A DNA stretch of 64,000 nt. It comes from Candidatus Obscuribacterales bacterium. Lineage in GTDB: Bacteria > Cyanobacteriota > Vampirovibrionia > Obscuribacterales > Obscuribacteraceae. Shown in pieces: positions 1-64,000 of the stretch. The translations under genes were made by a program, and so were the position numbers. The notes below the pieces were generated by a model. It was not told where the DNA came from and made no database searches. It worked only from the letters and a program-made list of their open reading frames with translations. The stretch is from NCBI GenBank assembly GCA_019750335.1, contig JAIEOQ010000012.1, positions 13,211 through 77,210 on the forward strand, in the 5' to 3' direction. Within the stretch, counting starts at the first letter, position 1, and every line of letters starts with the position of its first letter.

Positions 1-643
1 AGAAGGGCATACGCAATAAACGAGCCATACTTTTAGCGTTAGCGAAATTAGGAAAGATTTCGTCACCGCCGACAGTGGCAATTGGAATAAGCGGCGTTTG
101 TGTGGAAATGGCCAGTTGGACAAAACCAGGATGAAAATCGTGCACACGATAACGCTCACGGAATGTTTTGCCGACTCCGCGAATACCTTCCGGATAAATC
201 CCGACTATTTCATCATTATTCAAAAGTGAGATGGCGTTCTCTTTGGTGGCTCTTACTTGGCCGGTTTCCATGGACCATTCTCTGAGCCCGGGAACGCTAA
301 AAAACCAATCTGTAGCCAAATAACGCACTCGGCGCGGAGCCGGATGTCCATTACACATGGCAATTGTCAGCAGAGCTCCGTCCATCGGCAACAGCCCGGA
401 GTGATTGCCAACTAAAAGCACTCGCCCTTCAGAAGGAATATTCTCAATGCCTGTAACTTTGGCTTTGAAATAGTCTTCAAATAAGAAACGAAAAAAGCGT
501 TCCCAGAGAGCAAAAGTTTCCAAGCTGAAACCAAACTCATCTTCCTTATTTGCGTAACGTTCGCAAAATGAAGGATTGTTTTTTGCCAGGCTTTCAAGCA
601 CCTGGTCTGGCTTTAGCGTTTGAAAATACGACCAAAAATCCAC
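1..643 (-). CDS. PlsC/LPLAT-family acyltransferase (lysophospholipid acyltransferase-like), C-terminus cut by the window edge
   Basis: The minus-strand frame is open from a GTG at 641-643 to position 1. The translation contains NIPSEGRVLLVGNHSGLLPMDG and VGIYPEGIRG, which resemble the NHxxxxD-like and PEG blocks of glycerolipid acyltransferases. It is absent from the ORF track because it has no ATG and runs off the window. The start codon is a guess. Confidence 0.6.
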   Translation of the reverse strand, partial: MDFWSYFQTLKPDQVLESLAKNNPSFCERYANKEDEFGFSLETFALWERFFRFLFEDYFKAKVTGIENIPSEGRVLLVGNHSGLLPMDGALLTIAMCNGHPAPRRVRYLATDWFFSVPGLREWSMETGQVRATKENAISLLNNDEIVGIYPEGIRGVGKTFRERYRVHDFHPGFVQLAISTQTPLIPIATVGGDEIFPNFANAKSMARLLRMPF

Positions 644-804
644 AGTACGCCTAGCACTCCCGGTCCGAAACAAACAAAAGTGACGATCTTTTTGAGCATA
701 TTACGGACGATGTCTTCTGCAGTGCCCTTCTTGCCATTTTCAAGAACATCGGCATCGTCATTGTCAGTCTGGTAATCGTGCATGCCTACCTGCCTTGTGT
801 GCAT
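613..804 (-). CDS. hypothetical 63-aa protein with an acidic N-terminus and one C-terminal hydrophobic helix
   Basis: ORF-track entry. Its C-terminus IVTFVCFGPGVLGVLWIFGRIF looks like a transmembrane segment. It overlaps the proposed acyltransferase start by about 31 nt. I recognise no family. Confidence 0.25.
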   Translation of the reverse strand: MHTRQVGMHDYQTDNDDADVLENGKKGTAEDIVRNMLKKIVTFVCFGPGVLGVLWIFGRIFKR

Positions 805-957
805 TTAATAGAACAGCTAAATTAATTGTAGGTCCTTAATCCCGATATATGCAGTTGGCTACTGATGATTTAACAAAGTTTAAACGCAAGAGGCTTTTTG
901 ATGCCTGTGGCATCAATGCCCGTGGCATAATTTGTCCTGTGGCAAGGAGTTTTTAAG

Positions 958-1290
958 ATGACCCAAGATTTTGGAAAGATGATGAGAGATGCTCAAAAGT
1001 CTCTGCAAAAAATGCAGCAAGATATGGCTAAGATGCAAACCGAATTGGCTGCAGTAATAGTCGAAGGCACTGCTGGTGGTGGCGCTGTGGTAATTACTTG
1101 TAACGGCAATCAAGAGTTCAAATCGGTAAAGATCAAGCCGGAAGCTGTGGATCCTAACGATGTGGAAACTCTTGAAGATCTGGTTTTGGCTGCTGTCAAA
1201 GATGCGGCAACCAAATCTCAAGCCCTATTGCAACAAAGAGCAGGCAGTTTGACCGCTGGTCTGAATCTCCCGCCGGGAATGGGTTTCTAA
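958..1290 (+). CDS. ybaB: nucleoid-associated protein YbaB/EbfC
   Basis: The 110-aa protein has the typical YbaB core (EGTAGGGAVVITCNGNQEFKSVKIKPEAVDPNDVETLEDLVLAAVKDA). It sits immediately upstream of recR, as in most bacteria. Confidence 0.9.
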   Translation: MTQDFGKMMRDAQKSLQKMQQDMAKMQTELAAVIVEGTAGGGAVVITCNGNQEFKSVKIKPEAVDPNDVETLEDLVLAAVKDAATKSQALLQQRAGSLTAGLNLPPGMGF

Positions 1291-1295
1291 GCTAA

Positions 1296-1892
1296 ATGTT
1301 TTTTACGCGCCCTCTGGCTCGCCTGATCGAGGAGTTTCAAAAATTCCCCGGTGTTGGGCCGAAGTCGGCTCAGCGCATGGCTTTTCATGTTCTGGATTTG
1401 AGTGCTGAAGATGCGCAAGCTTTGACTGAGGCAATAACTGAAGCCAAAGAAAAAGTGAAGCATTGCAATACATGCTTTCATTTATCAGCCCAGGATCCTT
1501 GCGAGATTTGCGTTGATTCTAGGCGTGATCAACAAGTAGTTTGTGTTGTTGCTGATCCAAAAGATGTAATCGCTTTTGAGCGCACTCGCGAATATCGCGG
1601 TCAATATCACGTGCTGACCGGGCTAATCTCGCCTCTTGATGGTAAAGGCCCGGATAAGCTGAGCATACGCCAGCTTTTGGCTCGTTTGCAGAACGAAACG
1701 ATTAAAGAAGTGATTATGGCCATTAATCCTACAGTTGAAGGCGATGCCACGGTGCTTTATTTAAGCCAGCTGATTAAGCCTGCGGGCATCAAGCTTAGTC
1801 GTATCGCTTTTGGTTTGCCGATGGGCTCGGACTTGGAATATGCCGATGATATGACTTTGTCTAAGTCTCTTGAAGGGCGGCGCGAGATTTAA
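1296..1892 (+). CDS. recR: recombination protein RecR
   Basis: The 198-aa protein has an HhH N-terminus (LIEEFQKFPGVGPKSAQRMAFH), a Cys4 zinc finger (CNTCFHLSAQDPCEIC) and a Toprim region. Confidence 0.95.
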   Translation: MFFTRPLARLIEEFQKFPGVGPKSAQRMAFHVLDLSAEDAQALTEAITEAKEKVKHCNTCFHLSAQDPCEICVDSRRDQQVVCVVADPKDVIAFERTREYRGQYHVLTGLISPLDGKGPDKLSIRQLLARLQNETIKEVIMAINPTVEGDATVLYLSQLIKPAGIKLSRIAFGLPMGSDLEYADDMTLSKSLEGRREI

Positions 1893-2937
1893 GAGAGAGC
1901 ATCTGTTGCGCTTCCTCGACTATAAGAGTGGGTGGAAGCTCTTCGGTTAGGCATTGACGATTGTCGCAAGTTTTATTGTAATGGCAGGGACGGCAGGTAA
2001 GCTCTTTAGCGTAAATCGCTTTGTGAGCCGCACCCCAAGGACGCCAGCGTACAGGATCTGTCGGACCGAAGATTGCTAAAGTTGGTGTGCCAACAGCAGC
2101 GGCCAGGTGGGCTGGTCCGGAGTCGGTGCAAATTGCCAAATCAAGTTCTCCAAGCAAAGCCATGCTCTGGCGTAAGCTAAGCTTGCCGGCGGTGCAAACA
2201 CCTTTAATCCCGCTTAGCTCCTCTAGCTCGTCGTATAGTTTTATGTCTTCTTGAGCACCGATGAAAAAAGGAACAATCTCTTTTTTTGCTGCAAGCTCTT
2301 TTAAGACTTGTGCCCATGATTCAAGAGGATAAAGCTTGTCCGGATGAGCGGCCGGAGCGTGAAAAAGCACTTTGGTTTTATTGGTGCCAAGCTCAGGCAC
2401 CAACTCTAAAATATTGCGGCGTTCTTCAGGCGAAATCCAGGACTCTAATTCACTGTTGGTTATTTCGGCTCCGGCTGCTTGCAATACGTCGAGAGTGGAT
2501 TCAACTTCGTGTTTGTTTTTATCCCAGGTGACAGGATGAGTAAGCAAAAAATTTCGTCCTTCGGTTCCATAACCGATGCGATAACGCGCGCCAATTAAAA
2601 AAGCAAGGAGTGCCGAAGATAAAGAACGCTTGAGCAGAAAAACAGAGTCATATTTTTGTTTGCGCAATTGGCGGACATATGACCAAAAAGATTTAGCTTG
2701 ACCTTCGCCGCGATCGTATTTATGAAAGCGAGTAGTATCGTAAACGAGAAGTTCATCTATATAAGGGCAACCTTCCAAAACTAAGCCGCTTTGCGGTCCG
2801 ACAAGCACATCAATTTTTGCTTCCGGATATGCTTGGCGCAGATTGCGTAAAAAAGGTACGGTCAAAATCGTGTCGCCGATAAAACGATAGCGCACTACAA
2901 GAATACGTTTAAGTGGCAGCTTGCAAGCTTTGTTCAT
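1861..2937 (-). CDS. glycosyltransferase family 9 (LPS heptosyltransferase-like)
   Basis: The N-terminus ILVVRYRFIGDTILTVPFLRNLRQAYPEAKIDVL and the C-terminal block CTDSGPAHLAAAVGTPTLAIFGPT are typical of RfaF/RfaC-type GT9 enzymes. The gene follows lpxK and waaA. Confidence 0.8.
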   Translation of the reverse strand: MNKACKLPLKRILVVRYRFIGDTILTVPFLRNLRQAYPEAKIDVLVGPQSGLVLEGCPYIDELLVYDTTRFHKYDRGEGQAKSFWSYVRQLRKQKYDSVFLLKRSLSSALLAFLIGARYRIGYGTEGRNFLLTHPVTWDKNKHEVESTLDVLQAAGAEITNSELESWISPEERRNILELVPELGTNKTKVLFHAPAAHPDKLYPLESWAQVLKELAAKKEIVPFFIGAQEDIKLYDELEELSGIKGVCTAGKLSLRQSMALLGELDLAICTDSGPAHLAAAVGTPTLAIFGPTDPVRWRPWGAAHKAIYAKELTCRPCHYNKTCDNRQCLTEELPPTLIVEEAQQMLSLKSRAALQET

Positions 2938-4003
2938 GGCTGCCTCCTGTCAGTGTTGGTACCGGACCGAGCCAAGAACATTCAAGTATTAGCTCGGCCA
3001 TCGGTAACTCGTTAAATAATTCGGACGGTAGGCGAACGCGATCTTTTTGTGTGGTGACAACGATCTCGGCTTGTGATTGAGCGAAGTCGCTTTTTAATGA
3101 CTGCAAATCTTTGTCGTCAAGCCAGTGATGGTCAGGAAAGCTTTTCGAACCAGTGATTATGGCACCTAAATCGGTAATTGTTTCATAGAAACTTTCCGGT
3201 CTGGCGATAGCGGATAAAGCAAATACTCTGGTTCCGGCAAGCGGCAGATTAACGTCAACATTTTTGTTTGAATAAAGACGTTTAGCTTGTACGCTGGGAA
3301 AGCTGACAAAAGTTACTAGGGCTTGAGGCGCTAATTTATTTATTTGTTGGCGCATATGATCCAGCCGTTCCAAATCCGGATTCTTCGGTACTTTGCTTAT
3401 TACCACCCAGTTAGCGCTGGCAAGGGCTGTTAGCGGTTCACGTAAGTCGCCGGCTGGCAATAAATGTTTGTTGTTCAGATCATCTTGGTAGTCGATAAGT
3501 ACGATGTCGCAATCGCGTACCAAAGATATATGCTGGAAGCCGTCATCCAAAATAAGCACGTTGCAGTTGAAATCTTTGATGGCGGCAAACCCGCTTTTGG
3601 CTCGGCGAGAGCCGACAATAACTACGGCTTCCGGTACCGACTGCGCAATTAAATACGGCTCGTCACCGGCATCTTCCGGACTGCACAAAAGAGTCTTGCC
3701 ATCAGAAACAATAACAAGCGGTTTGTTTGATTTGCGTTTATAACCACGGCTTAAAATGCCGACTTTATGTCCGGCAGCTGTCAGTCTTTTTGCTAAATCA
3801 ATAACAACCGGTGTTTTACCGGTGCCACCGACAGTTAAATTGCCGACGCTGATTACAGGCACCGGTAATCGTATCTGTTTGCACAAGCCGGTTCTGTAAG
3901 CGGTAAGACGTAAACAAACACCGGCAAAATATAGTGCTGAAAGCGGTTGCAAAAGTGCTGCTCTCAGTTTTTCGCCAGCTGTTTTCGGTGCGCGCCAGGA
4001 CAT
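2909..4003 (-). CDS. lpxK: tetraacyldisaccharide 4'-kinase LpxK
   Basis: It has the P-loop VISVGNLTVGGTGKTP and the ILDDGFQH motif. I moved the start from 4057 to the ATG at 4003-4001, which is preceded by AAGGAG (reverse complement of 4011-4016) and removes the overlap with waaA. Confidence 0.85.
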   Translation of the reverse strand: MSWRAPKTAGEKLRAALLQPLSALYFAGVCLRLTAYRTGLCKQIRLPVPVISVGNLTVGGTGKTPVVIDLAKRLTAAGHKVGILSRGYKRKSNKPLVIVSDGKTLLCSPEDAGDEPYLIAQSVPEAVVIVGSRRAKSGFAAIKDFNCNVLILDDGFQHISLVRDCDIVLIDYQDDLNNKHLLPAGDLREPLTALASANWVVISKVPKNPDLERLDHMRQQINKLAPQALVTFVSFPSVQAKRLYSNKNVDVNLPLAGTRVFALSAIARPESFYETITDLGAIITGSKSFPDHHWLDDKDLQSLKSDFAQSQAEIVVTTQKDRVRLPSELFNELPMAELILECSWLGPVPTLTGGSHEQSLQAAT

Positions 4004-4013
4004 TCGGGTCTCC

Positions 4014-5270
4014 TTAAAGACAGCAAGAAGTTTTGTCTTCTTGCAAGGTGCGCTCAAGCACGGCTAAAGTACGATTGCAAGCTCCCTGGCTGGCTTTTAA
4101 CCAGCGCCAGCCGGCTTGACCGGCAGCCGATCTTTTTGTTTGGTTGCCAGCAAGATCGGCAACTAGTTTTTTTAACTCGTCTTTGTTTTGAACCATAAAA
4201 AGCGCTTTGTCAGCAAGCAAAGCTTGAGCGACATCTTTTGTTTTGTGAATATGAGGACCGCAAATGACAGGTAGCTCGTAAGCGTAAGGTTCAGTCAAGT
4301 TATGACCACCAATAGGGGCTAGTGTGCCGCCGACAAAAGCGATTGTGCCCAGTGAATAAAAACGATTCAACTGTCCGATTACATCAAGCAGATAAACATC
4401 GCTTTCGGTTTCGAGGATCTGATTCTGTGAAAAACGGCGAGGGCGAAAACCGTTTTGTTCTATCAAATGAGCGACACGTTCGAAACGTTCGGGATGTCTT
4501 GGGGCTAAGATCAAACGAACCTTTGTCTCTTTGATGGCGGCAAGCAAAGCTTGCTCCTCACCTTCATGAGTGGAGCCGGCAACAAGTACTTGTTCTTCTT
4601 TTTGTAATCCAATATTTGGAGCGGATAGTTTTTTGATACCGTCAAATTTGATGTTGCCGCAAACCGAAATTTTTAGTTCATCGCCGGCTAAGAGACGGAA
4701 ACGGGCAGCTTCTTGTTCTGACTGTACGGCAACGGCAGCAAAGCGATTGATTACTTTTCCGAAAAACCAGCGCCAGCGCATATAAGACTTAAATGAGCGT
4801 GGTGAGAGACGACCGTTGATCAAAACCACAGGAATGTTTCTTTGCCGACATTGGTTCATAAAACCAGGCCAAATCTCGGTCTCGACAATAGAGACTAGAT
4901 CCGGTTTGATCGCGTTTAAAAAATTGCTTGTGGCCCAGGGAAAATCCAAAGGGAAATGAAAAATACTGGCATAAGTACCGGCTTTAGCCTTAGCTAGCTG
5001 TTGTCCGGTTGCTGTCGTTGTTGAAACAAAAAGTTCGTGATCCGGATGAAGTTGGTGATAACTTTCTAGCACCGGTAAAAGGGCGTTGAATTCACCGACT
5101 GATACTGCATGAAACCAAAGACGTTTGTTCTTCTTACTCTTTGTTTTCAATGTTGCCGGTACGAAGCCAAGTTTATGCCCAAGCCCGGCCCGTGCCTTTT
5201 TTGAAAGCAGAAGAAAGGGTCCGGCCAAGGCCAGAACCAAAATAACAAGTATGTAATATACGCCAATCAC
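4014..5270 (-). CDS. waaA: 3-deoxy-D-manno-octulosonic acid (Kdo) transferase WaaA/KdtA
   Basis: The 418-aa protein has an N-terminal membrane anchor, WFHAVSVGE, and C-terminal GGSL/HN-like blocks (FVGGTLAPIGGHNLTEP) typical of Kdo transferase. Confidence 0.85.
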   Translation of the reverse strand: MIGVYYILVILVLALAGPFLLLSKKARAGLGHKLGFVPATLKTKSKKNKRLWFHAVSVGEFNALLPVLESYHQLHPDHELFVSTTTATGQQLAKAKAGTYASIFHFPLDFPWATSNFLNAIKPDLVSIVETEIWPGFMNQCRQRNIPVVLINGRLSPRSFKSYMRWRWFFGKVINRFAAVAVQSEQEAARFRLLAGDELKISVCGNIKFDGIKKLSAPNIGLQKEEQVLVAGSTHEGEEQALLAAIKETKVRLILAPRHPERFERVAHLIEQNGFRPRRFSQNQILETESDVYLLDVIGQLNRFYSLGTIAFVGGTLAPIGGHNLTEPYAYELPVICGPHIHKTKDVAQALLADKALFMVQNKDELKKLVADLAGNQTKRSAAGQAGWRWLKASQGACNRTLAVLERTLQEDKTSCCL

Positions 5271-5331
5271 GCGGTCAGTTTACAAGGGAGCGGGCTTATT
5301 TGCCAGAGAACTTCGTTTATTTGAGACAGTC

Positions 5332-7842
5332 TTAAATCAAATCTAGCGGGTCGATGTCAATTGTTATGCGGACACCGTTTTTGCTTGATTTGCTTTTGAG
5401 AAAGTCTGTAACTGCTTCGCGTCCTTCGTCGCCGGCAAGATTCTTAATCAGTATGTGGTGGCGGAACTGTCCTTTTAAACGTTCGATTAAACAAGGTGCC
5501 GGCCCCAACAAAGTAATCGCCTCGGCAGTGGCAAAAGTCTCCAGGCGGTTGCTCAGCTCTTCGGCAAGAGCGTCGGCTTCGGCTTGGACGGCATTATCCT
5601 CCGGTCCGGAAAGCACAATACGCATCAGTTGGCTGAAAGGGGGATAGCCGAAATTTTTACGACTTTCAAGCTCGCTTTTGACAAAAGAATCGTAATCTTG
5701 ATCTCGCGCTAGAAGTAAAGCCGGCAGCTCGTCGTTGAAAGTTTGTAAAACAACCCGACCGGGATGGTGCCCGCGTCCGGCTCGTCCCGATACTTGAGTT
5801 AAAAGCTGAAAGCCTCTCTCTAAAGACCTGTAATCGGGCAAATTAAAAGCTGCGTCGGCAGCCAGCACGCCAACGAAAGTAACTTTGGCGATATCTATGC
5901 CTTTGGCGACTATTTGTGTGCCGATTAAAATATCGGCTTCGCCTTCGGAGAATTTTTTGAAGATCTCCTCATAAGCCCCTTTTCTGGCTGTGATATCGCT
6001 GTCTAAGCGTAAAGTGCGAGCTTGGGGATAAATGTCCCGGATGTCCTCCTCCACTCTTTGTGTGCCTAGTCCGAAATGGCGTAAAAATGGACTTTGGCAG
6101 CTAGGGCAAATGACGCTTGCTTCTTTGGTGAAGCCGCAGTGGTGGCAAGTAAATCTGCCTTCGGGATAAGCCGAACAAGCGTTGTGATAAACGAGCGAAA
6201 CGCTGCAGTTGTGGCATTTGATCACAAAGCCGCAGCTGCGACAAAAAATATGATTGGCGTAGCCTCTTCTATTTATAAGAAGAATGGCTTGCTCTTGCCG
6301 CTCCAGGCAAGCGTCCAACTCTTCAAGCAATGGCAGAGAAAAAATACCACGGTTTCCTTGTTGGAAGCCTTTGCGCATATCGACAATTACTGATTCAGGT
6401 AAACGTTGTTTATGTACACGTTCGGCAAGACGCAAGATCCGATTTGCAGACGAAGCTTGATGGTAGGTGGCTGTATCCGGAGTGGCGCTGCCTAAAAGGA
6501 CCATCGCTCCTTCGCGTTTACCACGTTCGACAGCCAGATGTTTAGCTGAATAACGTGGATTCGGGCTGCTTTGTTTGTAGCTGCCGTCGTGTTCCTCATC
6601 AAGGATGATCAAGGCAAGCTTAGGCACTGCCGCTAGAATAGCTGAGCGGGCGCCGAGCAAGACTTTTAGTTCGCCTGATTGTAGGCGGCGCCAGGTGTCG
6701 TATCTTTCGCCTGGCGAAAGAGCGCTATGCCAAACGGCAACTTGATCGCCGAAACGACTGAGCAGCCTTTGGGCCAGCTGCGGCGTCAAGCTGATCTCGG
6801 GCACCAAAAGCAATGCCGTGCGCTCTTGTTTTAGGCATTCGGCAATCAAGCGTAAATAAATTTCGGTTTTGCCTGAACCGGTAACACCGTGTAAAAGCCA
6901 GGGTTGATCATCGGTTTCGTTTGTTTTAGCTGTCAAAAAACGGCCAAGAGTTTCGTTCAAAGCACCGACAACATAGGCTTGGTCTGGCGTTAACTCCGGT
7001 GGCGGTGTTGCTTTTCCGGCTGCCGATTCAGCCAGGCTTCTTAATGGATCGCGCACTACCTCGCTCTGTTTGATGTTGACCATACCCAGCGCTTCCATCC
7101 GTTTAATGGTATTGCTAGTGGTATTGCATGCTTTGGTCAACTCGCTCAGGGCTAAGTGTCCATCGTGTTCTTGTAGGTAGGCGATTATCTCTTTTTGACG
7201 TTCGCTTTTACCTTCCCTGCCGGTCCAAATTACTTGATTGATCAATTTTGGTCCGGCGCCGTCAGTTTCTTGGACTATTTCTATAAGATCGTTTTGGCGC
7301 AAGCGGGTGAATGCCGCATAAAAAATCCGTAGAGGCAATCCGCAGCGGGATTTAAGAGTTTTCAGCGAAAGTCCGTCTTTGCTTGGCTTGAGAATGCGCA
7401 AAAGCAGCGTTTCTTCACTTGTAAGAGTGGACGAGAGCAGAGGGTTCTCTTTGCCTGATAAACGCACAAGACGTTTGAGGCGGGTGCCGATATCGGCTGG
7501 AATTGCAGCTGCCAGTACATCGAGAATGCTGCAAGCGTAATAATCGGCGATCCAATAAAGGAATTTGATATAAGGACCATCGAATAAAGGTTCACCGTCT
7601 AAGACCTCGGAAATATCTTTTGTTTTGTCCGGCGCTTCGCAGGTGTTTTTCAGCGAGATCACATAACCGCTGACGGCTTCCTGATGACCAAAGGGCACGA
7701 GCACATGGGTGCCGATAAAAACGTCGCCGGCAAGTGCGGCAGGTATTTTATAAGTAAATAAGCGGCTGGCGATGTTTTTTACGTTTACGTCAATGGCGAC
7801 GTCCGCATAAACTCCCGAATCTGTGGCCACTATCCGCCTCAA
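5332..7842 (-). CDS. priA: primosomal replication-restart helicase PriA
   Basis: The 836-aa protein has Walker A (GVTGSGKTE), DEEHD, and a Cys-rich zinc insertion (CRSCGFVIKCHNC...CHHCG...CPSC). Confidence 0.9.
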   Translation of the reverse strand: MRRIVATDSGVYADVAIDVNVKNIASRLFTYKIPAALAGDVFIGTHVLVPFGHQEAVSGYVISLKNTCEAPDKTKDISEVLDGEPLFDGPYIKFLYWIADYYACSILDVLAAAIPADIGTRLKRLVRLSGKENPLLSSTLTSEETLLLRILKPSKDGLSLKTLKSRCGLPLRIFYAAFTRLRQNDLIEIVQETDGAGPKLINQVIWTGREGKSERQKEIIAYLQEHDGHLALSELTKACNTTSNTIKRMEALGMVNIKQSEVVRDPLRSLAESAAGKATPPPELTPDQAYVVGALNETLGRFLTAKTNETDDQPWLLHGVTGSGKTEIYLRLIAECLKQERTALLLVPEISLTPQLAQRLLSRFGDQVAVWHSALSPGERYDTWRRLQSGELKVLLGARSAILAAVPKLALIILDEEHDGSYKQSSPNPRYSAKHLAVERGKREGAMVLLGSATPDTATYHQASSANRILRLAERVHKQRLPESVIVDMRKGFQQGNRGIFSLPLLEELDACLERQEQAILLINRRGYANHIFCRSCGFVIKCHNCSVSLVYHNACSAYPEGRFTCHHCGFTKEASVICPSCQSPFLRHFGLGTQRVEEDIRDIYPQARTLRLDSDITARKGAYEEIFKKFSEGEADILIGTQIVAKGIDIAKVTFVGVLAADAAFNLPDYRSLERGFQLLTQVSGRAGRGHHPGRVVLQTFNDELPALLLARDQDYDSFVKSELESRKNFGYPPFSQLMRIVLSGPEDNAVQAEADALAEELSNRLETFATAEAITLLGPAPCLIERLKGQFRHHILIKNLAGDEGREAVTDFLKSKSSKNGVRITIDIDPLDLI

Positions 7843-7910
7843 TAAATCTAATTAGCCTTGCTGCTGACAACAGCAAGGTCTGTTTGCTTATAACGCTAAC
7901 ACGCTTTAAG

Positions 7911-8405
7911 TTAAGCGCCGATCAGATATTTATTCCAGGTGCTTTCGCCGGAGATGGCATGCTTAGAGATCTCAAATGAAACATGGCTGGATGGCCGCCG
8001 TGGAACTGATAAGAGAGGCATGCTCGCCTCTCTTGGTGTACGGTCGCCTTTTTTGACGTTGCATTTTAGGCAGGCAGCAACGACGTTATCCCAGCTATCG
8101 TTGCCTCCCCTCGAGCGAGGCATTATGTGATCGATGGTCAAATCGTGCCGACGGTCCAAGCAGTACTGGCAGGTGTAATTGTCGCGGTGCAAAACGTTGC
8201 GGCGTGACAGGCTTATCTCTTTGTAAGGAATTTTCACATAAGAACGTAGTCGAATCACAAGGGGTAAAGGCAAATCTTGAGCGAGCATCTTGCCGTTGTG
8301 CTCAATCTGTTCGGCTTTTCCTTTAATAAGCAAAATCACGGCCCGGCGCCAGCTCGTTATGTTTAATGGCTCGTAAGATGCGTTCAGCACCAAAACTTTA
8401 GACAA
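7911..8405 (-). CDS. HNH endonuclease family protein
   Basis: The 164-aa protein carries CQYC...DHIMPRSRGGNDSWDNVVAACLKCNVKK, a CxxC...H-N-H...CxxN HNH zinc-finger nuclease core. Confidence 0.75.
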   Translation of the reverse strand: MSKVLVLNASYEPLNITSWRRAVILLIKGKAEQIEHNGKMLAQDLPLPLVIRLRSYVKIPYKEISLSRRNVLHRDNYTCQYCLDRRHDLTIDHIMPRSRGGNDSWDNVVAACLKCNVKKGDRTPREASMPLLSVPRRPSSHVSFEISKHAISGESTWNKYLIGA

Positions 8406-8594
8406 CTGGGACCTCTTTATATGCGTTGCGAGAAGGTTCGATCTTTGGAATTAACCGGGTTTTTGGTCGATCGCCGCTTCCTCTTGGATACTAGTTGCTG
8501 CCGTCCGGCTTGCTTCTTAACTAAATCTTTACGATTCCCATTATAACGACGGTTGCGGTCCTTTGTCCAGGAATCGCGCCAGCAGACGCTCTTG

Positions 8595-8603
8595 TGTTAC
8601 AAT
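8595..8603 (+). promoter_or_regulatory. candidate extended -10 promoter element (TGtTACAAT) for rpsB
   Basis: The sequence tgttacaat lies about 115 nt upstream of the rpsB start in a 312-nt intergenic region. There is no convincing -35 element. This rests on a motif match only. Confidence 0.25.
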
Positions 8604-8717
8604 GTTCCTTCTGCCCCCAGATAGCAGTGAGCTCTTCAAGCTCATGGTTCCTTTCGGGTAGTTCATCGGGCTTGTGCCCACATTTTGTATTGAGTTAATC
8701 GGAGGATATAGACAGCC

Positions 8718-9527
8718 TTGCCAGTAGCATCAATGAGACAATTGTTGGAGGCTGGGGTTCATTTTGGGCACCAGACACGACGCTGGAACCCGAAAATGCG
8801 TCCTTATATCTATGGAGAGCGTAACGGCATCTACATCATAGATTTAGAACAAACCTCCCGGAAGCTCGATATAGCTTGCGAATATTTGAGAAAAGCCGCA
8901 TCCGAAAAGAAAAACATCGTTTTTGTCGGCACTAAAAAGCAAGCTGCTGAAATTGTGCAAGAAGAAGCTGTTCGTTGTGGCGCGCACTTTGTGAACCGTC
9001 GCTGGCTCGGCGGCATGCTCACCAATTTCGAAACTATCCGTTTGCGCATTAACAGACTTAAAGAACTGGAAGATATGCGTGATAACGGCGAATTTTATCG
9101 TCGCCCCAAGAAAGAAGTAGCGGTTCTCAATCGTGAACTTTCCAAATTGGAAAAATCCTTGGGCGGCATCAAGACTATGCGTGGACGCCCGGATATTCTT
9201 TTCGTAATCGACCAAAAACGCGAATTGAATGCCGTAGCTGAAGCTAAAAAAATCGGCATCAATGTCGTCGGTATAATCGATACCAACTGCGATCCGGATG
9301 GCATTGATTATGTAATTCCAGGCAATGACGATTCGATCCGCGCAATCAAGCTTATTTGTTCCAAAGTTGCCGACTACATACTAGAAGGCAAACAAGGACA
9401 AGTGGTGCCGGCGGTGAAAACCTTGGGCACTGAAGCAGAAGAGTGGAAATCTGATAAGGCCGTAGTTGCAGTCGGTGCTTCTGAAGAAGCAGCAACTGCC
9501 CCTGAACTTTCAGAAACCGGCGCTTAA
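8718..9527 (+). CDS. rpsB: 30S ribosomal protein S2
   Basis: The TTG start is preceded by GGAGGA (8701-8706). The N-terminus [27 protein letters not shown] aligns with canonical S2. Confidence 0.95.
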
Positions 9528-9663
9528 GCAAGATCACGATTTATTGTTGAGCTAAGCGCGTAACGGACTGTGAAGCGATAATCTTTCTTCACAAATTAAT
9601 AAACGGATAAGTAGAGCAGTGAAGATTGCCAAGAGCAATCTGGCAGTTTAGCGGAGGAGAGCT

Positions 9664-10557
9664 ATGCAGATGGTTGAGATTTCGGCCTCAATGGTTAAGG
9701 ATCTGAGAGAAAAGTCCGGTGCCGCCATGATGGATTGCAAAAAAGCCCTGGTTGAAAGCCAAGGTGATTTTGAAAAAGCATTTGAGCTGCTCAGACAAAA
9801 AGGCATAGCTGCCGCTACTAAAAAAGCTACTCGTAGCGCTTCCGAAGGCTTGGTCGTCGGTAAAGTAAGTGAAGACGGCAAACGTGCTGCTTTGATCGAA
9901 GTTAATTGCGAAACTGATTTCGTGGCTCGTAACGAGCAGTTCCAAGCTTTTACCCAGAAACTTGTCGACATTGTTTTGAACAACAAAGTTAGTGACGTTG
10001 AAGCTTTGCTCAAGCAAAAGAACGGCTCAGGCACTGTTGCTGATCTGCTTACTGAAAATATAGCTACTATCGGTGAGAACCTGGTTATTCGTCGCGCCAG
10101 CTACCTAGAAAATACAGGCAACGGCTGCATCGGGCTTTATGTTCATGCACTCGGTGGCAAGATGGGTGCTTTGGTTTCGCTTTCGAGCAACAAAGAAGTT
10201 AACCCGGCTGATGTTTCTGCTCTGGCACGAGATATTGCCATGCATGTAGTTTCAGCTAAACCTCAATTCATCGATCGTAGCCAAATTCCAGCTGAAATTG
10301 TTGAAAACGAGCGTCGTATTGAATCCGGAAAAGAAGATTTGGCTAAGAAGCCGGCTGAAATCCGCGAGAAAATTGTTACCGGACGAGTCGACAAAATATT
10401 TGCCGAGCGTTGTTTGGTTGAACAACCATTCGTCAAAGATCCATCACAAAATGTCGGTCAGGTGCTTACGCTTAAAGATAAAGGTCTTGAGCTTAAGCCG
10501 GTTGCCTATACTCTCTTTATTCTTGGTGAAGCTGACGGCGAACCTGCCGCCAATTAA
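9664..10557 (+). CDS. tsf: translation elongation factor Ts
   Basis: It has the UBA-like N-terminus (VKDLREKSGAAMMDCKKALVES) and the block AALIEVNCETDFVARN. It follows rpsB, and GGAGGAG lies upstream. Confidence 0.95.
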   Translation: MQMVEISASMVKDLREKSGAAMMDCKKALVESQGDFEKAFELLRQKGIAAATKKATRSASEGLVVGKVSEDGKRAALIEVNCETDFVARNEQFQAFTQKLVDIVLNNKVSDVEALLKQKNGSGTVADLLTENIATIGENLVIRRASYLENTGNGCIGLYVHALGGKMGALVSLSSNKEVNPADVSALARDIAMHVVSAKPQFIDRSQIPAEIVENERRIESGKEDLAKKPAEIREKIVTGRVDKIFAERCLVEQPFVKDPSQNVGQVLTLKDKGLELKPVAYTLFILGEADGEPAAN

Positions 10558-10677
10558 ACCGGGTTTAAGACTGAGATATAGATCCAAATCCTTACCTGGA
10601 CTTATATGTCCTTAACGCCTGAAGAGACAAGAAGGCGCTATTATTCTCGTGGATAGATTAATAAGTAGCCGGAAACC

Positions 10678-11412
10678 ATGGTTGAGAATCTGAAATACCC
10701 GCGAATACTCTTGAAGTTAAGCGGCGAAGCGTTAATGGGTCGTGAGAAGTTTGGTATCGACCCTGATGTTATCGGCGGTATCGCCGATGAGATATGCAAA
10801 GCTCATAAACTCGGAGTGCAAATCGCTATCGTAGTTGGTGGCGGCAACATATTCCGTGGCGTTCAAGGGGCAAATTGGGGCATGGATAAAGCGGCTGCCG
10901 ATTATGTCGGAATGACAGCCACGATCATGAACGCTCTTATTTTGCAGGAAGTGCTCACGCAAAAAGGTGTGCCAACCAGAGTACAAACAGCCATTGCCAT
11001 GCCGGCGGTAGCTGAACCTTTTATTCGCTTGCGTGCCAAAAGACATTTGGACAAAGGACGCGTAGTAATTTTTGGCGGTGGTACAGGCAATCCTTACGTA
11101 ACAACGGATACGGCAGCAGCGCTTAGAGCAGCTGAGATTGAAGCCAGCGCTATTTTGATGGCTAAAAATAAGGTCGACGGTATATATGATGCCGATCCAC
11201 GTACTAATCCGGCTGCTAAAAGAATCGACCAGATTACTTTTGCTTCGTTAATGCAGCAAGGACTGAAAGTAATGGATCCGGCCGCTGTATCTTTGTGCGA
11301 GCAGAACGATATTCCAATTATTGTTTTTGATTTTGCACGGGCTGGAAGTATTGAAAGAATAATCACCGGCGAAAAAGTCGGAACACTTGTAGGCGCAGCT
11401 TTTGGGGGTTAA
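10678..11412 (+). CDS. pyrH: UMP kinase
   Basis: It contains RILLKLSGEAL, IAIVVGGGNIFRG and GTGNPYVTTDTAAALRA, which are canonical PyrH motifs. Confidence 0.95.
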   Translation: MVENLKYPRILLKLSGEALMGREKFGIDPDVIGGIADEICKAHKLGVQIAIVVGGGNIFRGVQGANWGMDKAAADYVGMTATIMNALILQEVLTQKGVPTRVQTAIAMPAVAEPFIRLRAKRHLDKGRVVIFGGGTGNPYVTTDTAAALRAAEIEASAILMAKNKVDGIYDADPRTNPAAKRIDQITFASLMQQGLKVMDPAAVSLCEQNDIPIIVFDFARAGSIERIITGEKVGTLVGAAFGG

Positions 11413-11414
11413 GT

Positions 11415-11972
11415 ATGTCCGGTACTGAGCTTATGTCCACAGCAGAAGATAAGATGAAAAAAGCGCTTGAAGCATTGAAGCGCGAATTTCAAACTGTTCG
11501 CACCGGTCGTGCTAATCCCGGCGCCCTGGATCGGGTGGAAGCTGAATATTACGGAACAATGACGCCGCTTAAGAGTCTTGCCAATATCACCGTACCGGAT
11601 GCTCGCACTCTTCTAATCTCGCCCTATGACAAAACGTCCTTGAAAGAGATCGAAAAAGCAATCACCAGTTGCGGTTTAGGCTTCACTCCTAACAATGACG
11701 GCAACGTCATTCGGATCATCATTCCGGCTTTGACCGAAGAACGGCGTAAAGAGATGACCAAGATCGTTCGTAAATATGGCGAAGAGGCGCGGGTGGCAAT
11801 TCGAAACATCCGTCGCGACGCTATGGATGAACTGAAAAAGCTCAAAGGTGCAGCGCTCTCCGAAGATGATTTCAAACGGCAGGAAGATTCTTTGCAGAAG
11901 CTTACCGATAAATATGTAAAAGAGGTCGACAAAATGACCAGCGATAAAGAAGCTGAAGTCATGGAGGTTTAG
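11415..11972 (+). CDS. frr: ribosome recycling factor
   Basis: The 185-aa protein shows typical Frr sequence (RTGRANPGALDRV...ITVPDARTLLISPYD...LTEERRKE). Confidence 0.95.
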   Translation: MSGTELMSTAEDKMKKALEALKREFQTVRTGRANPGALDRVEAEYYGTMTPLKSLANITVPDARTLLISPYDKTSLKEIEKAITSCGLGFTPNNDGNVIRIIIPALTEERRKEMTKIVRKYGEEARVAIRNIRRDAMDELKKLKGAALSEDDFKRQEDSLQKLTDKYVKEVDKMTSDKEAEVMEV

Positions 11973-11976
11973 TTCT

Positions 11977-13857
11977 ATGTGCGGAATTGTCGGATATCTT
12001 GGTCTTTCCAAAGCAGCACCGGTTCTACTTTCCGAGTTGCGTTGTTTGGAGTATCGCGGTTATGATTCGGCCGGCGTTGCTGTAATTGAAGACGGGCGCT
12101 TAGCTGTGATGAAAGCAGCCGGTAAGCTGGCCAATTTGGAAAGCTTGCTCAAAGATGTAGAACCGAAAGCAACCGTCGGTATCGGTCATACACGTTGGGC
12201 CACTCACGGTGTTCCTAACGATCAAAATGCTCATCCGCATACCGATTGCAGTTCGACTTTAGCGATCGTGCACAACGGTATCATCGAGAACTATCAAGAT
12301 CTGCGCAGTGAATTGATCGCTGCCGGACACGAATTCGCCTCCGAAACCGATACCGAAGTTGTCGCCCATTTAATTGAAGATGAACTGAAAAAGCACGGCG
12401 AAGATCTGCTGACGGCTATTCGTTTTGCCGTGCAACGTTTAAGAGGCGCTTACGCACTGGGAATAGTTAGCCAGAAGCATCCGGAAAAAATATTTGCCGT
12501 CAACCATCATTATTCACTGGCTGTTGGCCTTGGTGATGACGAAAGTTTCCTTGCTTCTGACAGTATTGCCGTATGCCAATACACGAATAAAGTGTTGCGT
12601 CTTGAACAAAGCGAAATAGCCGAAATCACCCAGAAAGGTGTTCGTTTGTTCTCCTTTGCCGGTGATGAAGTTACTCGTTTGCCGATCTCCATGGACAGCG
12701 TGCAGTTTGTGATCGACAAACAAGGGCACAAACACTTTTTGATGAAAGAGATTCACGAGCAGCCGCTAGTGTTGCGCCAAACCATCGGCAAATATTTGCT
12801 TGATCCGCGCAAGCCGATTGATTTTTCTACAGCTCATCGTGCCTCAACAAGTAAGAACGGTGTCTCTTATGGTGTTAACTTAACACCAGCTGAAATAGCC
12901 AAAGTCGAGCGGATCAAAGTGGTGGCATGTGGCACCTCCTATCATGCCGGCTTAGTCGGAAAATATGTCATTGAAGAACTTTGTGGCATTCCGGTTGATG
13001 TAGAAACCGCATCAGAAGCCAGAAGCCGTCGTTTGCTCGTTGACGATCGCACTTTGACAATTGCCGTCAGTCAATCAGGTGAAACTGCCGATACACTTGC
13101 TGCTGTCGAAGAAGCTAAAGCTAAAGGTTCCATCGCTCTTGGTATAACCAACCGTCCTGATTCACATCTCGGACTTGTTTGCCCGCATTTAGTTGTCACC
13201 GAATGTGGTATTGAAGTTTCGGTGGCGGCCACTAAGACTTTCACTGCCCAAGTCACCTGTTTCTATTTATTGGCTCTCTATCTTGCCGAACAAAAGAAAC
13301 TTTTGAGCGCCGAAAAACTGTTTGAACTGAAGGCGGAATTACTTAAGTGTCCGGCTTTGATTGAACGTGTACTGTCCAATCAAGAAGACATCCGTCTGAA
13401 GTCGGTTCGTTATGCCGAATCTCCGGATATGATGTTCATGGGGCGAGGTTTGCATTTCCCGGTTGCACTTGAGGGTGCGCTCAAGCTCAAAGAATTGAGC
13501 TATATTCACGCCTCAGGTTACGCTGCCGGCGAACTGAAACACGGACCGATTGCCGTGCTTGACTCAAGAGTACCGGTTGTAACCATGCTTGTGCCTGGTT
13601 CGGTCTATGAAAAAACAATCTCCAACGCTCAAGAAGTAAGGGCAAGACACGCCAAAATGATTGCCGTTGCTTGCGAAGGCGATGAGCTGGCTAAAAAGAC
13701 TTTCGAGACGATATTCTTTATTCCGCCTGTAAGCGAGTTCTTCAGCCCGATAGTTAGCGTTGTGCCTCTGCAGCTGATGTCTTATTACATCGCCGATTAT
13801 CTTGGCAAAGATGTGGACCAGCCGCGTAATCTGGCTAAATCAGTTACAGTCGAATAA
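11977..13857 (+). CDS. glmS: glutamine--fructose-6-phosphate aminotransferase
   Basis: It has the N-terminal nucleophile MCGIVGY, two SIS domains and the C-terminus KSVTVE. Confidence 0.95.
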   Translation: MCGIVGYLGLSKAAPVLLSELRCLEYRGYDSAGVAVIEDGRLAVMKAAGKLANLESLLKDVEPKATVGIGHTRWATHGVPNDQNAHPHTDCSSTLAIVHNGIIENYQDLRSELIAAGHEFASETDTEVVAHLIEDELKKHGEDLLTAIRFAVQRLRGAYALGIVSQKHPEKIFAVNHHYSLAVGLGDDESFLASDSIAVCQYTNKVLRLEQSEIAEITQKGVRLFSFAGDEVTRLPISMDSVQFVIDKQGHKHFLMKEIHEQPLVLRQTIGKYLLDPRKPIDFSTAHRASTSKNGVSYGVNLTPAEIAKVERIKVVACGTSYHAGLVGKYVIEELCGIPVDVETASEARSRRLLVDDRTLTIAVSQSGETADTLAAVEEAKAKGSIALGITNRPDSHLGLVCPHLVVTECGIEVSVAATKTFTAQVTCFYLLALYLAEQKKLLSAEKLFELKAELLKCPALIERVLSNQEDIRLKSVRYAESPDMMFMGRGLHFPVALEGALKLKELSYIHASGYAAGELKHGPIAVLDSRVPVVTMLVPGSVYEKTISNAQEVRARHAKMIAVACEGDELAKKTFETIFFIPPVSEFFSPIVSVVPLQLMSYYIADYLGKDVDQPRNLAKSVTVE

Positions 13858-13858
13858 A

Positions 13859-16105
13859 TTACATTGCCGCCGGCTGCGGTGTGCTATCAGCTAATGGTGA
13901 ACTGCCCGGTTGTTCTTCGACAATCTTCGGTGTAATCATCAAGATTAGCTCAGTTCTGGTTCGACCTTTGACCGTGCTGCGGAAAAGCGCGCCAAATAGT
14001 GGCGTTTCAGCTAGATAAGGCACTTTACTTATTTGTGATACTTCTTGCTCGGTAAACAAGCCGCCTAAGGACAAAGTCTGCCCGTCTTTGACTCTTATCT
14101 CTTGAGCCATGATTTCACGGATATTCAAAAGGGTAACGATTACTTGTTCGTTGGCAAATGTTTGACGTGGACCTGCCGGCGCTGAAACTTGCGGACGGAT
14201 GCGTAAAGTGATGAAGCCGTCTTCGGTAATGCGCGGCATTACGTCAAGGAAAATACCGGCCTTAGTTAACTCGACGTTGACGTTAGTGACACCCAAGCTG
14301 ACTGTTGATGTTACTTTGTGAATAACTTCAGTAGCTAATGTAACCAAGGCTTCCGTATTGTCGCTGACGACTACACTCGGATTGGCCAGCAGTTTTGCTT
14401 TATCGGTTTGCAGAAGCAGATCGACTGAAAGGTTGAGACCGGCCGGCACTGTGGCGATGTTTGCCCGACCGCCGGCGCTCTTGCCTAAGGTCAAGAAATT
14501 GAAAGCGCTCCGTGAGTTTTGTACCGGGGCTATTCCAGCTACGTTAGGTAAAACTGAAGCCGGGAAAAAATTACCAAGCAAACCGTTAAAGCCGGTGGAT
14601 GGTGCAATGGCTGTGTTAGGCGTCGGTAAGTTGTTGGTCGTGGTACCGGTTCTGGTAAATGAGGTCAGAGCCGGCGGCAAAATCGAACCGGCGAACTCCT
14701 GAACGATAGTTTGAGTGGTTTGGGTACCGTCGCTGCCTAAACCAGGGAGCATATTGATCAGCGGTGCGCCGCTACCACCAAGGACAGTACCGGACATGCC
14801 TTGTCCTTGCAAATTAAGGTGGGCTCCGAGTTGACGAATACCGGAGTTGGTCAACTCCACAAGCGAAACTTGGATATGCACTTGTCGGGGGCGTCTATCT
14901 AAAAGACGGATACATTCTTCGGCAACTTGTAAATCATCCGGGGTGCCGATTACGATTACTTGGCGATTGCGCGCGTCAGGTACGGCAATAGCACCGCCGC
15001 CGTTTTGTTCGACGATATAGTCCGTATTGATGTCCTGGTAGGCACGAATTTGTTGAGTACCAGGATCTTGGGCGGCATTGTTGAAGCCGGTTCCTTCCTG
15101 AACCTGTGTACGTTGGGTTCCTTTTAAATTACGCTGAGTGTCTATGCGTGTAGAGAAAGAATAGTCAGTGCCGGTATCAACTTCTTCTTTTGATTCTCTA
15201 ACTAAAGATCTCTCTTCGCGAGCATCGGCCTTAACACCGGCTGCATCTTTTTCTACACGTTCCTGAGTCCCGATTTTAGGATTTTCCATTGAATTGTTTG
15301 AGCTGCGAGTTTTAACTGAGCTTTGGAAATCAGGAAGAATGCCGCGGTTAAAAACAGATGTATGGAGCAGATTGGCTACTTCAAAAGCCGAAGCATAGCT
15401 AAGCTTAAAAACGCGAGCCATCTGTCTGTTCAGACCAAGAGAGGTCATGGCGTTAGGGGTGCCGACGATGACAGTGTTGTTGTCGAGGACACGACTTTGC
15501 AGTCCGGCCGAAGCAAGAATGCTATCCATCGCTTCGTTTAAAGTGACATCATGAAGATCGCCTGTCACTTTGCCGACAACCGATTTGTCAAGCAAAATAT
15601 TCAAATTGCCGCGGCGGGCCAACTCACCGATAACTTCGCGTACATTTGTATCGCGGAAACTCAAATTATGAATAAGCTCTTCGCGAGCGAACAGTTTGAA
15701 TTGCTTGCGGATATTGACGGTACCGCGAGTAATCGGCAGTTTATTGTAAGCCGGATCGAGACGCTTCATCACCGAGCCGCCCTGAGCTTGGGCTATGGCT
15801 GTCGGATCCGTCGGTTCGGATTCAAGATTGCTTGGTGTCGCTTCTTCACTTGCCGGTGAAACTTGGGCAAGTTTTTTGCTGTCATCGGCACCTTGGTTAG
15901 GCGTAAACTTTAAGTTAGCAGTGCCATCGCTCGTGGTGTTAGTATCAGCGGCGGAGGCAGTGGCTTGCTCAGGCGCCGGGCTCGTATCTTGGCACCAGGC
16001 CGCTGTTTGCCCGGATATAAAGAGGGTAAGAGCAAGCAAGGCGGAGATCTTTTCTCTTACAAAAACGCTCGGTTTTGAGCGTGTCATCCGCGGTCCCTCT
16101 TTCAT
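13859..16105 (-). CDS. PilQ-family secretin (type IV pilus / type II-like outer-membrane channel)
   Basis: It has a signal peptide, a low-complexity Ser/Thr/Ala/Pro region, and an N0-like block (SFRDTNVREVIGELARRGNLNILLDKSVVGKVTGDLHDVTLNEAMDSIL). The C-terminal secretin domain ends in VPYLAETPLFGALFRS...TELILMITPKIV. Confidence 0.8.
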   Translation of the reverse strand: MKEGPRMTRSKPSVFVREKISALLALTLFISGQTAAWCQDTSPAPEQATASAADTNTTSDGTANLKFTPNQGADDSKKLAQVSPASEEATPSNLESEPTDPTAIAQAQGGSVMKRLDPAYNKLPITRGTVNIRKQFKLFAREELIHNLSFRDTNVREVIGELARRGNLNILLDKSVVGKVTGDLHDVTLNEAMDSILASAGLQSRVLDNNTVIVGTPNAMTSLGLNRQMARVFKLSYASAFEVANLLHTSVFNRGILPDFQSSVKTRSSNNSMENPKIGTQERVEKDAAGVKADAREERSLVRESKEEVDTGTDYSFSTRIDTQRNLKGTQRTQVQEGTGFNNAAQDPGTQQIRAYQDINTDYIVEQNGGGAIAVPDARNRQVIVIGTPDDLQVAEECIRLLDRRPRQVHIQVSLVELTNSGIRQLGAHLNLQGQGMSGTVLGGSGAPLINMLPGLGSDGTQTTQTIVQEFAGSILPPALTSFTRTGTTTNNLPTPNTAIAPSTGFNGLLGNFFPASVLPNVAGIAPVQNSRSAFNFLTLGKSAGGRANIATVPAGLNLSVDLLLQTDKAKLLANPSVVVSDNTEALVTLATEVIHKVTSTVSLGVTNVNVELTKAGIFLDVMPRITEDGFITLRIRPQVSAPAGPRQTFANEQVIVTLLNIREIMAQEIRVKDGQTLSLGGLFTEQEVSQISKVPYLAETPLFGALFRSTVKGRTRTELILMITPKIVEEQPGSSPLADSTPQPAAM

Positions 16106-16255
16106 TTGAATAATTGATTAACCGAATTTATTTTACACTCTTCGTCTTAAATTGCAATTATCTGGACACTAGAAACCTTGTCAGCATGCACTAAAGCTAT
16201 ATCGAAAAGACATATCTGCTGGATCGAAAATATATTGATACTGCTGATGGTGTTC

Positions 16256-17338
16256 TTATTTACCGCTGTACAATCGGTGGATTGCTACTTCAAGATTGTT
16301 TCGCGCTTCTGTCGAATTCGGATTCAATCTGAGTGAGAAACGATATTCGCTGACGGCGCCGACAATCTCTCCTGAAGTGTAGAGGGCAAAACCAAGATCG
16401 TTATGGGCGTTTGAGTTAAGCGGGTCGAGTAAAACCGCCTGCTTAAACTCCTGTGTCGCCTTTGTTAATTCGCCGCTTTGAAACAGGCAGCGACCGAGGA
16501 TCAGATGGCTGTCGGGCGAATTTGGACTTAAGAGCGCGGCCTGACGAGCGGTACGCATGGCCGTTTGTTTATCGCCTGCTCTCAAAAGAGCGTTGCTTAA
16601 GGCAATTTGCGCTCTTGAAAGTCCGGCATCAAGAGATACGGCTTGTCGTGCCGCTTGCATCGCTCCAAGCGGATCTCCTGCAGCTAGAAGAGATTCGGAA
16701 AGTGATGACAATGCTTCGGCTGATTGATTGAGAGCAATGGAGCGTCGGTATTCATTGATCGCTTCGTTCAAGTTGCCCCCGTGAACCAAAGATTCTCCGA
16801 AAATAAAATGAATATCGGCCGAGTTAGGATTGAGTTCGAGCGCTCTTCTGAAATGCTGGAGCGCTTCCATGTGCATACCGTTAAATTCCAGCACTTTGCC
16901 GAGCTGGGTATGAATGGCCGGGCTTTGCGGATTAAGGTTGAGAGCGGTATTTAGTTCTCCGGCAGCACCTTTTAAATCGCCGAGCATATACAAATAAGTT
17001 CCGCACTTATAACGTAAAAAAGCATCTTGCGGCGAATCAGTAATTTGACGCCGCGTTTTGATAATCATTTCGCCCAGTTGCTTTAAATCACAAGGTTGCT
17101 TGTCCAGCAAAAGGAGTTTTATGTATTCCTGATCATGGGTGGTATTGCCAACGGTGCTGACAGCGGTGGTTGTCGTTTCCGCGTCTTTGACAAAGCTGGT
17201 CTTGGAAACCTGCGGTGTTGCTCTCTTGACCTCCGGCGCTTTGCTTTTGCCCGAGACAGTCGTACCGGCAAAGACCGGACAGGTATATGATAAGTACAAT
17301 CCTAAAGCCAGTGCTTTTAGACGACGATAGTTGAACAT
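16256..17338 (-). CDS. secreted TPR-repeat protein (possible secretin pilotin or assembly factor)
   Basis: It contains many 34-aa TPR units (for example AEALSSLSESLLAAGDPLGAMQAARQAVSLD). I moved the start to the ATG at 17338, giving the signal peptide MFNYRRLKALALGLYLSYTCPVFAG and removing the overlap with hemW. Confidence 0.7.
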   Translation of the reverse strand: MFNYRRLKALALGLYLSYTCPVFAGTTVSGKSKAPEVKRATPQVSKTSFVKDAETTTTAVSTVGNTTHDQEYIKLLLLDKQPCDLKQLGEMIIKTRRQITDSPQDAFLRYKCGTYLYMLGDLKGAAGELNTALNLNPQSPAIHTQLGKVLEFNGMHMEALQHFRRALELNPNSADIHFIFGESLVHGGNLNEAINEYRRSIALNQSAEALSSLSESLLAAGDPLGAMQAARQAVSLDAGLSRAQIALSNALLRAGDKQTAMRTARQAALLSPNSPDSHLILGRCLFQSGELTKATQEFKQAVLLDPLNSNAHNDLGFALYTSGEIVGAVSEYRFSLRLNPNSTEARNNLEVAIHRLYSGK

Positions 17339-17373
17339 GCCGGCATAAACTCCAAGCGTGAACGCGAGAAAAG

Positions 17374-18495
17374 ATGGCTGAATCCGCCTACATACATATA
17401 CCATTTTGCGCCCATAAGTGCGATTTCTGTGATTTCGCCGCTTTTGCCGGACTGGATGATTTGGCTCTTGAATATTGCCAAGTTGTTGCTGCTGAGATTA
17501 AGGAACGGAACCGGAGCAAGCCTAACGCCGCCCCTTTGCGTACTTTGTTTTATGGCGGCGGTACTCCCGGCTATATCGCACCTTCTACCTTGAAAGTTGT
17601 TCATGATGCTGTCCGTGAGGAGATCGGATTAATTGACGGGGCTGAAGTTACTCTGGAAACTACGCCTAAAAGCGTCACTGCTGAAAAAGCCGAACAATGG
17701 CTTTCTATGGGAATTAATCGTATTTCTATCGGCGTTGAGTCCATGCAGGATCATGAACTCCAGGCTATGGGTCGAGAGCACAAACGTGAGGAATGTATTG
17801 CTGGTATTAATGCCGCCAGATTAGGCGGTTATGAAAATATCGCTTTTGATCTGATGTACGGCTTGCCGGAGCAAACTTTGGAATCTTGGCAGGAAACTCT
17901 GGAATCTTTGCTTGCGCTTAAGCCCAAACATTTATCGGCTTATGGGCTGACGATCGCCCAAAATTCACCTTTGCTTTTGCGTTATCCCAAAGATTCACCA
18001 AGTTACCCCAATGAAGATACTTTTGTTCAGATGTATGAAACTCTGGTTAGCACATGTGCAGCTTACGGTTTAGAGCAATACGAAATAGCTAACTTTGCCA
18101 TTCCCGGTTATGAAAGCCGGCACAATTTGACTTATTGGCGTAATCATCCGTATTTAGCTTTCGGTGTCAGTGCTCATCGTTATGTGGATGGTGTGCGCAG
18201 CTCCAACTTTCGTTCCTTGAAGCATTACATGCGCGATTATTTAGGCGATGAAACTCGGGAAGAGATAGATCACTTGTTGCGAATGAAAGAAGGGATTATG
18301 CTCGGTTTAAGATTGAGAAAAGGGATCGATCTTGAGGAGTTTACGCGTACTTACAATGTAAACATTGAAGAGCGATACGCTCAGCAGTTGCATGAACTTT
18401 CAGCTGGAAATTTCATTGAGCTTGAGGGTAAATTTCTGCGCTTAAGTCAAAAGGGCGTGCTCGTAAGCAATACTGTGCTTACGGAATTCATTTGA
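17374..18495 (+). CDS. hemW: radical SAM haem chaperone HemW (oxygen-independent coproporphyrinogen oxidase-like)
   Basis: It has YIHIPFCAHKCDFCDF (CxxxCxxC) followed by an HemN_C-like tail. Its 373-aa length fits HemW rather than HemN. Confidence 0.85.
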   Translation: MAESAYIHIPFCAHKCDFCDFAAFAGLDDLALEYCQVVAAEIKERNRSKPNAAPLRTLFYGGGTPGYIAPSTLKVVHDAVREEIGLIDGAEVTLETTPKSVTAEKAEQWLSMGINRISIGVESMQDHELQAMGREHKREECIAGINAARLGGYENIAFDLMYGLPEQTLESWQETLESLLALKPKHLSAYGLTIAQNSPLLLRYPKDSPSYPNEDTFVQMYETLVSTCAAYGLEQYEIANFAIPGYESRHNLTYWRNHPYLAFGVSAHRYVDGVRSSNFRSLKHYMRDYLGDETREEIDHLLRMKEGIMLGLRLRKGIDLEEFTRTYNVNIEERYAQQLHELSAGNFIELEGKFLRLSQKGVLVSNTVLTEFI

Positions 18496-18531
18496 AGTTT
18501 GAGCGGAGACGGTTAAGGGTATTGTTTAGCA

Positions 18532-19821
18532 ATGGATGATAACGATCTAGAGATGAGGATTGAGGCCGATCCCCTGATCGGTCAGACACTTGCTGGTTGT
18601 TATCAAATAATTTCGGTGCTCGGACGCGGCGGTATGGGCGTTGTTTATCATGCTAAACATACCGAGCATGAACGATCCGTCGCCGTAAAAACTTTGCTCT
18701 TAAATAAAGCTGCCGACCACGAAGTGATTAAACGCTTCCAGTTGGAGGCAAAAGCCGTATCGGCTGTGCGAAATCAACACACGGTCAATCTTTACGATTT
18801 CGGTGTCAACCAAGATGGTCAGCCTTTTCTGGTGATGGAGCTTTTGGAAGGTACGAGCTTACGTCAAATCCTCAATGAAGAAAAAGCGTTTAGTCTCGCG
18901 CGCTTCAGTAACATTTTTCAGCAAATAGCTGAAGCGTTGGCTTGCGCTCATGAAGCCGGAGTTAACCATCGAGATTTGAAGCCCGAGAATATAATGCTGA
19001 CAAAGCAATCCGGTTATTCTGATTGGGTATATGTGCTTGATTTCGGCATTGCTAGCATGGTCGATACTGCCGGCACTGATTTCGGGGGCAATGAAAAATT
19101 ACGTTTGCAGATTGCCGGTAGCCCGCCGTACATGAGCCCTGAGCAATGTACGCGTCAAGCTTGCGATCACCGAAGCGACATCTATTCACTTGCTGTTCTC
19201 TCTTTTGAAGCGCTCTCCGGACGGTTTCCTTTTAAAGCTAAGACAGCTTTTGAAATAATCGATTGCCATATTTCCAAGCCCCCATTCTTATTAAAGGATA
19301 TGGGCGGTAACTGCGGCACTTATGAATCGGTAAGCCAAGTTTTAAGCCGAGCTTTGGCAAAAAACCCGGAAAAACGCTATCAATCGATTAGTGAATTTGC
19401 CGGTGAATTTAGTGCTGCTGTTGCTCGCGATAATATGCGCGCACCGGCTTTGAAAGACAGGCTTGATTTTGAACCCCAAGGAACAGCAAGCAAGTATCAA
19501 GTCGCTGTTTGTCCCCATTGTGACGCACTGACGAAAGAGAATGTTTCTCTCTGCTTAAGTTGCGGCCGAAGTTTGGCTTCAATCAATGATTTCAGTAAAA
19601 TCAGAGCAGCTAAAGGTGATTTTAGTTTACCGCGCTATCAAGAACGCGGTAATACAACAAACAAGGGTTTCAATCAGAAAACACGTGCGGCAATGGTCGG
19701 CTCCGGACGAATAGGAAACCGAGTTTCCGCCCTGGTGGTTATTTGTCTGGTTCTATTGATTTGCGTTTTCTTCGCTGCCGGCGGTTTGCAAATTCTAAAA
19801 AATCTATTTGCCGCGCACTGA
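18532..19821 (+). CDS. Hanks-type Ser/Thr protein kinase with a zinc ribbon and a C-terminal TM anchor
   Basis: It contains GRGGMGVVY, VAVKTL, HRDLKPENIM, DFG and PPYMSPE. These are followed by CPHCD...CLSCG and the hydrophobic tail VSALVVICLVLLICVFFAAGG. Confidence 0.85.
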   Translation: MDDNDLEMRIEADPLIGQTLAGCYQIISVLGRGGMGVVYHAKHTEHERSVAVKTLLLNKAADHEVIKRFQLEAKAVSAVRNQHTVNLYDFGVNQDGQPFLVMELLEGTSLRQILNEEKAFSLARFSNIFQQIAEALACAHEAGVNHRDLKPENIMLTKQSGYSDWVYVLDFGIASMVDTAGTDFGGNEKLRLQIAGSPPYMSPEQCTRQACDHRSDIYSLAVLSFEALSGRFPFKAKTAFEIIDCHISKPPFLLKDMGGNCGTYESVSQVLSRALAKNPEKRYQSISEFAGEFSAAVARDNMRAPALKDRLDFEPQGTASKYQVAVCPHCDALTKENVSLCLSCGRSLASINDFSKIRAAKGDFSLPRYQERGNTTNKGFNQKTRAAMVGSGRIGNRVSALVVICLVLLICVFFAAGGLQILKNLFAAH

Positions 19822-19829
19822 ATATGGTG

Positions 19830-20129
19830 CTAGCTGGCTTTCCACTTGGAGCCCATTGACTGACCAATGCGGAAACCTTGGATCAAATTTGTCCGTGAAA
19901 GTTGATACAGCTCATTTAAAGCGGCCATATCTTCAATGCCGTACTTGGCGGCGATAGCGTTAATTTGTTGCATGGCGATAGCCGAGAAATAGACGAGGAC
20001 CTCTTCTCTTACTTCGCCTCGTCCTTGATTCGGTAGACGTAATATATCTCTGCCGAAGTCGTTGGAAACGGCTTCTTTGATCTCTTGATCGAGAATTTCA
20101 TCAAAGAACGAATCTATTTTTCTGCCCAT
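19830..20129 (-). CDS. hypothetical protein (99 aa)
   Basis: This ORF is the last gene of the minus-strand amidase-murI-udg string. I recognise no motif. Confidence 0.4.
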   Translation of the reverse strand: MGRKIDSFFDEILDQEIKEAVSNDFGRDILRLPNQGRGEVREEVLVYFSAIAMQQINAIAAKYGIEDMAALNELYQLSRTNLIQGFRIGQSMGSKWKAS

Positions 20130-20155
20130 GATCTACCGGTTTTCTGAGATTTTGT

Positions 20156-20806
20156 TTAAGCAAGTTCGTCCAATGCGCGACGAATCTCTTTGATGTCCTG
20201 CCACATAAGCCATTTTGGGCTTCCTGCTGCTCGTGAGTCGTTTCTAAGCAAGTAGGATGGGTGGAAGACCGGCATTACTTTAGCACCGCTTTGATGATCA
20301 AACCACTTTCCACGCAATTTACTAATCGGATCCTTTACTTTCATTACTGCATGCACCGCTGTACTGCCAGCAAGGACAATCAATTGTGGCTTTATGAAAT
20401 TGATCTGAGCATCAAGAAAAGGACGGCAAGCTTCCATCTCTTGTGGCGAAGGTACTCGATTGCCCGGTGGGCGGCATTTGACTATATTGCAGATATAAGT
20501 GTCTTTTTGACGATCGATATTGACCGAGGAAAGAATCTTATCTAAAAGCTGACCGGCTTTACCGACAAAAGGCACACCGGTCATATCTTCTTGTTGTCCG
20601 GGTCCTTCGCCGATAATCATTAGCTTGGCTTCAGGGTTGCCGTCGGAGAATACAACATTGTTTCGTGCCGAACAAAGTCCGCAACGCTGGCAGGTAGAAG
20701 CAATTTCGGCTGCTTGAGCTAATGTGGTGAAGGACGTATCGAGTTTAGTTGGCGTTACTTCTTCGTTTCTCTGGTTGTCCAGAAAAGAAAGCTGTTTCTG
20801 CGGCAT
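20156..20806 (-). CDS. uracil-DNA glycosylase, family 4
   Basis: It contains GEGPGQQEDMTGVPFVGKAGQLL and HPS, plus Fe-S cysteines (CQRCGLC, CRPP) typical of family 4 UDG. Confidence 0.85.
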   Translation of the reverse strand: MPQKQLSFLDNQRNEEVTPTKLDTSFTTLAQAAEIASTCQRCGLCSARNNVVFSDGNPEAKLMIIGEGPGQQEDMTGVPFVGKAGQLLDKILSSVNIDRQKDTYICNIVKCRPPGNRVPSPQEMEACRPFLDAQINFIKPQLIVLAGSTAVHAVMKVKDPISKLRGKWFDHQSGAKVMPVFHPSYLLRNDSRAAGSPKWLMWQDIKEIRRALDELA

Positions 20807-20827
20807 AAATAATCGTTCTCCACCGCC

Positions 20828-21724
20828 TCAAACAAGAATATTCAAAGTGCCGGTTGATGATTGTAGGGCATTCTCGGCTGTTTGCAGCTCAGTTAAGGAT
20901 ACATGCTGAACTGTGTTTTTCAAAAAACCGGAGGGTAGATTCAAGCAACGTTCGGCTGCTAGAGCGAAGCTCTCCGGATTCCCCGTGCAATAAAAGAGGC
21001 TCTGCTCATAAATCGATAAAAGGTGAGAATTGTCTGTTGGCGAATCGTTTGTTTTGCCAAAAATTTCTTGGCTCAAGTGCTGTGCCGGATCGATAAAAGC
21101 GACGTTCTTGTTCATCGAAGAGCGAAAAACATTTTCTAAAAAAGGAAAGTGAGTGCAGCCGAATATAAGCGCTTCAACGCCGGCTGCGTTAAGGCTACGA
21201 GCATATTTGTCGACAGCTTGCTCTACTTCTGCCCCGGACAGATGACCGGCTTCTATTAAAGGAACAAGGTCCGGGCAAGAAATTTCCAGTACTTCAGCTT
21301 CGGCTTTCAACTTGTTTATCGCTTGTGAGAAGGCCCGACTTTTGCAGGTGGTGCTGGTGGCAATTACGCCTATTTTTTTGTAATTAGCGGCAGCATAGCT
21401 GGCAGTAGCGCTGATTAGATCGTGAACCGGCAAAGTTGTCGATTTGCGGGCGGCGGCACCGGAAACAGCTGCCGACGTATTGCAAGCCATCACTACTCGC
21501 TCGGCTTTTGCCACCCCGAGCCATTTGGTAATTTGTCGGACATAGCTTGTAATTTCTTCGCTGCTTTTATCACCATAGGGGCAACGTGCCGTATCGCCAA
21601 GATAGATGAAACGTACTTCTGATTCCAAACTGGCGCAGGTAGCGGCTAAAGCGCGAAGAATCGACAGACCGCCAACACCTGAATCGAATAATCCGATCTT
21701 CTTTTCTGTTTTTTTGGTCTTCAT
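20828..21724 (-). CDS. murI: glutamate racemase
   Basis: It contains GLFDSGVGGLSIL, the MACNTSAA catalytic Cys block and GCTHFPF. Confidence 0.9.
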   Translation of the reverse strand: MKTKKTEKKIGLFDSGVGGLSILRALAATCASLESEVRFIYLGDTARCPYGDKSSEEITSYVRQITKWLGVAKAERVVMACNTSAAVSGAAARKSTTLPVHDLISATASYAAANYKKIGVIATSTTCKSRAFSQAINKLKAEAEVLEISCPDLVPLIEAGHLSGAEVEQAVDKYARSLNAAGVEALIFGCTHFPFLENVFRSSMNKNVAFIDPAQHLSQEIFGKTNDSPTDNSHLLSIYEQSLFYCTGNPESFALAAERCLNLPSGFLKNTVQHVSLTELQTAENALQSSTGTLNILV

Positions 21725-21735
21725 GGTCGTCGTAT

Positions 21736-24393
21736 TTAGTAGATGTTTCTCAGCCAGGCAAAGCGTTTTTTCGGTTTTTTTGAAATGCTTGGCGCTGTCG
21801 GAATTTGGCTTGGCGGTGGGGTAATGATTTTAGTTGGCGGTGGAGCGGTCCAGATTAGGCTGGTGCTTTTTACCGATTTGATGCTTTGCATTTCCGGTTT
21901 GTAGGAAGAAGCTGGAACTTCGTTCCCCGGAATGGCTGCTTGTACCGGCTTAACTGCCAGATAGAGCATAACACCTTGTCCGATAGCTTCGGCAATTCTC
22001 TCTTGATAATCAGACGAGATTAACTTATTTCGTTCATCTTTATTTGAGATAAAACCTACCTCAGCAAGTACTGCCGGGATCGGTGTGTGATTGACCACAT
22101 AAAAACGAGCTTTACGTACCGAACGATTTGGTACCCCCAGTTCGCTGACTAAAGATTGATGTATTTTGTCGGCCAAAGGGCGACTTTGCTCGGTTTGATA
22201 ATAAGTTTCGATGCCTTGAATTGCTGAATTGGTTTCCAATGAATTGATATGTACACTGACGAAAGCATCCGGTGCGCTGCTGTTTGTTATGCGTACCCGT
22301 TCTTCCAGCGAAATGAAAGTATCGTCGTTTCTGGTCATGATTGTTTTCATGCCGCGCGATTGCAAATATCTTTCTAGCTTTTTCGTAATCGCCAATGTGA
22401 GTTCTTTCTCTTGAACTGAGCCTCTTTGCGCTCCCGGATCAGAGCCGCCGTGACCGGCATCGAGAACGACAACTTTGCCTGCCGCCGTTGTAGTATTAGG
22501 ACGCGGTAAAGCCGCTGTGCCAAAAGTAAGATGTAACCAGCCATTGCTGCGATCAAAGCTTTCATTGATACTCAATTTGTTTTGAGCTAAATCCAAAACA
22601 ACTCTGGTTATATTGCCTTCTGCTTCCGGCTTACCGATTCGTACGGAACTTAAGCGCGAGCTGGTTTCTAGATCCGTCTGCTCAATATCCCATTCGGTCG
22701 GACCGTTGTTAACATCAATTACGTATCGCGGCGGATCTTCAAGACGAAAGGCACGATAAGTTGAATAGTTGGGGTTAAAACGGACGATTACTTCTTGAGG
22801 TTCTTTGCCGATGATGCTGACAAAAGGTTCTTTATTGTGTAATCCGCCAAGCAAACCTGGTTCGTTGCCGTTGCTTGGTCCCATCAGCTGACCGGCTGCC
22901 AAAAGAGCTCCCGGTGCGCTTTGTCCTACGGGCAATGGGGTTAAGTTCGGTAAGTTAGCCAGCCCGCTTGTGCCGTTATTATTGATTGGCAGTTGAGCAG
23001 GAATTGTTGGGGCTTGGGGCGGCATATTCTGCGCGATTCCGGTTGGCGCGTTAGGGGTGGTGGACTTGCCGCGGGGCCAAGTGCCGGCGGCAATTAAGCC
23101 GGCTCCAGTGCCGAGTGCCGCTGCGCCGAGTATCGGTCCGAGCGACGATGATTGTTTGCCCGGGTTATTAGCCACGTAGTAAATATTGTTGTTGCCGGAG
23201 CTTGTTGGTGGATTATTTGACGGATAAATTTGACCGCCTGAAACTACGGCAGGAGCGCTAAATACCGGTGTTGTAACAGGCGCTGCGCTTGGTGGCGGTG
23301 CCGCTGCGCTAGAGACTGGTGGTGCTGCCGGTGGTGTGCTGTTGCCGGATGGTAACGAGACAAGTTTGTTTGTTCCCGCTACTGTGGACCGACCAAGAAA
23401 CGCCGCGGTAGCCCCAGCTGCTACAAATGGTATGCCTAGAGCGGCAAGCCAGGGTGAACTGCCGCCGCCGGTGCTACCGGAGGCGCTTTGTGGCTGATAT
23501 TGCGGCCGGTACTGAGGCGGTGGCGGCGGGTAATTCGGCATCATCTGCGGTGCAGTGAGCGTACCCCCGGATCTGGCGATATTTGGGCCCGGCACCGGGG
23601 CTTGACCGATCACATAAGGCTGCCCGTTATAACCGCCGACAAGCGGATGTTGTTGGGGAAAGTTATGAGGAGCAGCAAAAGGAGTTTGATTATTTGCCAT
23701 TGGCGGTGGTGCCTGCACCGGTAATTTGCCGCCGTATGTTCGCGGCTTAGGTGCAAGTCCGTGAGCTACGGCTGGCGCTGTTTGCACCAAGGGAAACTGG
23801 CGTCCCTGCGTATCCCAAAAAAGCCCACCGCCGGTGTTTATTGCAGGACTGTTGGTTTTGGTATAAGCGATACTTGATGAGCTTCCGGCTGACAAATATT
23901 CGTCTTTTTGCGCGGACAAAGGGATTAAAGTGCCGTTTTTAGTCGCTGCCGGCGGAAAGCGCAGATAAAGGCTCCCGCCTTGTGTTTCAACTGAAATCTT
24001 TTTGAGTATGGCCGGATTAAAAGCGGTGATTGAAATACGGAAGATGATCGGGTCACATTGAAACTGACCGATTCGGATAGATTCGATTTCGCTATTGGGA
24101 GGATGTATCAGTTGCGATGGCTTGTCCCAGACAATTCCGGGAAAATCCATAGTCATGATTGTCTGACCCTGAGGACCAGGAAAATATTGAGTAATCGGCG
24201 ACAAAATAAATTGTTGTGTGTTCAGACGCAATGAGTTGTTGCTGACTTCTGGGCTGCTTGACACGACACGCAAGCCGGATTTAGTCAGACATTTTGTGCA
24301 TTTGCTACTTTGTGCATCCGCTGCATATTGAAAAGATAGCAAGGGGTTAGCGATCAGGATTGCAACGGCTATCCATCTCGTACCTACCCACAT
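21736..24393 (-). CDS. N-acetylmuramoyl-L-alanine amidase (Amidase_3) with two AMIN-like domains and a long low-complexity linker
   Basis: The C-terminus carries VVVLDAGHGGSDPG...FVSVHINS...AEVGFISN (AmiC-type). There is a signal peptide. AMIN-like beta domains lie near residues 55-150 and 520-620. About 370 aa of Pro/Gly/Ala-rich sequence separates them. Confidence 0.8.
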   Translation of the reverse strand: MWVGTRWIAVAILIANPLLSFQYAADAQSSKCTKCLTKSGLRVVSSSPEVSNNSLRLNTQQFILSPITQYFPGPQGQTIMTMDFPGIVWDKPSQLIHPPNSEIESIRIGQFQCDPIIFRISITAFNPAILKKISVETQGGSLYLRFPPAATKNGTLIPLSAQKDEYLSAGSSSSIAYTKTNSPAINTGGGLFWDTQGRQFPLVQTAPAVAHGLAPKPRTYGGKLPVQAPPPMANNQTPFAAPHNFPQQHPLVGGYNGQPYVIGQAPVPGPNIARSGGTLTAPQMMPNYPPPPPQYRPQYQPQSASGSTGGGSSPWLAALGIPFVAAGATAAFLGRSTVAGTNKLVSLPSGNSTPPAAPPVSSAAAPPPSAAPVTTPVFSAPAVVSGGQIYPSNNPPTSSGNNNIYYVANNPGKQSSSLGPILGAAALGTGAGLIAAGTWPRGKSTTPNAPTGIAQNMPPQAPTIPAQLPINNNGTSGLANLPNLTPLPVGQSAPGALLAAGQLMGPSNGNEPGLLGGLHNKEPFVSIIGKEPQEVIVRFNPNYSTYRAFRLEDPPRYVIDVNNGPTEWDIEQTDLETSSRLSSVRIGKPEAEGNITRVVLDLAQNKLSINESFDRSNGWLHLTFGTAALPRPNTTTAAGKVVVLDAGHGGSDPGAQRGSVQEKELTLAITKKLERYLQSRGMKTIMTRNDDTFISLEERVRITNSSAPDAFVSVHINSLETNSAIQGIETYYQTEQSRPLADKIHQSLVSELGVPNRSVRKARFYVVNHTPIPAVLAEVGFISNKDERNKLISSDYQERIAEAIGQGVMLYLAVKPVQAAIPGNEVPASSYKPEMQSIKSVKSTSLIWTAPPPTKIITPPPSQIPTAPSISKKPKKRFAWLRNIY

Positions 24394-24722
24394 GAGACCA
24401 CCTTAACTTTCTAGTTCGACTCATTTTAACACAGACTGGTAGCAGTTCTTGAGATGTCGAGAGATTTCTTGGCTGTCTGGCTGCCACCACTGGCGAAGCT
24501 AGTTAAAAAATGTTCGGGGCAACAATTTTTTAGATCTGTTACCCTTCTATCGCTTTCATCAATAGTAGTCAGTGAGACTTTTGATGCGCCGAGGATGTTC
24601 CCTCAGGATGCTTACTAGATTTGCTCACTTGATGAGATCTGAAAGCCTGAATGTCCGTTGGACATTTTGAAGTGAGAGGCTGAGTTGGGTCCAATTTTGA
24701 TTTGGCGGAGGAACTTGCGGCA

Positions 24723-26816
24723 ATGACAGGCCAGGGAGTTGTAGACGGAGCGCTCCAATATGCACCGATTGCTTGTGCGATTGGTGCAATTTTGTACGGA
24801 GCAATCGCAGGATATTGGGTTGTAAAGCTTCCCGCGGGCAACGAACGTATGCAAGAAATTGCAGCGGCGATCCAAGAAGGCGCTAATGCATATATGAAGC
24901 GTCAATATACGTCGGTTGCTGTTGTCGGCGTTGTTCTTTTCGGAATTATTTGGGCGGCTCTTGGCATGATTACGGCTTTAGGTTTTGCCGTTGGTGCCGT
25001 ATTTAGCGCCCTTGCCGGATTTATCGGGATGTATGTTTCAGTGAGAGCTAACGTCAGAACAGCGGAAGCTGCTCGCGGCGGACTTGCTAAAGCTCTTGAT
25101 GTCGCCTTCAAAGGTGGTTCGGTTACCGGTTTGCTGGTAGTCGGTCTCGGTCTTTTAGGCGTCGCTGGATTTTATGCCATATTCAATGATGTAAATGCAC
25201 TGATCGGATTGGGATTCGGCGCCAGCTTAATTTCAGTCTTCGCCCGTCTGGGCGGCGGTATTTATACCAAAGCTGCTGACGTCGGTGCTGACCTTGTCGG
25301 TAAAGTTGAAGCTGGAATTCCGGAAGATGATCCGCGTAACCCGGCTGTTATTGCTGATAACGTCGGCGATAACGTAGGTGATTGTGCCGGTATGGCTGCC
25401 GACTTGTTCGAAACTTATGCTGTAACAGCAGTTGCCACTATGTTGCTTGCCAACATCGTATTTGCCGAGCAAATTGCCGGCGGCAACAATGCCATTCTGC
25501 TATATCCTTTGATGCTCGGCGGCGTATCGATTATCGCTTCGATTATCGGTACTTTCTTTGTGCGCTTGGGCAACAACGACACTCAAATTATGGGTGCTCT
25601 TTATAAAGGTTTGATCGTAGCTGGAGTTCTGGCTGCCGGTGCCTTCTATTGGGTAACCGAACAGTTCATGGGCGGTTTGCCGATTTCAACTATGAATTGC
25701 TGGCTTGCCTCTTTGGTCGGTTTAGTTGTTACTGCGGCAATCGTTTGGATTACCGAGTACTACACCTCGACTGCTTTTGCGCCTGTTAAATACATCGCTA
25801 AAGCGTCGGAAACCGGGCATGCAACCAACATCATCGCCGGTCTGGCTGTCTCGATGAAATCAACAGCTTGGCCTGTGATTGTAATCATTGCCGGTATTCT
25901 TGTTTCGTTCGCTCTAGCTGGCATCTTCGGTGTTGCCCTTGCTGCTATGTCCATGCTCAGTATGGCTGGCATCATTGTCGCTATCGACTCTTACGGGCCG
26001 ATTACCGATAACGCCGGCGGTATCGCTGAAATGTCCGAGTTGCCGAAAGAAGTTCGCGCGGTTACCGATCCGCTTGATGCCGTAGGCAATACCACTAAAG
26101 CAGTGACCAAAGGCTACGCTATTTGCTCTGCAGGACTTGCTGCCATCGTGCTTTTCAGTTCATATACTCAAGAGCTGCTTAATCACGCTAAACTCCATAA
26201 CCTGGATACTACTAACCTGACCTTCCAGTTGGACAATCCTTATGTCCTTGCTGGGCTCTTCTTGGGCGGTTTGATTCCGTACTTGTTTGCTGCCTTCGCC
26301 ATGGAAGCTGTCGGCGCTGCCGGCGGTATGGTGGTTGAAGAAGTTCGCCGCCAGTTCAAGGCTATTCCGGGAATTATGGAAGGCACAGCTAAGCCTGATT
26401 ACGGCGCTTGCGTCGATATCGTAACCAAAGCTGCTATTGCTAAAATGGTTGTTCCGGCTCTTTTGCCGGTAATGACACCAATCGTAATTGCCGCCCTTGG
26501 CTATTTCTGGTTGAATGCGGCTGCCCCCGGTCAATTCGCTGCGGCGAAGATTCTCGGTGGCGTGCTTGTCGGTTCGATCATCACCGGTATCTTCGTTGCT
26601 ATCTCCATGACTTCAGGTGGTGGTGCTTGGGATAACGCCAAGAAATACATCGAAGAAGGCCATCATGGTGGTAAGGGTTCTGAAGCCCATAAAGCAGCCG
26701 TCACTGGTGATACCGTCGGCGATCCTTATAAGGATACTGCCGGTCCGGCGATCAACCCGATGATCAAGATTCTGAACATCGTGGCACTGCTTTTGGTGGC
26801 ATACTTAATTCAGTAA
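24723..26816 (+). CDS. hppA: membrane-bound H+/Na+-translocating pyrophosphatase
   Basis: The protein is polytopic and contains [29 protein letters not shown] and [12 protein letters not shown] prefer the ATG at 24723, which lies 10 nt after GGAGGA (24707-24712), over the TTG at 24702. Confidence 0.9.
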
Positions 26817-26826
26817 TCGGTAAGCC

Positions 26827-27237
26827 ATGCAAATTCGTGCCGGCAACAGGCAAGATGAAACGGCAATTCGAGCTTTAGTCTCGGAAAGTCTTGATCTTGA
26901 AGGTAAGGATCGCGATCTGCGAAATATCGAAAGCAGTTATTTCTGGTTTGACGGTCTTTGTCTGGTTGCCGAAAAGGATGGCGAAATCATAGGATTCGTA
27001 GCCGCCAGGCCGCGTGAACAAGAAGAGATTCTTGAGCTCTCGCGCCTGGCGGTTGCTCCTTCTTATATGGAGCAAGGCGTTGCCGCTAAGCTTGTTGATC
27101 GAGTCAATTTTTTTGCCGGCAATATGGATTACGAAAAAATTGTCGCAGCTAGGTCTTTAGCTGTTGAACGTCCCCTACTTTTGAAGTTAGGATTCACGGA
27201 TAATTTGGAATTGCCCGTAAAGAAGAAGGACGGTTAG
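26827..27237 (+). CDS. GNAT-family N-acetyltransferase
   Basis: The 136-aa protein has the acetyl-CoA block LSRLAVAPSYMEQGVAAKLV. Confidence 0.7.
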   Translation: MQIRAGNRQDETAIRALVSESLDLEGKDRDLRNIESSYFWFDGLCLVAEKDGEIIGFVAARPREQEEILELSRLAVAPSYMEQGVAAKLVDRVNFFAGNMDYEKIVAARSLAVERPLLLKLGFTDNLELPVKKKDG

Positions 27238-27260
27238 CATTCTAACCGTCCTTCTTCTTT
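27219..27260. terminator. bidirectional intrinsic terminator between the convergent GNAT gene and ftsZ
   Basis: A perfect 19-bp stem (aaagaagaaggacggttag / ctaaccgtccttcttcttt) flanks a 4-nt loop (catt). The A-run and T-run are built into the stem ends, so it can terminate both strands. Confidence 0.6.
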
Positions 27261-27282
27261 TAGATTCGTTATTCTCGGCTGG

Positions 27283-28401
27283 TTATTTGCCTTGACGTGC
27301 GCGCAGAAATTCCGGAATATCCAGAATATCGCTTGCCAGCTTTTTCAGCTCGCCGCTTGTCGGCTTAGACTCAGCCGTTTGTGACTTTGGGGAAGCGGCC
27401 ACAGCCTTTGCCTTAGGCGGGTTGGCTTGGTGGGCCATGTCGAATCCGGTGGCGATTACAGTGATTAACACTTCGCCATGGAGTTTTTCGTCGATGACGG
27501 CACCAAAGATGATATTGGCTTCGTCTGAGACGCTTGAATAAACGACATTAGCTGCTTCTTGAACTTCATGCAGGGTGAGGTCTGGTCCGCCGGTGACGGT
27601 GAAGATAACACCGGAAGCACCGTCGATAGTCGACTCGAGCAAGGGGCTGTTGATAGCGTTGCGTGCTGCTTCCATGGCGCGACCTTCGCCTGTGGCTTTA
27701 CCGACGCCCATCAAGGCTGAGCCGGCTGTTTGCATAATTGCTTTGACATCGGCAAAGTCCACGTTGATTAAGCCGGGGACGGTAATGATGTCGGAGATCG
27801 CTTGTACACCTTGCATCAATACTTTGTCAGCTTCGACGAAAGCATCTTGCATAGAAGCTCTGTGGTCGACTACTTCAAGCAATCTTTGGTTCGGAATAAC
27901 AATTAGAGTATCGACTCGTTCTTTGATTTGTTCGATGCCTAATTCGGCTTGATTGCCACGGCGCTTTCCTTCAAAGAGAAAAGGCTTGGTGACGACGCCG
28001 ACAGTGAGAGCGCCCATATCTTTGGCAACTTCAGCGACGATTGGTGCAGCACCGGTACCGGTACCGCCGCCCATGCCGGCTGCGATGAAGACCATATCGG
28101 CGCCAGTTAAGGCGGCCGCTATCTCTTCACGGCTTTCTTCGGCTGCTTTTTCGCCGATGGACGGATTGCCGCCAGCGCCAAGACCGCGAGTCAGCTTGGT
28201 TCCGATTTGAATTCTGTTTTTGGCTGCGGCCAGTTCCAGGGCTTGAGCGTCCGTGTTGCAGGACCAAAACTCAATGCCGTTGAGACCGGCGGCGATCATT
28301 CGGTTGACCGCGTTGGAGCCAGCACCGCCAACACCCAGCACCTTAATGTTGGCTTTGTTCATGTCTTTTAATGACTTGTCGTTCTTTTCGCGCTCCGTCA
28401 C
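27283..28401 (-). CDS. ftsZ: cell division protein FtsZ
   Basis: It contains [13 protein letters not shown] and the [10 protein letters not shown] tubulin signature. The C-terminal peptide [10 protein letters not shown] matches the conserved FtsZ tail. Confidence 0.95.
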
Positions 28402-28683
28402 GGTTCAAAACCTCGTGGAAGTGGATGATAAGTAGTTTATGGCGGCTGAAGACAGCCATGATAACGCGAACTCAGCCGCGTCTTGAGTTCCAACAGCGAT
28501 ATCGTATGTCCTCTTGGAAGCATTTGCAAGGGCGTTAAGCTTTGAGGTTGTTAAGAATCGATTTCGGAATCACTTACCCCGGTGGGGTTTGCTCTCTCGA
28601 TCTCCCTCTTGACTGCCGTTTGCGGATGATCTTGAAAAGTGGCTGCTAGCAAAAATTAGAAATAGTAAATTTGTAACTACTTC

Positions 28684-29514
28684 TTATCGCTTGGGAGATC
28701 CCGGGCTTTTGTTGCGCAGTTTTTTCATCGTTGCCTTGAATTGAGCGTTGTCCGGTTCCAGGGCAAGAGCGTTTTCTTCCGATCTGATTGCTTGAGCGAA
28801 TTTGTCTTGGGCGGCAAGGACCCCGGCTAAATAATGGAAAGCACGAGCATGTTTGGGATCGAGGCTGACTGCTTTTTCCAAAGCCTTTTGTGCTTCCTCA
28901 GTTTTTCCCATTCCTATATATGCATAACCAAGTTGAAATTGAATTTCAGCGTCAGTAGGTGAAAGCTCGGCGGCCTTAAGCTCCTCGTTAAGCTGGGCTT
29001 GCAGGTCACCTTTAATCCCTAAAAGAATGCCTAGCTCTTTATGAGCCTGGCCGCTTGTTGGATCAAGTTTAATTGCTTGGCGAAACTCGCTTAAAGCTTC
29101 AGCGTCCTGTTCTTTCCAGGCTAAAACTTGGCCTAGACGTAAATGGTAGCCGGCGTTATTCGGCTCTTTTTTGCAAGCATCTTTCATGGCACTAATGGCG
29201 CCGTTTAGATTGCGTTGGCGCAAATAACAACGTGAAAGTTCGAAATCCGGTGTCCCGTCTGAGCCGGACAGATCTTTGGCAATCCGCAGCTCTTTAATTG
29301 CGGCCTCCAAGTCGCCTTTCATCAAATAAGCTTGGCCAAGCTTTAAGCGTGTTTCCGGATTTTTGCCGTTGACGCTTACAGCCGCCTGGTAGCGCAAAAT
29401 AGTATTCTGGATATCCTCTTTGCTGTTGTTTTTTGCCGGGGCGCCAAAGGCGTTTACCGGAATAAGTAGAAGAAGACATATAAAGGAAGCGATTGATTTA
29501 GTCATATCTTTCAT
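28684..29514 (-). CDS. secreted TPR-repeat protein
   Basis: It has a signal peptide (SFICLLLLIPVNAFGAP) followed by tandem TPR units. Confidence 0.7.
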   Translation of the reverse strand: MKDMTKSIASFICLLLLIPVNAFGAPAKNNSKEDIQNTILRYQAAVSVNGKNPETRLKLGQAYLMKGDLEAAIKELRIAKDLSGSDGTPDFELSRCYLRQRNLNGAISAMKDACKKEPNNAGYHLRLGQVLAWKEQDAEALSEFRQAIKLDPTSGQAHKELGILLGIKGDLQAQLNEELKAAELSPTDAEIQFQLGYAYIGMGKTEEAQKALEKAVSLDPKHARAFHYLAGVLAAQDKFAQAIRSEENALALEPDNAQFKATMKKLRNKSPGSPKR

Positions 29515-29524
29515 TCTTTAGTAG

Positions 29525-30475
29525 TTATTTTGACAGTGTATTTCTCAATGAGGCGATATCTTTGGCGTTGCCTTGTTCGATCATGCGTCTAAGCAAGCTT
29601 GCGGTTAAACTGTCTTTGGGGTTGATTTGAGCGGCTTTAGTGCAAGCCTCAATCGCTTCGCGCTTGTTGCCCATCTTCTCGTATATTTTAGCTAAGGCAA
29701 GATAAGCGTAATAGTTTCGCGGCGCAAGCTCAAGAGCATGTTTTTCTAGAACAATGGCTGACTTGTACTCTTTTTTAATAGCCAAACATTTGCCGATGCC
29801 GACAAAAGCCATGGAATGTTTGGGATCGAGCTCAATGACCCTTTTGTATTGAGCGGCGGCATCGTCAATCAATCCTTTTGTTTCGTAAGCTCCGCCGAGA
29901 TTGTAGAGCGCTTCGATATTTTTCGGATTGCTTTGGCTTATGTATTTGTATTGGACGATGGCGGCGTCAATATGACCTTCCTGTTGTAAGCAAAGGGCAA
30001 GATTTCCGCGAGCGGCATGATTCTCCGGCTGCAATTTCAATACTTGCAGATATTGAGCGCCGGCTTCATCCCAGCGACTGTCTTTCATGAGCAAAGTGCC
30101 GAGATCAAAGCGCGCTTCTGCCATATCCGGATTCATACGTAAGGCTTCAAACAGATGGAACATGGCGTCTTTATCGGCGTTTTGGCTGGTAAGACATGTT
30201 GCTAGCGCGACTTGAGCCTGAGGATGATTTGGATTGATGTTTGTGCACTGTTCAAAGCACATACGCGCCAGAGCAAAATTCTTTTGGCTTAAGTAGGCGT
30301 TACCGTTCTTGAATGCTTGGGCGAACTCAAGCTCCTTCTCTTTTGTCAATTTGCTAGCCGGCACCGCATCCGGTGCGTCGTCCTTCTTGGCGAAGCCAGG
30401 AAAAGCAAAAGCAATGCTTGTCGCTAAAAAACTAGCAAGAGCAAAAGTAAGGATCGCTGAGAGCAACTTGATCAT
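29525..30475 (-). CDS. secreted TPR-repeat protein
   Basis: It has a signal peptide (LTFALASFLATSIAFAFP) followed by tandem TPR units. Confidence 0.7.
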   Translation of the reverse strand: MIKLLSAILTFALASFLATSIAFAFPGFAKKDDAPDAVPASKLTKEKELEFAQAFKNGNAYLSQKNFALARMCFEQCTNINPNHPQAQVALATCLTSQNADKDAMFHLFEALRMNPDMAEARFDLGTLLMKDSRWDEAGAQYLQVLKLQPENHAARGNLALCLQQEGHIDAAIVQYKYISQSNPKNIEALYNLGGAYETKGLIDDAAAQYKRVIELDPKHSMAFVGIGKCLAIKKEYKSAIVLEKHALELAPRNYYAYLALAKIYEKMGNKREAIEACTKAAQINPKDSLTASLLRRMIEQGNAKDIASLRNTLSK

Positions 30476-30616
30476 TTGAGTCGAGCCTCAATATCACTTT
30501 ACAAGATGGAACCGCAAAGATAAGTCTACGATCTTATTGACATTAAAGTGATTAAGCGACTTTGATATAGTTTGTCTTATCAACTTTTTAAGCGTTAAGG
30601 ACTTGCCGAGGCTTTT

Positions 30617-31876
30617 GTGGATTTAGATTTTACGCTTGCCTTTTTCCTGAAATATATATTTCCGCCGCTCTTTTATGCCTTTCATGGCTGGGCGGCAACC
30701 TGGATGGCCATTGCTGCGCTTTTCCGACCTTATGAAGCCTGGTATTTTCCGTTTACAAAGGTGCAAATCCCTTGTACGCCGGGTATTTTCCCTAAGCGTC
30801 GCCATAAACTGGCAACGGCTGTTGCCGGCACTATTACCGAAACACTGCTGACTACCGAGGATGTTAAGAGGCAGGTTGAAACCCTGGTCACGGAGCAGAA
30901 TATTTATCTGGCTGTCGACGGTTTCGTTGAAGCTGTGCTCAAAGAGTTTCGTGACACGGAAAAACTGCATCGCCTGGCAAGAGATCTTTCTGAGCTTAGC
31001 CCGGCTCTTTTGCAGCAGTATGTGGTGTCGATTATCGACGGATTGGAAAGTCGGCGAGACCACCGTGTCGGCGGTATGCTTGAAAAACTTTTTGATCAAA
31101 TCGTGCTTTCGGCAAGAATATCCAAAGAACAGGCCGATGAGTTTGCCGAGCGGATTATGGAAAATATGGTTAATCCGGGGCAAATCCGTCAGATCTTAAT
31201 CAATTTACTTACGCCGCAAAACATCGGAGCTCTGGATGATTCAATTCAAGCTCATGCCACGCCGCCGATGAAAATATTGGCCAAGATAATCAATGTGCGC
31301 AATGTCTGCAATGAGTCTCGGCGCTTCATGGAGAACGATCCGGAAAAAGCGAATAAAGTAATCTTCGATTTGATCCGTAGATTTGAGTTGAAAGAACAGA
31401 TTTCGCAAAAAATTGCCAATTTCGATATGCGCTCCATGCCTTTGCAGAGTATCGCTAATTTGCGCGCCAGCCTAATAAGCTTCATCGAATCATTTATGGT
31501 TGAGCATCGGACGGATATTCTACTTGGTGTTGAACGCATTCAAGGTGAAGCGATGGGCACCGTTCAGCAAGCGATCATCCGTTTCAATCCAGGCTCTCTT
31601 GCGCCGCAATGGCTGGAAAAGGTTAAGCGTGAGATCTCGATTTTTATGTATTCATATCTAAAGCGCGAGCTTGGCGCGTTGCTTGAAAGAGCAATCCCGG
31701 CAATCGGCGCTTATGGCATGATTGCTAAGAAAATCGAACAGTTTTCATCCCGTCAACTGGAAGTCTTAATTAAGCGCATTTGCCACACCGAGCTTCAATG
31801 GTTGGAGTTTTTGGGCGGATTCATCGGCTTTTGGCTCGGTTTGGTTCAGGTCTTTATCAACATATCGATTCATTAG
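30617..31876 (+). CDS. DUF445-like membrane protein
   Basis: The N-terminus (HGWAATWMAIAALFRPYE...GIFPKRRHKLA) and the C-terminal hydrophobic helix resemble the DUF445/YheB family. The start is a GTG. This assignment is from memory of the family pattern only. Confidence 0.55.
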   Translation: MDLDFTLAFFLKYIFPPLFYAFHGWAATWMAIAALFRPYEAWYFPFTKVQIPCTPGIFPKRRHKLATAVAGTITETLLTTEDVKRQVETLVTEQNIYLAVDGFVEAVLKEFRDTEKLHRLARDLSELSPALLQQYVVSIIDGLESRRDHRVGGMLEKLFDQIVLSARISKEQADEFAERIMENMVNPGQIRQILINLLTPQNIGALDDSIQAHATPPMKILAKIINVRNVCNESRRFMENDPEKANKVIFDLIRRFELKEQISQKIANFDMRSMPLQSIANLRASLISFIESFMVEHRTDILLGVERIQGEAMGTVQQAIIRFNPGSLAPQWLEKVKREISIFMYSYLKRELGALLERAIPAIGAYGMIAKKIEQFSSRQLEVLIKRICHTELQWLEFLGGFIGFWLGLVQVFINISIH

Positions 31877-31917
31877 TGTTTTTTTTTGTCCATTTGACAT
31901 TACCTGTATAATTACCC

Positions 31918-34848
31918 TTGTTGGATCAATCCGGCTTTCAGCCGGCGGCTCGCAAGGGTATAGTTTTGGCTTCTCATAAAAACAACGGTTCACTTTCCGA
32001 TTCCATAGTTGTGCGTGGCGCGCGCCAGCACAATCTAAAGAATGTAACTGTTTCCATTCCGCGCAATAAACTGGTTGTGATTACCGGCGTCAGCGGTTCG
32101 GGCAAATCATCTCTGGCTTTCGACACGGTTTTTGCCGAAGGACAAAGACGTTATGTTGAGTCGCTATCGGCTTATGCCAGGCAGTTTCTCGGTCAACTTG
32201 ATAAACCGGATGTTGAAGCGATTGAAGGTTTGAGCCCGGCTATTTCAATCGATCAAAAATCGACCAGTCACAACCCGCGCTCGACTGTCGGAACGGTCAC
32301 CGAAATTTATGACTATTTGCGTTTGCTTTATGCACGGATCGGCATTCCACATTGTCCGCAGTGCGCTCAAAGAATCAACCCGCAAACAATCGATCAAATT
32401 GTCGATCAAGTTTTGTCCTTGACTGAAGGCACCAAAATTCAAGTTATGGCACCGCTGGTGGTAGGACGCAAAGGCGAATATCAGGCGCTTTTCCAGGAAC
32501 TGCGCAAAGAAGGCTTCGCCAGAGTGAGAGTTGACGGCGAAGTACTCTTATTGGAAGACGAGATCAAGCTCGATAAAAATCGCAAGCATTCAATTGACTT
32601 GGTAATCGATCGTCTTGTAGTTAAAACCAATATCCGTTCGCGTTTGGCTGATAGTGTGTCGCTCGGATTGAAATGGGGCAAGTCGAACATCCTTATTGAT
32701 GTGATTGGCGAAAAGGAACTGCTCTTTTCCGAGAATTTCGCTTGTGCCGCTTGTAACTTAAGCTTCTCTGAAATAGCACCGCGAACTTTCAGCTTCAATA
32801 GTCCTTACGGCGCTTGTGATGCTTGTCACGGTTTAGGTTGTACTTTCGAGATTGATCCGGCTCTGGTTGTACCCGACGCTAAAAAAAGTTTGAGCGACGG
32901 AGCGATTTATCCCTGGTCGAAAACGGGCAACTCTTATTACGAGCAAATTTTGTCCTCGGTGGCAAAGCATTATAAATTCAGTATGGATACGCCTTTCAAT
33001 AAGCTGTCCAAAGCGCATCAAGATGTGATTTTTTACGGTTCAGGCGAAGAAAATCTCAAACTTACCCACGACTCTTTCGACGGCAAAGAGGTCTGGCAAT
33101 ATCATAAACCGTTTGAAGGAGTGCTGACCAATTTAAAGCGCCGTCATGAAGAATCGCAATCGGATCGTGTGCGCGGCGACATCGAAAATTATATGAAAGA
33201 GATGTTCTGCGCTTCTTGCGGTGGTGCACGTTTGAAGCCGGAAGCGCTTTCGGTAAAAGTCGGCGAACTTTCAATCGCTCAATTTTGCTCGATGCCTGTT
33301 GATCAAGCTTTGGCAAAAGTGCATTCACTACCCGCTAAATTCAGCGAACGTGAAAAAATGATTTCACACCAAGTGCTGAAAGAGATTGAAGCGCGCTTGC
33401 GCTTTTTAGTTGATGTCGGACTAAACTATTTGACCCTCGATCGCCGGGCAACCACTTTATCCGGTGGTGAAGCGCAACGGATCAGGCTGGCCACTCAAAT
33501 CGGCTCTGGACTTTCCGGTGTACTGTATGTGCTTGATGAACCTTCAATCGGTTTGCACCAACGCGATAATCATCGCTTAATCGCTACACTGAAACGTTTG
33601 CGTGATTTAGGTAATACGTTACTTGTTGTCGAACATGATGAAGACACTATTGCTGAAGCGGATTGGATAATTGATATTGGCCCGGGCGCCGGTTTGCATG
33701 GTGGACACTTAGTTGCCGAAGGCAGCTTTGAAGATATTTGTGCCGCTAAAGAATCTTTGACCGGTGCGTATCTTTCTAAACGCAAAGAGATTCCGGTTCC
33801 GAAAACCAGACGCAAAGGCAACGGCGAAGCAATTAAAGTTACAGGCGCCAGCTTGAACAACCTGAAAAATATTGCCCTTGAAATTCCTTTGGGTAAATTT
33901 GTCGCTGTTACCGGTGTTAGCGGTTCAGGTAAAAGCACTTTAGTTAATGACTTGATTTATACCTATTTGCGTCATGCGCTGCACGGAACGGTCGCCGCGC
34001 CGGCGGGGCTGAAAAGTCTTGAAGGAATCGAGCATATCGATAAAGTAATCGATATCGATCAATCGCCAATCGGACGGACTCCACGTTCAAATCCGGCGAC
34101 TTATACCGGTCTTTTCGATGTTATTCGCGAAGTCTTTTCTATGACTATTGAAGCTAAAGCGCGCGGTTATATGCCCGGACGTTTTTCGTTCAATGTTAAA
34201 GGTGGGCGTTGTGAGGCTTGTCGCGGCGAAGGTATGAATGAAATTGAAATGAATTTCTTGCCTTCGGTTTTTGTTACTTGTGATGTTTGTAAGGGTGCTC
34301 GTTATAATCGTGAAACTTTAGAAGTTAAATTCAAAGGACGTTCCATCGCCGACGTGCTTGAAATGACAGTTGAAGAAGCGCTTGAATTTTTCAACAGTAT
34401 TCCTAAAGCTGAATCGAAGCTGCAAACTTTGCACAGTGTCGGTTTGGACTATATAAAACTGGGGCAACCGGCAACAACTTTATCAGGCGGCGAAGCCCAA
34501 AGAGTAAAGCTTGCCGAACAGTTATCCAAGCGTTCAACCGGACGTACGATTTATATCCTGGATGAGCCGACAACCGGACTTTCATTCCATGATGTGGACA
34601 AACTGCTTTCGGTGCTTAATCGTCTTGTCGATTCAGGCAATACGGTTCTTATAATCGAGCACAATCTTGATGTGATTAAGCAAGCTGATTGGATTATCGA
34701 TTTAGGACCGGAAGGCGGAGATAAGGGTGGGCAGATAGTTGCTCTTGGCAGTCCGGAAACAATCGTAAGTGTTGGCGAATCATATACTGGGCAATATCTT
34801 AAAGATTATTTGGCGACGCCGCAAATTGCCGGACAGCGCTTCAGGTGA
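31918..34848 (+). CDS. uvrA: excinuclease ABC subunit A
   Basis: It contains [12 protein letters not shown], two ABC modules ([14 protein letters not shown] and [10 protein letters not shown]; LSGGEAQR twice) and zinc modules. The true start is uncertain, because only TTG candidates lie upstream of the conserved core. Confidence 0.95.
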
Positions 34849-34925
34849 ACTTTATCTGGGTATGCTTCTCTTGGTGCTCATGGTCTGCTAAATTTGTCAT
34901 GACTTAAAACCGTAGGTTTTCACTA

Positions 34926-35453
34926 GTGCCAGCTCGGAACGGTAAAGTAAAAGACAAAACACCGGAAAAGCCGCCGGAGACGGAAGCTCACCTTGAACCG
35001 GTATATGAGAGCCTGCGTAAAAAAGGTCACCGCATAACCGCTCAGCGTGAGACCATTCTTGAAATCTTTCGCCAGCAGGATCATGGTACCCATCTTTCTG
35101 CCGAAGAGCTTTACACCATTCTTTCCTCCCGTGGCTTGAATGTCAGTCTGGCAACTACATATCGAACCCTGAAGCTTTTATCTCAGCTCGGTCTTTTGCG
35201 CGAGTTGGATTTTGCTGAAGGGCATAAGCACTACGAGCTTAAACAAGACAAACAACCGCACCAGCACATTATTTGTCTGGGTTGCAATACGGCACTGGAG
35301 TTTGAAGACCATTTTTTGGAAGAAGCCGGGCAAAAGATAGGCGCCCGCTATAATTTTGAGGTTATTGACGCTCAATTCAAAATCTTTGGCATGTGCCCCA
35401 ATTGTCGTGAGACGCAAAAGCCAGGTGGGCGTCCGAACAAAATGTCCAAATAA
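34926..35453 (+). CDS. Fur-family metalloregulator (Fur/Zur/PerR type)
   Basis: It has a winged helix (RITAQRETILEIF...HLSAEELY...ATTYRTLKLL), the HxH region HQHIICLGCN and a second CxxC (CPNC). It has a GTG start and a basic N-terminal extension of about 30 aa. Confidence 0.8.
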   Translation: MPARNGKVKDKTPEKPPETEAHLEPVYESLRKKGHRITAQRETILEIFRQQDHGTHLSAEELYTILSSRGLNVSLATTYRTLKLLSQLGLLRELDFAEGHKHYELKQDKQPHQHIICLGCNTALEFEDHFLEEAGQKIGARYNFEVIDAQFKIFGMCPNCRETQKPGGRPNKMSK

Positions 35454-35463
35454 AGGTTGCCTG

Positions 35464-35682
35464 ATGACTCTTGCTGAAGCCAAGGATGGGCAACATTTGA
35501 TTATTCTGGAAACAGGCTCGAAAGAGATTATGGTTCAAGCTTTACGTTTTGGCTTGGATAGCGGCAGCCGGATTGTGATTGAAAAAAATATCCGTGGCGG
35601 CCCGGTTATTGTTTCTAAAAATCAGCTGGAAATTGCTATCGGCAGAGAAATTGCCGAAAAAATAAAAGTACAATCTTTGTAG
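35464..35682 (+). CDS. feoA: FeoA-domain protein (72 aa)
   Basis: MTLAEAKDGQHLIILE...LRFGLDSGSRIVIEKN..GGPVIVSKNQLEIAIGREIAEKIKV fits the small SH3-like FeoA pattern. I trimmed the track ORF (35356) to the first ATG after the fur stop. Confidence 0.6.
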   Translation: MTLAEAKDGQHLIILETGSKEIMVQALRFGLDSGSRIVIEKNIRGGPVIVSKNQLEIAIGREIAEKIKVQSL

Positions 35683-35692
35683 AGGCTCGATT

Positions 35693-35932
35693 ATGACTAC
35701 AAAGAAGAACGCTTGCTCTCAATGTCATTTTATATTGCCGGTTTCAGCCGGGAATCTTTGCCCGCGCTGTAATGCGCCAATTGAGCTGGAACCGTCTTGC
35801 AACAGTGGCTGTCTTTCTTGTTATGTGAAAAAAGACAAGGGACAAAACAGTTGTTCTTCTGGGAGTGCAGCCTTTGAAATTCCAGGCATAGCCAGTCTAA
35901 AGGCGCTGTGGCAAAGGGTTTTTCATGTATGA
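35693..35932 (+). CDS. hypothetical Cys-rich small protein (79 aa; CxxC...CxxC plus CxxxCxxC)
   Basis: It contains CSQCHF...CPRCN (zinc-ribbon-like) followed by SCNSGCLSC. It sits 10 nt after feoA. I am not confident of any family assignment. Confidence 0.4.
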   Translation: MTTKKNACSQCHFILPVSAGNLCPRCNAPIELEPSCNSGCLSCYVKKDKGQNSCSSGSAAFEIPGIASLKALWQRVFHV

Positions 35933-36025
35933 TCATAGTTGGACGTTTCAAACCCAGGCTAATTGAGGTATCTAGTAAGTAGGGTCCCAGACCATCTTTA
36001 AGCTAAGCTCGGAGAATATGTCAGA

Positions 36026-37084
36026 TTGATGAACAGACCGCTTAACCCATGGAAAGTAACCGGCTATAAGGCTGGGCAGTTGGTTAGCTGCAAAGTGGTG
36101 GCGTCCGAACCGGGCGGCTATTCGGTCGTTATCGTCAAAGACAATCTGCCAGGATTTTTACCGATTGAAGCTAGGCTGAAGATTGGTGAAGAAGTGCTGG
36201 CTCAATTTGTTTGTGTACACAACAATCGTGTTTTGCTTTCGGCGCGCATGGCTGGAAGTGCTAATTCGGCTCCGACCGCTCAGCCGCAAACTGATTGGCG
36301 CAAAGAGCTTGAAGGTGGGCTCGGCAAAGGCGGTGCACCGGCTCAGGCTGAAGGCGATCTTGCTTTTGAAGTTTGGGCTCACGACCGTCCGGTAAATTTT
36401 CGCTTGCGGCGAGCGATTGATTTAATCCTGCCACCGATAGATCCGAACATTAAGCCTCAAGAAAAGATTATTACCGGTAGCGAAGATTTGATGTGGCTGA
36501 TAACAGATCTGGAAGGTGGCATGCGTACCGGTTGCGTCAAAGCTTATTGCGAAGGACGCAAATCAAGGTCAGCAGTCCTGCTTTATAAAGGGCGGGCTGT
36601 TGGTTGTATATATGGCAATAAAGAGCTGAAAGAGCCATTGCCCACTGAAAATTCTTTGCAAATGATGCTCACTGATTGTCAGACTCCGGAAACCCAGCTT
36701 GTAATGTATGGGCTGCCTGAGGACGTATCTTTATCCATGTCGGCGCTGTTCCTTGGTTATCCCGTAGAACGTAGCGATGATCTTGATGCTCGCGCTTATA
36801 TGGACTACATCATGGACTGGTTTGTGCAAAAAGAGCAGACGGCTTGTTTGGCTTTTACCTTGCCGGCAAGCGGTGGAACGCTTTTAGCTTTTATCCATCG
36901 CGGACAGTTTTCCGGAGCGTTTTATGTGGAGAATCAAGAATTCTCGCGTGATATCAGCTTCGTGCACAATTTGATCGCACAGGATGCCAATGCCGGCGTT
37001 GAAGCCTCAATTCTGCCGCCAGAGCTTACTTCAAGCTCGGTGCGTTTCGGTTATAGCTTAAGTATGGCTATGCCTCGGTCTTAA
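36026..37084 (+). CDS. hypothetical protein with an S1/OB-like N-terminal domain and a PATAN (DUF4388)-like central domain
   Basis: The N-terminus KAGQLVSCKVVASEPGGYSVVIVKDNLPGFLP...RVLLSAR looks like an S1 fold. The middle stretch LITDLEGGMRTGCVKAYCEGRKSRSAVLLYKGRAVGCIYG resembles DUF4388. The ORF is long and clean, but the functional call is tentative. Confidence 0.5.
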   Translation: MMNRPLNPWKVTGYKAGQLVSCKVVASEPGGYSVVIVKDNLPGFLPIEARLKIGEEVLAQFVCVHNNRVLLSARMAGSANSAPTAQPQTDWRKELEGGLGKGGAPAQAEGDLAFEVWAHDRPVNFRLRRAIDLILPPIDPNIKPQEKIITGSEDLMWLITDLEGGMRTGCVKAYCEGRKSRSAVLLYKGRAVGCIYGNKELKEPLPTENSLQMMLTDCQTPETQLVMYGLPEDVSLSMSALFLGYPVERSDDLDARAYMDYIMDWFVQKEQTACLAFTLPASGGTLLAFIHRGQFSGAFYVENQEFSRDISFVHNLIAQDANAGVEASILPPELTSSSVRFGYSLSMAMPRS

Positions 37085-37089
37085 AGATT

Positions 37090-38082
37090 ATGCCGAAAAT
37101 TTGGCGAATATTGTCCATTGACGGTGGTGGCACCCGGGGGATCGTTGCGGCGACAATTCTTGCTTCCATCGAAAAGCAGACTGGAAAACCAATCTCGCAG
37201 CTATTTGATTTGATTGCCGGTACGTCAACCGGCGGCATTCTTGCTTTAGGGCTGACCAAGCCGAATAAGCATGGTCAGCCTGAATTTAGCGCTCAAGATC
37301 TTTGTGATTTGTATAAGCGCGAAATCCCGAAAATTTTTAGCAACCCGCAATCTTGGTGGGGAAATTTGATCGGGCCGAAATATAGATCTTTTGCTTTTCA
37401 GCAGGTTTTGGAAGAGGCATTCGGCAACTATTATCTTCATAGTGCTCTTTGTGATCTCTTGATTCCTTGCTATGACATTGAGAATCGTTCGCCGTATATT
37501 TTTCGCAGCCGCTTGGCCAAAGATCATGTTGATCACGATTTTCATATGCGTGATGTAGCGCTTGCTGCTTGCGCTTCACCGACTTTGTTTTATCCGGTGC
37601 GCTTTCCTCGTCCGCGAGGCGGCAAGTCTATTTGTTTGGTTGACGGTGGCGTATTTGCCAATAATCCGGCGATCAATGCTCTAGCTGAAGTCAGATCTCT
37701 GAATGCTGATGAAAGTCCCAAATGTTTTATGGTCTCTTTAGGTACCGGCAAATCAACTCTGGCTTTGTCCAACGAGTGGATAAGCCTGTGGGGATATGTG
37801 CAATGGTCTCGACCGATGCTTGAACTTGTGATGGAAAGTATAAGTGAGTCAGTGCATGAACAAATTCAGCACTTACTTTCAGCTGCTGACGCTCATCATT
37901 ACTATCGTTTGCAAATGGATTTTCCGGCAGGTACGAATCCGGCCATAGACAATGCTTCTCAAAGCAATATGCAGTCTCTTGATCTGGCTGCTCAAGCTTA
38001 TTGTGAGGATAGTGAAAAAGGACAAGAACTGAGCAAAATCTGCGAAATTTTGCTCAGTTTAAATCGAGAGAGTAAAGACTAG
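37090..38082 (+). CDS. patatin-like phospholipase
   Basis: It contains ILSIDGGGTRGI (oxyanion hole), GTSTGG (GxSxG nucleophile) and LVDGGVFANNP (catalytic Asp). Confidence 0.85.
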   Translation: MPKIWRILSIDGGGTRGIVAATILASIEKQTGKPISQLFDLIAGTSTGGILALGLTKPNKHGQPEFSAQDLCDLYKREIPKIFSNPQSWWGNLIGPKYRSFAFQQVLEEAFGNYYLHSALCDLLIPCYDIENRSPYIFRSRLAKDHVDHDFHMRDVALAACASPTLFYPVRFPRPRGGKSICLVDGGVFANNPAINALAEVRSLNADESPKCFMVSLGTGKSTLALSNEWISLWGYVQWSRPMLELVMESISESVHEQIQHLLSAADAHHYYRLQMDFPAGTNPAIDNASQSNMQSLDLAAQAYCEDSEKGQELSKICEILLSLNRESKD

Positions 38083-39968
38083 TCGTAATCTTTAGGCGAC
38101 CAAGCCGGTTCCAGTCTTGTTGAATCTTTTTCTTCTTCTTTGTCTTCTTTAGGCTCGCTGGAAAGCGGAAGCTCAAGTTGACCGCCGAAACTGTTTTGTT
38201 CAGGCTCGGCCTCGCCGAAAAATCCACGATAAGCAGGTTGGGTCAGCGGTTCAGATTGCAGTTGGAAAAAATTATTCTCCCTTGCTTCTGTCTCTTCGTT
38301 CTTTTCTTTTACTTTTAGCCTATAAATGCCGGTTACCGGATCAAGTTCGGTTTCGTTATCGCTTTCTTCAGGCACGCTTACTGTTTGTGGAGCTTCAATC
38401 TTAAAAACAGGTGCTGGCGTTACTTCAACTTCCGTTTCTTTGTCGAACTCTTCACTTGTCTCTTCGGCTGCTACAAACTCATGAGAAGCGCTTTCCAGCT
38501 CTATTTCATGTTGCTCGGGCAGTTTATTCTCTAGAAGATCTTCAGGCATTTGCGCAAGAATCTCCTCCGAAACTTCGGCGGATTCTTCATCCGCATCGGC
38601 TTCCGGCTCTTGAATGTTCGGCTGTAAACGGTTAGCTGAAGCTGACATGCCGCGCAACATTTGGTTGTTGCGTCCGCCGCTTGGTCGTTTACCGCCTTGG
38701 CGCGAACGTCCGCCAGATTCTTCTTCTTTGTTGGACATAGAGATTACTTTTTTGTTGTCACCGCTGCCCAAGGACAGAGTAGGCATTACGCCTGTGCCGG
38801 TACAATGAGGGCAGGTCATGGCGAAAAGTTCGCGCAAACTTTGTCCTTGACGCCGTCTTGTCAGCTCTACCAGTCCGAGATCCGACATCTGTCCGACCTG
38901 CGGCTTAGCACGGTCGTCTTCTAATGCACGGTTAAATAGCTCAAGCACTTGTTGCTGGTCGCGGCGGCTTTCCATATCGATAAAATCGACAATCACCATC
39001 CCGCCGATATTACGTAAGCGCAGTTGGCGTGGGATCTCTTGAGCAGCTTCCATATTAGTGCGGCGGACTGTCTCAGCTTGGGTTCGCGAACTTGTGAAAC
39101 GTCCGGAGTTGACGTCAATAACCGTTAGCGCTTCGGTCGGCTGAATGTTCAAATGACCGCCTGAAGGCAGATCTGCTCTATCCGAAAGGACGCTTTCAAT
39201 ATCTTTGTCGATGCCTTTGGCCAGCAAAAGCGCTTCCGGTTCGGTGTGGTGCAACACTTTTGTTGCCCGTCCGGCCCAGCCGGACATGAACTCTTGAGCG
39301 CGGCGCTGCCCGTCGGCGCTGTCGACGATGATTTCGCTGACTTCAGTTGAATAAGCATCACGAATGACACGATAAAGAAGATCTTGATCGCGATAGACCA
39401 ATTTCGGACCGATTGAAGCTTCGCCTTCCGAAACGATTGTTTGCCAACGGTCCCAGAGCAATTCGAAATCTTCAAACAATGAAGCTTCATTCTGTCCTTT
39501 AGCTTCGGTACGGATGATTACGCCGACGCCCGGCGGTTTCATCAAAGTGACCACCGATTTTAAGCGTGCTCTCTCTTTGGCTTCGCTTATCCGTCGCGAG
39601 ATTGAGATGCCCCGTTCTTCCGGAACCAGAACCAAAAAACGTCCGGGTAAGCTAACAGCTGTCGATACGCGCGGTCCTTTGTGTCCGGTTGGTTCTTTGG
39701 TTATTTGGACAAGCAGTTTTTGTTTCGGTACTAAACGCTCGCGCAAAGCGCCTTCGCCTGGAATGTCATTGGCGTGCAAAAAACCCATTTTGTCTTTGCC
39801 TAAATTGACGAAAGCAGCGTCAATGCCGGGCAGAATATTTTCGACGATGGCAACATAAATATCGCCTAAAAGCAGCTCACCGCGATTGACGAAGAATTCG
39901 ACCACACGGTCGTTTTCTATAAGGGCGGCAATATTATCGGCTTCGGATATTACAAGTGACTTTTTCAT
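38079..39968 (-). CDS. RNase E/G-family endoribonuclease with an acidic C-terminal extension
   Basis: It has an S1 domain (LLGDIYVAIVENILPGIDAAFVNLG), the catalytic core (VIDVNSGRF..., MVIVDFIDM) and a CPxCxGxG zinc link (CPHCTGTG). An Asp/Glu-rich tail of about 210 aa follows. Confidence 0.85.
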   Translation of the reverse strand: MKKSLVISEADNIAALIENDRVVEFFVNRGELLLGDIYVAIVENILPGIDAAFVNLGKDKMGFLHANDIPGEGALRERLVPKQKLLVQITKEPTGHKGPRVSTAVSLPGRFLVLVPEERGISISRRISEAKERARLKSVVTLMKPPGVGVIIRTEAKGQNEASLFEDFELLWDRWQTIVSEGEASIGPKLVYRDQDLLYRVIRDAYSTEVSEIIVDSADGQRRAQEFMSGWAGRATKVLHHTEPEALLLAKGIDKDIESVLSDRADLPSGGHLNIQPTEALTVIDVNSGRFTSSRTQAETVRRTNMEAAQEIPRQLRLRNIGGMVIVDFIDMESRRDQQQVLELFNRALEDDRAKPQVGQMSDLGLVELTRRRQGQSLRELFAMTCPHCTGTGVMPTLSLGSGDNKKVISMSNKEEESGGRSRQGGKRPSGGRNNQMLRGMSASANRLQPNIQEPEADADEESAEVSEEILAQMPEDLLENKLPEQHEIELESASHEFVAAEETSEEFDKETEVEVTPAPVFKIEAPQTVSVPEESDNETELDPVTGIYRLKVKEKNEETEARENNFFQLQSEPLTQPAYRGFFGEAEPEQNSFGGQLELPLSSEPKEDKEEEKDSTRLEPAWSPKDYD

Positions 39969-39978
39969 AACAGTATTT

Positions 39979-42723
39979 CTAATTTCTCCGTGTTAATTCT
40001 AAGGAGGGCGATGCTTTCCCCGCATCGAGCAAGGTCCGCCCGTCATCCGCCAGAAGCGCGGTGCGGGTGAGTTTCCAGGGGGCTTCAGCACAAATAAGCT
40101 TCAGGAGATCCATCGGCTTGAGATGGTGCTTCGGGCCATGGGAAATGCAAAAATCGACTGTAATCGGCTCTTGTCCGCTTACCGCCAAATTGAATATATG
40201 TGGTCTTATATCTTTGTTTTTCGGCTTTTCTTCTGTGCCGTGTTTTTTGCCGCCGCGTTTTGTTTTTTTTGCGGTGGCGCTTTCTTCAACGACAATAGTT
40301 GTTTGAGAAAGAATATGGTCGACTGCTGCTTTCAAAACGGTTGGGTCCGTTTTGTTGCAAACAGGCAAAGTTGCCGTGTAGCAAGCTTTGCTTAAAAAGG
40401 TGGTTAATGCCGGCAGTGTCTTATCGACTTTGACGGCGGCGCTTATTTGCGCTTCGGCTGGCAATTGGCTGTTCATTCTTGCGATAAAATCAGCTGGCGC
40501 CAAATCTTCTGTTAGTTCCAGCTCGGCAAGCTCAGCTAAAGCTTCGACATGCAGAGGCAAAGAGAGAGCAATGGACAGTTTCGGACCGGGATTGAAACCT
40601 TCGCTGTAAGCCATGGGGATTTCAGCGCGGCGAGCGGCGCGAATAAAAAGATTTTGCAGATCCAAGTGCGAAATGAATTTAAGATCGCCTGTTTTGTTGA
40701 ATTGAAAACGAATCCTGGTTGATACCATTTGCGGTGCTGGTTCTTTTACTGCTTCGAAATAAAGCGAAGGATGGGTTTCCTCCTTCTTCTCGATTGTTAC
40801 CGGAATCTCTTTGACGAAAGGATTTTTCTTCATCACTTCCGGATTGGGATCGGCCAGCTGGTGCGTGGCGTCAAGCTCGGTGCAAATGCCGCAAGCGTGG
40901 CAAGTGTGCTCGGTGCAAGTGGCGGTTTCGCTTTCGTTTTCGGATTTTTCCCATTCCTTTTTCAGCCACCAATCAGCAAGACCGACATGGACTATGTCCC
41001 AGGGTTGTTTGCTGCCGACTTCTTTCGAGGTAGTGGCCATTGAAACAAGATCCATTCCTAGATCAGCTGCTGCTTCATGCCAGCGTTGCGAAACGAAACG
41101 ATCGTCCCAAGCATCAAAAGTGCAGCCCTTGCGCCAGGCGGACAGGATTAAGTCGCCGACGCGGCGATCGCCGCGTGAAATGACCGATTCTAAAAGACTT
41201 ATTTCCACGCCGGTGCAGTTGAGCATGACATTGCGGAACAAGCGCGACTCTTTCAGTTTTTCTCGAAGATACTGCTGTTTGCGCGAAAATTCAGCCGGGC
41301 TTACCTGGCCAAACCATTGGAAAGGCGTGAAAGGCTTAGGTACGAAATTGGAGATGGTGCAAGTGAATTCCACGTCGCGTTTGTGCTTCTGCGGATCCTT
41401 GCGACGTACGGCTCGGCAGCGCTCGCTTGCTTCAAGTAACGTGTCGAGAATACCCTGCAAATCCTCGTCGCGCTCTGTTGGTAAACCAATCATGTAATAA
41501 AGTTTGATCGACGTCCAGCCGGACGCATAGGCTGATTCGATGGCGTTGAGAATTTGTTCGTGGCTTAAGCCTTTGTTTATTACTTTGCGCAGCCGTTCAC
41601 TGCCAGCTTCCGGCGCTAAAGTAATTCCGGACTTACGCACCGCTTTCAGCTCTTCGGCCAAATCCAAATTCATGCGATCGGCACGCTGGCTTGGGAAAGA
41701 CATTGATGTACGTTTATCGGTATGTTCACGATTGAGGGCGCGCACCGATTCATGCAAGCTTGTGTAATCGCTGACACAAAGCGAAAGCATGGAGTATTCT
41801 TCATAACCGGTATTGGCTATGGCCTCTTTGCTTAAGCGCACAAGATCTTCGGCCGAACGCTCGCGCACAGGTAAAAAAGTGTAGCCTGGTTGGCAGAAGC
41901 GGCAGCCGCGATCACAGCCGCGGCGAACTTCCAACACCTGACGATCATGAACAAGAGCCAAATAAGGGACAAGACCGCCTGAAGGTTGATTATCGTCAGT
42001 GAGCGGTTGTACTTGTCTTAGGACGCGCAAAGGAATGTCAGTGAGCCTGGGAGCGACAGGATGAACACCGGGGCGAACTTCATACAAAGAAGGGACATAA
42101 ATACCGTGGACTTTACGAGCAAGCTCGTGCAGCAGCTCGGCTTTCAATTGTTTTTGATCGACATCTTGCCAGTTTGGATGCTGCTTTTTGAAGTCACGGA
42201 CAATCTCCATTACTTTTGGCACCGATTCCTCGCCGTCGCCGATGACGAAGAAATCCATGAAGAGCGACATCGGCTCGGGGTTGACCGCTGAAGGTCCGCC
42301 GCCGAAAACCAGAGGAAAAAGCGCGGTGCGTTTTGCTGCTTCGACTTCCATTCCGGCTAAGTCGAGCATATTCAAAAGATTAGTAAAGGTAAGCTCATAT
42401 TGAAGCGAAAAACCGAGCAATTCAAAGTCAGCAAGCTGATGCCGGCTTTCCCAAGCCCAAAGCGGCAATGCCCGGGCGCGCAAAAGGGTTTCCATATCTT
42501 GATCCGGAGCGTAAGTCCGGTCAGCCATGAAACCCTTTTGACGATTGACTATTTGATAAAGAATCCGCTGGCCGAAGTTGGACATGCCAAGTTCGTAAAG
42601 ATCGGGAAACGCCAGGCATAAATGCACATCGCAAGAAGTAAATTCTTTGCGGCAAGCGCCCCATTCGTTACCCAGATATTGACCGGGACGAACTACTTGA
42701 TAAAGCAGGTCATCGCTTAGCAT
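39979..42723 (-). CDS. radical SAM protein fused to a DUF2344-type C-terminal domain (TIGR03960/TIGR03936-like)
   Basis: It has the radical SAM core (RGCDRGCRFCQPGY) after a B12-binding-like N-terminus. The C-terminal third (RIRFQFNKTGDLKFISHLDLQNLFIRAARRA...) matches the DUF2344 pattern. It lies directly upstream of the RNase E/G gene. Confidence 0.8.
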   Translation of the reverse strand: MLSDDLLYQVVRPGQYLGNEWGACRKEFTSCDVHLCLAFPDLYELGMSNFGQRILYQIVNRQKGFMADRTYAPDQDMETLLRARALPLWAWESRHQLADFELLGFSLQYELTFTNLLNMLDLAGMEVEAAKRTALFPLVFGGGPSAVNPEPMSLFMDFFVIGDGEESVPKVMEIVRDFKKQHPNWQDVDQKQLKAELLHELARKVHGIYVPSLYEVRPGVHPVAPRLTDIPLRVLRQVQPLTDDNQPSGGLVPYLALVHDRQVLEVRRGCDRGCRFCQPGYTFLPVRERSAEDLVRLSKEAIANTGYEEYSMLSLCVSDYTSLHESVRALNREHTDKRTSMSFPSQRADRMNLDLAEELKAVRKSGITLAPEAGSERLRKVINKGLSHEQILNAIESAYASGWTSIKLYYMIGLPTERDEDLQGILDTLLEASERCRAVRRKDPQKHKRDVEFTCTISNFVPKPFTPFQWFGQVSPAEFSRKQQYLREKLKESRLFRNVMLNCTGVEISLLESVISRGDRRVGDLILSAWRKGCTFDAWDDRFVSQRWHEAAADLGMDLVSMATTSKEVGSKQPWDIVHVGLADWWLKKEWEKSENESETATCTEHTCHACGICTELDATHQLADPNPEVMKKNPFVKEIPVTIEKKEETHPSLYFEAVKEPAPQMVSTRIRFQFNKTGDLKFISHLDLQNLFIRAARRAEIPMAYSEGFNPGPKLSIALSLPLHVEALAELAELELTEDLAPADFIARMNSQLPAEAQISAAVKVDKTLPALTTFLSKACYTATLPVCNKTDPTVLKAAVDHILSQTTIVVEESATAKKTKRGGKKHGTEEKPKNKDIRPHIFNLAVSGQEPITVDFCISHGPKHHLKPMDLLKLICAEAPWKLTRTALLADDGRTLLDAGKASPSLELTRRN

Positions 42724-43092
42724 GTGGCTAAGCTCGACTGCTTTTGGACTTTCGCTAGATCGGCCTGCATCGCCTGAAGCGGACAGGCTGCTTACTGCGT
42801 GACTGATAGTTATGCTCCGACACGATTATTCAAAAATCGGTAATCCCAATAGCTTCCGAACTGCGGAAAACGCTCAAGTACGATTAAGCTTTCTATTTTG
42901 GCTAAAGGGTTTGATCTCCGAGAAGATCATGTTGAACATTATACATTATGTGTGGGCTAGTTCCCCCTTGGAATGCTGGTAGAAAAGTAGTTAATATTTC
43001 GGCAGCAAGGGCATAAAACGATGTTTTTTGCATATTGCCGGATGAGCGTTTGATCGCGTAAGCTGGTGGCAGAAGAGTGAAAGGTTATACCC

Positions 43093-43434
43093 GTGATACT
43101 TGAGGCTTTTGCCACTTATTTGCAAGCTGCCGACCCGAAAGTACCGGCGAAAGAGGTGCTGACCCGTTGGCTATGGGAACGATTAACCTTGCCGGCACAA
43201 AATAATGTGGATAGAGTCGTAAGATCTGAGCTCACGGTTGTACGTGACTCAGACTCCACGGAGTATTCAAATCAAGCTCATTACTATTTCAATCCGATTT
43301 CAGATAGCGGTCGCCGCCTTTTAGCTACTCTTTACGAATATTCTATGAGTTACGAACAGCAAAAATGGTCGCGTTGGGTGCATAGTCTAAAAGCTAGCGA
43401 TTTTAATCCGGAGCCGGGAAAGAACAAATCATGA
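43093..43434 (+). CDS. hypothetical protein (113 aa)
   Basis: It has a GTG start, and its stop overlaps the next gene's ATG (ATGA). I see no motif. Confidence 0.4.
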   Translation: MILEAFATYLQAADPKVPAKEVLTRWLWERLTLPAQNNVDRVVRSELTVVRDSDSTEYSNQAHYYFNPISDSGRRLLATLYEYSMSYEQQKWSRWVHSLKASDFNPEPGKNKS

Positions 43435-43877
43435 TTCTGTTGTTGTTTATCTGTTTGTTTTTATGTTCAAATCAAGCTTTGGCTGCTGAAAATCTAAAGT
43501 TGAGAGAAGGGATCTCTTATGTACACGATCTCGACAAAGGATTTCCAATCTTAGGAGATAAGCTCGAAGATGTGAGGATTGAGTCCGGTCGTCCTTGTTT
43601 TATTTTTTTTGGTGCTGCCGGTGATTTGAATACAAATCGTCAATCCAAACGTGTAATCGATCTCTATAAAAAATATCGCGATACCAATCTCAAATTTATC
43701 GTCATTGATGTGGATCATGCACCGACGCCTGACGCTAAGCAGCTGATAAAGCGTCATTACCAGGGTTATATACCGGAAGTTGTTGTATTGGACAAAGCTG
43801 GGCGCTCGATTTGGAGCCATGTCGGTGAAGTGGACAACAAAATCACCATGACCCAGCTAGATAAAGTCGTTGATTAA
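43431..43877 (+). CDS. secreted thioredoxin-fold-like protein lacking a CxxC motif
   Basis: It has a signal peptide (LLLFICLFLCSNQALA). The layout PCFIFFGAAGD...KFIVIDVD...IPEVVVLDKAGRSIW mirrors a TlpA/thioredoxin fold, with AAGD where CxxC would sit. Confidence 0.5.
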   Translation: MILLLFICLFLCSNQALAAENLKLREGISYVHDLDKGFPILGDKLEDVRIESGRPCFIFFGAAGDLNTNRQSKRVIDLYKKYRDTNLKFIVIDVDHAPTPDAKQLIKRHYQGYIPEVVVLDKAGRSIWSHVGEVDNKITMTQLDKVVD

Positions 43878-44666
43878 TTAGACTTCTTCGCAATACCTAA
43901 TACGTTCGATTGCCAGCGCTTTGCCGCTTGTACAGTCAATCTCCACAAGCACTGCGTTTACAGCAGCCGGACCATCGGCAACTTCCAATCGTGAAGGCAG
44001 CTGTTGAATAAGCCGGCGAAAAACCCCTTCAAGACTCATGCCGATTACACTGTTAACCGGACCGCATGCGCCGGTATCGGTTAGATAAGCTGTGCCTTTA
44101 GGCAAAATGCGCTCATCGGCGGTTTGAACATGAGTATGAGTGCCGACCACAGCTGAGACGCGCCCGTCCAGATACCAGCCTAACGCCATCTTTTCGGCTG
44201 TGGCTTCGGCATGCATGTCGACAAAAATAATTCTGGTTTGGCTTTCAATTTCGGCAAGAATTTTGTCCGCTACTGTAAACGGGGACAAGAGCGGTTCCAT
44301 GAACACTCGTCCGTGTAAATTAAGGACGGCAATTTTCACGCCCGCAGCTTCAAAGATGGCATAACCCTTGCCGGGAGTACCTTCCGGATAGTTAGCCGGA
44401 CGCAGCAAATTTTCTTTGCTGTCGATAAAATCAAAAATTTCTTTGCGATCAAAAGTATGATTGCCGCCGGTAAAAACTTGAATGCCGGCTGCTTCCAGCT
44501 CGCTTAAATGCTGCTCTTGAACGCCGAAACCATGAGCCGCGTTTTCCACATTGGCAATGATTAGATCGGCTTTTGTTGTTTGTGTTTTGAGAAAGCTGCA
44601 TAAACCCCGGCGTCCGGGCTTGCCGATGATATCGCCGAAAAAGAGAATCTTTACAGAGGAGCTCAT
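43878..44666 (-). CDS. ymdB: YmdB-family metallophosphoesterase (2',3'-cyclic-nucleotide phosphodiesterase-like)
   Basis: It contains KILFFGDIIGKPGRR, NVENAAHGFG, TGGNHTFD and GTHTHVQTAD. I moved the start to the ATG at 44666, because the track version overlaps the divergent neighbour. Confidence 0.8.
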   Translation of the reverse strand: MSSSVKILFFGDIIGKPGRRGLCSFLKTQTTKADLIIANVENAAHGFGVQEQHLSELEAAGIQVFTGGNHTFDRKEIFDFIDSKENLLRPANYPEGTPGKGYAIFEAAGVKIAVLNLHGRVFMEPLLSPFTVADKILAEIESQTRIIFVDMHAEATAEKMALGWYLDGRVSAVVGTHTHVQTADERILPKGTAYLTDTGACGPVNSVIGMSLEGVFRRLIQQLPSRLEVADGPAAVNAVLVEIDCTSGKALAIERIRYCEEV

Positions 44667-44697
44667 CACACAAGCATACCGTACAATTAAGGTATAT

Positions 44698-45249
44698 ATG
44701 TTGCGTGCCGTCACACCTGTTTTCTTGTCTTTAGTTTTGTTGGCTCTTGCAGTCAAGCAAAGCGAAGCGGCTCAGCCTGCCAAGAAGAAGGCTCCTGCGC
44801 CGAAGCAGGCAATGCTGGTACCGCCTCCGCCGCCTTCGATACCGACGACTTTGTTAGGTCAAGCGCCAATTATTCTTGGTGGCGAAATAATCGAATATAT
44901 GAATAAGGACAGTTTGACTGCCCTTAAAGCAAAAATGGAAGTGCAGCTTGCGCGGCAGAAAAAGCATTTAGATGAAGACCGCCAGAGTACCGCTGAAAAG
45001 AAAAAACGTCTGGAGAATTTTGAGCAACTGCTTGCCGAAGGTGTAGTCAGCAAAAAAGAAGTAGCGGCAGTTAGAGATGAAGCCGAAAAAATCGAAGAAA
45101 ATTTGCCTCAACTAGAAGACACGGTTAAAGAACTTGAGTCAAGAATGGCGCGGATCAATAAACGTCTAAATAGTTTGAATACGGCAAAAAATAAAAATCC
45201 GGAAAAACAAAAAACAGCACGTGCCGAGAATCGTTCTACTCCGCACTAG
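44698..45249 (+). CDS. secreted coiled-coil protein (183 aa)
   Basis: I trimmed it to the ATG at 44698, giving the signal peptide MLRAVTPVFLSLVLLALAVKQSEA. A Pro-rich stretch and then Lys/Glu-rich heptad-like sequence follow. Confidence 0.5.
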   Translation: MLRAVTPVFLSLVLLALAVKQSEAAQPAKKKAPAPKQAMLVPPPPPSIPTTLLGQAPIILGGEIIEYMNKDSLTALKAKMEVQLARQKKHLDEDRQSTAEKKKRLENFEQLLAEGVVSKKEVAAVRDEAEKIEENLPQLEDTVKELESRMARINKRLNSLNTAKNKNPEKQKTARAENRSTPH

Positions 45250-45434
45250 AGCTGATGCGCCCTTTGTCGGTTGTCAGGCGAAAAGAAGATCATATTCTGA
45301 AGTTCGGCTAATAGGAAATTTCTTTAAGCTAGGATAGTTGTATTCGAATCCGCAACGCACGGTTAAGTGCCTGAAGAACCGCTCTTTTGGCGCATCTTCC
45401 GTGCGCTTATACACACCATCTGGAGGACTGCTAA

Positions 45435-45920
45435 ATGTTCTACAACAGAATTGCACGTGAATTTTCATCCGAAAACGGTTTCTTTCGCGGCTTTAGCCAT
45501 GAAATGCCGCTGACCAACCGCCTGGAAGGAACTTGCGTTCCGGCCGACATTTTGGAAACAGACGAGCAATTCATCATCGAATTGGCTTTGCCCGGTGTTG
45601 TTGTTGACGATGTTCAAATAAAAATGGAAGGCAGCTTGCTTCATATTGAAGCTAAACGCACTCCGGTTTTATTTGAAGAAAGAGCTACTTTTCTGAAAAA
45701 AGAATTGCCTGCTCATTTTATGTATCGTAGCTTTGAATTTGAATGCCCGATAATCGCCGAACAAATTGAAGCTCGTTTGGAGCGCGGTATTTTGTATATC
45801 AGCATTCCTAAAGTTGAAGCTGCTTTTCGCATTCCGGTTACAGGCGGCATGATTGAAAGTCACATGTCCAATACGGTCAAAACTCGTGTTGCCAGCAAAC
45901 ATGATGTAGCCGTTAAATAA
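45435..45920 (+). CDS. Hsp20/alpha-crystallin small heat-shock protein
   Basis: It has an alpha-crystallin domain (PADILETDEQFIIELALPGVVVDDVQIKMEGSLLHIEAKR...RGILYISIPK). GGAGGA lies upstream. Confidence 0.9.
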   Translation: MFYNRIAREFSSENGFFRGFSHEMPLTNRLEGTCVPADILETDEQFIIELALPGVVVDDVQIKMEGSLLHIEAKRTPVLFEERATFLKKELPAHFMYRSFEFECPIIAEQIEARLERGILYISIPKVEAAFRIPVTGGMIESHMSNTVKTRVASKHDVAVK

Positions 45921-45945
45921 ATCGATAAAACCATCATTTATATAG

Positions 45946-45976
45946 AAAGGGGGAGAGGTAATACTTCTCCCCCTTT
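45946..45976 (+). terminator. intrinsic terminator after hsp20
   Basis: The stem gggggaga (45949-45956) pairs with tctccccc (45966-45973) and is followed by tttt. Confidence 0.7.
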
Positions 45977-45988
45977 TAATGTTGCCAA

Positions 45989-46131
45989 GATTAAAAGATT
46001 ATGTGATCGAGTTAATTTAAGGGGCTTTATATTATTAAACGGGGATAATATTCAGGGTATGTTTTTTATCAAATAAATCGGGCTTGAAGCGAAGAACGTT
46101 CCGTTTTGTTTTGCCGAGGATTCAACCATAT
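45989..46131 (+). promoter_or_regulatory. conserved leader/promoter block upstream of TadG-like paralog 1
   Basis: It shares ordered blocks with 49694-49845: gattaaa, attatgtgat, taattt, ggcttt, ggggataatattc (which contains a -10-like gataat), aacgttccg and gagga-tcaaccat-tatg. The GAGGA lies 11 nt before the ATG. Confidence 0.4.
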
Positions 46132-49023
46132 ATGATCAATTCCAAGAATAGGTTCTTAAGAAGCATGACCGGGGGCTCCCTGGTACTTGTTGCTTTTGTC
46201 GGGATCGGTATAGTTTTTACCGTCTTTGCAATCGTATATATCTACAATCAACTCTTTACGCATCAAAGGGAAGCTCAAACAGCAATTGATGCGGCAGCGC
46301 TTGCTGTATCGAAAGAGATTTCTCAAGTGACTACTCAAGATCCCTATCTTGGTTGGGTTGGAGTTTGTGATGGCTTCCAGCCGAACATTCTTCAGCAGCA
46401 ACCGGTGTACGGTATTAACACCGTAATCGGACGGGCGCGGCTAGATAATGTTATTTCTAGAGCGTTAAATAATAACGATATGACTCTGCTGGCAAACCGT
46501 GATTCGTTGCAATCGGCGGCAGTGGCTAATTCCTTACGGACAATTTTAACCACTGCTTCGGCTAATGGCGTATTGCGTTATGCAAAACCAGGACCTAATA
46601 ACGCACCGCAACAAGTGGTGCGCAATTTAGCTCAAGTTGCCGCCGATGCTTATAATGCTAACAACCTAAGGGCTGTTGGTAATACGCGCATAACTCCGGC
46701 TCAGGTGAGAGTGGAGCTTGGCTATGTGCAAGGTGATTCCAATGGCTTGACTGATATTCCGATTCCTAACCCGAACAATATGTCCGGCGGTGCTGAAACC
46801 GGAACCTTCTCCGCTCAAATAAATGGAGTTCGTTTTTATAAAGCCGGTATCAATATTCCGGTCCCCGGTTCAGCTAATCAATACGTATTCTCGTGCGTGA
46901 CTGCACAGCCACACTTAGCTGATAGGCAGTCTTTCACGACAACCGCCCCCAGCCCGTTGCTGGTTCCAACTGTGGTTAAAGTGACAATCAACCAACAAGT
47001 GGATCGTCCTAATCCGCAAGGCGGTCAAATGGCTTCCAACAAAATGGAAGTTGCTTGTGCGGCAGCCGGTGGACAACGAGTACCGACAACAGCCGGTATT
47101 TTACGTCTTGAATTTCCTCAGGGAATTCCTCAGGACGAAAGAAAAGGCAATCATTTTGCCAGCATTCGTTCCGTTTTGGATGCCGGAGCTGCACCATGGT
47201 CCGGGCGCGGTAATTTCTTTACCGCTCAAGGTGGTGCTTTTCCTGGACGTGGCGTAATCCGCCCATCCTCGTATCCTTCAAGCGTTCCACCTGCTGTTCC
47301 CGGTATGCCGGGCGTTACGCCGGCTACCTCGGCAACGCCAAGCCAGCTCACAGCATATTATGTTTATGATTGGTTGCGTAATGATTGCTTGCGTCCCAAC
47401 GTGCAATCGGTTGTTAATGCTTTGAGTACGCAACTGCGCACCACCACTGGTGCTACGGCTACAAGCAATGCCATTCAAATCGGTGATGCGTCCAAAATGA
47501 TGTTTACCGAATTCGGTAACTTCTTCATTCAAAAAGCTTGGGCACAAGGAGTTGGCGGTCAACGCTGCACCAATATTTGGGGCGGTTTGTTCGACTTAAT
47601 TCCGGACAGCACGACAGCTATGACTCGTGGGCGGGATCCTCGTTCACTGAACAATTTTGATGACGAACCAAATGCTTTCGTCGATCAAGCTTACGTATTC
47701 CGCATGCAAGCTTCCACTCCCCAGCAATTGGCTTGGGCTCCGCGCACGACAATGGCAACCGGTTTGGATCTTGAAACCGGGTGTCCGACGACTGCAGGAC
47801 CAAATCCCCAGCCAGCATATATTCTGATTGATCTGCGTGAGGACTTAGCGGCTGCGCAAAATAATGCTTTGCGCAACTACGACGTCGCGAAGCAAACATA
47901 TGATGCAAGCTTGGTGCTCATGAATCAGTACAACGTTCAGTTGAATACTCTTTCAAGACAAATGAGCGCTTTGTCGGCGCTGATGAGCCAGACACTTCCC
48001 GGCACGGCTTACAACGCCCTGGCCGCTCAATACAGAGTACTCTTGGCTCAGTTCAATTCAGTCAAAGCGCTCTTTGACGAAGAGAACCGCAAATTCACAA
48101 GAGCAACTGTCGTCATGAACAACGCCATCGAAACTATCGATTCCGTGAACGGCGTGATCGACAACATGCTTGCCATTTCGTCTTTAGGCATCAACCGTAC
48201 GGATCCGGCAGCGGCTTCCAGCACGGCTAGACCGAGACGTTATTTATTGGCCGGTAATGCTATTGCTTTTGCTCCGGCAGAAACAGTGGTGACCAGAGCT
48301 CAAATTGAGGGCACTGTCGCTTCCATTCCAACCGGACAAGCAAATAACGCTCCCGGTGATCGTAATTGGATCGGCAATGTCGTTGCTTTGTCTGGAAATC
48401 CTGGTGCGATTCAAAATCCGAATTGTCCTGTTTCAGTTCATCCTTCTTCTCAAGCCAGAAACTTCGAGCTTGTTACGATTGGTGATTCTAGTAACGGTAC
48501 AAGTGGTGGTGGAAGCGTACAGTTGACAGTCAGTGGTGAAGCACCAAGTAACGATGGTACGCACCAGACCTACAACCAAGCTAACGCTGCCAATTATCGT
48601 GCTCAAGCCAATAGCTTTGACTCGATAACCGGAGTATCAGCATTGCTTGAAGGACAAAGCCAATACCAGGCACTCAATATTTATCGTGTAGGTAGCGAGT
48701 GCGATCGTGATCCGGCAAATCCGCGTTTCCGTGTGGACTGGTCGATAATGGCACAAAACAATGTGACCAATTTCTCTAATCCAACAGTGGACGTGCGTGA
48801 TGAAAATACGCCTGGGAACAGGTTGGATTGTGCTAACGCCCAGCAGACCGGTAATCCGAATGAACGGGCTTGCCGTCATGAAGCTGTAAGAATTCAAGTA
48901 ACCTCACCTTTGCTTGAAGTGCCACCGCTTCTGACAGTGACACCGCCGCCGCCTCCGGTTGCGGCACCGGTACCGCCGACACCTCCGCCGCCGATGCCCC
49001 CGCCGCCACGCCGTAGCCACTAA
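46132..49023 (+). CDS. giant TadG-like membrane-anchored protein, paralog 1 (963 aa from the ATG at 46132), with a polyproline C-terminus
   Basis: The N-terminus MINSKNRFLRSMTGGSLVLVAFVGIGIVFTVFAIVYIY...QREAQTAIDAAALAVSKE resembles the TadE/G-like Flp-pilus assembly N-terminal domain. I do not recognise the remaining roughly 880 aa. The C-terminus is PPPPPVAAPVPPTPPPPMPPPPRRSH. The start was chosen because the ATG and its GAGGA are conserved in both copies. Confidence 0.7.
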   Translation: MINSKNRFLRSMTGGSLVLVAFVGIGIVFTVFAIVYIYNQLFTHQREAQTAIDAAALAVSKEISQVTTQDPYLGWVGVCDGFQPNILQQQPVYGINTVIGRARLDNVISRALNNNDMTLLANRDSLQSAAVANSLRTILTTASANGVLRYAKPGPNNAPQQVVRNLAQVAADAYNANNLRAVGNTRITPAQVRVELGYVQGDSNGLTDIPIPNPNNMSGGAETGTFSAQINGVRFYKAGINIPVPGSANQYVFSCVTAQPHLADRQSFTTTAPSPLLVPTVVKVTINQQVDRPNPQGGQMASNKMEVACAAAGGQRVPTTAGILRLEFPQGIPQDERKGNHFASIRSVLDAGAAPWSGRGNFFTAQGGAFPGRGVIRPSSYPSSVPPAVPGMPGVTPATSATPSQLTAYYVYDWLRNDCLRPNVQSVVNALSTQLRTTTGATATSNAIQIGDASKMMFTEFGNFFIQKAWAQGVGGQRCTNIWGGLFDLIPDSTTAMTRGRDPRSLNNFDDEPNAFVDQAYVFRMQASTPQQLAWAPRTTMATGLDLETGCPTTAGPNPQPAYILIDLREDLAAAQNNALRNYDVAKQTYDASLVLMNQYNVQLNTLSRQMSALSALMSQTLPGTAYNALAAQYRVLLAQFNSVKALFDEENRKFTRATVVMNNAIETIDSVNGVIDNMLAISSLGINRTDPAAASSTARPRRYLLAGNAIAFAPAETVVTRAQIEGTVASIPTGQANNAPGDRNWIGNVVALSGNPGAIQNPNCPVSVHPSSQARNFELVTIGDSSNGTSGGGSVQLTVSGEAPSNDGTHQTYNQANAANYRAQANSFDSITGVSALLEGQSQYQALNIYRVGSECDRDPANPRFRVDWSIMAQNNVTNFSNPTVDVRDENTPGNRLDCANAQQTGNPNERACRHEAVRIQVTSPLLEVPPLLTVTPPPPPVAAPVPPTPPPPMPPPPRRSH

Positions 49024-49044
49024 GCATGTGGTGATTGATTGAAA

Positions 49045-49078
49045 CTCAAGGCTCTCGGATTCCTCCGAGAGCCTTGAG
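49045..49078 (+). terminator. conserved 15-bp hairpin after paralog 1 (attenuator or processing site; no U-tract)
   Basis: The arms are ctcaaggctctcgga and tccgagagccttgag, with a ttcc loop. The stem core aaggctctcgga recurs after paralog 2. Confidence 0.35.
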
Positions 49079-49128
49079 CAAAATTAGAAAGCTAAGGCCT
49101 TACATATACATATAAAAGGATTCAGTTA

Positions 49129-49656
49129 ATGGCTAAAAATGACACGATGTTTGCTCTTCTTCTTTCTTTGCTTGCTTTTACGCCTGTCGCTTATGCCGAT
49201 ACCCAAGCTGAGCTTATTAAGAAAGTAGAGCAGTTGCGCAACAGTGCTTTTGATTCGCAGAGCTCGGGCAATAATTCCGGAGCTTTAGCAGCCATATCTC
49301 AAGCTGGCGATCTGGTTTTAAGCCGCGAATTTACCGATCCGAGCAAACCGGTTGTAGAAACTATGGTGATTACTCAACTTACTACTATTCATGGCTCGGC
49401 TTTTCAGAAACGTGATTGGGCAGTTGCTGAAGCAGCTTTGCGCAAAAAAATAAGTTTCATGGAAGCTTGTCATAAAGACAACACGGATGATTATCAGGCA
49501 TCCTTGCGCTCTTTAAATATGGTTTTGCGCGCACAAAAAAAATCTACCGAAGCCTCAGTCATAAAACCAAAGATGAAACCACTAAGCTTCCGTAAGGAAG
49601 ACAAAATACAGGTTAATCTTCAAGCCGAGGCGTCGCGAGAAAATAACAAGAAGTAA
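49129..49656 (+). CDS. small secreted helical protein, paralog 1 (175 aa)
   Basis: It has a signal peptide (MFALLLSLLAFTPVAYA). It shares QLT.I.GSAFQKRDW...EAALRKKISFME...DDYQ.SLR.L...LRAQKKSTE with 54398-54982. Confidence 0.6.
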   Translation: MAKNDTMFALLLSLLAFTPVAYADTQAELIKKVEQLRNSAFDSQSSGNNSGALAAISQAGDLVLSREFTDPSKPVVETMVITQLTTIHGSAFQKRDWAVAEAALRKKISFMEACHKDNTDDYQASLRSLNMVLRAQKKSTEASVIKPKMKPLSFRKEDKIQVNLQAEASRENNKK

Positions 49657-49693
49657 CCTCTGCTTGGCTTTCGGGAATCACGTACACGGTTTA

Positions 49694-49845
49694 GATTAAA
49701 TCATTATGTGATGGAGCTAATTTTTGTGGCTTTCTTACATTAAATGGGGATAATATTCCTAAGCTGTTCTTTGTACTCATAGAACTTCGGGTTTTTGGAG
49801 CGGGAAAAACGTTCCGATTTTGTATTGCTGAGGAATCAACCATTT
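49694..49845 (+). promoter_or_regulatory. conserved leader/promoter block upstream of TadG-like paralog 2
   Basis: This is the counterpart of 45989-46131. The block ggggataatattc lies at 49746-49758, and GAGGA at 49830-49834 lies 11 nt before the ATG. Confidence 0.4.
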
Positions 49846-52800
49846 ATGATCACTCCCAAAAATAAGTTCATAAGAAGCATGACCGGGGGCTCCCTGGTAC
49901 TTGTTGCTTTTGTAGGGATAGGCATAGTCTTTGCTGTTTTTGCGATCGTATACATCTATAACCAGTTGTTTACGCATCAAAGAGAAGCTCAGACGGCAAT
50001 TGATGCTGCCGCTTTAGCAGTATCAAAAGAAATCTCTCAAGTTACTACTCAAGATCCTTTCTTAGGTTGGGTCGGTGTAACTGACGGTTTTCAGCCGAAC
50101 CTTCTTCAACAGCAACCGGTTTATGGTATCAATACCGTGATTGGGCGTGCCCGTTTGGATAATGTTATTTGTCGTGCTCTCAACAACAATGACATGACCT
50201 TATTGGCTAATCGTGATTCGCTCCAATCTGTTGCTGTGGCCAACTCCTTAAGAACGATTCTTAATAGTGTTGACACCAATGGTGGTACGTTGCGTTATAC
50301 AAGACCTGGTCCGAATAACGCACCGCAGCAGATAGTGCGTAATTTGGCTCAAATTGCTGCCGATGCATACAACAGTAATAATCTGCGAGCTGTCGGTAAT
50401 GCGCGCGTTACCCCGGCGCAAGTCCGAGTGGAGCTTGGTTATATCCAAGGTGATTCAAACGGTCTAACCGATATTCCGATTCCTAGCCCGAACAATATGT
50501 CCGGCGGAGCTGAAAATGCCAACTTCTCAGCTCAAGTAAACGGAGTTCGTTTTTATCGTGCCGGCGTGAATGTGCCGGTAACTGGTTCACCTAATCAATA
50601 TGTATTCTCTTGTGTCACTACACAACCACATTTGGTGGACAGGCAGTCTTTCGTTAACGCTGCCCCCAATCCCATGCTTGTTCCGACTGTGGTAAAAGTG
50701 ACGATCAATCAACAAGTGGATCGTCCTAATCCAACTGGTGGTGGCGATATGGCCGCCAACAAAATGGAAGTTGCTTGCGCCAGCGCCGGCGGTCAACGTG
50801 TACCGACCACGGCTGGTATTTTGCGTCTTGAGTTTCCGCAAGGAATTCCTCAAGATCAAAATCGTGGCAATCGCTTCGCTAGCATTCGTGCGATCTTGGA
50901 TGCCGGAAATAGTGCTTGGGCCGGAAGAGGTAATTTCTTTACCGCTCAGGGCGGAGCATTTCCCGGCAACGGTCGCATAGTAGCAGCTGCATATCCGCCA
51001 AGCATTCCGGCTGCAGGAGCTGGAGACCCGACGGCAACAGCAGCATCTGCGGCTACACCCAGCCAGTTGACGGCATATTATGTCTATGACTGGTTGAGAA
51101 ACGATTGTTTGCGTCCTAACGTTCAATCAGTAATTAATGCTCTGAATGCTAATCTGCGCACCACTACCGGTGCGACGGCCAACAGTCGCTCAGTGCAAAT
51201 TGGTGATGCTTCCAAAATGATGTTCACCCAATTCGGTGATTTCTTCATTCAAAAAGCATGGGCACAAGGTGTCGGTGGCGTGCAGTGCAACAACATCTGG
51301 GGTGGTCTCTTCGACCTTATTCCGGACAGCACTTCTGCCATGGCTCGCGGGCGCGATCCTCGTTCATTGAATAATTTCGATGACGAACCAAATGCTTTCG
51401 TCGATCAAGCTTACGTTTTCCGTATGCAAGCTTCGACACCACAGCAGTTGGCTTGGGCTCCGCGCAATACCATGGCTACTGGTTTGGATTTGAACACCGG
51501 TTGTCCTACAACTGCCGGTCCTAATCCGCAGCCAGCATACATCTTGCTCGATTTGCGTGAAGACCTTGCTGCAGCGCAAAACAATGCGATGCAGACATAC
51601 GACAATGCCAGATTGGTTTATGACTCAAGCTTGGCCTTGATGAACCAGTACACTGCTGAGATGAACTCATATTCGTCTCAAATGAGCAGCATCACGGCTC
51701 AAATGGCAGCGCTGAATAACGGTAGTATCGTTTATTTGGCTCAAGCCAGTGGTCAGTATGCCGCCGGTTGGTACTCAATTCAACTTGTACCTTTTGGTGG
51801 TGGCGGATTCTGGACCGGATGGGGTTTCTCCATTCAAATCATTCCTTTGCCAGGCTTTAACGGTCTGACACCAGGAGCGAATCTGCAAACCCTGACCGCT
51901 CAATATAACGAACTCTTGGCAAAATACAATGCTACTAAAGCTTTGTACGATCAAGAGAATCGTAAATATGCCAGAGCTTCGGTGGTCATGTTGAACGGTA
52001 TTCGAGTGATTGATTCGGCTAACGCCATCATCGACAATATGCTTGCCATATCGTCCTTAGGCATAAATCGTACCAATCCGCCGGCACCATCAAGCACTGC
52101 TCGTCCGAGACGCTATGTGCTTGGCGGTAATGCCATTGTCTTCTCACCCCCGGAAAATGTAATGACAAAAGCGCAGGTTGAAGGAACCGTCGCTCTTGTT
52201 TCGACCGGACAAATTGACAATGCACCAGGCGATCGTAACTGGCTTGGCAACGTACTTGTTTCCACAGGTAATCCCGGTGCCATCCAAACTCCAAACTGCC
52301 CGATTTCAGTTCGCCCATCGTCGCAAGCTCGTAACTTCGAGTTGGTTACGGTTGGCGATGCAAGCAACACCACCTCCGGTGGCGCAGTGCAATTGACCGT
52401 TAGTGGCGATGCTCCAACAAATGATGGTTCAGCGCCGACATACGATCAAGGGCAAGCAGCCAATTATCGTGCTCAAGCCAACAGCTTCGACTCGATAACC
52501 GGTGTTTCAGCATTGCTTGAAGGACAGAGCCAATATCAAGCGCTTAATGTCTATCGGGTTGCTAGCGATTGCGACCGTGATCCGGCTAATTCTCGTTTCG
52601 GAGTGGATTGGTCGGTCATGGCTCAAAATAACGTGACCAATTTCTCCAATCCAACGGTCGACGTGCGTGCTGAAAATACACCTGGCAACAGGTTGGATTG
52701 CGCCAGCGCGGCTCAGACCAATAATCCGAATGAGCGGGCTTGCCGCCATGAAGCTGTAAGAATTCAAGTTACCTCACCGTTGCTTGAAGTACCGCCTTTG

Positions 52801-52896
52801 TTGGTAGTTACTCCGCCACCTCCGCCAGTGGCAGCGCCGCCGGTACCACCAATACCGCCGCCGCCACCACCGCCGCCACCGCGTCGCAGCCACTAA
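49846..52896 (+). CDS. giant TadG-like membrane-anchored protein, paralog 2 (1016 aa from the ATG at 49846), with a polyproline C-terminus
   Basis: It has the same architecture as 46132-49023 and begins MITPKNKFIRSMTGGSLVLVAFVGIGIVF...QREAQTAIDAAALAVSKE. It ends ...IPPPPPPPPPRRSH. Confidence 0.7.
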   Translation: MITPKNKFIRSMTGGSLVLVAFVGIGIVFAVFAIVYIYNQLFTHQREAQTAIDAAALAVSKEISQVTTQDPFLGWVGVTDGFQPNLLQQQPVYGINTVIGRARLDNVICRALNNNDMTLLANRDSLQSVAVANSLRTILNSVDTNGGTLRYTRPGPNNAPQQIVRNLAQIAADAYNSNNLRAVGNARVTPAQVRVELGYIQGDSNGLTDIPIPSPNNMSGGAENANFSAQVNGVRFYRAGVNVPVTGSPNQYVFSCVTTQPHLVDRQSFVNAAPNPMLVPTVVKVTINQQVDRPNPTGGGDMAANKMEVACASAGGQRVPTTAGILRLEFPQGIPQDQNRGNRFASIRAILDAGNSAWAGRGNFFTAQGGAFPGNGRIVAAAYPPSIPAAGAGDPTATAASAATPSQLTAYYVYDWLRNDCLRPNVQSVINALNANLRTTTGATANSRSVQIGDASKMMFTQFGDFFIQKAWAQGVGGVQCNNIWGGLFDLIPDSTSAMARGRDPRSLNNFDDEPNAFVDQAYVFRMQASTPQQLAWAPRNTMATGLDLNTGCPTTAGPNPQPAYILLDLREDLAAAQNNAMQTYDNARLVYDSSLALMNQYTAEMNSYSSQMSSITAQMAALNNGSIVYLAQASGQYAAGWYSIQLVPFGGGGFWTGWGFSIQIIPLPGFNGLTPGANLQTLTAQYNELLAKYNATKALYDQENRKYARASVVMLNGIRVIDSANAIIDNMLAISSLGINRTNPPAPSSTARPRRYVLGGNAIVFSPPENVMTKAQVEGTVALVSTGQIDNAPGDRNWLGNVLVSTGNPGAIQTPNCPISVRPSSQARNFELVTVGDASNTTSGGAVQLTVSGDAPTNDGSAPTYDQGQAANYRAQANSFDSITGVSALLEGQSQYQALNVYRVASDCDRDPANSRFGVDWSVMAQNNVTNFSNPTVDVRAENTPGNRLDCASAAQTNNPNERACRHEAVRIQVTSPLLEVPPLLVVTPPPPPVAAPPVPPIPPPPPPPPPRRSH

Positions 52897-52922
52897 ACGG
52901 CCGGTGAATTGCTGAAAAGCTT

Positions 52923-52956
52923 AAGGCTCTCGGATTAATCATGATCCGAGAGCCTT
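52923..52956 (+). terminator. conserved hairpin after paralog 2 (terminator-like, followed by tttt)
   Basis: The stem aaggctctcggat (52923-52935) pairs with atccgagagcctt (52944-52956), and the 3' arm runs into tttt. Confidence 0.4.
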
Positions 52957-52993
52957 TTAGCAAAAGTCTGTTGTATGATTTTTCAAGCTATCG

Positions 52994-54388
52994 ATGAAAG
53001 CTGTTGACAAAGGATTTCAAATGAATCATTCACCGTCTTTGAAGCTTAATCTGCCGGTCTTATTCTCACTTTCAGTTGTGATGCTTTCTGGCTGTGCTGC
53101 CAACAAGCATCAGCTTACTGACGCGGATTTGAATGATCCGGCCAAAGTTCTTGGCAAGCCGATTGATGGACTGAATTCAAGCCAGTTGAATAAATATTGG
53201 CAAGGCGAAGCCTTATTCAAAAAAGAGTTTACTCCTGAGGAAGGTCTTGGACCTTTATTCAACGGCAAAAGCTGTTTTGAATGTCATGGGCAACCGCTGG
53301 TGGTTGGTGGCGAAGGTCGTGATAACTCAAGCACAAGTATTATGAACTATGCTCGCAGAGTGCCCGGTTCGGAAAAAGCAAAAAAACCTTTGAAAGAAGT
53401 GATTCAAGGGTTGAGAAAAATCGATGTTGATTTTTTCCTGACCCAGGGTGGTCCAAGCTTGCAGAAGCGAACGATCACAACCGAATTTCCGGCTAAGTTT
53501 CCGTTTGAATGTCAAATTGATGCCGAGCGAATGCCAATTGATGCTGAGTTGCAATCGAATCGGCATTCGCCGCCTTTATTTGGCGACGGTTTAATCGATC
53601 AAATTCCGGACGGACTGATTGCTCAACAAGCACTTGAAGAAAGAGCAACTAATCCGGCGCTTGCCGGTACGCCGATTTCAGCTGTGGACCGTTATTTTGA
53701 ATCAGCTCGTGCCGGACGTTTCGGTTGGAAAAATCAGCATGTGAATATGTTCAATTTCACTACCGGTGCTTTAAATATCGAAGTCGGGTTGACCACTTAT
53801 GCTAATAACACTGAAAACTCTAGCGATCCGTTAGGCGATAATCCGACTTGTATCCGTGCCTTCAATAAAGTCGGCAATCCTAATGACAAAGGTAAAATAC
53901 TGCTTGCTCTAACTTATTTCCAATCGCTTTTGGCACCGCCACCGCGCGGACCGATTAACGATCAAGTTAAAGCAGGCGAAAAAATATTTGAAAAATTGGA
54001 TTGTGCTTTTTGTCACAGACCAACTTGGAAAACCGGGCCGAAAGTCATGCTGCCGGATCCGGACAGTCCTTTGCCTTTAATCAACTATATTGAAATTAAG
54101 CCGATGGAGAATGTGGAGTTTCATCCGTATACCGATTTTCTTGTGCATGATATGGGACCGGAATTGGCCGACGGTATACCGCAGGAAGGGGCTCGTGGCG
54201 GTGAATGGCGAACTGTGCCATTATGGGGATTGCGTTTCAAAAAATTCCTCTTGCATGACGGACGGACAAGAGACATCCATGAGGCGATTTTGATGCATGG
54301 CGGCCAAGGGGAAGATTCAGCCAAACGTTATCAGGAATTGAATAGCAAAGATAAAGAAGCACTGCTTGCTTTCTTGAAGAGTTTGTAA
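52994..54388 (+). CDS. DUF1111-family di-haem cytochrome c lipoprotein (putative thiol oxidoreductase/peroxidase)
   Basis: It has a lipobox (VVMLSGC) and two CxxCH haem sites (CFECH, CAFCH). It also shows the characteristic GLGPLFNGKSCFECH and WRTVPLWGL blocks. Confidence 0.7.
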   Translation: MKAVDKGFQMNHSPSLKLNLPVLFSLSVVMLSGCAANKHQLTDADLNDPAKVLGKPIDGLNSSQLNKYWQGEALFKKEFTPEEGLGPLFNGKSCFECHGQPLVVGGEGRDNSSTSIMNYARRVPGSEKAKKPLKEVIQGLRKIDVDFFLTQGGPSLQKRTITTEFPAKFPFECQIDAERMPIDAELQSNRHSPPLFGDGLIDQIPDGLIAQQALEERATNPALAGTPISAVDRYFESARAGRFGWKNQHVNMFNFTTGALNIEVGLTTYANNTENSSDPLGDNPTCIRAFNKVGNPNDKGKILLALTYFQSLLAPPPRGPINDQVKAGEKIFEKLDCAFCHRPTWKTGPKVMLPDPDSPLPLINYIEIKPMENVEFHPYTDFLVHDMGPELADGIPQEGARGGEWRTVPLWGLRFKKFLLHDGRTRDIHEAILMHGGQGEDSAKRYQELNSKDKEALLAFLKSL

Positions 54389-54397
54389 AAGGAGAAT

Positions 54398-54982
54398 TTG
54401 ATGAGCAAAATCGGCAAACCAACAACGGCGTTTTTACTGATGCTTGCTTGCAGTGGTGTGCTGTCTGCCGCCTTTGCCGAAGGCGAAACAACATTGCAAA
54501 TGATCAAAAGAGTGGAGCGTCTACGTTCGGAAGCATTTAGTGCACAAAAAAACGGTGATAGCGCCCATGCTTTAGCACTACTTGAAGAAGCTTCTGATGC
54601 GGTACTCGATGACAAATACCGTGATCCGAACAAAGCTTTTGTCATTAACACAATGACCGCTCAGTTGACCGCTATTCAAGGATCCGCTTTTCAGAAGCGC
54701 GATTGGCGGACATCTGAGGCTGCTTTGCGTAAAAAAATAAGCTTCATGGAAAAAACCAACCAAGCTGATAGCAATGATTATCAATCGGCTTTGCGCTTTT
54801 TGGATATCACTTTGCGCGCCCAGAAAAAATCAACTGAAACGACAACTTTGCAAGCTAAGATGAAACCTTTGAATGCTGAAGAGAAGCATCATAACGTGAT
54901 GCCGGTTGCTTTCAAGAAAGATGCGGAAGATAAAGAAGCTGAGAAAAAGAGTCAGGCAAAAGGGCAGAATAAAGGCAGGTAA
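54398..54982 (+). CDS. small secreted helical protein, paralog 2 (194 aa)
   Basis: It has a signal peptide (AFLLMLACSGVLSAAFA) and is a paralog of 49129-49656. Confidence 0.6.
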   Translation: MMSKIGKPTTAFLLMLACSGVLSAAFAEGETTLQMIKRVERLRSEAFSAQKNGDSAHALALLEEASDAVLDDKYRDPNKAFVINTMTAQLTAIQGSAFQKRDWRTSEAALRKKISFMEKTNQADSNDYQSALRFLDITLRAQKKSTETTTLQAKMKPLNAEEKHHNVMPVAFKKDAEDKEAEKKSQAKGQNKGR

Positions 54983-55003
54983 AATCTGAAACTGCTCAAG
55001 TTT

Positions 55004-55516
55004 TTGGCTTCTGTTTGTTTGTGCTTATTGCCGGTCCTGCAGCTGTCAATAATTATTTGTGCTTGGTTTTTTCTGACCATAGCTAAATCAAATTGCAACT
55101 GTCTTTCCGAAAAGATTGTTTTAGCACGCATGGCCTTTGAGCAAAATATTCATGCCACCGAGGTCTTTTTTGTTTTGCTCTTGCTTTTGGCAAGTTATAT
55201 GGTTTGGCGGTTAAAATGGACAGCCTACGGCTTTATCTGTCTTGTCTTGTCACTGCTTGTCGGTTGTTTCGTCTGGCAAAGCTATACCAGTTATGTACTG
55301 GTTGATGCTGATTCGGTACGTTGGTTGTCCATGCCGGTAACGACCCTGACGGCGGCTCCCTATTCCGAAATCTGCCGGGTTTGGGTCTCTCCTGTGGGCA
55401 CTTGGCGCTATGCTCAAGCTTTTATGTCCGGACTCGTTTTTTTTGCCCTACTGCAGTTGGTTGGTTGGCTATGGCGTAAACGACGTCTGGCCCTTAGTGG
55501 TTGCCCGACTGAATAG
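55004..55516 (+). CDS. hypothetical polytopic membrane protein
   Basis: It has three to four hydrophobic helices and no recognised motif. The TTG start from the track is uncertain; an alternative ATG lies at 55130. Confidence 0.35.
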   Translation: MASVCLCLLPVLQLSIIICAWFFLTIAKSNCNCLSEKIVLARMAFEQNIHATEVFFVLLLLLASYMVWRLKWTAYGFICLVLSLLVGCFVWQSYTSYVLVDADSVRWLSMPVTTLTAAPYSEICRVWVSPVGTWRYAQAFMSGLVFFALLQLVGWLWRKRRLALSGCPTE

Positions 55517-55588
55517 TTTCATTTGTATTAAATTTGGGGAATAACGATAATAGTGTTTGTTTCCCGCTCTTTGAGCACAAGTACGGTT

Positions 55589-56068
55589 ATGTTAAACGAA
55601 CGCTTACTAAGACTAAGACGCAATAAAAAAGGCACGCTGATGGAGCTGGGACCAGCTCTGATCATTGCGCTCATAGTTTTATTCGCCATGCTCAGTCTGG
55701 CTTTTCTTTTTGCCGGTGTGGCTACGGCTAACTATGCCTGCCAGCTTGCTGCTCGTGAAGGTGCTTCCGGGGGGTCGCGCACTAACATTGATCGTTTAGC
55801 ACGTACGGCAATAGTAAATGTGGTTAACGGACCTTTTGGGCAATTTGCCAGTCTGCAGTTTACTAATTTGCAAGTCAACATTTTCGAAGTCGGTCCGGGT
55901 GGTACTGAATTAGGAGTACCGGCGCCTACTGCCATTGATACTACTCGTACCTATCTGGTGCGAGTCCAATCGCCATATACAATTGGCGTTCCTTTCTGGG
56001 GGACTGTCAATGCGACCGCTACTAGCGAATGCTTTGTCGATAATCCGGAAGCTTTAGCCATACCATAG
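55589..56068 (+). CDS. TadE-like pseudopilin / pilus assembly protein
   Basis: The basic N-terminus is followed by G-TLMELGPALIIALIVLFAMLSLAFLFAG...AAREGA, in the TadE/TadF style. I prefer the ATG at 55589; the track start is the GTG at 55553. Confidence 0.55.
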   Translation: MLNERLLRLRRNKKGTLMELGPALIIALIVLFAMLSLAFLFAGVATANYACQLAAREGASGGSRTNIDRLARTAIVNVVNGPFGQFASLQFTNLQVNIFEVGPGGTELGVPAPTAIDTTRTYLVRVQSPYTIGVPFWGTVNATATSECFVDNPEALAIP

Positions 56069-56077
56069 GAAAAAATT

Positions 56078-56581
56078 GTGCGTAAGAAATCAGGACAGCA
56101 GTTAGTTGAAGTAGCCATCGGCTTGATGGCTTTGGTCCCGATTTTTCTTTTCCTATACGATATTTGTGTTGTTTTTCTAGTAACTAATCTCAATGACGGT
56201 GTTGCCCGTGATGCAGCTCGCGCCGCATCGGCTACTGAGCCTGTCGGATTGCCTGGCGTTGGTACTTTTGCCTTAACGGCGGCAGCGCAAAATTTTGATC
56301 GAGCTAATCGAGTGGTTGGTCTTGCCCAACGTCGAGCTGGTGGCTATATCACAAACATTCGCATTGACCCCAATGTAAATTGGAGTTCAATCAATGTGCT
56401 AAATGCACCGGACCCTTTCATGGGCGGACTTTATAACGGAGATGTGCGAGTGCGTACTATTGTCACTTTCAATATACCTGTGACATTTGGTTTTTTACCG
56501 GCACAGCAAACTTTCAATGCTGATGCACGTTTTCCGCTTACGGCTCAACGCACAGGTACGGCTCGCCAATCGGTTAACTAA
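56078..56581 (+). CDS. TadE-like pseudopilin / pilus assembly protein
   Basis: VRKKSG-QQLVEVAIGLMALVPIFLFLYD...ARDAARAAS places Gly then Glu at +5, followed by a hydrophobic helix. This is the class-III/prepilin-like signature of TadE-family proteins. Confidence 0.65.
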   Translation: MRKKSGQQLVEVAIGLMALVPIFLFLYDICVVFLVTNLNDGVARDAARAASATEPVGLPGVGTFALTAAAQNFDRANRVVGLAQRRAGGYITNIRIDPNVNWSSINVLNAPDPFMGGLYNGDVRVRTIVTFNIPVTFGFLPAQQTFNADARFPLTAQRTGTARQSVN

Positions 56582-57099
56582 AGCTTGTTGCGCATAATAG
56601 TGAGACCTTGTGTCTTGTTTTTATGCGTATGTGATTTTTGCTCGACTTCGCTAAAGCCTAGTGTTTGCCAGAAGCGCAAAGCACGAGGATTGCCTTCAAG
56701 AACGCCTAAGCCCAGATGAAGCGCTCCATTTTCTTTGCACCAGGAAGCAAGGGCATCATATATTTCTTTGCCTAATCCTTTTTGACGTGAGCTTGGTTTG
56801 ATCATCATTAGCCCGATAATCCATTCGTCTTGAACCGGATAATCACGGATTATATCGACTACAGCCAATAAATCTTGTGTTTGCGAATCAAAAGCACCAA
56901 ACACATGTTTATCGCTGTATGCTTTTTTCTCAGGCAACATGGTCAATATATCTCGCCCTTCATTGGGCTGTGCTGGCGCATCTTGGACGATCATGAAATA
57001 GTCCGAACAGAGTAGGCAAAGAGCTTGCAAAATTGTTTCATCACAAGCTTCAAGCAAACGAATATTTGTGTTCTTAGTTTTAATCGCTAAAGGCGGCAT
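56578..57099 (-). CDS. GNAT-family N-acetyltransferase
   Basis: It has the acetyl-CoA block RQKGLGKEIYDAL and the C-terminal NPRALRFWQTLGF. Confidence 0.75.
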   Translation of the reverse strand: MPPLAIKTKNTNIRLLEACDETILQALCLLCSDYFMIVQDAPAQPNEGRDILTMLPEKKAYSDKHVFGAFDSQTQDLLAVVDIIRDYPVQDEWIIGLMMIKPSSRQKGLGKEIYDALASWCKENGALHLGLGVLEGNPRALRFWQTLGFSEVEQKSHTHKNKTQGLTIMRNKL

Positions 57100-57100
57100 T

Positions 57101-57499
57101 CTAATTCATTGCTGCGTAACGTGTCATGCGCCATTCGATATCGCTTAAATCTTTGTCCGTATTATCAATCTCTCGTTTAATACGATCAAGACGATTTTCC
57201 ATGTCATTGATATATCCTGTGATTCTGTATCTTTGATCAAGAATGAGATTGCTGTTAGGCGGATTGCCGATTAAAGCGCGATCCAAATCTTTTCGTACTT
57301 GCAAAAGACGAACTATTTGGCGTTCGGTATCGTCACGCCGATTGAGATAGTCGTTACGACGCCCCAGCAAATAATTGTATGAATAGCGCAAGTCACTGGG
57401 GATATTGTTGCTGGCGGCAAAAACTGGTGCCAGCAATGTCAATTCCACGCAAATCAATAAAATCAGGGATGCCTGTTTTTTCACAGCAACTCCGCACAA
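57101..57499 (-). CDS. small secreted protein (132 aa), Arg/Asp-rich and helical
   Basis: It has a signal peptide (LILLICVELTLLAPVFAAS). Its stop lies 1 nt before the GNAT start. I see no motif. Confidence 0.45.
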   Translation of the reverse strand: MCGVAVKKQASLILLICVELTLLAPVFAASNNIPSDLRYSYNYLLGRRNDYLNRRDDTERQIVRLLQVRKDLDRALIGNPPNSNLILDQRYRITGYINDMENRLDRIKREIDNTDKDLSDIEWRMTRYAAMN

Positions 57500-57647
57500 A
57501 ACTAGAGTGCCTGATAGTAATCAAAGTGCAAGGATGATGTCAAGATTGTGTGAAGCTCAAGGCATGGGCAGCGTGGGAATTATACGAATCAAGCTAAAGC
57601 TGCTTTAATTCGGTTAATTTGATACTGCAAATGGTGCTTACCGTACT

Positions 57648-58148
57648 CTATTCTTTAATTGATTCGATTGCAAAACCGAGTTTGATATAAAGACGTAGGG
57701 CATTTTCGTTCAGCTCGGTGACTACCAGCCTTAACTGTTTGATGCCGGCTTTAGCTAAGCCGTTCAAAGTCAGCTCAATCAATTTTGTCCCTAAGCCGCG
57801 TTTTTGATATGACGGGCTGGTCAGAACAAATGCCAGCAAAGGTCCGGTTTTAACATAGTCGGTAACTACAGTAGCCGCTGCCGCTATCTCTTTGTCCATA
57901 GCAATAAACGATGCTGGCCAAATTATCTTGCCGTATTTGCCCTTAAGCGTATCGCCAGCTTCAACCAGGGATTCTTCTAAAGTCTGACCCTCATCATCAA
58001 TCGTGCCTTTATAAGCCTCAAACATAAGCGGTCCGAGCAAGCTTGTGTCTTCGCTAGTTAAATTCCTAAAGACGAAGTCGGTTCTTGTTGGAGACAGATT
58101 TATGCCTGTTTGGCGGACCAGGATTAAACGTTTTAATTTGGCGGTCAT
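57648..58148 (-). CDS. GNAT-family N-acetyltransferase
   Basis: It contains QKRGLGTKLIELTL and NENALRLYIKLGF. Confidence 0.75.
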   Translation of the reverse strand: MTAKLKRLILVRQTGINLSPTRTDFVFRNLTSEDTSLLGPLMFEAYKGTIDDEGQTLEESLVEAGDTLKGKYGKIIWPASFIAMDKEIAAAATVVTDYVKTGPLLAFVLTSPSYQKRGLGTKLIELTLNGLAKAGIKQLRLVVTELNENALRLYIKLGFAIESIKE

Positions 58149-58247
58149 GGCTATAAGTTTACTCTTTTGCTTAACGTAGTTTCCCCATTGTTGATTAAGT
58201 TCAATTTGGTTAATTTATTCTCCTCTTTACAATTTCGGAATGCTGAA

Positions 58248-59813
58248 ATGCTGGGCAATACGGCTTTATTAGCTGATACTGAAAAACAATCGATTCCTTT
58301 AGCCCTTGAGCTGGAATTTGCCGGCGTAAGTAAAAGCTTTGCCTCGGTTTTAGCTTGTGATTCTATCGATTTAAAGATTAAAGGAGGCGGTATTCATGCC
58401 CTTGTCGGTGAAAATGGCGCCGGCAAGTCTACTCTGACAAAAATGCTTGCTGGCTTTTACCAGCCGACATCAGGTTCGCTTTATCTTTCCGGAAAGGAGG
58501 TAGTGTTCAACTCGGCTGCTGATGCTAGAAAGCATGGTATCGGCATGGTCCATCAACAATTAGCTTTAGTACCGTCTTTTACCGGTTACGAAAATGTACT
58601 GCTTGGTGATGAACGTCTCTCTTTTGCTTTAAACAAAAAAGTGCTTGAAAAAAAGGTAGCGGCAAAAGCCAGTGAGCTTGGTTTCAATTTGAACTTAGCT
58701 CTGCCGGTTTCAGCAATGAGTATTGCTGACCGTCAAAAACTGGAAATCTTTAAGTTGCTATGGCGGGACGCTAAAGTATTGATTCTTGACGAGCCGACCT
58801 CCCAGCTTGCTCCGCTTGAAGCTGAGGAGATTTTACGTTTAGCTTCCGACCTGGCTGCTACAGGCAGAATAGTAATACTGATTACACATCATCTCAATGA
58901 AGTGATTAGTTTTGCCCGTTCCATATCTGTATTGCGCAAAGGACAGCTTGTGGCAAATGTTGTAGCCGATGAATTGAGCCGCGAAGAACTTGCCGGACGG
59001 ATGCTTGAGTTCGATCAAACGCTCCCGGTTAAATCGCAATATGTTCAGTCGGATATTTCTTTGCTCAAGCTTGTCGATATTAATACTGAAGCTACGCCTG
59101 GGCGGCGCAGCCTAAAAGAGATAAATCTTGAACTTAAAGCAGGCGAAGTGGTCGGAGTTGCCGGTGTGACCGGAGCCGGACAAATTGAGTTGGCTGAAAT
59201 TGTAGCTGGTTTGTTGAAGCCTGAAAGCGGTAAATTCTATTTTGAAAACGAAGATCTTAAAACACTAAAGAAAGTATCTGTGGGTTATGTACCAAGCGAG
59301 CAAAAACAAGCTTGTGCTTTTGAACTTTCGCTTGCTTCCAACTGTTTTCTTAAAGCAGTTGACGGCTCGGGCTCCTTTGGTTTTCTCAATCAGTCCTTAT
59401 TGAAAAAACAAGCTCGTGAAATAATCAGTTATTTTAAGGTGACACCGGCTTTGCCTGAAGTCTCTGGGCAGGCGCTTTCCGGCGGTAATCTTCAACGCTT
59501 GATTATCGGCAGAGAGCTTAAATCCGAAGCGAAAATTATTGTTGCCGATAATCCTAGCGCCGGGCTTGATGCTTTTACTTCTAAAAGAGTTCGTCAAGAA
59601 TTTGCTGCATTTGCCAAAGAAGGAAAAACTGTTCTTTTTATTTCGCCGGATGTGGATGAACTAATTACTGTTTGTGACCGCATATTAGTAATGTTCAAAG
59701 GCAAAATCGTTGGTGAACAACGAGCTGGCGAATATGATTCGCAAGCATTAGCCTTGCTCATGGGTGGTGTAGAAAATAACTCTTGCTTGAAGATGAAGGT
59801 GGGCAATGCTTAG
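58248..59813 (+). CDS. ABC transporter ATP-binding protein with two fused ABC domains (sugar/nucleoside uptake type)
   Basis: It contains GENGAGKST, a second Walker A GVTGAGQ, signature-like sequences and DEPT. I moved the start to the ATG at 58248 because the track TTG at 58167 abuts the divergent GNAT gene. Confidence 0.85.
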   Translation: MLGNTALLADTEKQSIPLALELEFAGVSKSFASVLACDSIDLKIKGGGIHALVGENGAGKSTLTKMLAGFYQPTSGSLYLSGKEVVFNSAADARKHGIGMVHQQLALVPSFTGYENVLLGDERLSFALNKKVLEKKVAAKASELGFNLNLALPVSAMSIADRQKLEIFKLLWRDAKVLILDEPTSQLAPLEAEEILRLASDLAATGRIVILITHHLNEVISFARSISVLRKGQLVANVVADELSREELAGRMLEFDQTLPVKSQYVQSDISLLKLVDINTEATPGRRSLKEINLELKAGEVVGVAGVTGAGQIELAEIVAGLLKPESGKFYFENEDLKTLKKVSVGYVPSEQKQACAFELSLASNCFLKAVDGSGSFGFLNQSLLKKQAREIISYFKVTPALPEVSGQALSGGNLQRLIIGRELKSEAKIIVADNPSAGLDAFTSKRVRQEFAAFAKEGKTVLFISPDVDELITVCDRILVMFKGKIVGEQRAGEYDSQALALLMGGVENNSCLKMKVGNA

Positions 59814-60876
59814 TAAAGCAGCCGGAGCAATGATTGCTTTTTCCGGCTCTATCGCTTCCATGCTTTTTGGTTTTGTTGCTGTCGGTATTTTTTTACTTCT
59901 TTCCGGACGTAATCCGGCGACAATTTATACAGGCATTTTTACTGGAGCTTTTGGCGATACATTTTGTCTTTCCGAAACTTTGGTAGCTGCTACGCCGATT
60001 ATGTTTTGTGCTTTAGCTGTGGCTATTGCCGCGCGTCTTGGTCTAATGAATATTGGTGTTGAAGGACAACTTCTTTTCGGAGCTATTGGTAGTACCTATG
60101 TTGCTTTAACTATGCCTGAAACAACTCCAAGTTGGCTTATGCTTTTACTGATGGCTTTAAGCGCTTGTGTTTGCGGTGCATTATTTGCTTTGATCCCAGC
60201 TTTAATGCGCGTTTTCATGGATATAAATGAAACAATCGTCAGTCTTTTGCTAAATTATGTGGCTGCCTTAACAGTTGAATATCTGATTCATGGACCCTGG
60301 CAAGATCCGACAACCACAAGTTGGCCGCAAACAATGGCTTTTCCTCCTTGCGCTGAAATGCCTCATCTTGAAGGTTCGCGGGTGCATCTTGGTTTGCTTG
60401 TCGCTTTAATTATCGGTTTTCTGCTTATGCTTGTATTGCATAGCACCAAATTCGGCTTCAAGGCTAAAGTAATTGGCAGTAATCCCCAAGCTGCGTTATA
60501 TGCTAAATATCCTTTGAAACGTTATTTGATTGTCGCCATGCTTTTGTCCGGAGCGGTTGCTGCTCTTGCCGGCTTCAGTCAGGTCTCGGCTATTGAAGGA
60601 CGTTTGCGTTCAGGGCTTTCGCCGGGATACGGTTACACCGGATTTTTAGTTTGCTTTTTAGCCAAGCATAATCCTATAACTATAATTGTTGTTTCAATTC
60701 TACTTGGCGGATTTCTTTCCGGGGCAGATAGCCTGCAGCTTTCCGAAAAACTTCCTTTTGCTACAGTGAATATTTTGCAAGGAATGATTTTCATCTTTCT
60801 TCTCGCTTCTGAAAACGCGCTTAAATCCTGGTCTGAAAAATTACGACTTAAGCTACAAGCAGCGGAGGCAAGCTAA
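59806..60876 (+). CDS. ABC transporter permease (BPD_transp_2 type)
   Basis: The protein is polytopic. It overlaps the ATPase stop by 8 nt and precedes a second permease. Confidence 0.85.
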   Translation: MLSKAAGAMIAFSGSIASMLFGFVAVGIFLLLSGRNPATIYTGIFTGAFGDTFCLSETLVAATPIMFCALAVAIAARLGLMNIGVEGQLLFGAIGSTYVALTMPETTPSWLMLLLMALSACVCGALFALIPALMRVFMDINETIVSLLLNYVAALTVEYLIHGPWQDPTTTSWPQTMAFPPCAEMPHLEGSRVHLGLLVALIIGFLLMLVLHSTKFGFKAKVIGSNPQAALYAKYPLKRYLIVAMLLSGAVAALAGFSQVSAIEGRLRSGLSPGYGYTGFLVCFLAKHNPITIIVVSILLGGFLSGADSLQLSEKLPFATVNILQGMIFIFLLASENALKSWSEKLRLKLQAAEAS

Positions 60877-61805
60877 TGGACGATCTTGCTTTTATTACAG
60901 CTGTTGCTGCCGGTATGGTTAGAAGCGGTACCCCGGTACTTTTAGCCGCTGTAGGCGAATGTTTAACTGAACGATCCGGGATTCTTAACTTAGGTATGGA
61001 AGGAATAATGCTTGCCGGTGCTTTAACGGCTGTTATCGTGTCCTATTTAACCGGTAATATTTTTTTTGCGATTATTGCTGCTCTAGCTATTGGTGCGCTA
61101 ATCGGACTTTTGCATGCGTTCTTATGTTTGTACTTTCATGTCAATCAAGTAGCAACCGGTATTGCTGTCACAATCCTTTTAAGCGGTATCACCGCTTTTT
61201 GCGGAATAGATTATGTCGGCAAATCAATTCATTCAATTTCAGCATACAAAGTGCCATGGCTCTCTGAGCTGCCTTTTTTCGGTAGTGTCTTTTTTAATCA
61301 GGACATACTGGTTTATTTAAGTTATGCCATTGTTCCCTTGACCTATTTTTTGATTAATGGCACGCGCTTTGGCTTATCTTTAAAAGCTGTCGGTGAAGAA
61401 CCACGAGCAGCAGCGGCAGCCGGTGTATCTGTTTTTCGTACCCGTTGTATTGCCACCGCTTTAGGGGCCATGCTTGCTGCTTTAGGTGGTGCATATCTTT
61501 CTCTTGTTTATGCTCAAGGCTGGACTGAGAATATCACTGCCGGTCGAGGTTGGATTGCCGTTGGCTTAGTGATGTTTGCTTCCTGGAACCCTTGGAAAGC
61601 AGTGCTCGGTGCTTATTTATTTGGGCTGGCTATATCTTTGCAGTTAAGATTGCAAGCAGCCGGAGCCGATGTCTCTCCTTATTTGTTAGGTATGGCTCCC
61701 TATTTACTTGTAATCTTAGTATTGGCAGTGAGCAAATTGCGTCAGAAAAAAATTCCGGCTGCCGGTCCGACAGCCTTGTCCATACCCTATCTGCCCCAAG
61801 TTTGA
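60876..61805 (+). CDS. ABC transporter permease (BPD_transp_2 type)
   Basis: The protein is polytopic and contains ERSGILNLGMEGIML, typical of the RbsC/NupQ-type permease family. Its ATG overlaps the previous stop. Confidence 0.85.
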   Translation: MDDLAFITAVAAGMVRSGTPVLLAAVGECLTERSGILNLGMEGIMLAGALTAVIVSYLTGNIFFAIIAALAIGALIGLLHAFLCLYFHVNQVATGIAVTILLSGITAFCGIDYVGKSIHSISAYKVPWLSELPFFGSVFFNQDILVYLSYAIVPLTYFLINGTRFGLSLKAVGEEPRAAAAAGVSVFRTRCIATALGAMLAALGGAYLSLVYAQGWTENITAGRGWIAVGLVMFASWNPWKAVLGAYLFGLAISLQLRLQAAGADVSPYLLGMAPYLLVILVLAVSKLRQKKIPAAGPTALSIPYLPQV

Positions 61806-61814
61806 GGAGCACGA

Positions 61815-62894
61815 ATGCCGCACATTCTGTTTGTATTTTTAGTTATATGCTTTACCGTATTGCCGGTTTATTCGGCTAACGAGCAAAAAACAGTTAAAGC
61901 CGGTTTTCTTTTTGTCGGGCCGATTAATGATTATGGCTGGAACTGTGCGCAAAACGAAGGACGTCTTTTTGTTGAAAAAAAGCTTGCCGGAAAAATACAA
62001 ACTGTGGCGGTTGAGAATGTACCTGAAAGTGCGGAAGCCGAGCGTGTAATGGAACGTATGATCGCTCAAGGGGCTAAAATTATTTTTGCTACTTCATTTG
62101 GTTATCTTGAGCCGGTACTAAAAGTAGCTCGCCGCCATCCGGATGTTAAGTTCATGCAGTTGAGCCGGTTTGACAAACGTCCTAATCTGAGAACATATTT
62201 TTATTTGCATTATCAAGGTTCGTATCTTGCCGGTGTTGTTGCCGGACGGATGAGCAAAAAAAATAAAATTGGTTTTGTTGCTGCTCATCCGGTACCACCG
62301 CTTCTGCAAAGTATCAATGCTTTTGCTTTAGGCGTTAGATCTGTGAATGCCAAAGCAACTGTTAAAGTAGTTTGGACTAACAAATGGGTAGATCCCGCAG
62401 TTGAAGCTGAAGCAGCTAAAGGATTGATTGATAACGGTATTGATGTTTTAGCCTTTGATCAAAGCGCGCCTGTAACCATTGTTAAAACGGCAGAAAGCAA
62501 TAAGACTTACGTAATCGGTTGTTATACCGACGATTGCCAGTTTGCGCCAAATTACTGGCTGACCGGAGTCTCTTTTGATTGGGGTCCTTATTACGCGCGT
62601 ATCTGTCAATCAGTTCTTGATGGTACCTGGCAAGAAGGTACGGATGTGTGCGATATAAAAACAGGCAACGTAAAACTTTCAAGTTTTGGTAAAGCTGTTC
62701 CTGAGCCTTTGCGCAAAGAAGTAGCTGCGGCAAAAGAAAAGATTGCCAATGGTTCTTTAGTTGTTTTTGCCGGACCCTTGAAAGATCGTGAAGGACGTGA
62801 GCGCTTATCTGCCGGAGCTAAGCCGAATATAAAATGGCTTGCCGGTATGAATTTTTTCGTACCTGGTGTTGAAGGCACTTTGCCGAAAAACTAA
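61815..62894 (+). CDS. BMP-family (PnrA/Med-like) ABC substrate-binding protein
   Basis: It has a signal peptide and then GFLFVGPINDYGWN...ESAEAERVMERMIAQGAKIIFATSFGY, characteristic of basic-membrane-protein purine-nucleoside binders. GAGGAG lies upstream. Confidence 0.85.
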   Translation: MPHILFVFLVICFTVLPVYSANEQKTVKAGFLFVGPINDYGWNCAQNEGRLFVEKKLAGKIQTVAVENVPESAEAERVMERMIAQGAKIIFATSFGYLEPVLKVARRHPDVKFMQLSRFDKRPNLRTYFYLHYQGSYLAGVVAGRMSKKNKIGFVAAHPVPPLLQSINAFALGVRSVNAKATVKVVWTNKWVDPAVEAEAAKGLIDNGIDVLAFDQSAPVTIVKTAESNKTYVIGCYTDDCQFAPNYWLTGVSFDWGPYYARICQSVLDGTWQEGTDVCDIKTGNVKLSSFGKAVPEPLRKEVAAAKEKIANGSLVVFAGPLKDREGRERLSAGAKPNIKWLAGMNFFVPGVEGTLPKN

Positions 62895-62905
62895 AAGGAG
62901 TGAAC

Positions 62906-63979
62906 ATGGGTTTTAGTTTAGTCTTGTTTTTGTTCCTTTGTCTTACCCTCGGAGCGGCAAGAGCGGAAGCACCGTTAAAAATCGGCTTTATTACAACTGG
63001 ACCGGTGAATGATCTAGGCTGGAATTATGCACATGAGCAAGGACGTTTGTTTTTGCAAAAAACTTTAGGCGGGCAAGTTGAAACAACAGTAATGGAGAGT
63101 GTGCCAGAGAGTGCCGAGGCTGAACGAGTCTTGGAAAAAATGATTGCTAAAGGCAATAAGCTTATATTCACCACTTCTTACGGTTATCTTGAACCGGCTT
63201 CAAGAGTGGCAAAGAGGCATCCTGATGTAGTAATTATGCAATGTCAACGTTCTGTGCCTGCCAGTTGGAAGAATATGGGTACTTATTTTGCTAACCAGTA
63301 TGAGCTTATGTATGTCACCGGCTTTGTTGCCGGCAAAATGACTAAGTCGGCTAAGCTTGGTTATGTTTCGGCGCATCCGGTGCCGGTGTTAATCAACTGT
63401 ATAAACTCTTTTGCCCTAGGGGCAAAAGCAGCCAATCCAAAAGTAAAAGTACAAGTAGTTTGGACAAACAGCTGGTCTGATCCGGCTTTAGAAGCAGAAG
63501 CCAGCAAAGGGCTTATTGAAAGTGGTGTCGATGTAGTGGTCGGTCAGGCTAATGCTCTGCCGGTTGTGAAAACAGCAGAAAAAATCGGAGCTTATGCTAT
63601 CGGTTGTAATGCTGATTTTGCTAAGTTGGCGCCTAAAGCTTGGCTTGTCGGTAGCCGTTTCAATTGGGGACCACTTTATGTGAAGATGGCAAAAGCTGTT
63701 CAAGATCATACTTGGAAGCCGGGCAATTATTTTTATGAAACAAAAGACGGCTATTATGTGCTTTCTGATTTTGGCACAAGCGTCCCAGCAAAAATACGCA
63801 CCGAAGCTATTGCCTTAAAAAGCAAAATCGAACAAGGCAAACTTATGGTTTTTGCCGGACCGCTAAAAGATCGTGAAGGCAAAGAAAGAGTGAGCGCCGG
63901 TAAAAAAGCCAGTCAGCAACAAATTGATAATATGGAGTGGTTTGTGCCTGGTGTTGAAGGGGCTTTGCCTAAAAAATAG
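62906..63979 (+). CDS. BMP-family (PnrA/Med-like) ABC substrate-binding protein, second copy
   Basis: It is a paralog of the previous gene (GFITTGPVNDLGWN...ESAEAERVLEKMIAKGNKLIFTTSYGY). I prefer the ATG at 62906, 5 nt after AAGGAG, over the GTG at 62900. Confidence 0.85.
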   Translation: MGFSLVLFLFLCLTLGAARAEAPLKIGFITTGPVNDLGWNYAHEQGRLFLQKTLGGQVETTVMESVPESAEAERVLEKMIAKGNKLIFTTSYGYLEPASRVAKRHPDVVIMQCQRSVPASWKNMGTYFANQYELMYVTGFVAGKMTKSAKLGYVSAHPVPVLINCINSFALGAKAANPKVKVQVVWTNSWSDPALEAEASKGLIESGVDVVVGQANALPVVKTAEKIGAYAIGCNADFAKLAPKAWLVGSRFNWGPLYVKMAKAVQDHTWKPGNYFYETKDGYYVLSDFGTSVPAKIRTEAIALKSKIEQGKLMVFAGPLKDREGKERVSAGKKASQQQIDNMEWFVPGVEGALPKK

Positions 63980-64000
63980 GAGCATAAAATGAGAGCTGTA

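Follow-up and report, generated by a model that had tools for sequence, protein, structure and literature searches.

The large minor pilins TadG of Aggregatibacter and CpaL of Caulobacter combine a PF13400 leader and helix with a large middle part and, at the extreme C-terminus, a conserved beta-strand, are served by TadE/F (CpaJ/K)-type partners (PMC12607857, PMC13533445) and have been equated with the top subunit GspK/PilK (PMC13533445). CpaL is about 600 aa long and carries in its middle part a vWA domain with a MIDAS. In 2025, KilN of Myxococcus was described as a large TadG-like tip pilin with a non-vWA head of unknown fold, consisting of two long helices and a β scaffold and present as several paralogous tips (PMC12075869). 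Tips with a functional head are also found in another pilus class (T4a), where PilB (vWA) and PilC (lectin) of Streptococcus sanguinis join a pilin module to a head of known fold that fits only at the filament end. Here we describe two genes of Obscuribacterales, a non-photosynthetic relative of cyanobacteria, encoding the TadG-like giant proteins A (963 aa) and B (1016 aa), which probably share this design. We consider it probable that A and B belong to the TadG/CpaL/KilN class of large minor pilins and serve as alternative tips, acting with a TadE/F pair in a tip complex.

The closest parallel is KilN, which like A and B is a large TadG-like pilin encoded with two smaller TadE/F-like pilins (KilL/KilM). 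Going by the published verbal description, the heads are also alike, both being without a vWA domain or a PDB homologue and having two long helices and a beta scaffold. Kil tips, like the A/B module, occur as several paralogous sets per genome, often remote from the pilus machinery. By this analogy, the class of large non-vWA tip pilins has already been described and A and B would not be without precedent (PMC12075869). Nevertheless, sequence likeness to KilN and CpaL was seen over the N-terminal ~47 residues only. Unlike Kil, A and B are two big genes for one TadE/F pair, and their module includes a di-haem DHOR and two small proteins, secreted or membrane-bound, as well as a polyproline-His tail, none of which has been reported for Kil. 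Furthermore, the A/B host, an Obscuribacterales MAG, is not known to live as a predator. In contrast to TadG/CpaL, A and B lack vWA, lie outside a tad/cpa operon and continue for a 34-residue polyproline tail after the conserved strand.

Both genes are on the + strand of the window, i.e. the whole 64-kb stretch of DNA analysed. The frame of A opens with TTG at 46084, its likely start is ATG 46132, preceded by a GAGGA ribosome-binding site, and it stops at 49023 (46132..49023); the product is a 100% match to NCBI K2W82_19690, whose annotation is 11 aa shorter. The frame of B (49846..52896; P0002, K2W82_19700) opens with TTG at 49795, has its likely start at ATG 49846 with GAGGA as in A and stops at 52896. 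The gene for a 175-aa secreted protein (sm175, 49129-49656) is located between the two, hence they are not strictly adjacent. A and B are collinear apart from a single 52-aa insertion in B and are 76% identical over 982 columns (BLASTP), or 80% over 962 aligned codons in a global alignment, in agreement with the tandem collinear pair of ~1000-aa TadG-like proteins reported in the first-pass annotation. Both are rich in Ala, Asn, Val, Pro, Thr, Gly, Ser and Gln and poor in Lys (1.2%) and Glu. Each contains 10 Cys, described before as scattered and conserved; among the 26 family sequences to which our conservation figures refer, this is true across the family for C900 (96%) and C914 (100%) only, C309 and C479 reaching ~80%. 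The regions upstream of the genes (A, 45980..46131; B, ~49685-49845; + strand) are also conserved, with 76% identity between them, and share a GGGGATAATATTC box that is likewise found upstream of the closest relative's gene; Rfam gave no match for this putative leader or promoter region and no significant fold was predicted.

Selection on the two copies was analysed by the Nei-Gojobori method. With dN = 0.138 and dS = 1.41, dN/dS is 0.098, and omega is ≤ 0.21 in every 100-codon window with measurable dS. The 720 differences are distributed over codon positions 1, 2 and 3 as 165, 99 and 456. A dN/dS this low at a dS of ~1.4 implies that both copies are under purifying selection, as had been proposed from a limited codon comparison, and a decaying copy is ruled out by the ratio of ~0.10. 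The duplication thus appears to be old, again as first suggested, and both copies seem to be still functional. That one of them is a redundant duplicate on its way to loss was considered, since the nearest relative (P0003 locus, L028) carries a single copy; with both reading frames intact, each gene retaining the conserved upstream region and ribosome-binding site, and these dN/dS values overall and per window at such a dS, we regard this as exceedingly improbable.

The N-termini of A and B consist of a basic leader and a hydrophobic helix of ~25 residues followed by QREAQTAIDAAALAVSKE. This segment, with the alpha-1 helix and the QREAQTAIDAAALA motif, corresponds to the 47-residue Tad N-terminal domain PF13400 at residues 15-58 of both proteins (A, 46174..46305; B, 49888-50019; + strand). 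The match of B (22.5 bits) is just over the curated cut-off of 22.3 and that of A (20.1 bits) falls just under it; the domain is a precomputed match in many relatives and an L024 paralogue scores 30.5 bits, so that the predicted TadG-like N-terminus was recovered. The Gly after the basic leader is conserved in all 26 members and position +5 is Val or Leu, not the Glu or Phe of the prepilin peptidase site that has been set as a class criterion (G/A-X4-F/E). The missing Glu5 is compatible with a GspK-like top subunit. GspK/PilK (PilX), the top subunit of T2SS and T4aP initiation complexes, also lacks Glu5 after the leader Gly, is likewise the biggest of its minor pilins and, as predicted for A and B, has an alpha-rich insertion in the pilin base, and its role would be the same if the tip model is right; A and B are three times larger. 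Membership in the GspK/PilK (T2SSK) family was rejected, with no match to Pfam T2SSK, to a PDB profile or to GspK in Foldseek and the missing Glu5 alone in common.

The remaining ~900 residues of A and B match no family, vWA or other, in Pfam or NCBIfam, and VWA families are absent from the Pfam search of both proteins at E up to 1. The D-x-[ST]-x-[ST] motif does not occur in A, and B has two chance matches (DPTAT, DASNT), both outside any Rossmann-like segment. No Rossmann or vWA fold was found among the Foldseek matches of the big protein model. Consequently a vWA-type TadG (CpaL-like, with MIDAS) was dismissed as a description of A and B, and the absence of this module noted in the first-pass annotation holds. 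The same is true of its observation that the bulk of the protein resembles nothing known: searches of the PDB by sequence and by profile and a fold search gave no match. The AlphaFold model of A (pLDDT 76.9, pTM 0.71) predicts one continuous helix at residues 10-63 (54 residues), then beta strands, a pair of long helices and finally an extensive beta region. Compared with the PDB and BFVD it yielded nothing matching save weak coiled-coil hairpin matches, and its N-terminal module gave no pilin, GspK or PilX match in Foldseek.

Comparison within the family, which comprises 582 clusters at 50% identity and whose named members all come from Melainabacteria or a cyanobacterial MAG, divides the big protein into parts. 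An N-terminal base of ~330 residues (46132..47130, + strand, in A) is common to the whole superfamily including paralogues of 530-750 aa, and short relatives match profile positions ~5-330 or 5-430 only, i.e. the base is kept and the heads are swapped. The head of A is predicted to include a long hairpin of two ~55-residue helices at residues 563-677 (47818..48162, + strand; helices 563-618 and 624-677, pLDDT ~90), the sole part with weak PDB fold matches, all of them coiled-coil hairpins with E ~0.1. Its tip is an indel hot spot, with a length of 11 to 67 residues among the 26 members; the longest is that of B, where the 52-aa aromatic and Gly-rich insertion is located (51709..51864, + strand). 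The C-terminal part (residues 915-963 of A; A, 48874..49020; B, 52744-52893; + strand) comprises the last beta-strand (RHEAVRIQVTSPLLE), modelled in A at residues 915-929, and the polyproline tail, which in A ends with PPPPRRSH. In the 26 members C914 and P926 do not vary, conservation of Q922, T924 and H963 is at least 90%, and the tail ends with [STGH]-His in 24. Tandem big-gene paralogues recur in L020, L022 and L029.

A and B are explained better by their gene context than by their own sequence. Two genes located 2.7 kb downstream of the big genes encode TadE/F-like pseudopilins. The first (171-aa ORF, 55553..56068, + strand) has a weak match to the NCBIfam TadE minor pilin NF041390 (E 0.018); its orthologues carry G-x(3-4)-AEF, then a hydrophobic helix, and an AAREGA motif, and it is syntenic in at least 13 loci. 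The second (167 aa, 56078..56581, + strand) matches PF07811 TadE with 21.1 bits against a cut-off of 22.9 and has the sequence SG/QQLVEV, a G-xxxx-E signal conserved in orthologues. The Pfam matches of both TadE-like proteins lie just under the curated cut-offs. The class III signals of the pair, G-xxxx-E-[LIV] and G-x3-4-AEF, are conserved across orthologues. The big gene and the TadE pair occur together in at least 13 loci despite changed order and orientation. A big gene with two TadE/F-type genes is the layout of the TadE/F/G tip complexes (CpaJ/K/L, KilL/M/N), and the pilus-tip reading therefore gains support. Moreover, the conserved last beta-strand would fit a C-terminal strand-addition role such as has been shown for CpaL. 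Of the first-pass interpretation, the surface or pilus-tip role was strengthened by the pseudopilin pair, and the novelty of the class gave way to the KilN precedent (PMC12075869).

In the proposed tip model, the basic leader and the ~54-residue alpha-1 helix would be the anchor of A and B, at first in the inner membrane and later within a type IV (Tad-like) filament, at its core. The ~330-residue base would be followed by a clade-specific head, with the long helical hairpin and its variable tip and then the beta domain. A or B may each assemble with both TadE/F-type pseudopilins into a trimeric initiation or tip complex, the big protein, without Glu5 as in GspK/PilK, sitting on top of the trimer with its head exposed. 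Two diverged paralogues with one TadE/F pair would provide two interchangeable tips with different hairpin ends.

Filament machinery was searched for around the family genes. A T2SSE-type ATPase motif, TadB/C or a prepilin peptidase was not found within ~10 kb of any of ~30 loci, no Flp-like pilin ORF is present at 42-58.5 kb of the window, and genes of a tad locus (flp, tadV/cpaA, rcpCAB, tadZABCD) are absent from the 64-kb window except for a distant secretin 30 kb upstream. The unlinked machinery could speak against a filament and for a periplasmic redox or metal-handling module. The big proteins would then be bitopic inner-membrane proteins with the TadG-like N-terminus as an anchor only, and would work with DHOR, and in sister modules with an HMA and a TPR protein, to acquire iron or copper or in the chemistry of peroxide. 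Nevertheless, tip-gene clusters away from machinery are normal in Myxococcus (PMC12075869), the 54-residue N-terminal helix and the Tad domain matches are pilin features, and it is hard to see what two conserved genes encoding canonical prepilin-type G-xxxx-E signals would do other than serve a type IV filament. The DHOR gene itself adds to the case for such a module: of all the module genes it is the best conserved (50-79% identity vs 28-66% for the big protein), other known occurrences of DUF1111/DHOR are in imelysin/EfeO-type iron-uptake operons (PMC3143127, bioRxiv 10.1101/072470), and the paralogous sister modules include a TPR protein and an HMA protein that is secreted and carries a CxxC motif. 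On balance we consider it unlikely. The imelysin (IrpA/EfeO-like) operons contain the same enzyme family, PF06537 (PMC3143127); unlike them, the A/B module has no imelysin, EfeU or DUF1513 gene, and the constant neighbour of its DHOR is the TadG-like pilin.

The DHOR gene (52994..54388, + strand; 464 aa, or 455 aa from ATG 53021) encodes a predicted lipoprotein with an LSGC lipobox and two CXXCH haem motifs, CFECH at residue 94 and CAFCH at residue 337, and matches PF06537 with 137.8 bits. Its AlphaFold model (pLDDT 92.5) aligned in Foldseek with structures of bCcP, MauG, MbnH-like proteins and BthA (E 4e-6 to 2e-3), identifying it by sequence and model as a DHOR/DUF1111 di-haem oxidoreductase of the bCcP/MauG fold. 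This gene next door, the most unusual feature of the locus, was not mentioned in the first-pass annotation. In the window and 16 related loci, paralogous modules among them, DHOR lies within ~5 kb of a big gene, and rearrangements have not parted the two. Thirteen of these loci are L001, L003, L006, L008, L010, L012, L013, L014, L016, L017, L021, L024 and L028; the others (L027, L029, L030) come from look-ups starting from members of the DHOR subfamily, which found a big gene nearby in 3 of 3 cases. It is missing from five loci of distant paralogues with enough flank. The closest non-melainabacterial DHORs are ~780-aa Myxococcota proteins with no Tad neighbours.

The other module genes encode small proteins. 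Sm194 (54398..54982, + strand) is secreted and conserved after DHOR, with homologues likewise placed in L001, L010 and L028; sm175 (+ strand) is its paralogue (48% identical) and has no family match. Mem170 (55004..55516, + strand), a membrane protein with a CNCxxE...LARxAFE motif, is conserved in L001, L010, L028 and L008 and likewise has no family match. The genes for DHOR and sm194 always occur together, and both products are secreted or lipid-anchored; in T2SS and TCP systems, cargo is docked by tips made of minor pilins (PMC12075869). Together with the secretin in the window, this could be taken to mean that the three pilin-like proteins cap a short T2SS-like endopilus that moves DHOR or sm175/sm194 to the surface, where the big protein would be the tip to which cargo docks. 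Such a secretion pseudopilus is very improbable, given that T2SS genes are not linked and the DHOR of distant orthologues has an N-terminal membrane anchor instead of a cleavable signal and is thus unfit as released cargo.

DHOR is probably a dedicated partner of the big protein and may act in oxidative maturation or in positioned redox or metal chemistry. Under the tip model, the membrane-anchored enzyme would either oxidatively mature the big protein or perform redox or metal chemistry positioned by it. The di-haem bCcP-fold enzymes of the MauG/pre-methylamine dehydrogenase and MbnH/MbnP pairs are similarly encoded beside a specific partner gene, although DHOR belongs to a separate Pfam family, PF06537 and not PF03150, and modification of its partner is only putative. 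If DHOR were a maturase of the MauG/MbnH type with the big pilin as its substrate, a refinement of the tip model rather than its exclusion, conserved aromatic or Cys residues might be oxidatively modified, e.g. into a Trp/Tyr-derived cross-link, a quinone or kynurenine, and the pilus tip would thereby gain a metal- or redox-active site. Candidate sites would be the invariant YDWL motif (Y412, W414) or W356/W746. In line with this, the structures to which the DHOR model aligns include, besides bCcPs, MauG/pre-MADH complexes and the MbnH-like 6e1c, DHOR and the big gene co-occur gene for gene across deep divergence and paralogous modules, some Trp and Tyr residues of the big protein are invariant, and HMA proteins are present in the sister modules. 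However, Foldseek cannot tell peroxidases from maturases (similar E values, TM scores 0.3-0.5), invariant Trp and Tyr are common in any large fold, and the DHOR-pilin interaction is itself only putative; this specific activity is therefore rather improbable.

A broader idea, tentative and less likely than not, is that the filament tip, or a pilin-anchored periplasmic device, is a redox machine, the giant pilin being obligatorily paired with its own DHOR in Melainabacteria. DHOR might equip the pilin head with a cofactor or cross-link made from the protein itself; alternatively the pilin, e.g. through the polyproline tail ending in His, might position DHOR for extracellular or periplasmic metal or peroxide chemistry. 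The literature searched describes no tip complex of a type IV pilus that has a haem enzyme as its dedicated partner. What is new here is the conserved di-haem enzyme gene beside the TadG-like big gene, and the findings point to a pilus tip specific to this lineage.

Big proteins A (46132-49023, 963 aa, K2W82_19690) and B (49846-52896, 1016 aa, K2W82_19700), two paralogous TadG-like proteins that are both annotated as 'hypothetical protein' by NCBI, belong to a run of co-directional genes on the plus strand at 46-57 kb of the window. Upstream, on the same strand, lies an Hsp20 gene (45435-45920) with a terminator-like hairpin at its end. A is followed by the gene of a secreted 175-aa protein (sm175, 49129-49656) and B by those of the di-haem enzyme DHOR (52994-54388), a secreted 194-aa protein (sm194, 54398-54982), a membrane protein of 170 aa in which the motif CNCxxE...LARxAFE is conserved (mem170, 55004-55516) and two TadE/F-like proteins of approximately 170 aa with prepilin-type N-termini (55553-56068 and 56078-56581). 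The proteins sm175, sm194 and mem170 have no family match, and mem170, homologues of which are found in the module of four related loci (L001, L010, L028, L008), is not recognisable as a prepilin peptidase. A GAGGA box is located 9-10 nt upstream of the ATG of both A and B, in agreement with the starts proposed in the first-pass annotation. Due to this box and the conserved leader we prefer the long form of both proteins; the NCBI start of A is Met12 (46165, 952 aa) and that of B the equivalent of Met1 (1016 aa). A pair of ORFs of similar sizes at 31918-35453 (976 and 175 aa) was rejected as a third big and small gene copy because its translation is unrelated and reads as a putative UvrA-type ABC protein.

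Pfam analysis of A and B returned only PF13400 (Tad, 'Flp pilus-assembly TadE/G-like') at residues 15-58. The Tad-type N-terminus that had been read from the sequence is thus borne out for B, which scores at the curated threshold, and falls 2 bits short of it for A; the NCBIfam matches were TadE-like only and all sub-threshold. No vWA domain was found by Pfam in A or B and A has no MIDAS motif, as had been anticipated. With 26 homologues as input, AlphaFold2 gave a usable model of A (pLDDT 76.9, pTM 0.71), which comprises a single continuous helix at residues 10-63, a mixed alpha/beta region up to about residue 560, a hairpin of two helices of approximately 55 residues each (563-677), a beta-rich region (687-929) and a disordered proline tail. 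Foldseek comparison of the full model with PDB and BFVD gave no match at E ≤0.001, with coiled-coil hairpins as the top matches, and neither phmmer nor a profile search matched the big protein to PDB sequences. A known fold was therefore rejected on the basis of the Foldseek, phmmer, PDB profile and NCBIfam searches, and the earlier statement that the bulk of the two proteins matches no known family is correct. The tip of the hairpin varies between 11 and 67 residues across the family and is longest in B, which is what an exposed specificity element would be expected to show.

The N-termini of the big proteins consist of a basic leader followed by a conserved Gly, with Val or Leu instead of Glu at position +5. 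The GspK/PilK top subunit of initiation complexes likewise has no Glu at +5, and TadG/CpaL was recently equated with this subunit (PMC13533445). CpaL requires its extreme C-terminal beta-strand (PMC13533445); in the big proteins the last strand (RHEAVRIQVTSPLLE) ranks among the best conserved segments. The prepilin-type N-termini of the two TadE/F-like proteins are kept in orthologues, with [KR]G-QQLVE[VLI], i.e. G-xxxx-E, in one family and G-x(3-4)-AEF in the other, and in both a hydrophobic helix and an AAR[DE][AG]A motif come after the prepilin signal. The second of the two proteins (56078-56581) scored 21.1 bits with PF07811 (TadE; cut-off 22.9), and the first (55553-56068) matched NF041390 weakly. 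Tblastn over all fetched loci placed the big gene together with both small pilin genes in at least 13 loci, among which the order and orientation of these genes vary. A regex scan of the flanks of distant short paralogues found no TadE-like gene, with a pattern that misses known members too. The combination of one big and two small pilin genes is the TadE/TadF/TadG arrangement of the pilus tip complexes CpaJ/K/L of Caulobacter and KilL/M/N of Myxococcus. Moreover, the description of Myxococcus KilN (PMC12075869) agrees with the model of A and with the theme of tandem paralogues, which we also found for the big gene at L020, L022 and L029. A and B are thus probably large pilins that serve as alternative tips of a Tad-like filament, with one TadE/F pair between them.

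The main weakness of this reading is the lack of filament machinery near the module, as none was found to be linked to it in any of about 30 loci. Pfam analysis of 20 other ORFs of the window identified a secretin, 30 kb from the module, as the only machinery part, and it is the only component of type IV filament or T2SS-like machinery in the window. This secretin, which carries STN and Secretin_N domains, adjoins a TPR protein (13859-16105 and 16256-17404, both on the minus strand). A Walker-A scan detected no T2SSE ATPase in any of the about 30 loci, and no Flp-like small ORF was found by regex near the module. The chief rival explanation is a periplasmic redox or metal module that forms no filament and in which the pilin-like parts serve for anchoring only. 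Conservation of the prepilin signals counts against it, and we regard it as rather unlikely. A row of heptosyltransferase, LpxK and Kdo transferase genes on the minus strand (1861-5270) is consistent with a diderm, LPS-bearing envelope.

A word-indexed search with the big protein gave 27 clusters. From an exhaustive profile search we obtained 582 representatives (50% clustering), of which 337 lay below 1e-30; ten relatives checked in Pfam had at most a weak PF13400 match. Full-length relatives span 900-1200 aa, the most distant being P0026 (24% identity), after which, at L004 358-5674, come two small genes and the gene of an HTTM-domain protein in the place of DHOR. Many shorter relatives (530-750 aa) match only profile positions ~5-330 or 5-430, which indicates a conserved base of approximately 330 residues combined with exchangeable heads. 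All named members are labelled Melainabacteria, Obscuribacterales or cyanobacterial MAG. When each GTDB species was represented by one genome, a scan gave 17 loci, four of them in one MAG, and all are from Obscuribacterales or Melainabacteria except for a 3-kb contig binned as Chloroflexota; as the scan used two peptide motifs, this distribution is a lower bound. No plasmid-borne TadG relative was found in PLSDB by tblastn with the first 423 aa.

As first described, A and B are collinear (76% identity by BLASTP, 80% in a global alignment), and the only large difference between them is that B has an aromatic/Gly-rich insertion of 52 residues. Third codon positions hold 456 of the 720 differences, so the predominance of synonymous third-position changes also stands. 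Nei-Gojobori estimates (dN 0.138, dS 1.41, omega 0.098), with omega of at most 0.21 in all 100-codon windows with measurable dS, imply that the duplication is old and both copies are constrained, as the first-pass annotation had proposed. Since dS is at least 0.86 in all measurable windows, we rejected a recent gene conversion between the copies. The nearest relative found, P0003, is 65-66% identical to A and to B, and its locus (L028) has a single big gene, hence the duplication is later than that split. The small protein gene was duplicated together with the big gene: sm175 and sm194 share 48% identity, and since the closer relatives (L001, L010 and L028) have a homologue 3' of DHOR, the small protein is part of the module. 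In addition, the ~150 nt upstream of A (~45980-46131) and B (~49685-49845) retain 76% identity while the synonymous sites of the genes are near saturation. The two regions have in common a GGGGATAATATTC box, which the closest relative L028 has at -118, and a AACGTTCCG...TTTTG element ~35 nt before the start, and each gene seems to have retained its own promoter and leader. Rfam gave no match over 43-58 kb at E up to 1 and folding of the leaders was not significant (z-scores +0.67 and -0.92), so that a regulatory RNA was rejected; duplication of a promoter and 5' UTR is the more likely reason for the conservation.

DHOR matches PF06537 at 137.8 bits, has two CXXCH sites and gave a confident model (pLDDT 92.5). 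Structures to which this model could be aligned, at E values of 4e-6 to 2e-3, are those of bacterial di-haem cytochrome c peroxidases, MauG, BthA and an MbnH-like protein. The membrane anchor differs within the subfamily: the clade close to the window has a lipobox (LSGC, LAGC or LASC), and in more distant DHORs a hydrophobic N-terminal helix that looks uncleaved precedes YVYAPDxGxxGGP. In the window, as in 12 related loci (L001, L003, L006, L008, L010, L012, L013, L014, L016, L017, L021 and L028), the DHOR gene adjoins the big gene, but from locus to locus it is located upstream or downstream of it or on the other strand; across these loci the identity of DHOR is 50-79%, while that of the big protein drops from 66% to 28%. 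At L017 (CP064963.1, a complete Melainabacteria genome; 12931-14080) the DHOR match is in two tblastn pieces covering query residues 53-246 and 295-464, which suggests a frameshift, deletion or assembly error. L024 has a paralogous module of a 1280-aa TadG-like protein (PF13400, 30.5 bits) and a DHOR of its own (37% identical), the two being separated by a TPR/HMA protein. All three look-ups from DHOR subfamily members (37-43% identity) reached TadG-like genes of 950-1040 aa (L027, L029, L030), and L029 contains two such TadG-like genes plus HMA and TPR genes. The secreted HMA (heavy-metal-associated, CxxC) domain and TPR protein of these paralogous modules (L024 13839-15149, L029 8442-10004) hint at a metal-related function. 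DHOR is absent from five distant-paralogue loci with sufficient flank (L004, L019, L020, L022, L023); thus the pairing belongs to several clades and not to the whole superfamily. The closest DHORs outside this group are Myxococcota proteins of ~780 aa. Linkage of DHOR to Tad genes outside Melainabacteria was rejected on the example of Corallococcus, in which no Tad-like gene neighbours DHOR.

We propose that DHOR would act as a dedicated partner of the big tip pilins. The searched literature describes DHOR/DUF1111 from imelysin/EfeO-type iron operons alone, with activity unproven, and we found in it no report of a pilin partner. The most interesting reading, which refines the tip-pilin model and to which we give a slim chance, is that DHOR is a MauG/MbnH-like maturase. 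Further features of the big proteins may bear on such a maturation, namely the invariant Y412 and W414 of a YDWL motif, W356, W746, the C900/C914 pair and a polyproline tail, which for 24 of the 26 family members has [STGH]-His as its end.

Large TadG-like tip pilins that have a head other than vWA and occur as paralogous tips are already known as a kind. Not known to have been described before are the head family and its confinement to Melainabacteria, the base with swappable heads, the polyPro-His tail and, above all, the pairing with DHOR. Tips of Tad and type IV pili are now regarded as exchangeable functional 'heads', known examples being vWA adhesins, lectins and predatory Kil tips. To these the present locus contributes an uncharacterised head family that is large, with 582 clusters at 50% identity, and apparently restricted to one lineage. 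A Pfam model covers its first 47 residues only, and it has no solved or viral fold match. Melainabacteria are the non-photosynthetic sister group of Cyanobacteria, and to our knowledge there is almost no experimental cell biology of them. The ~330-residue base would be a useful new protein-family model for annotating their genomes. Furthermore, the pairing with DHOR, together with the periplasmic HMA metal-binding proteins of sister modules, provides a concrete, testable lead on the role of DUF1111/DHOR enzymes and on possible redox or metal chemistry at a pilus tip.
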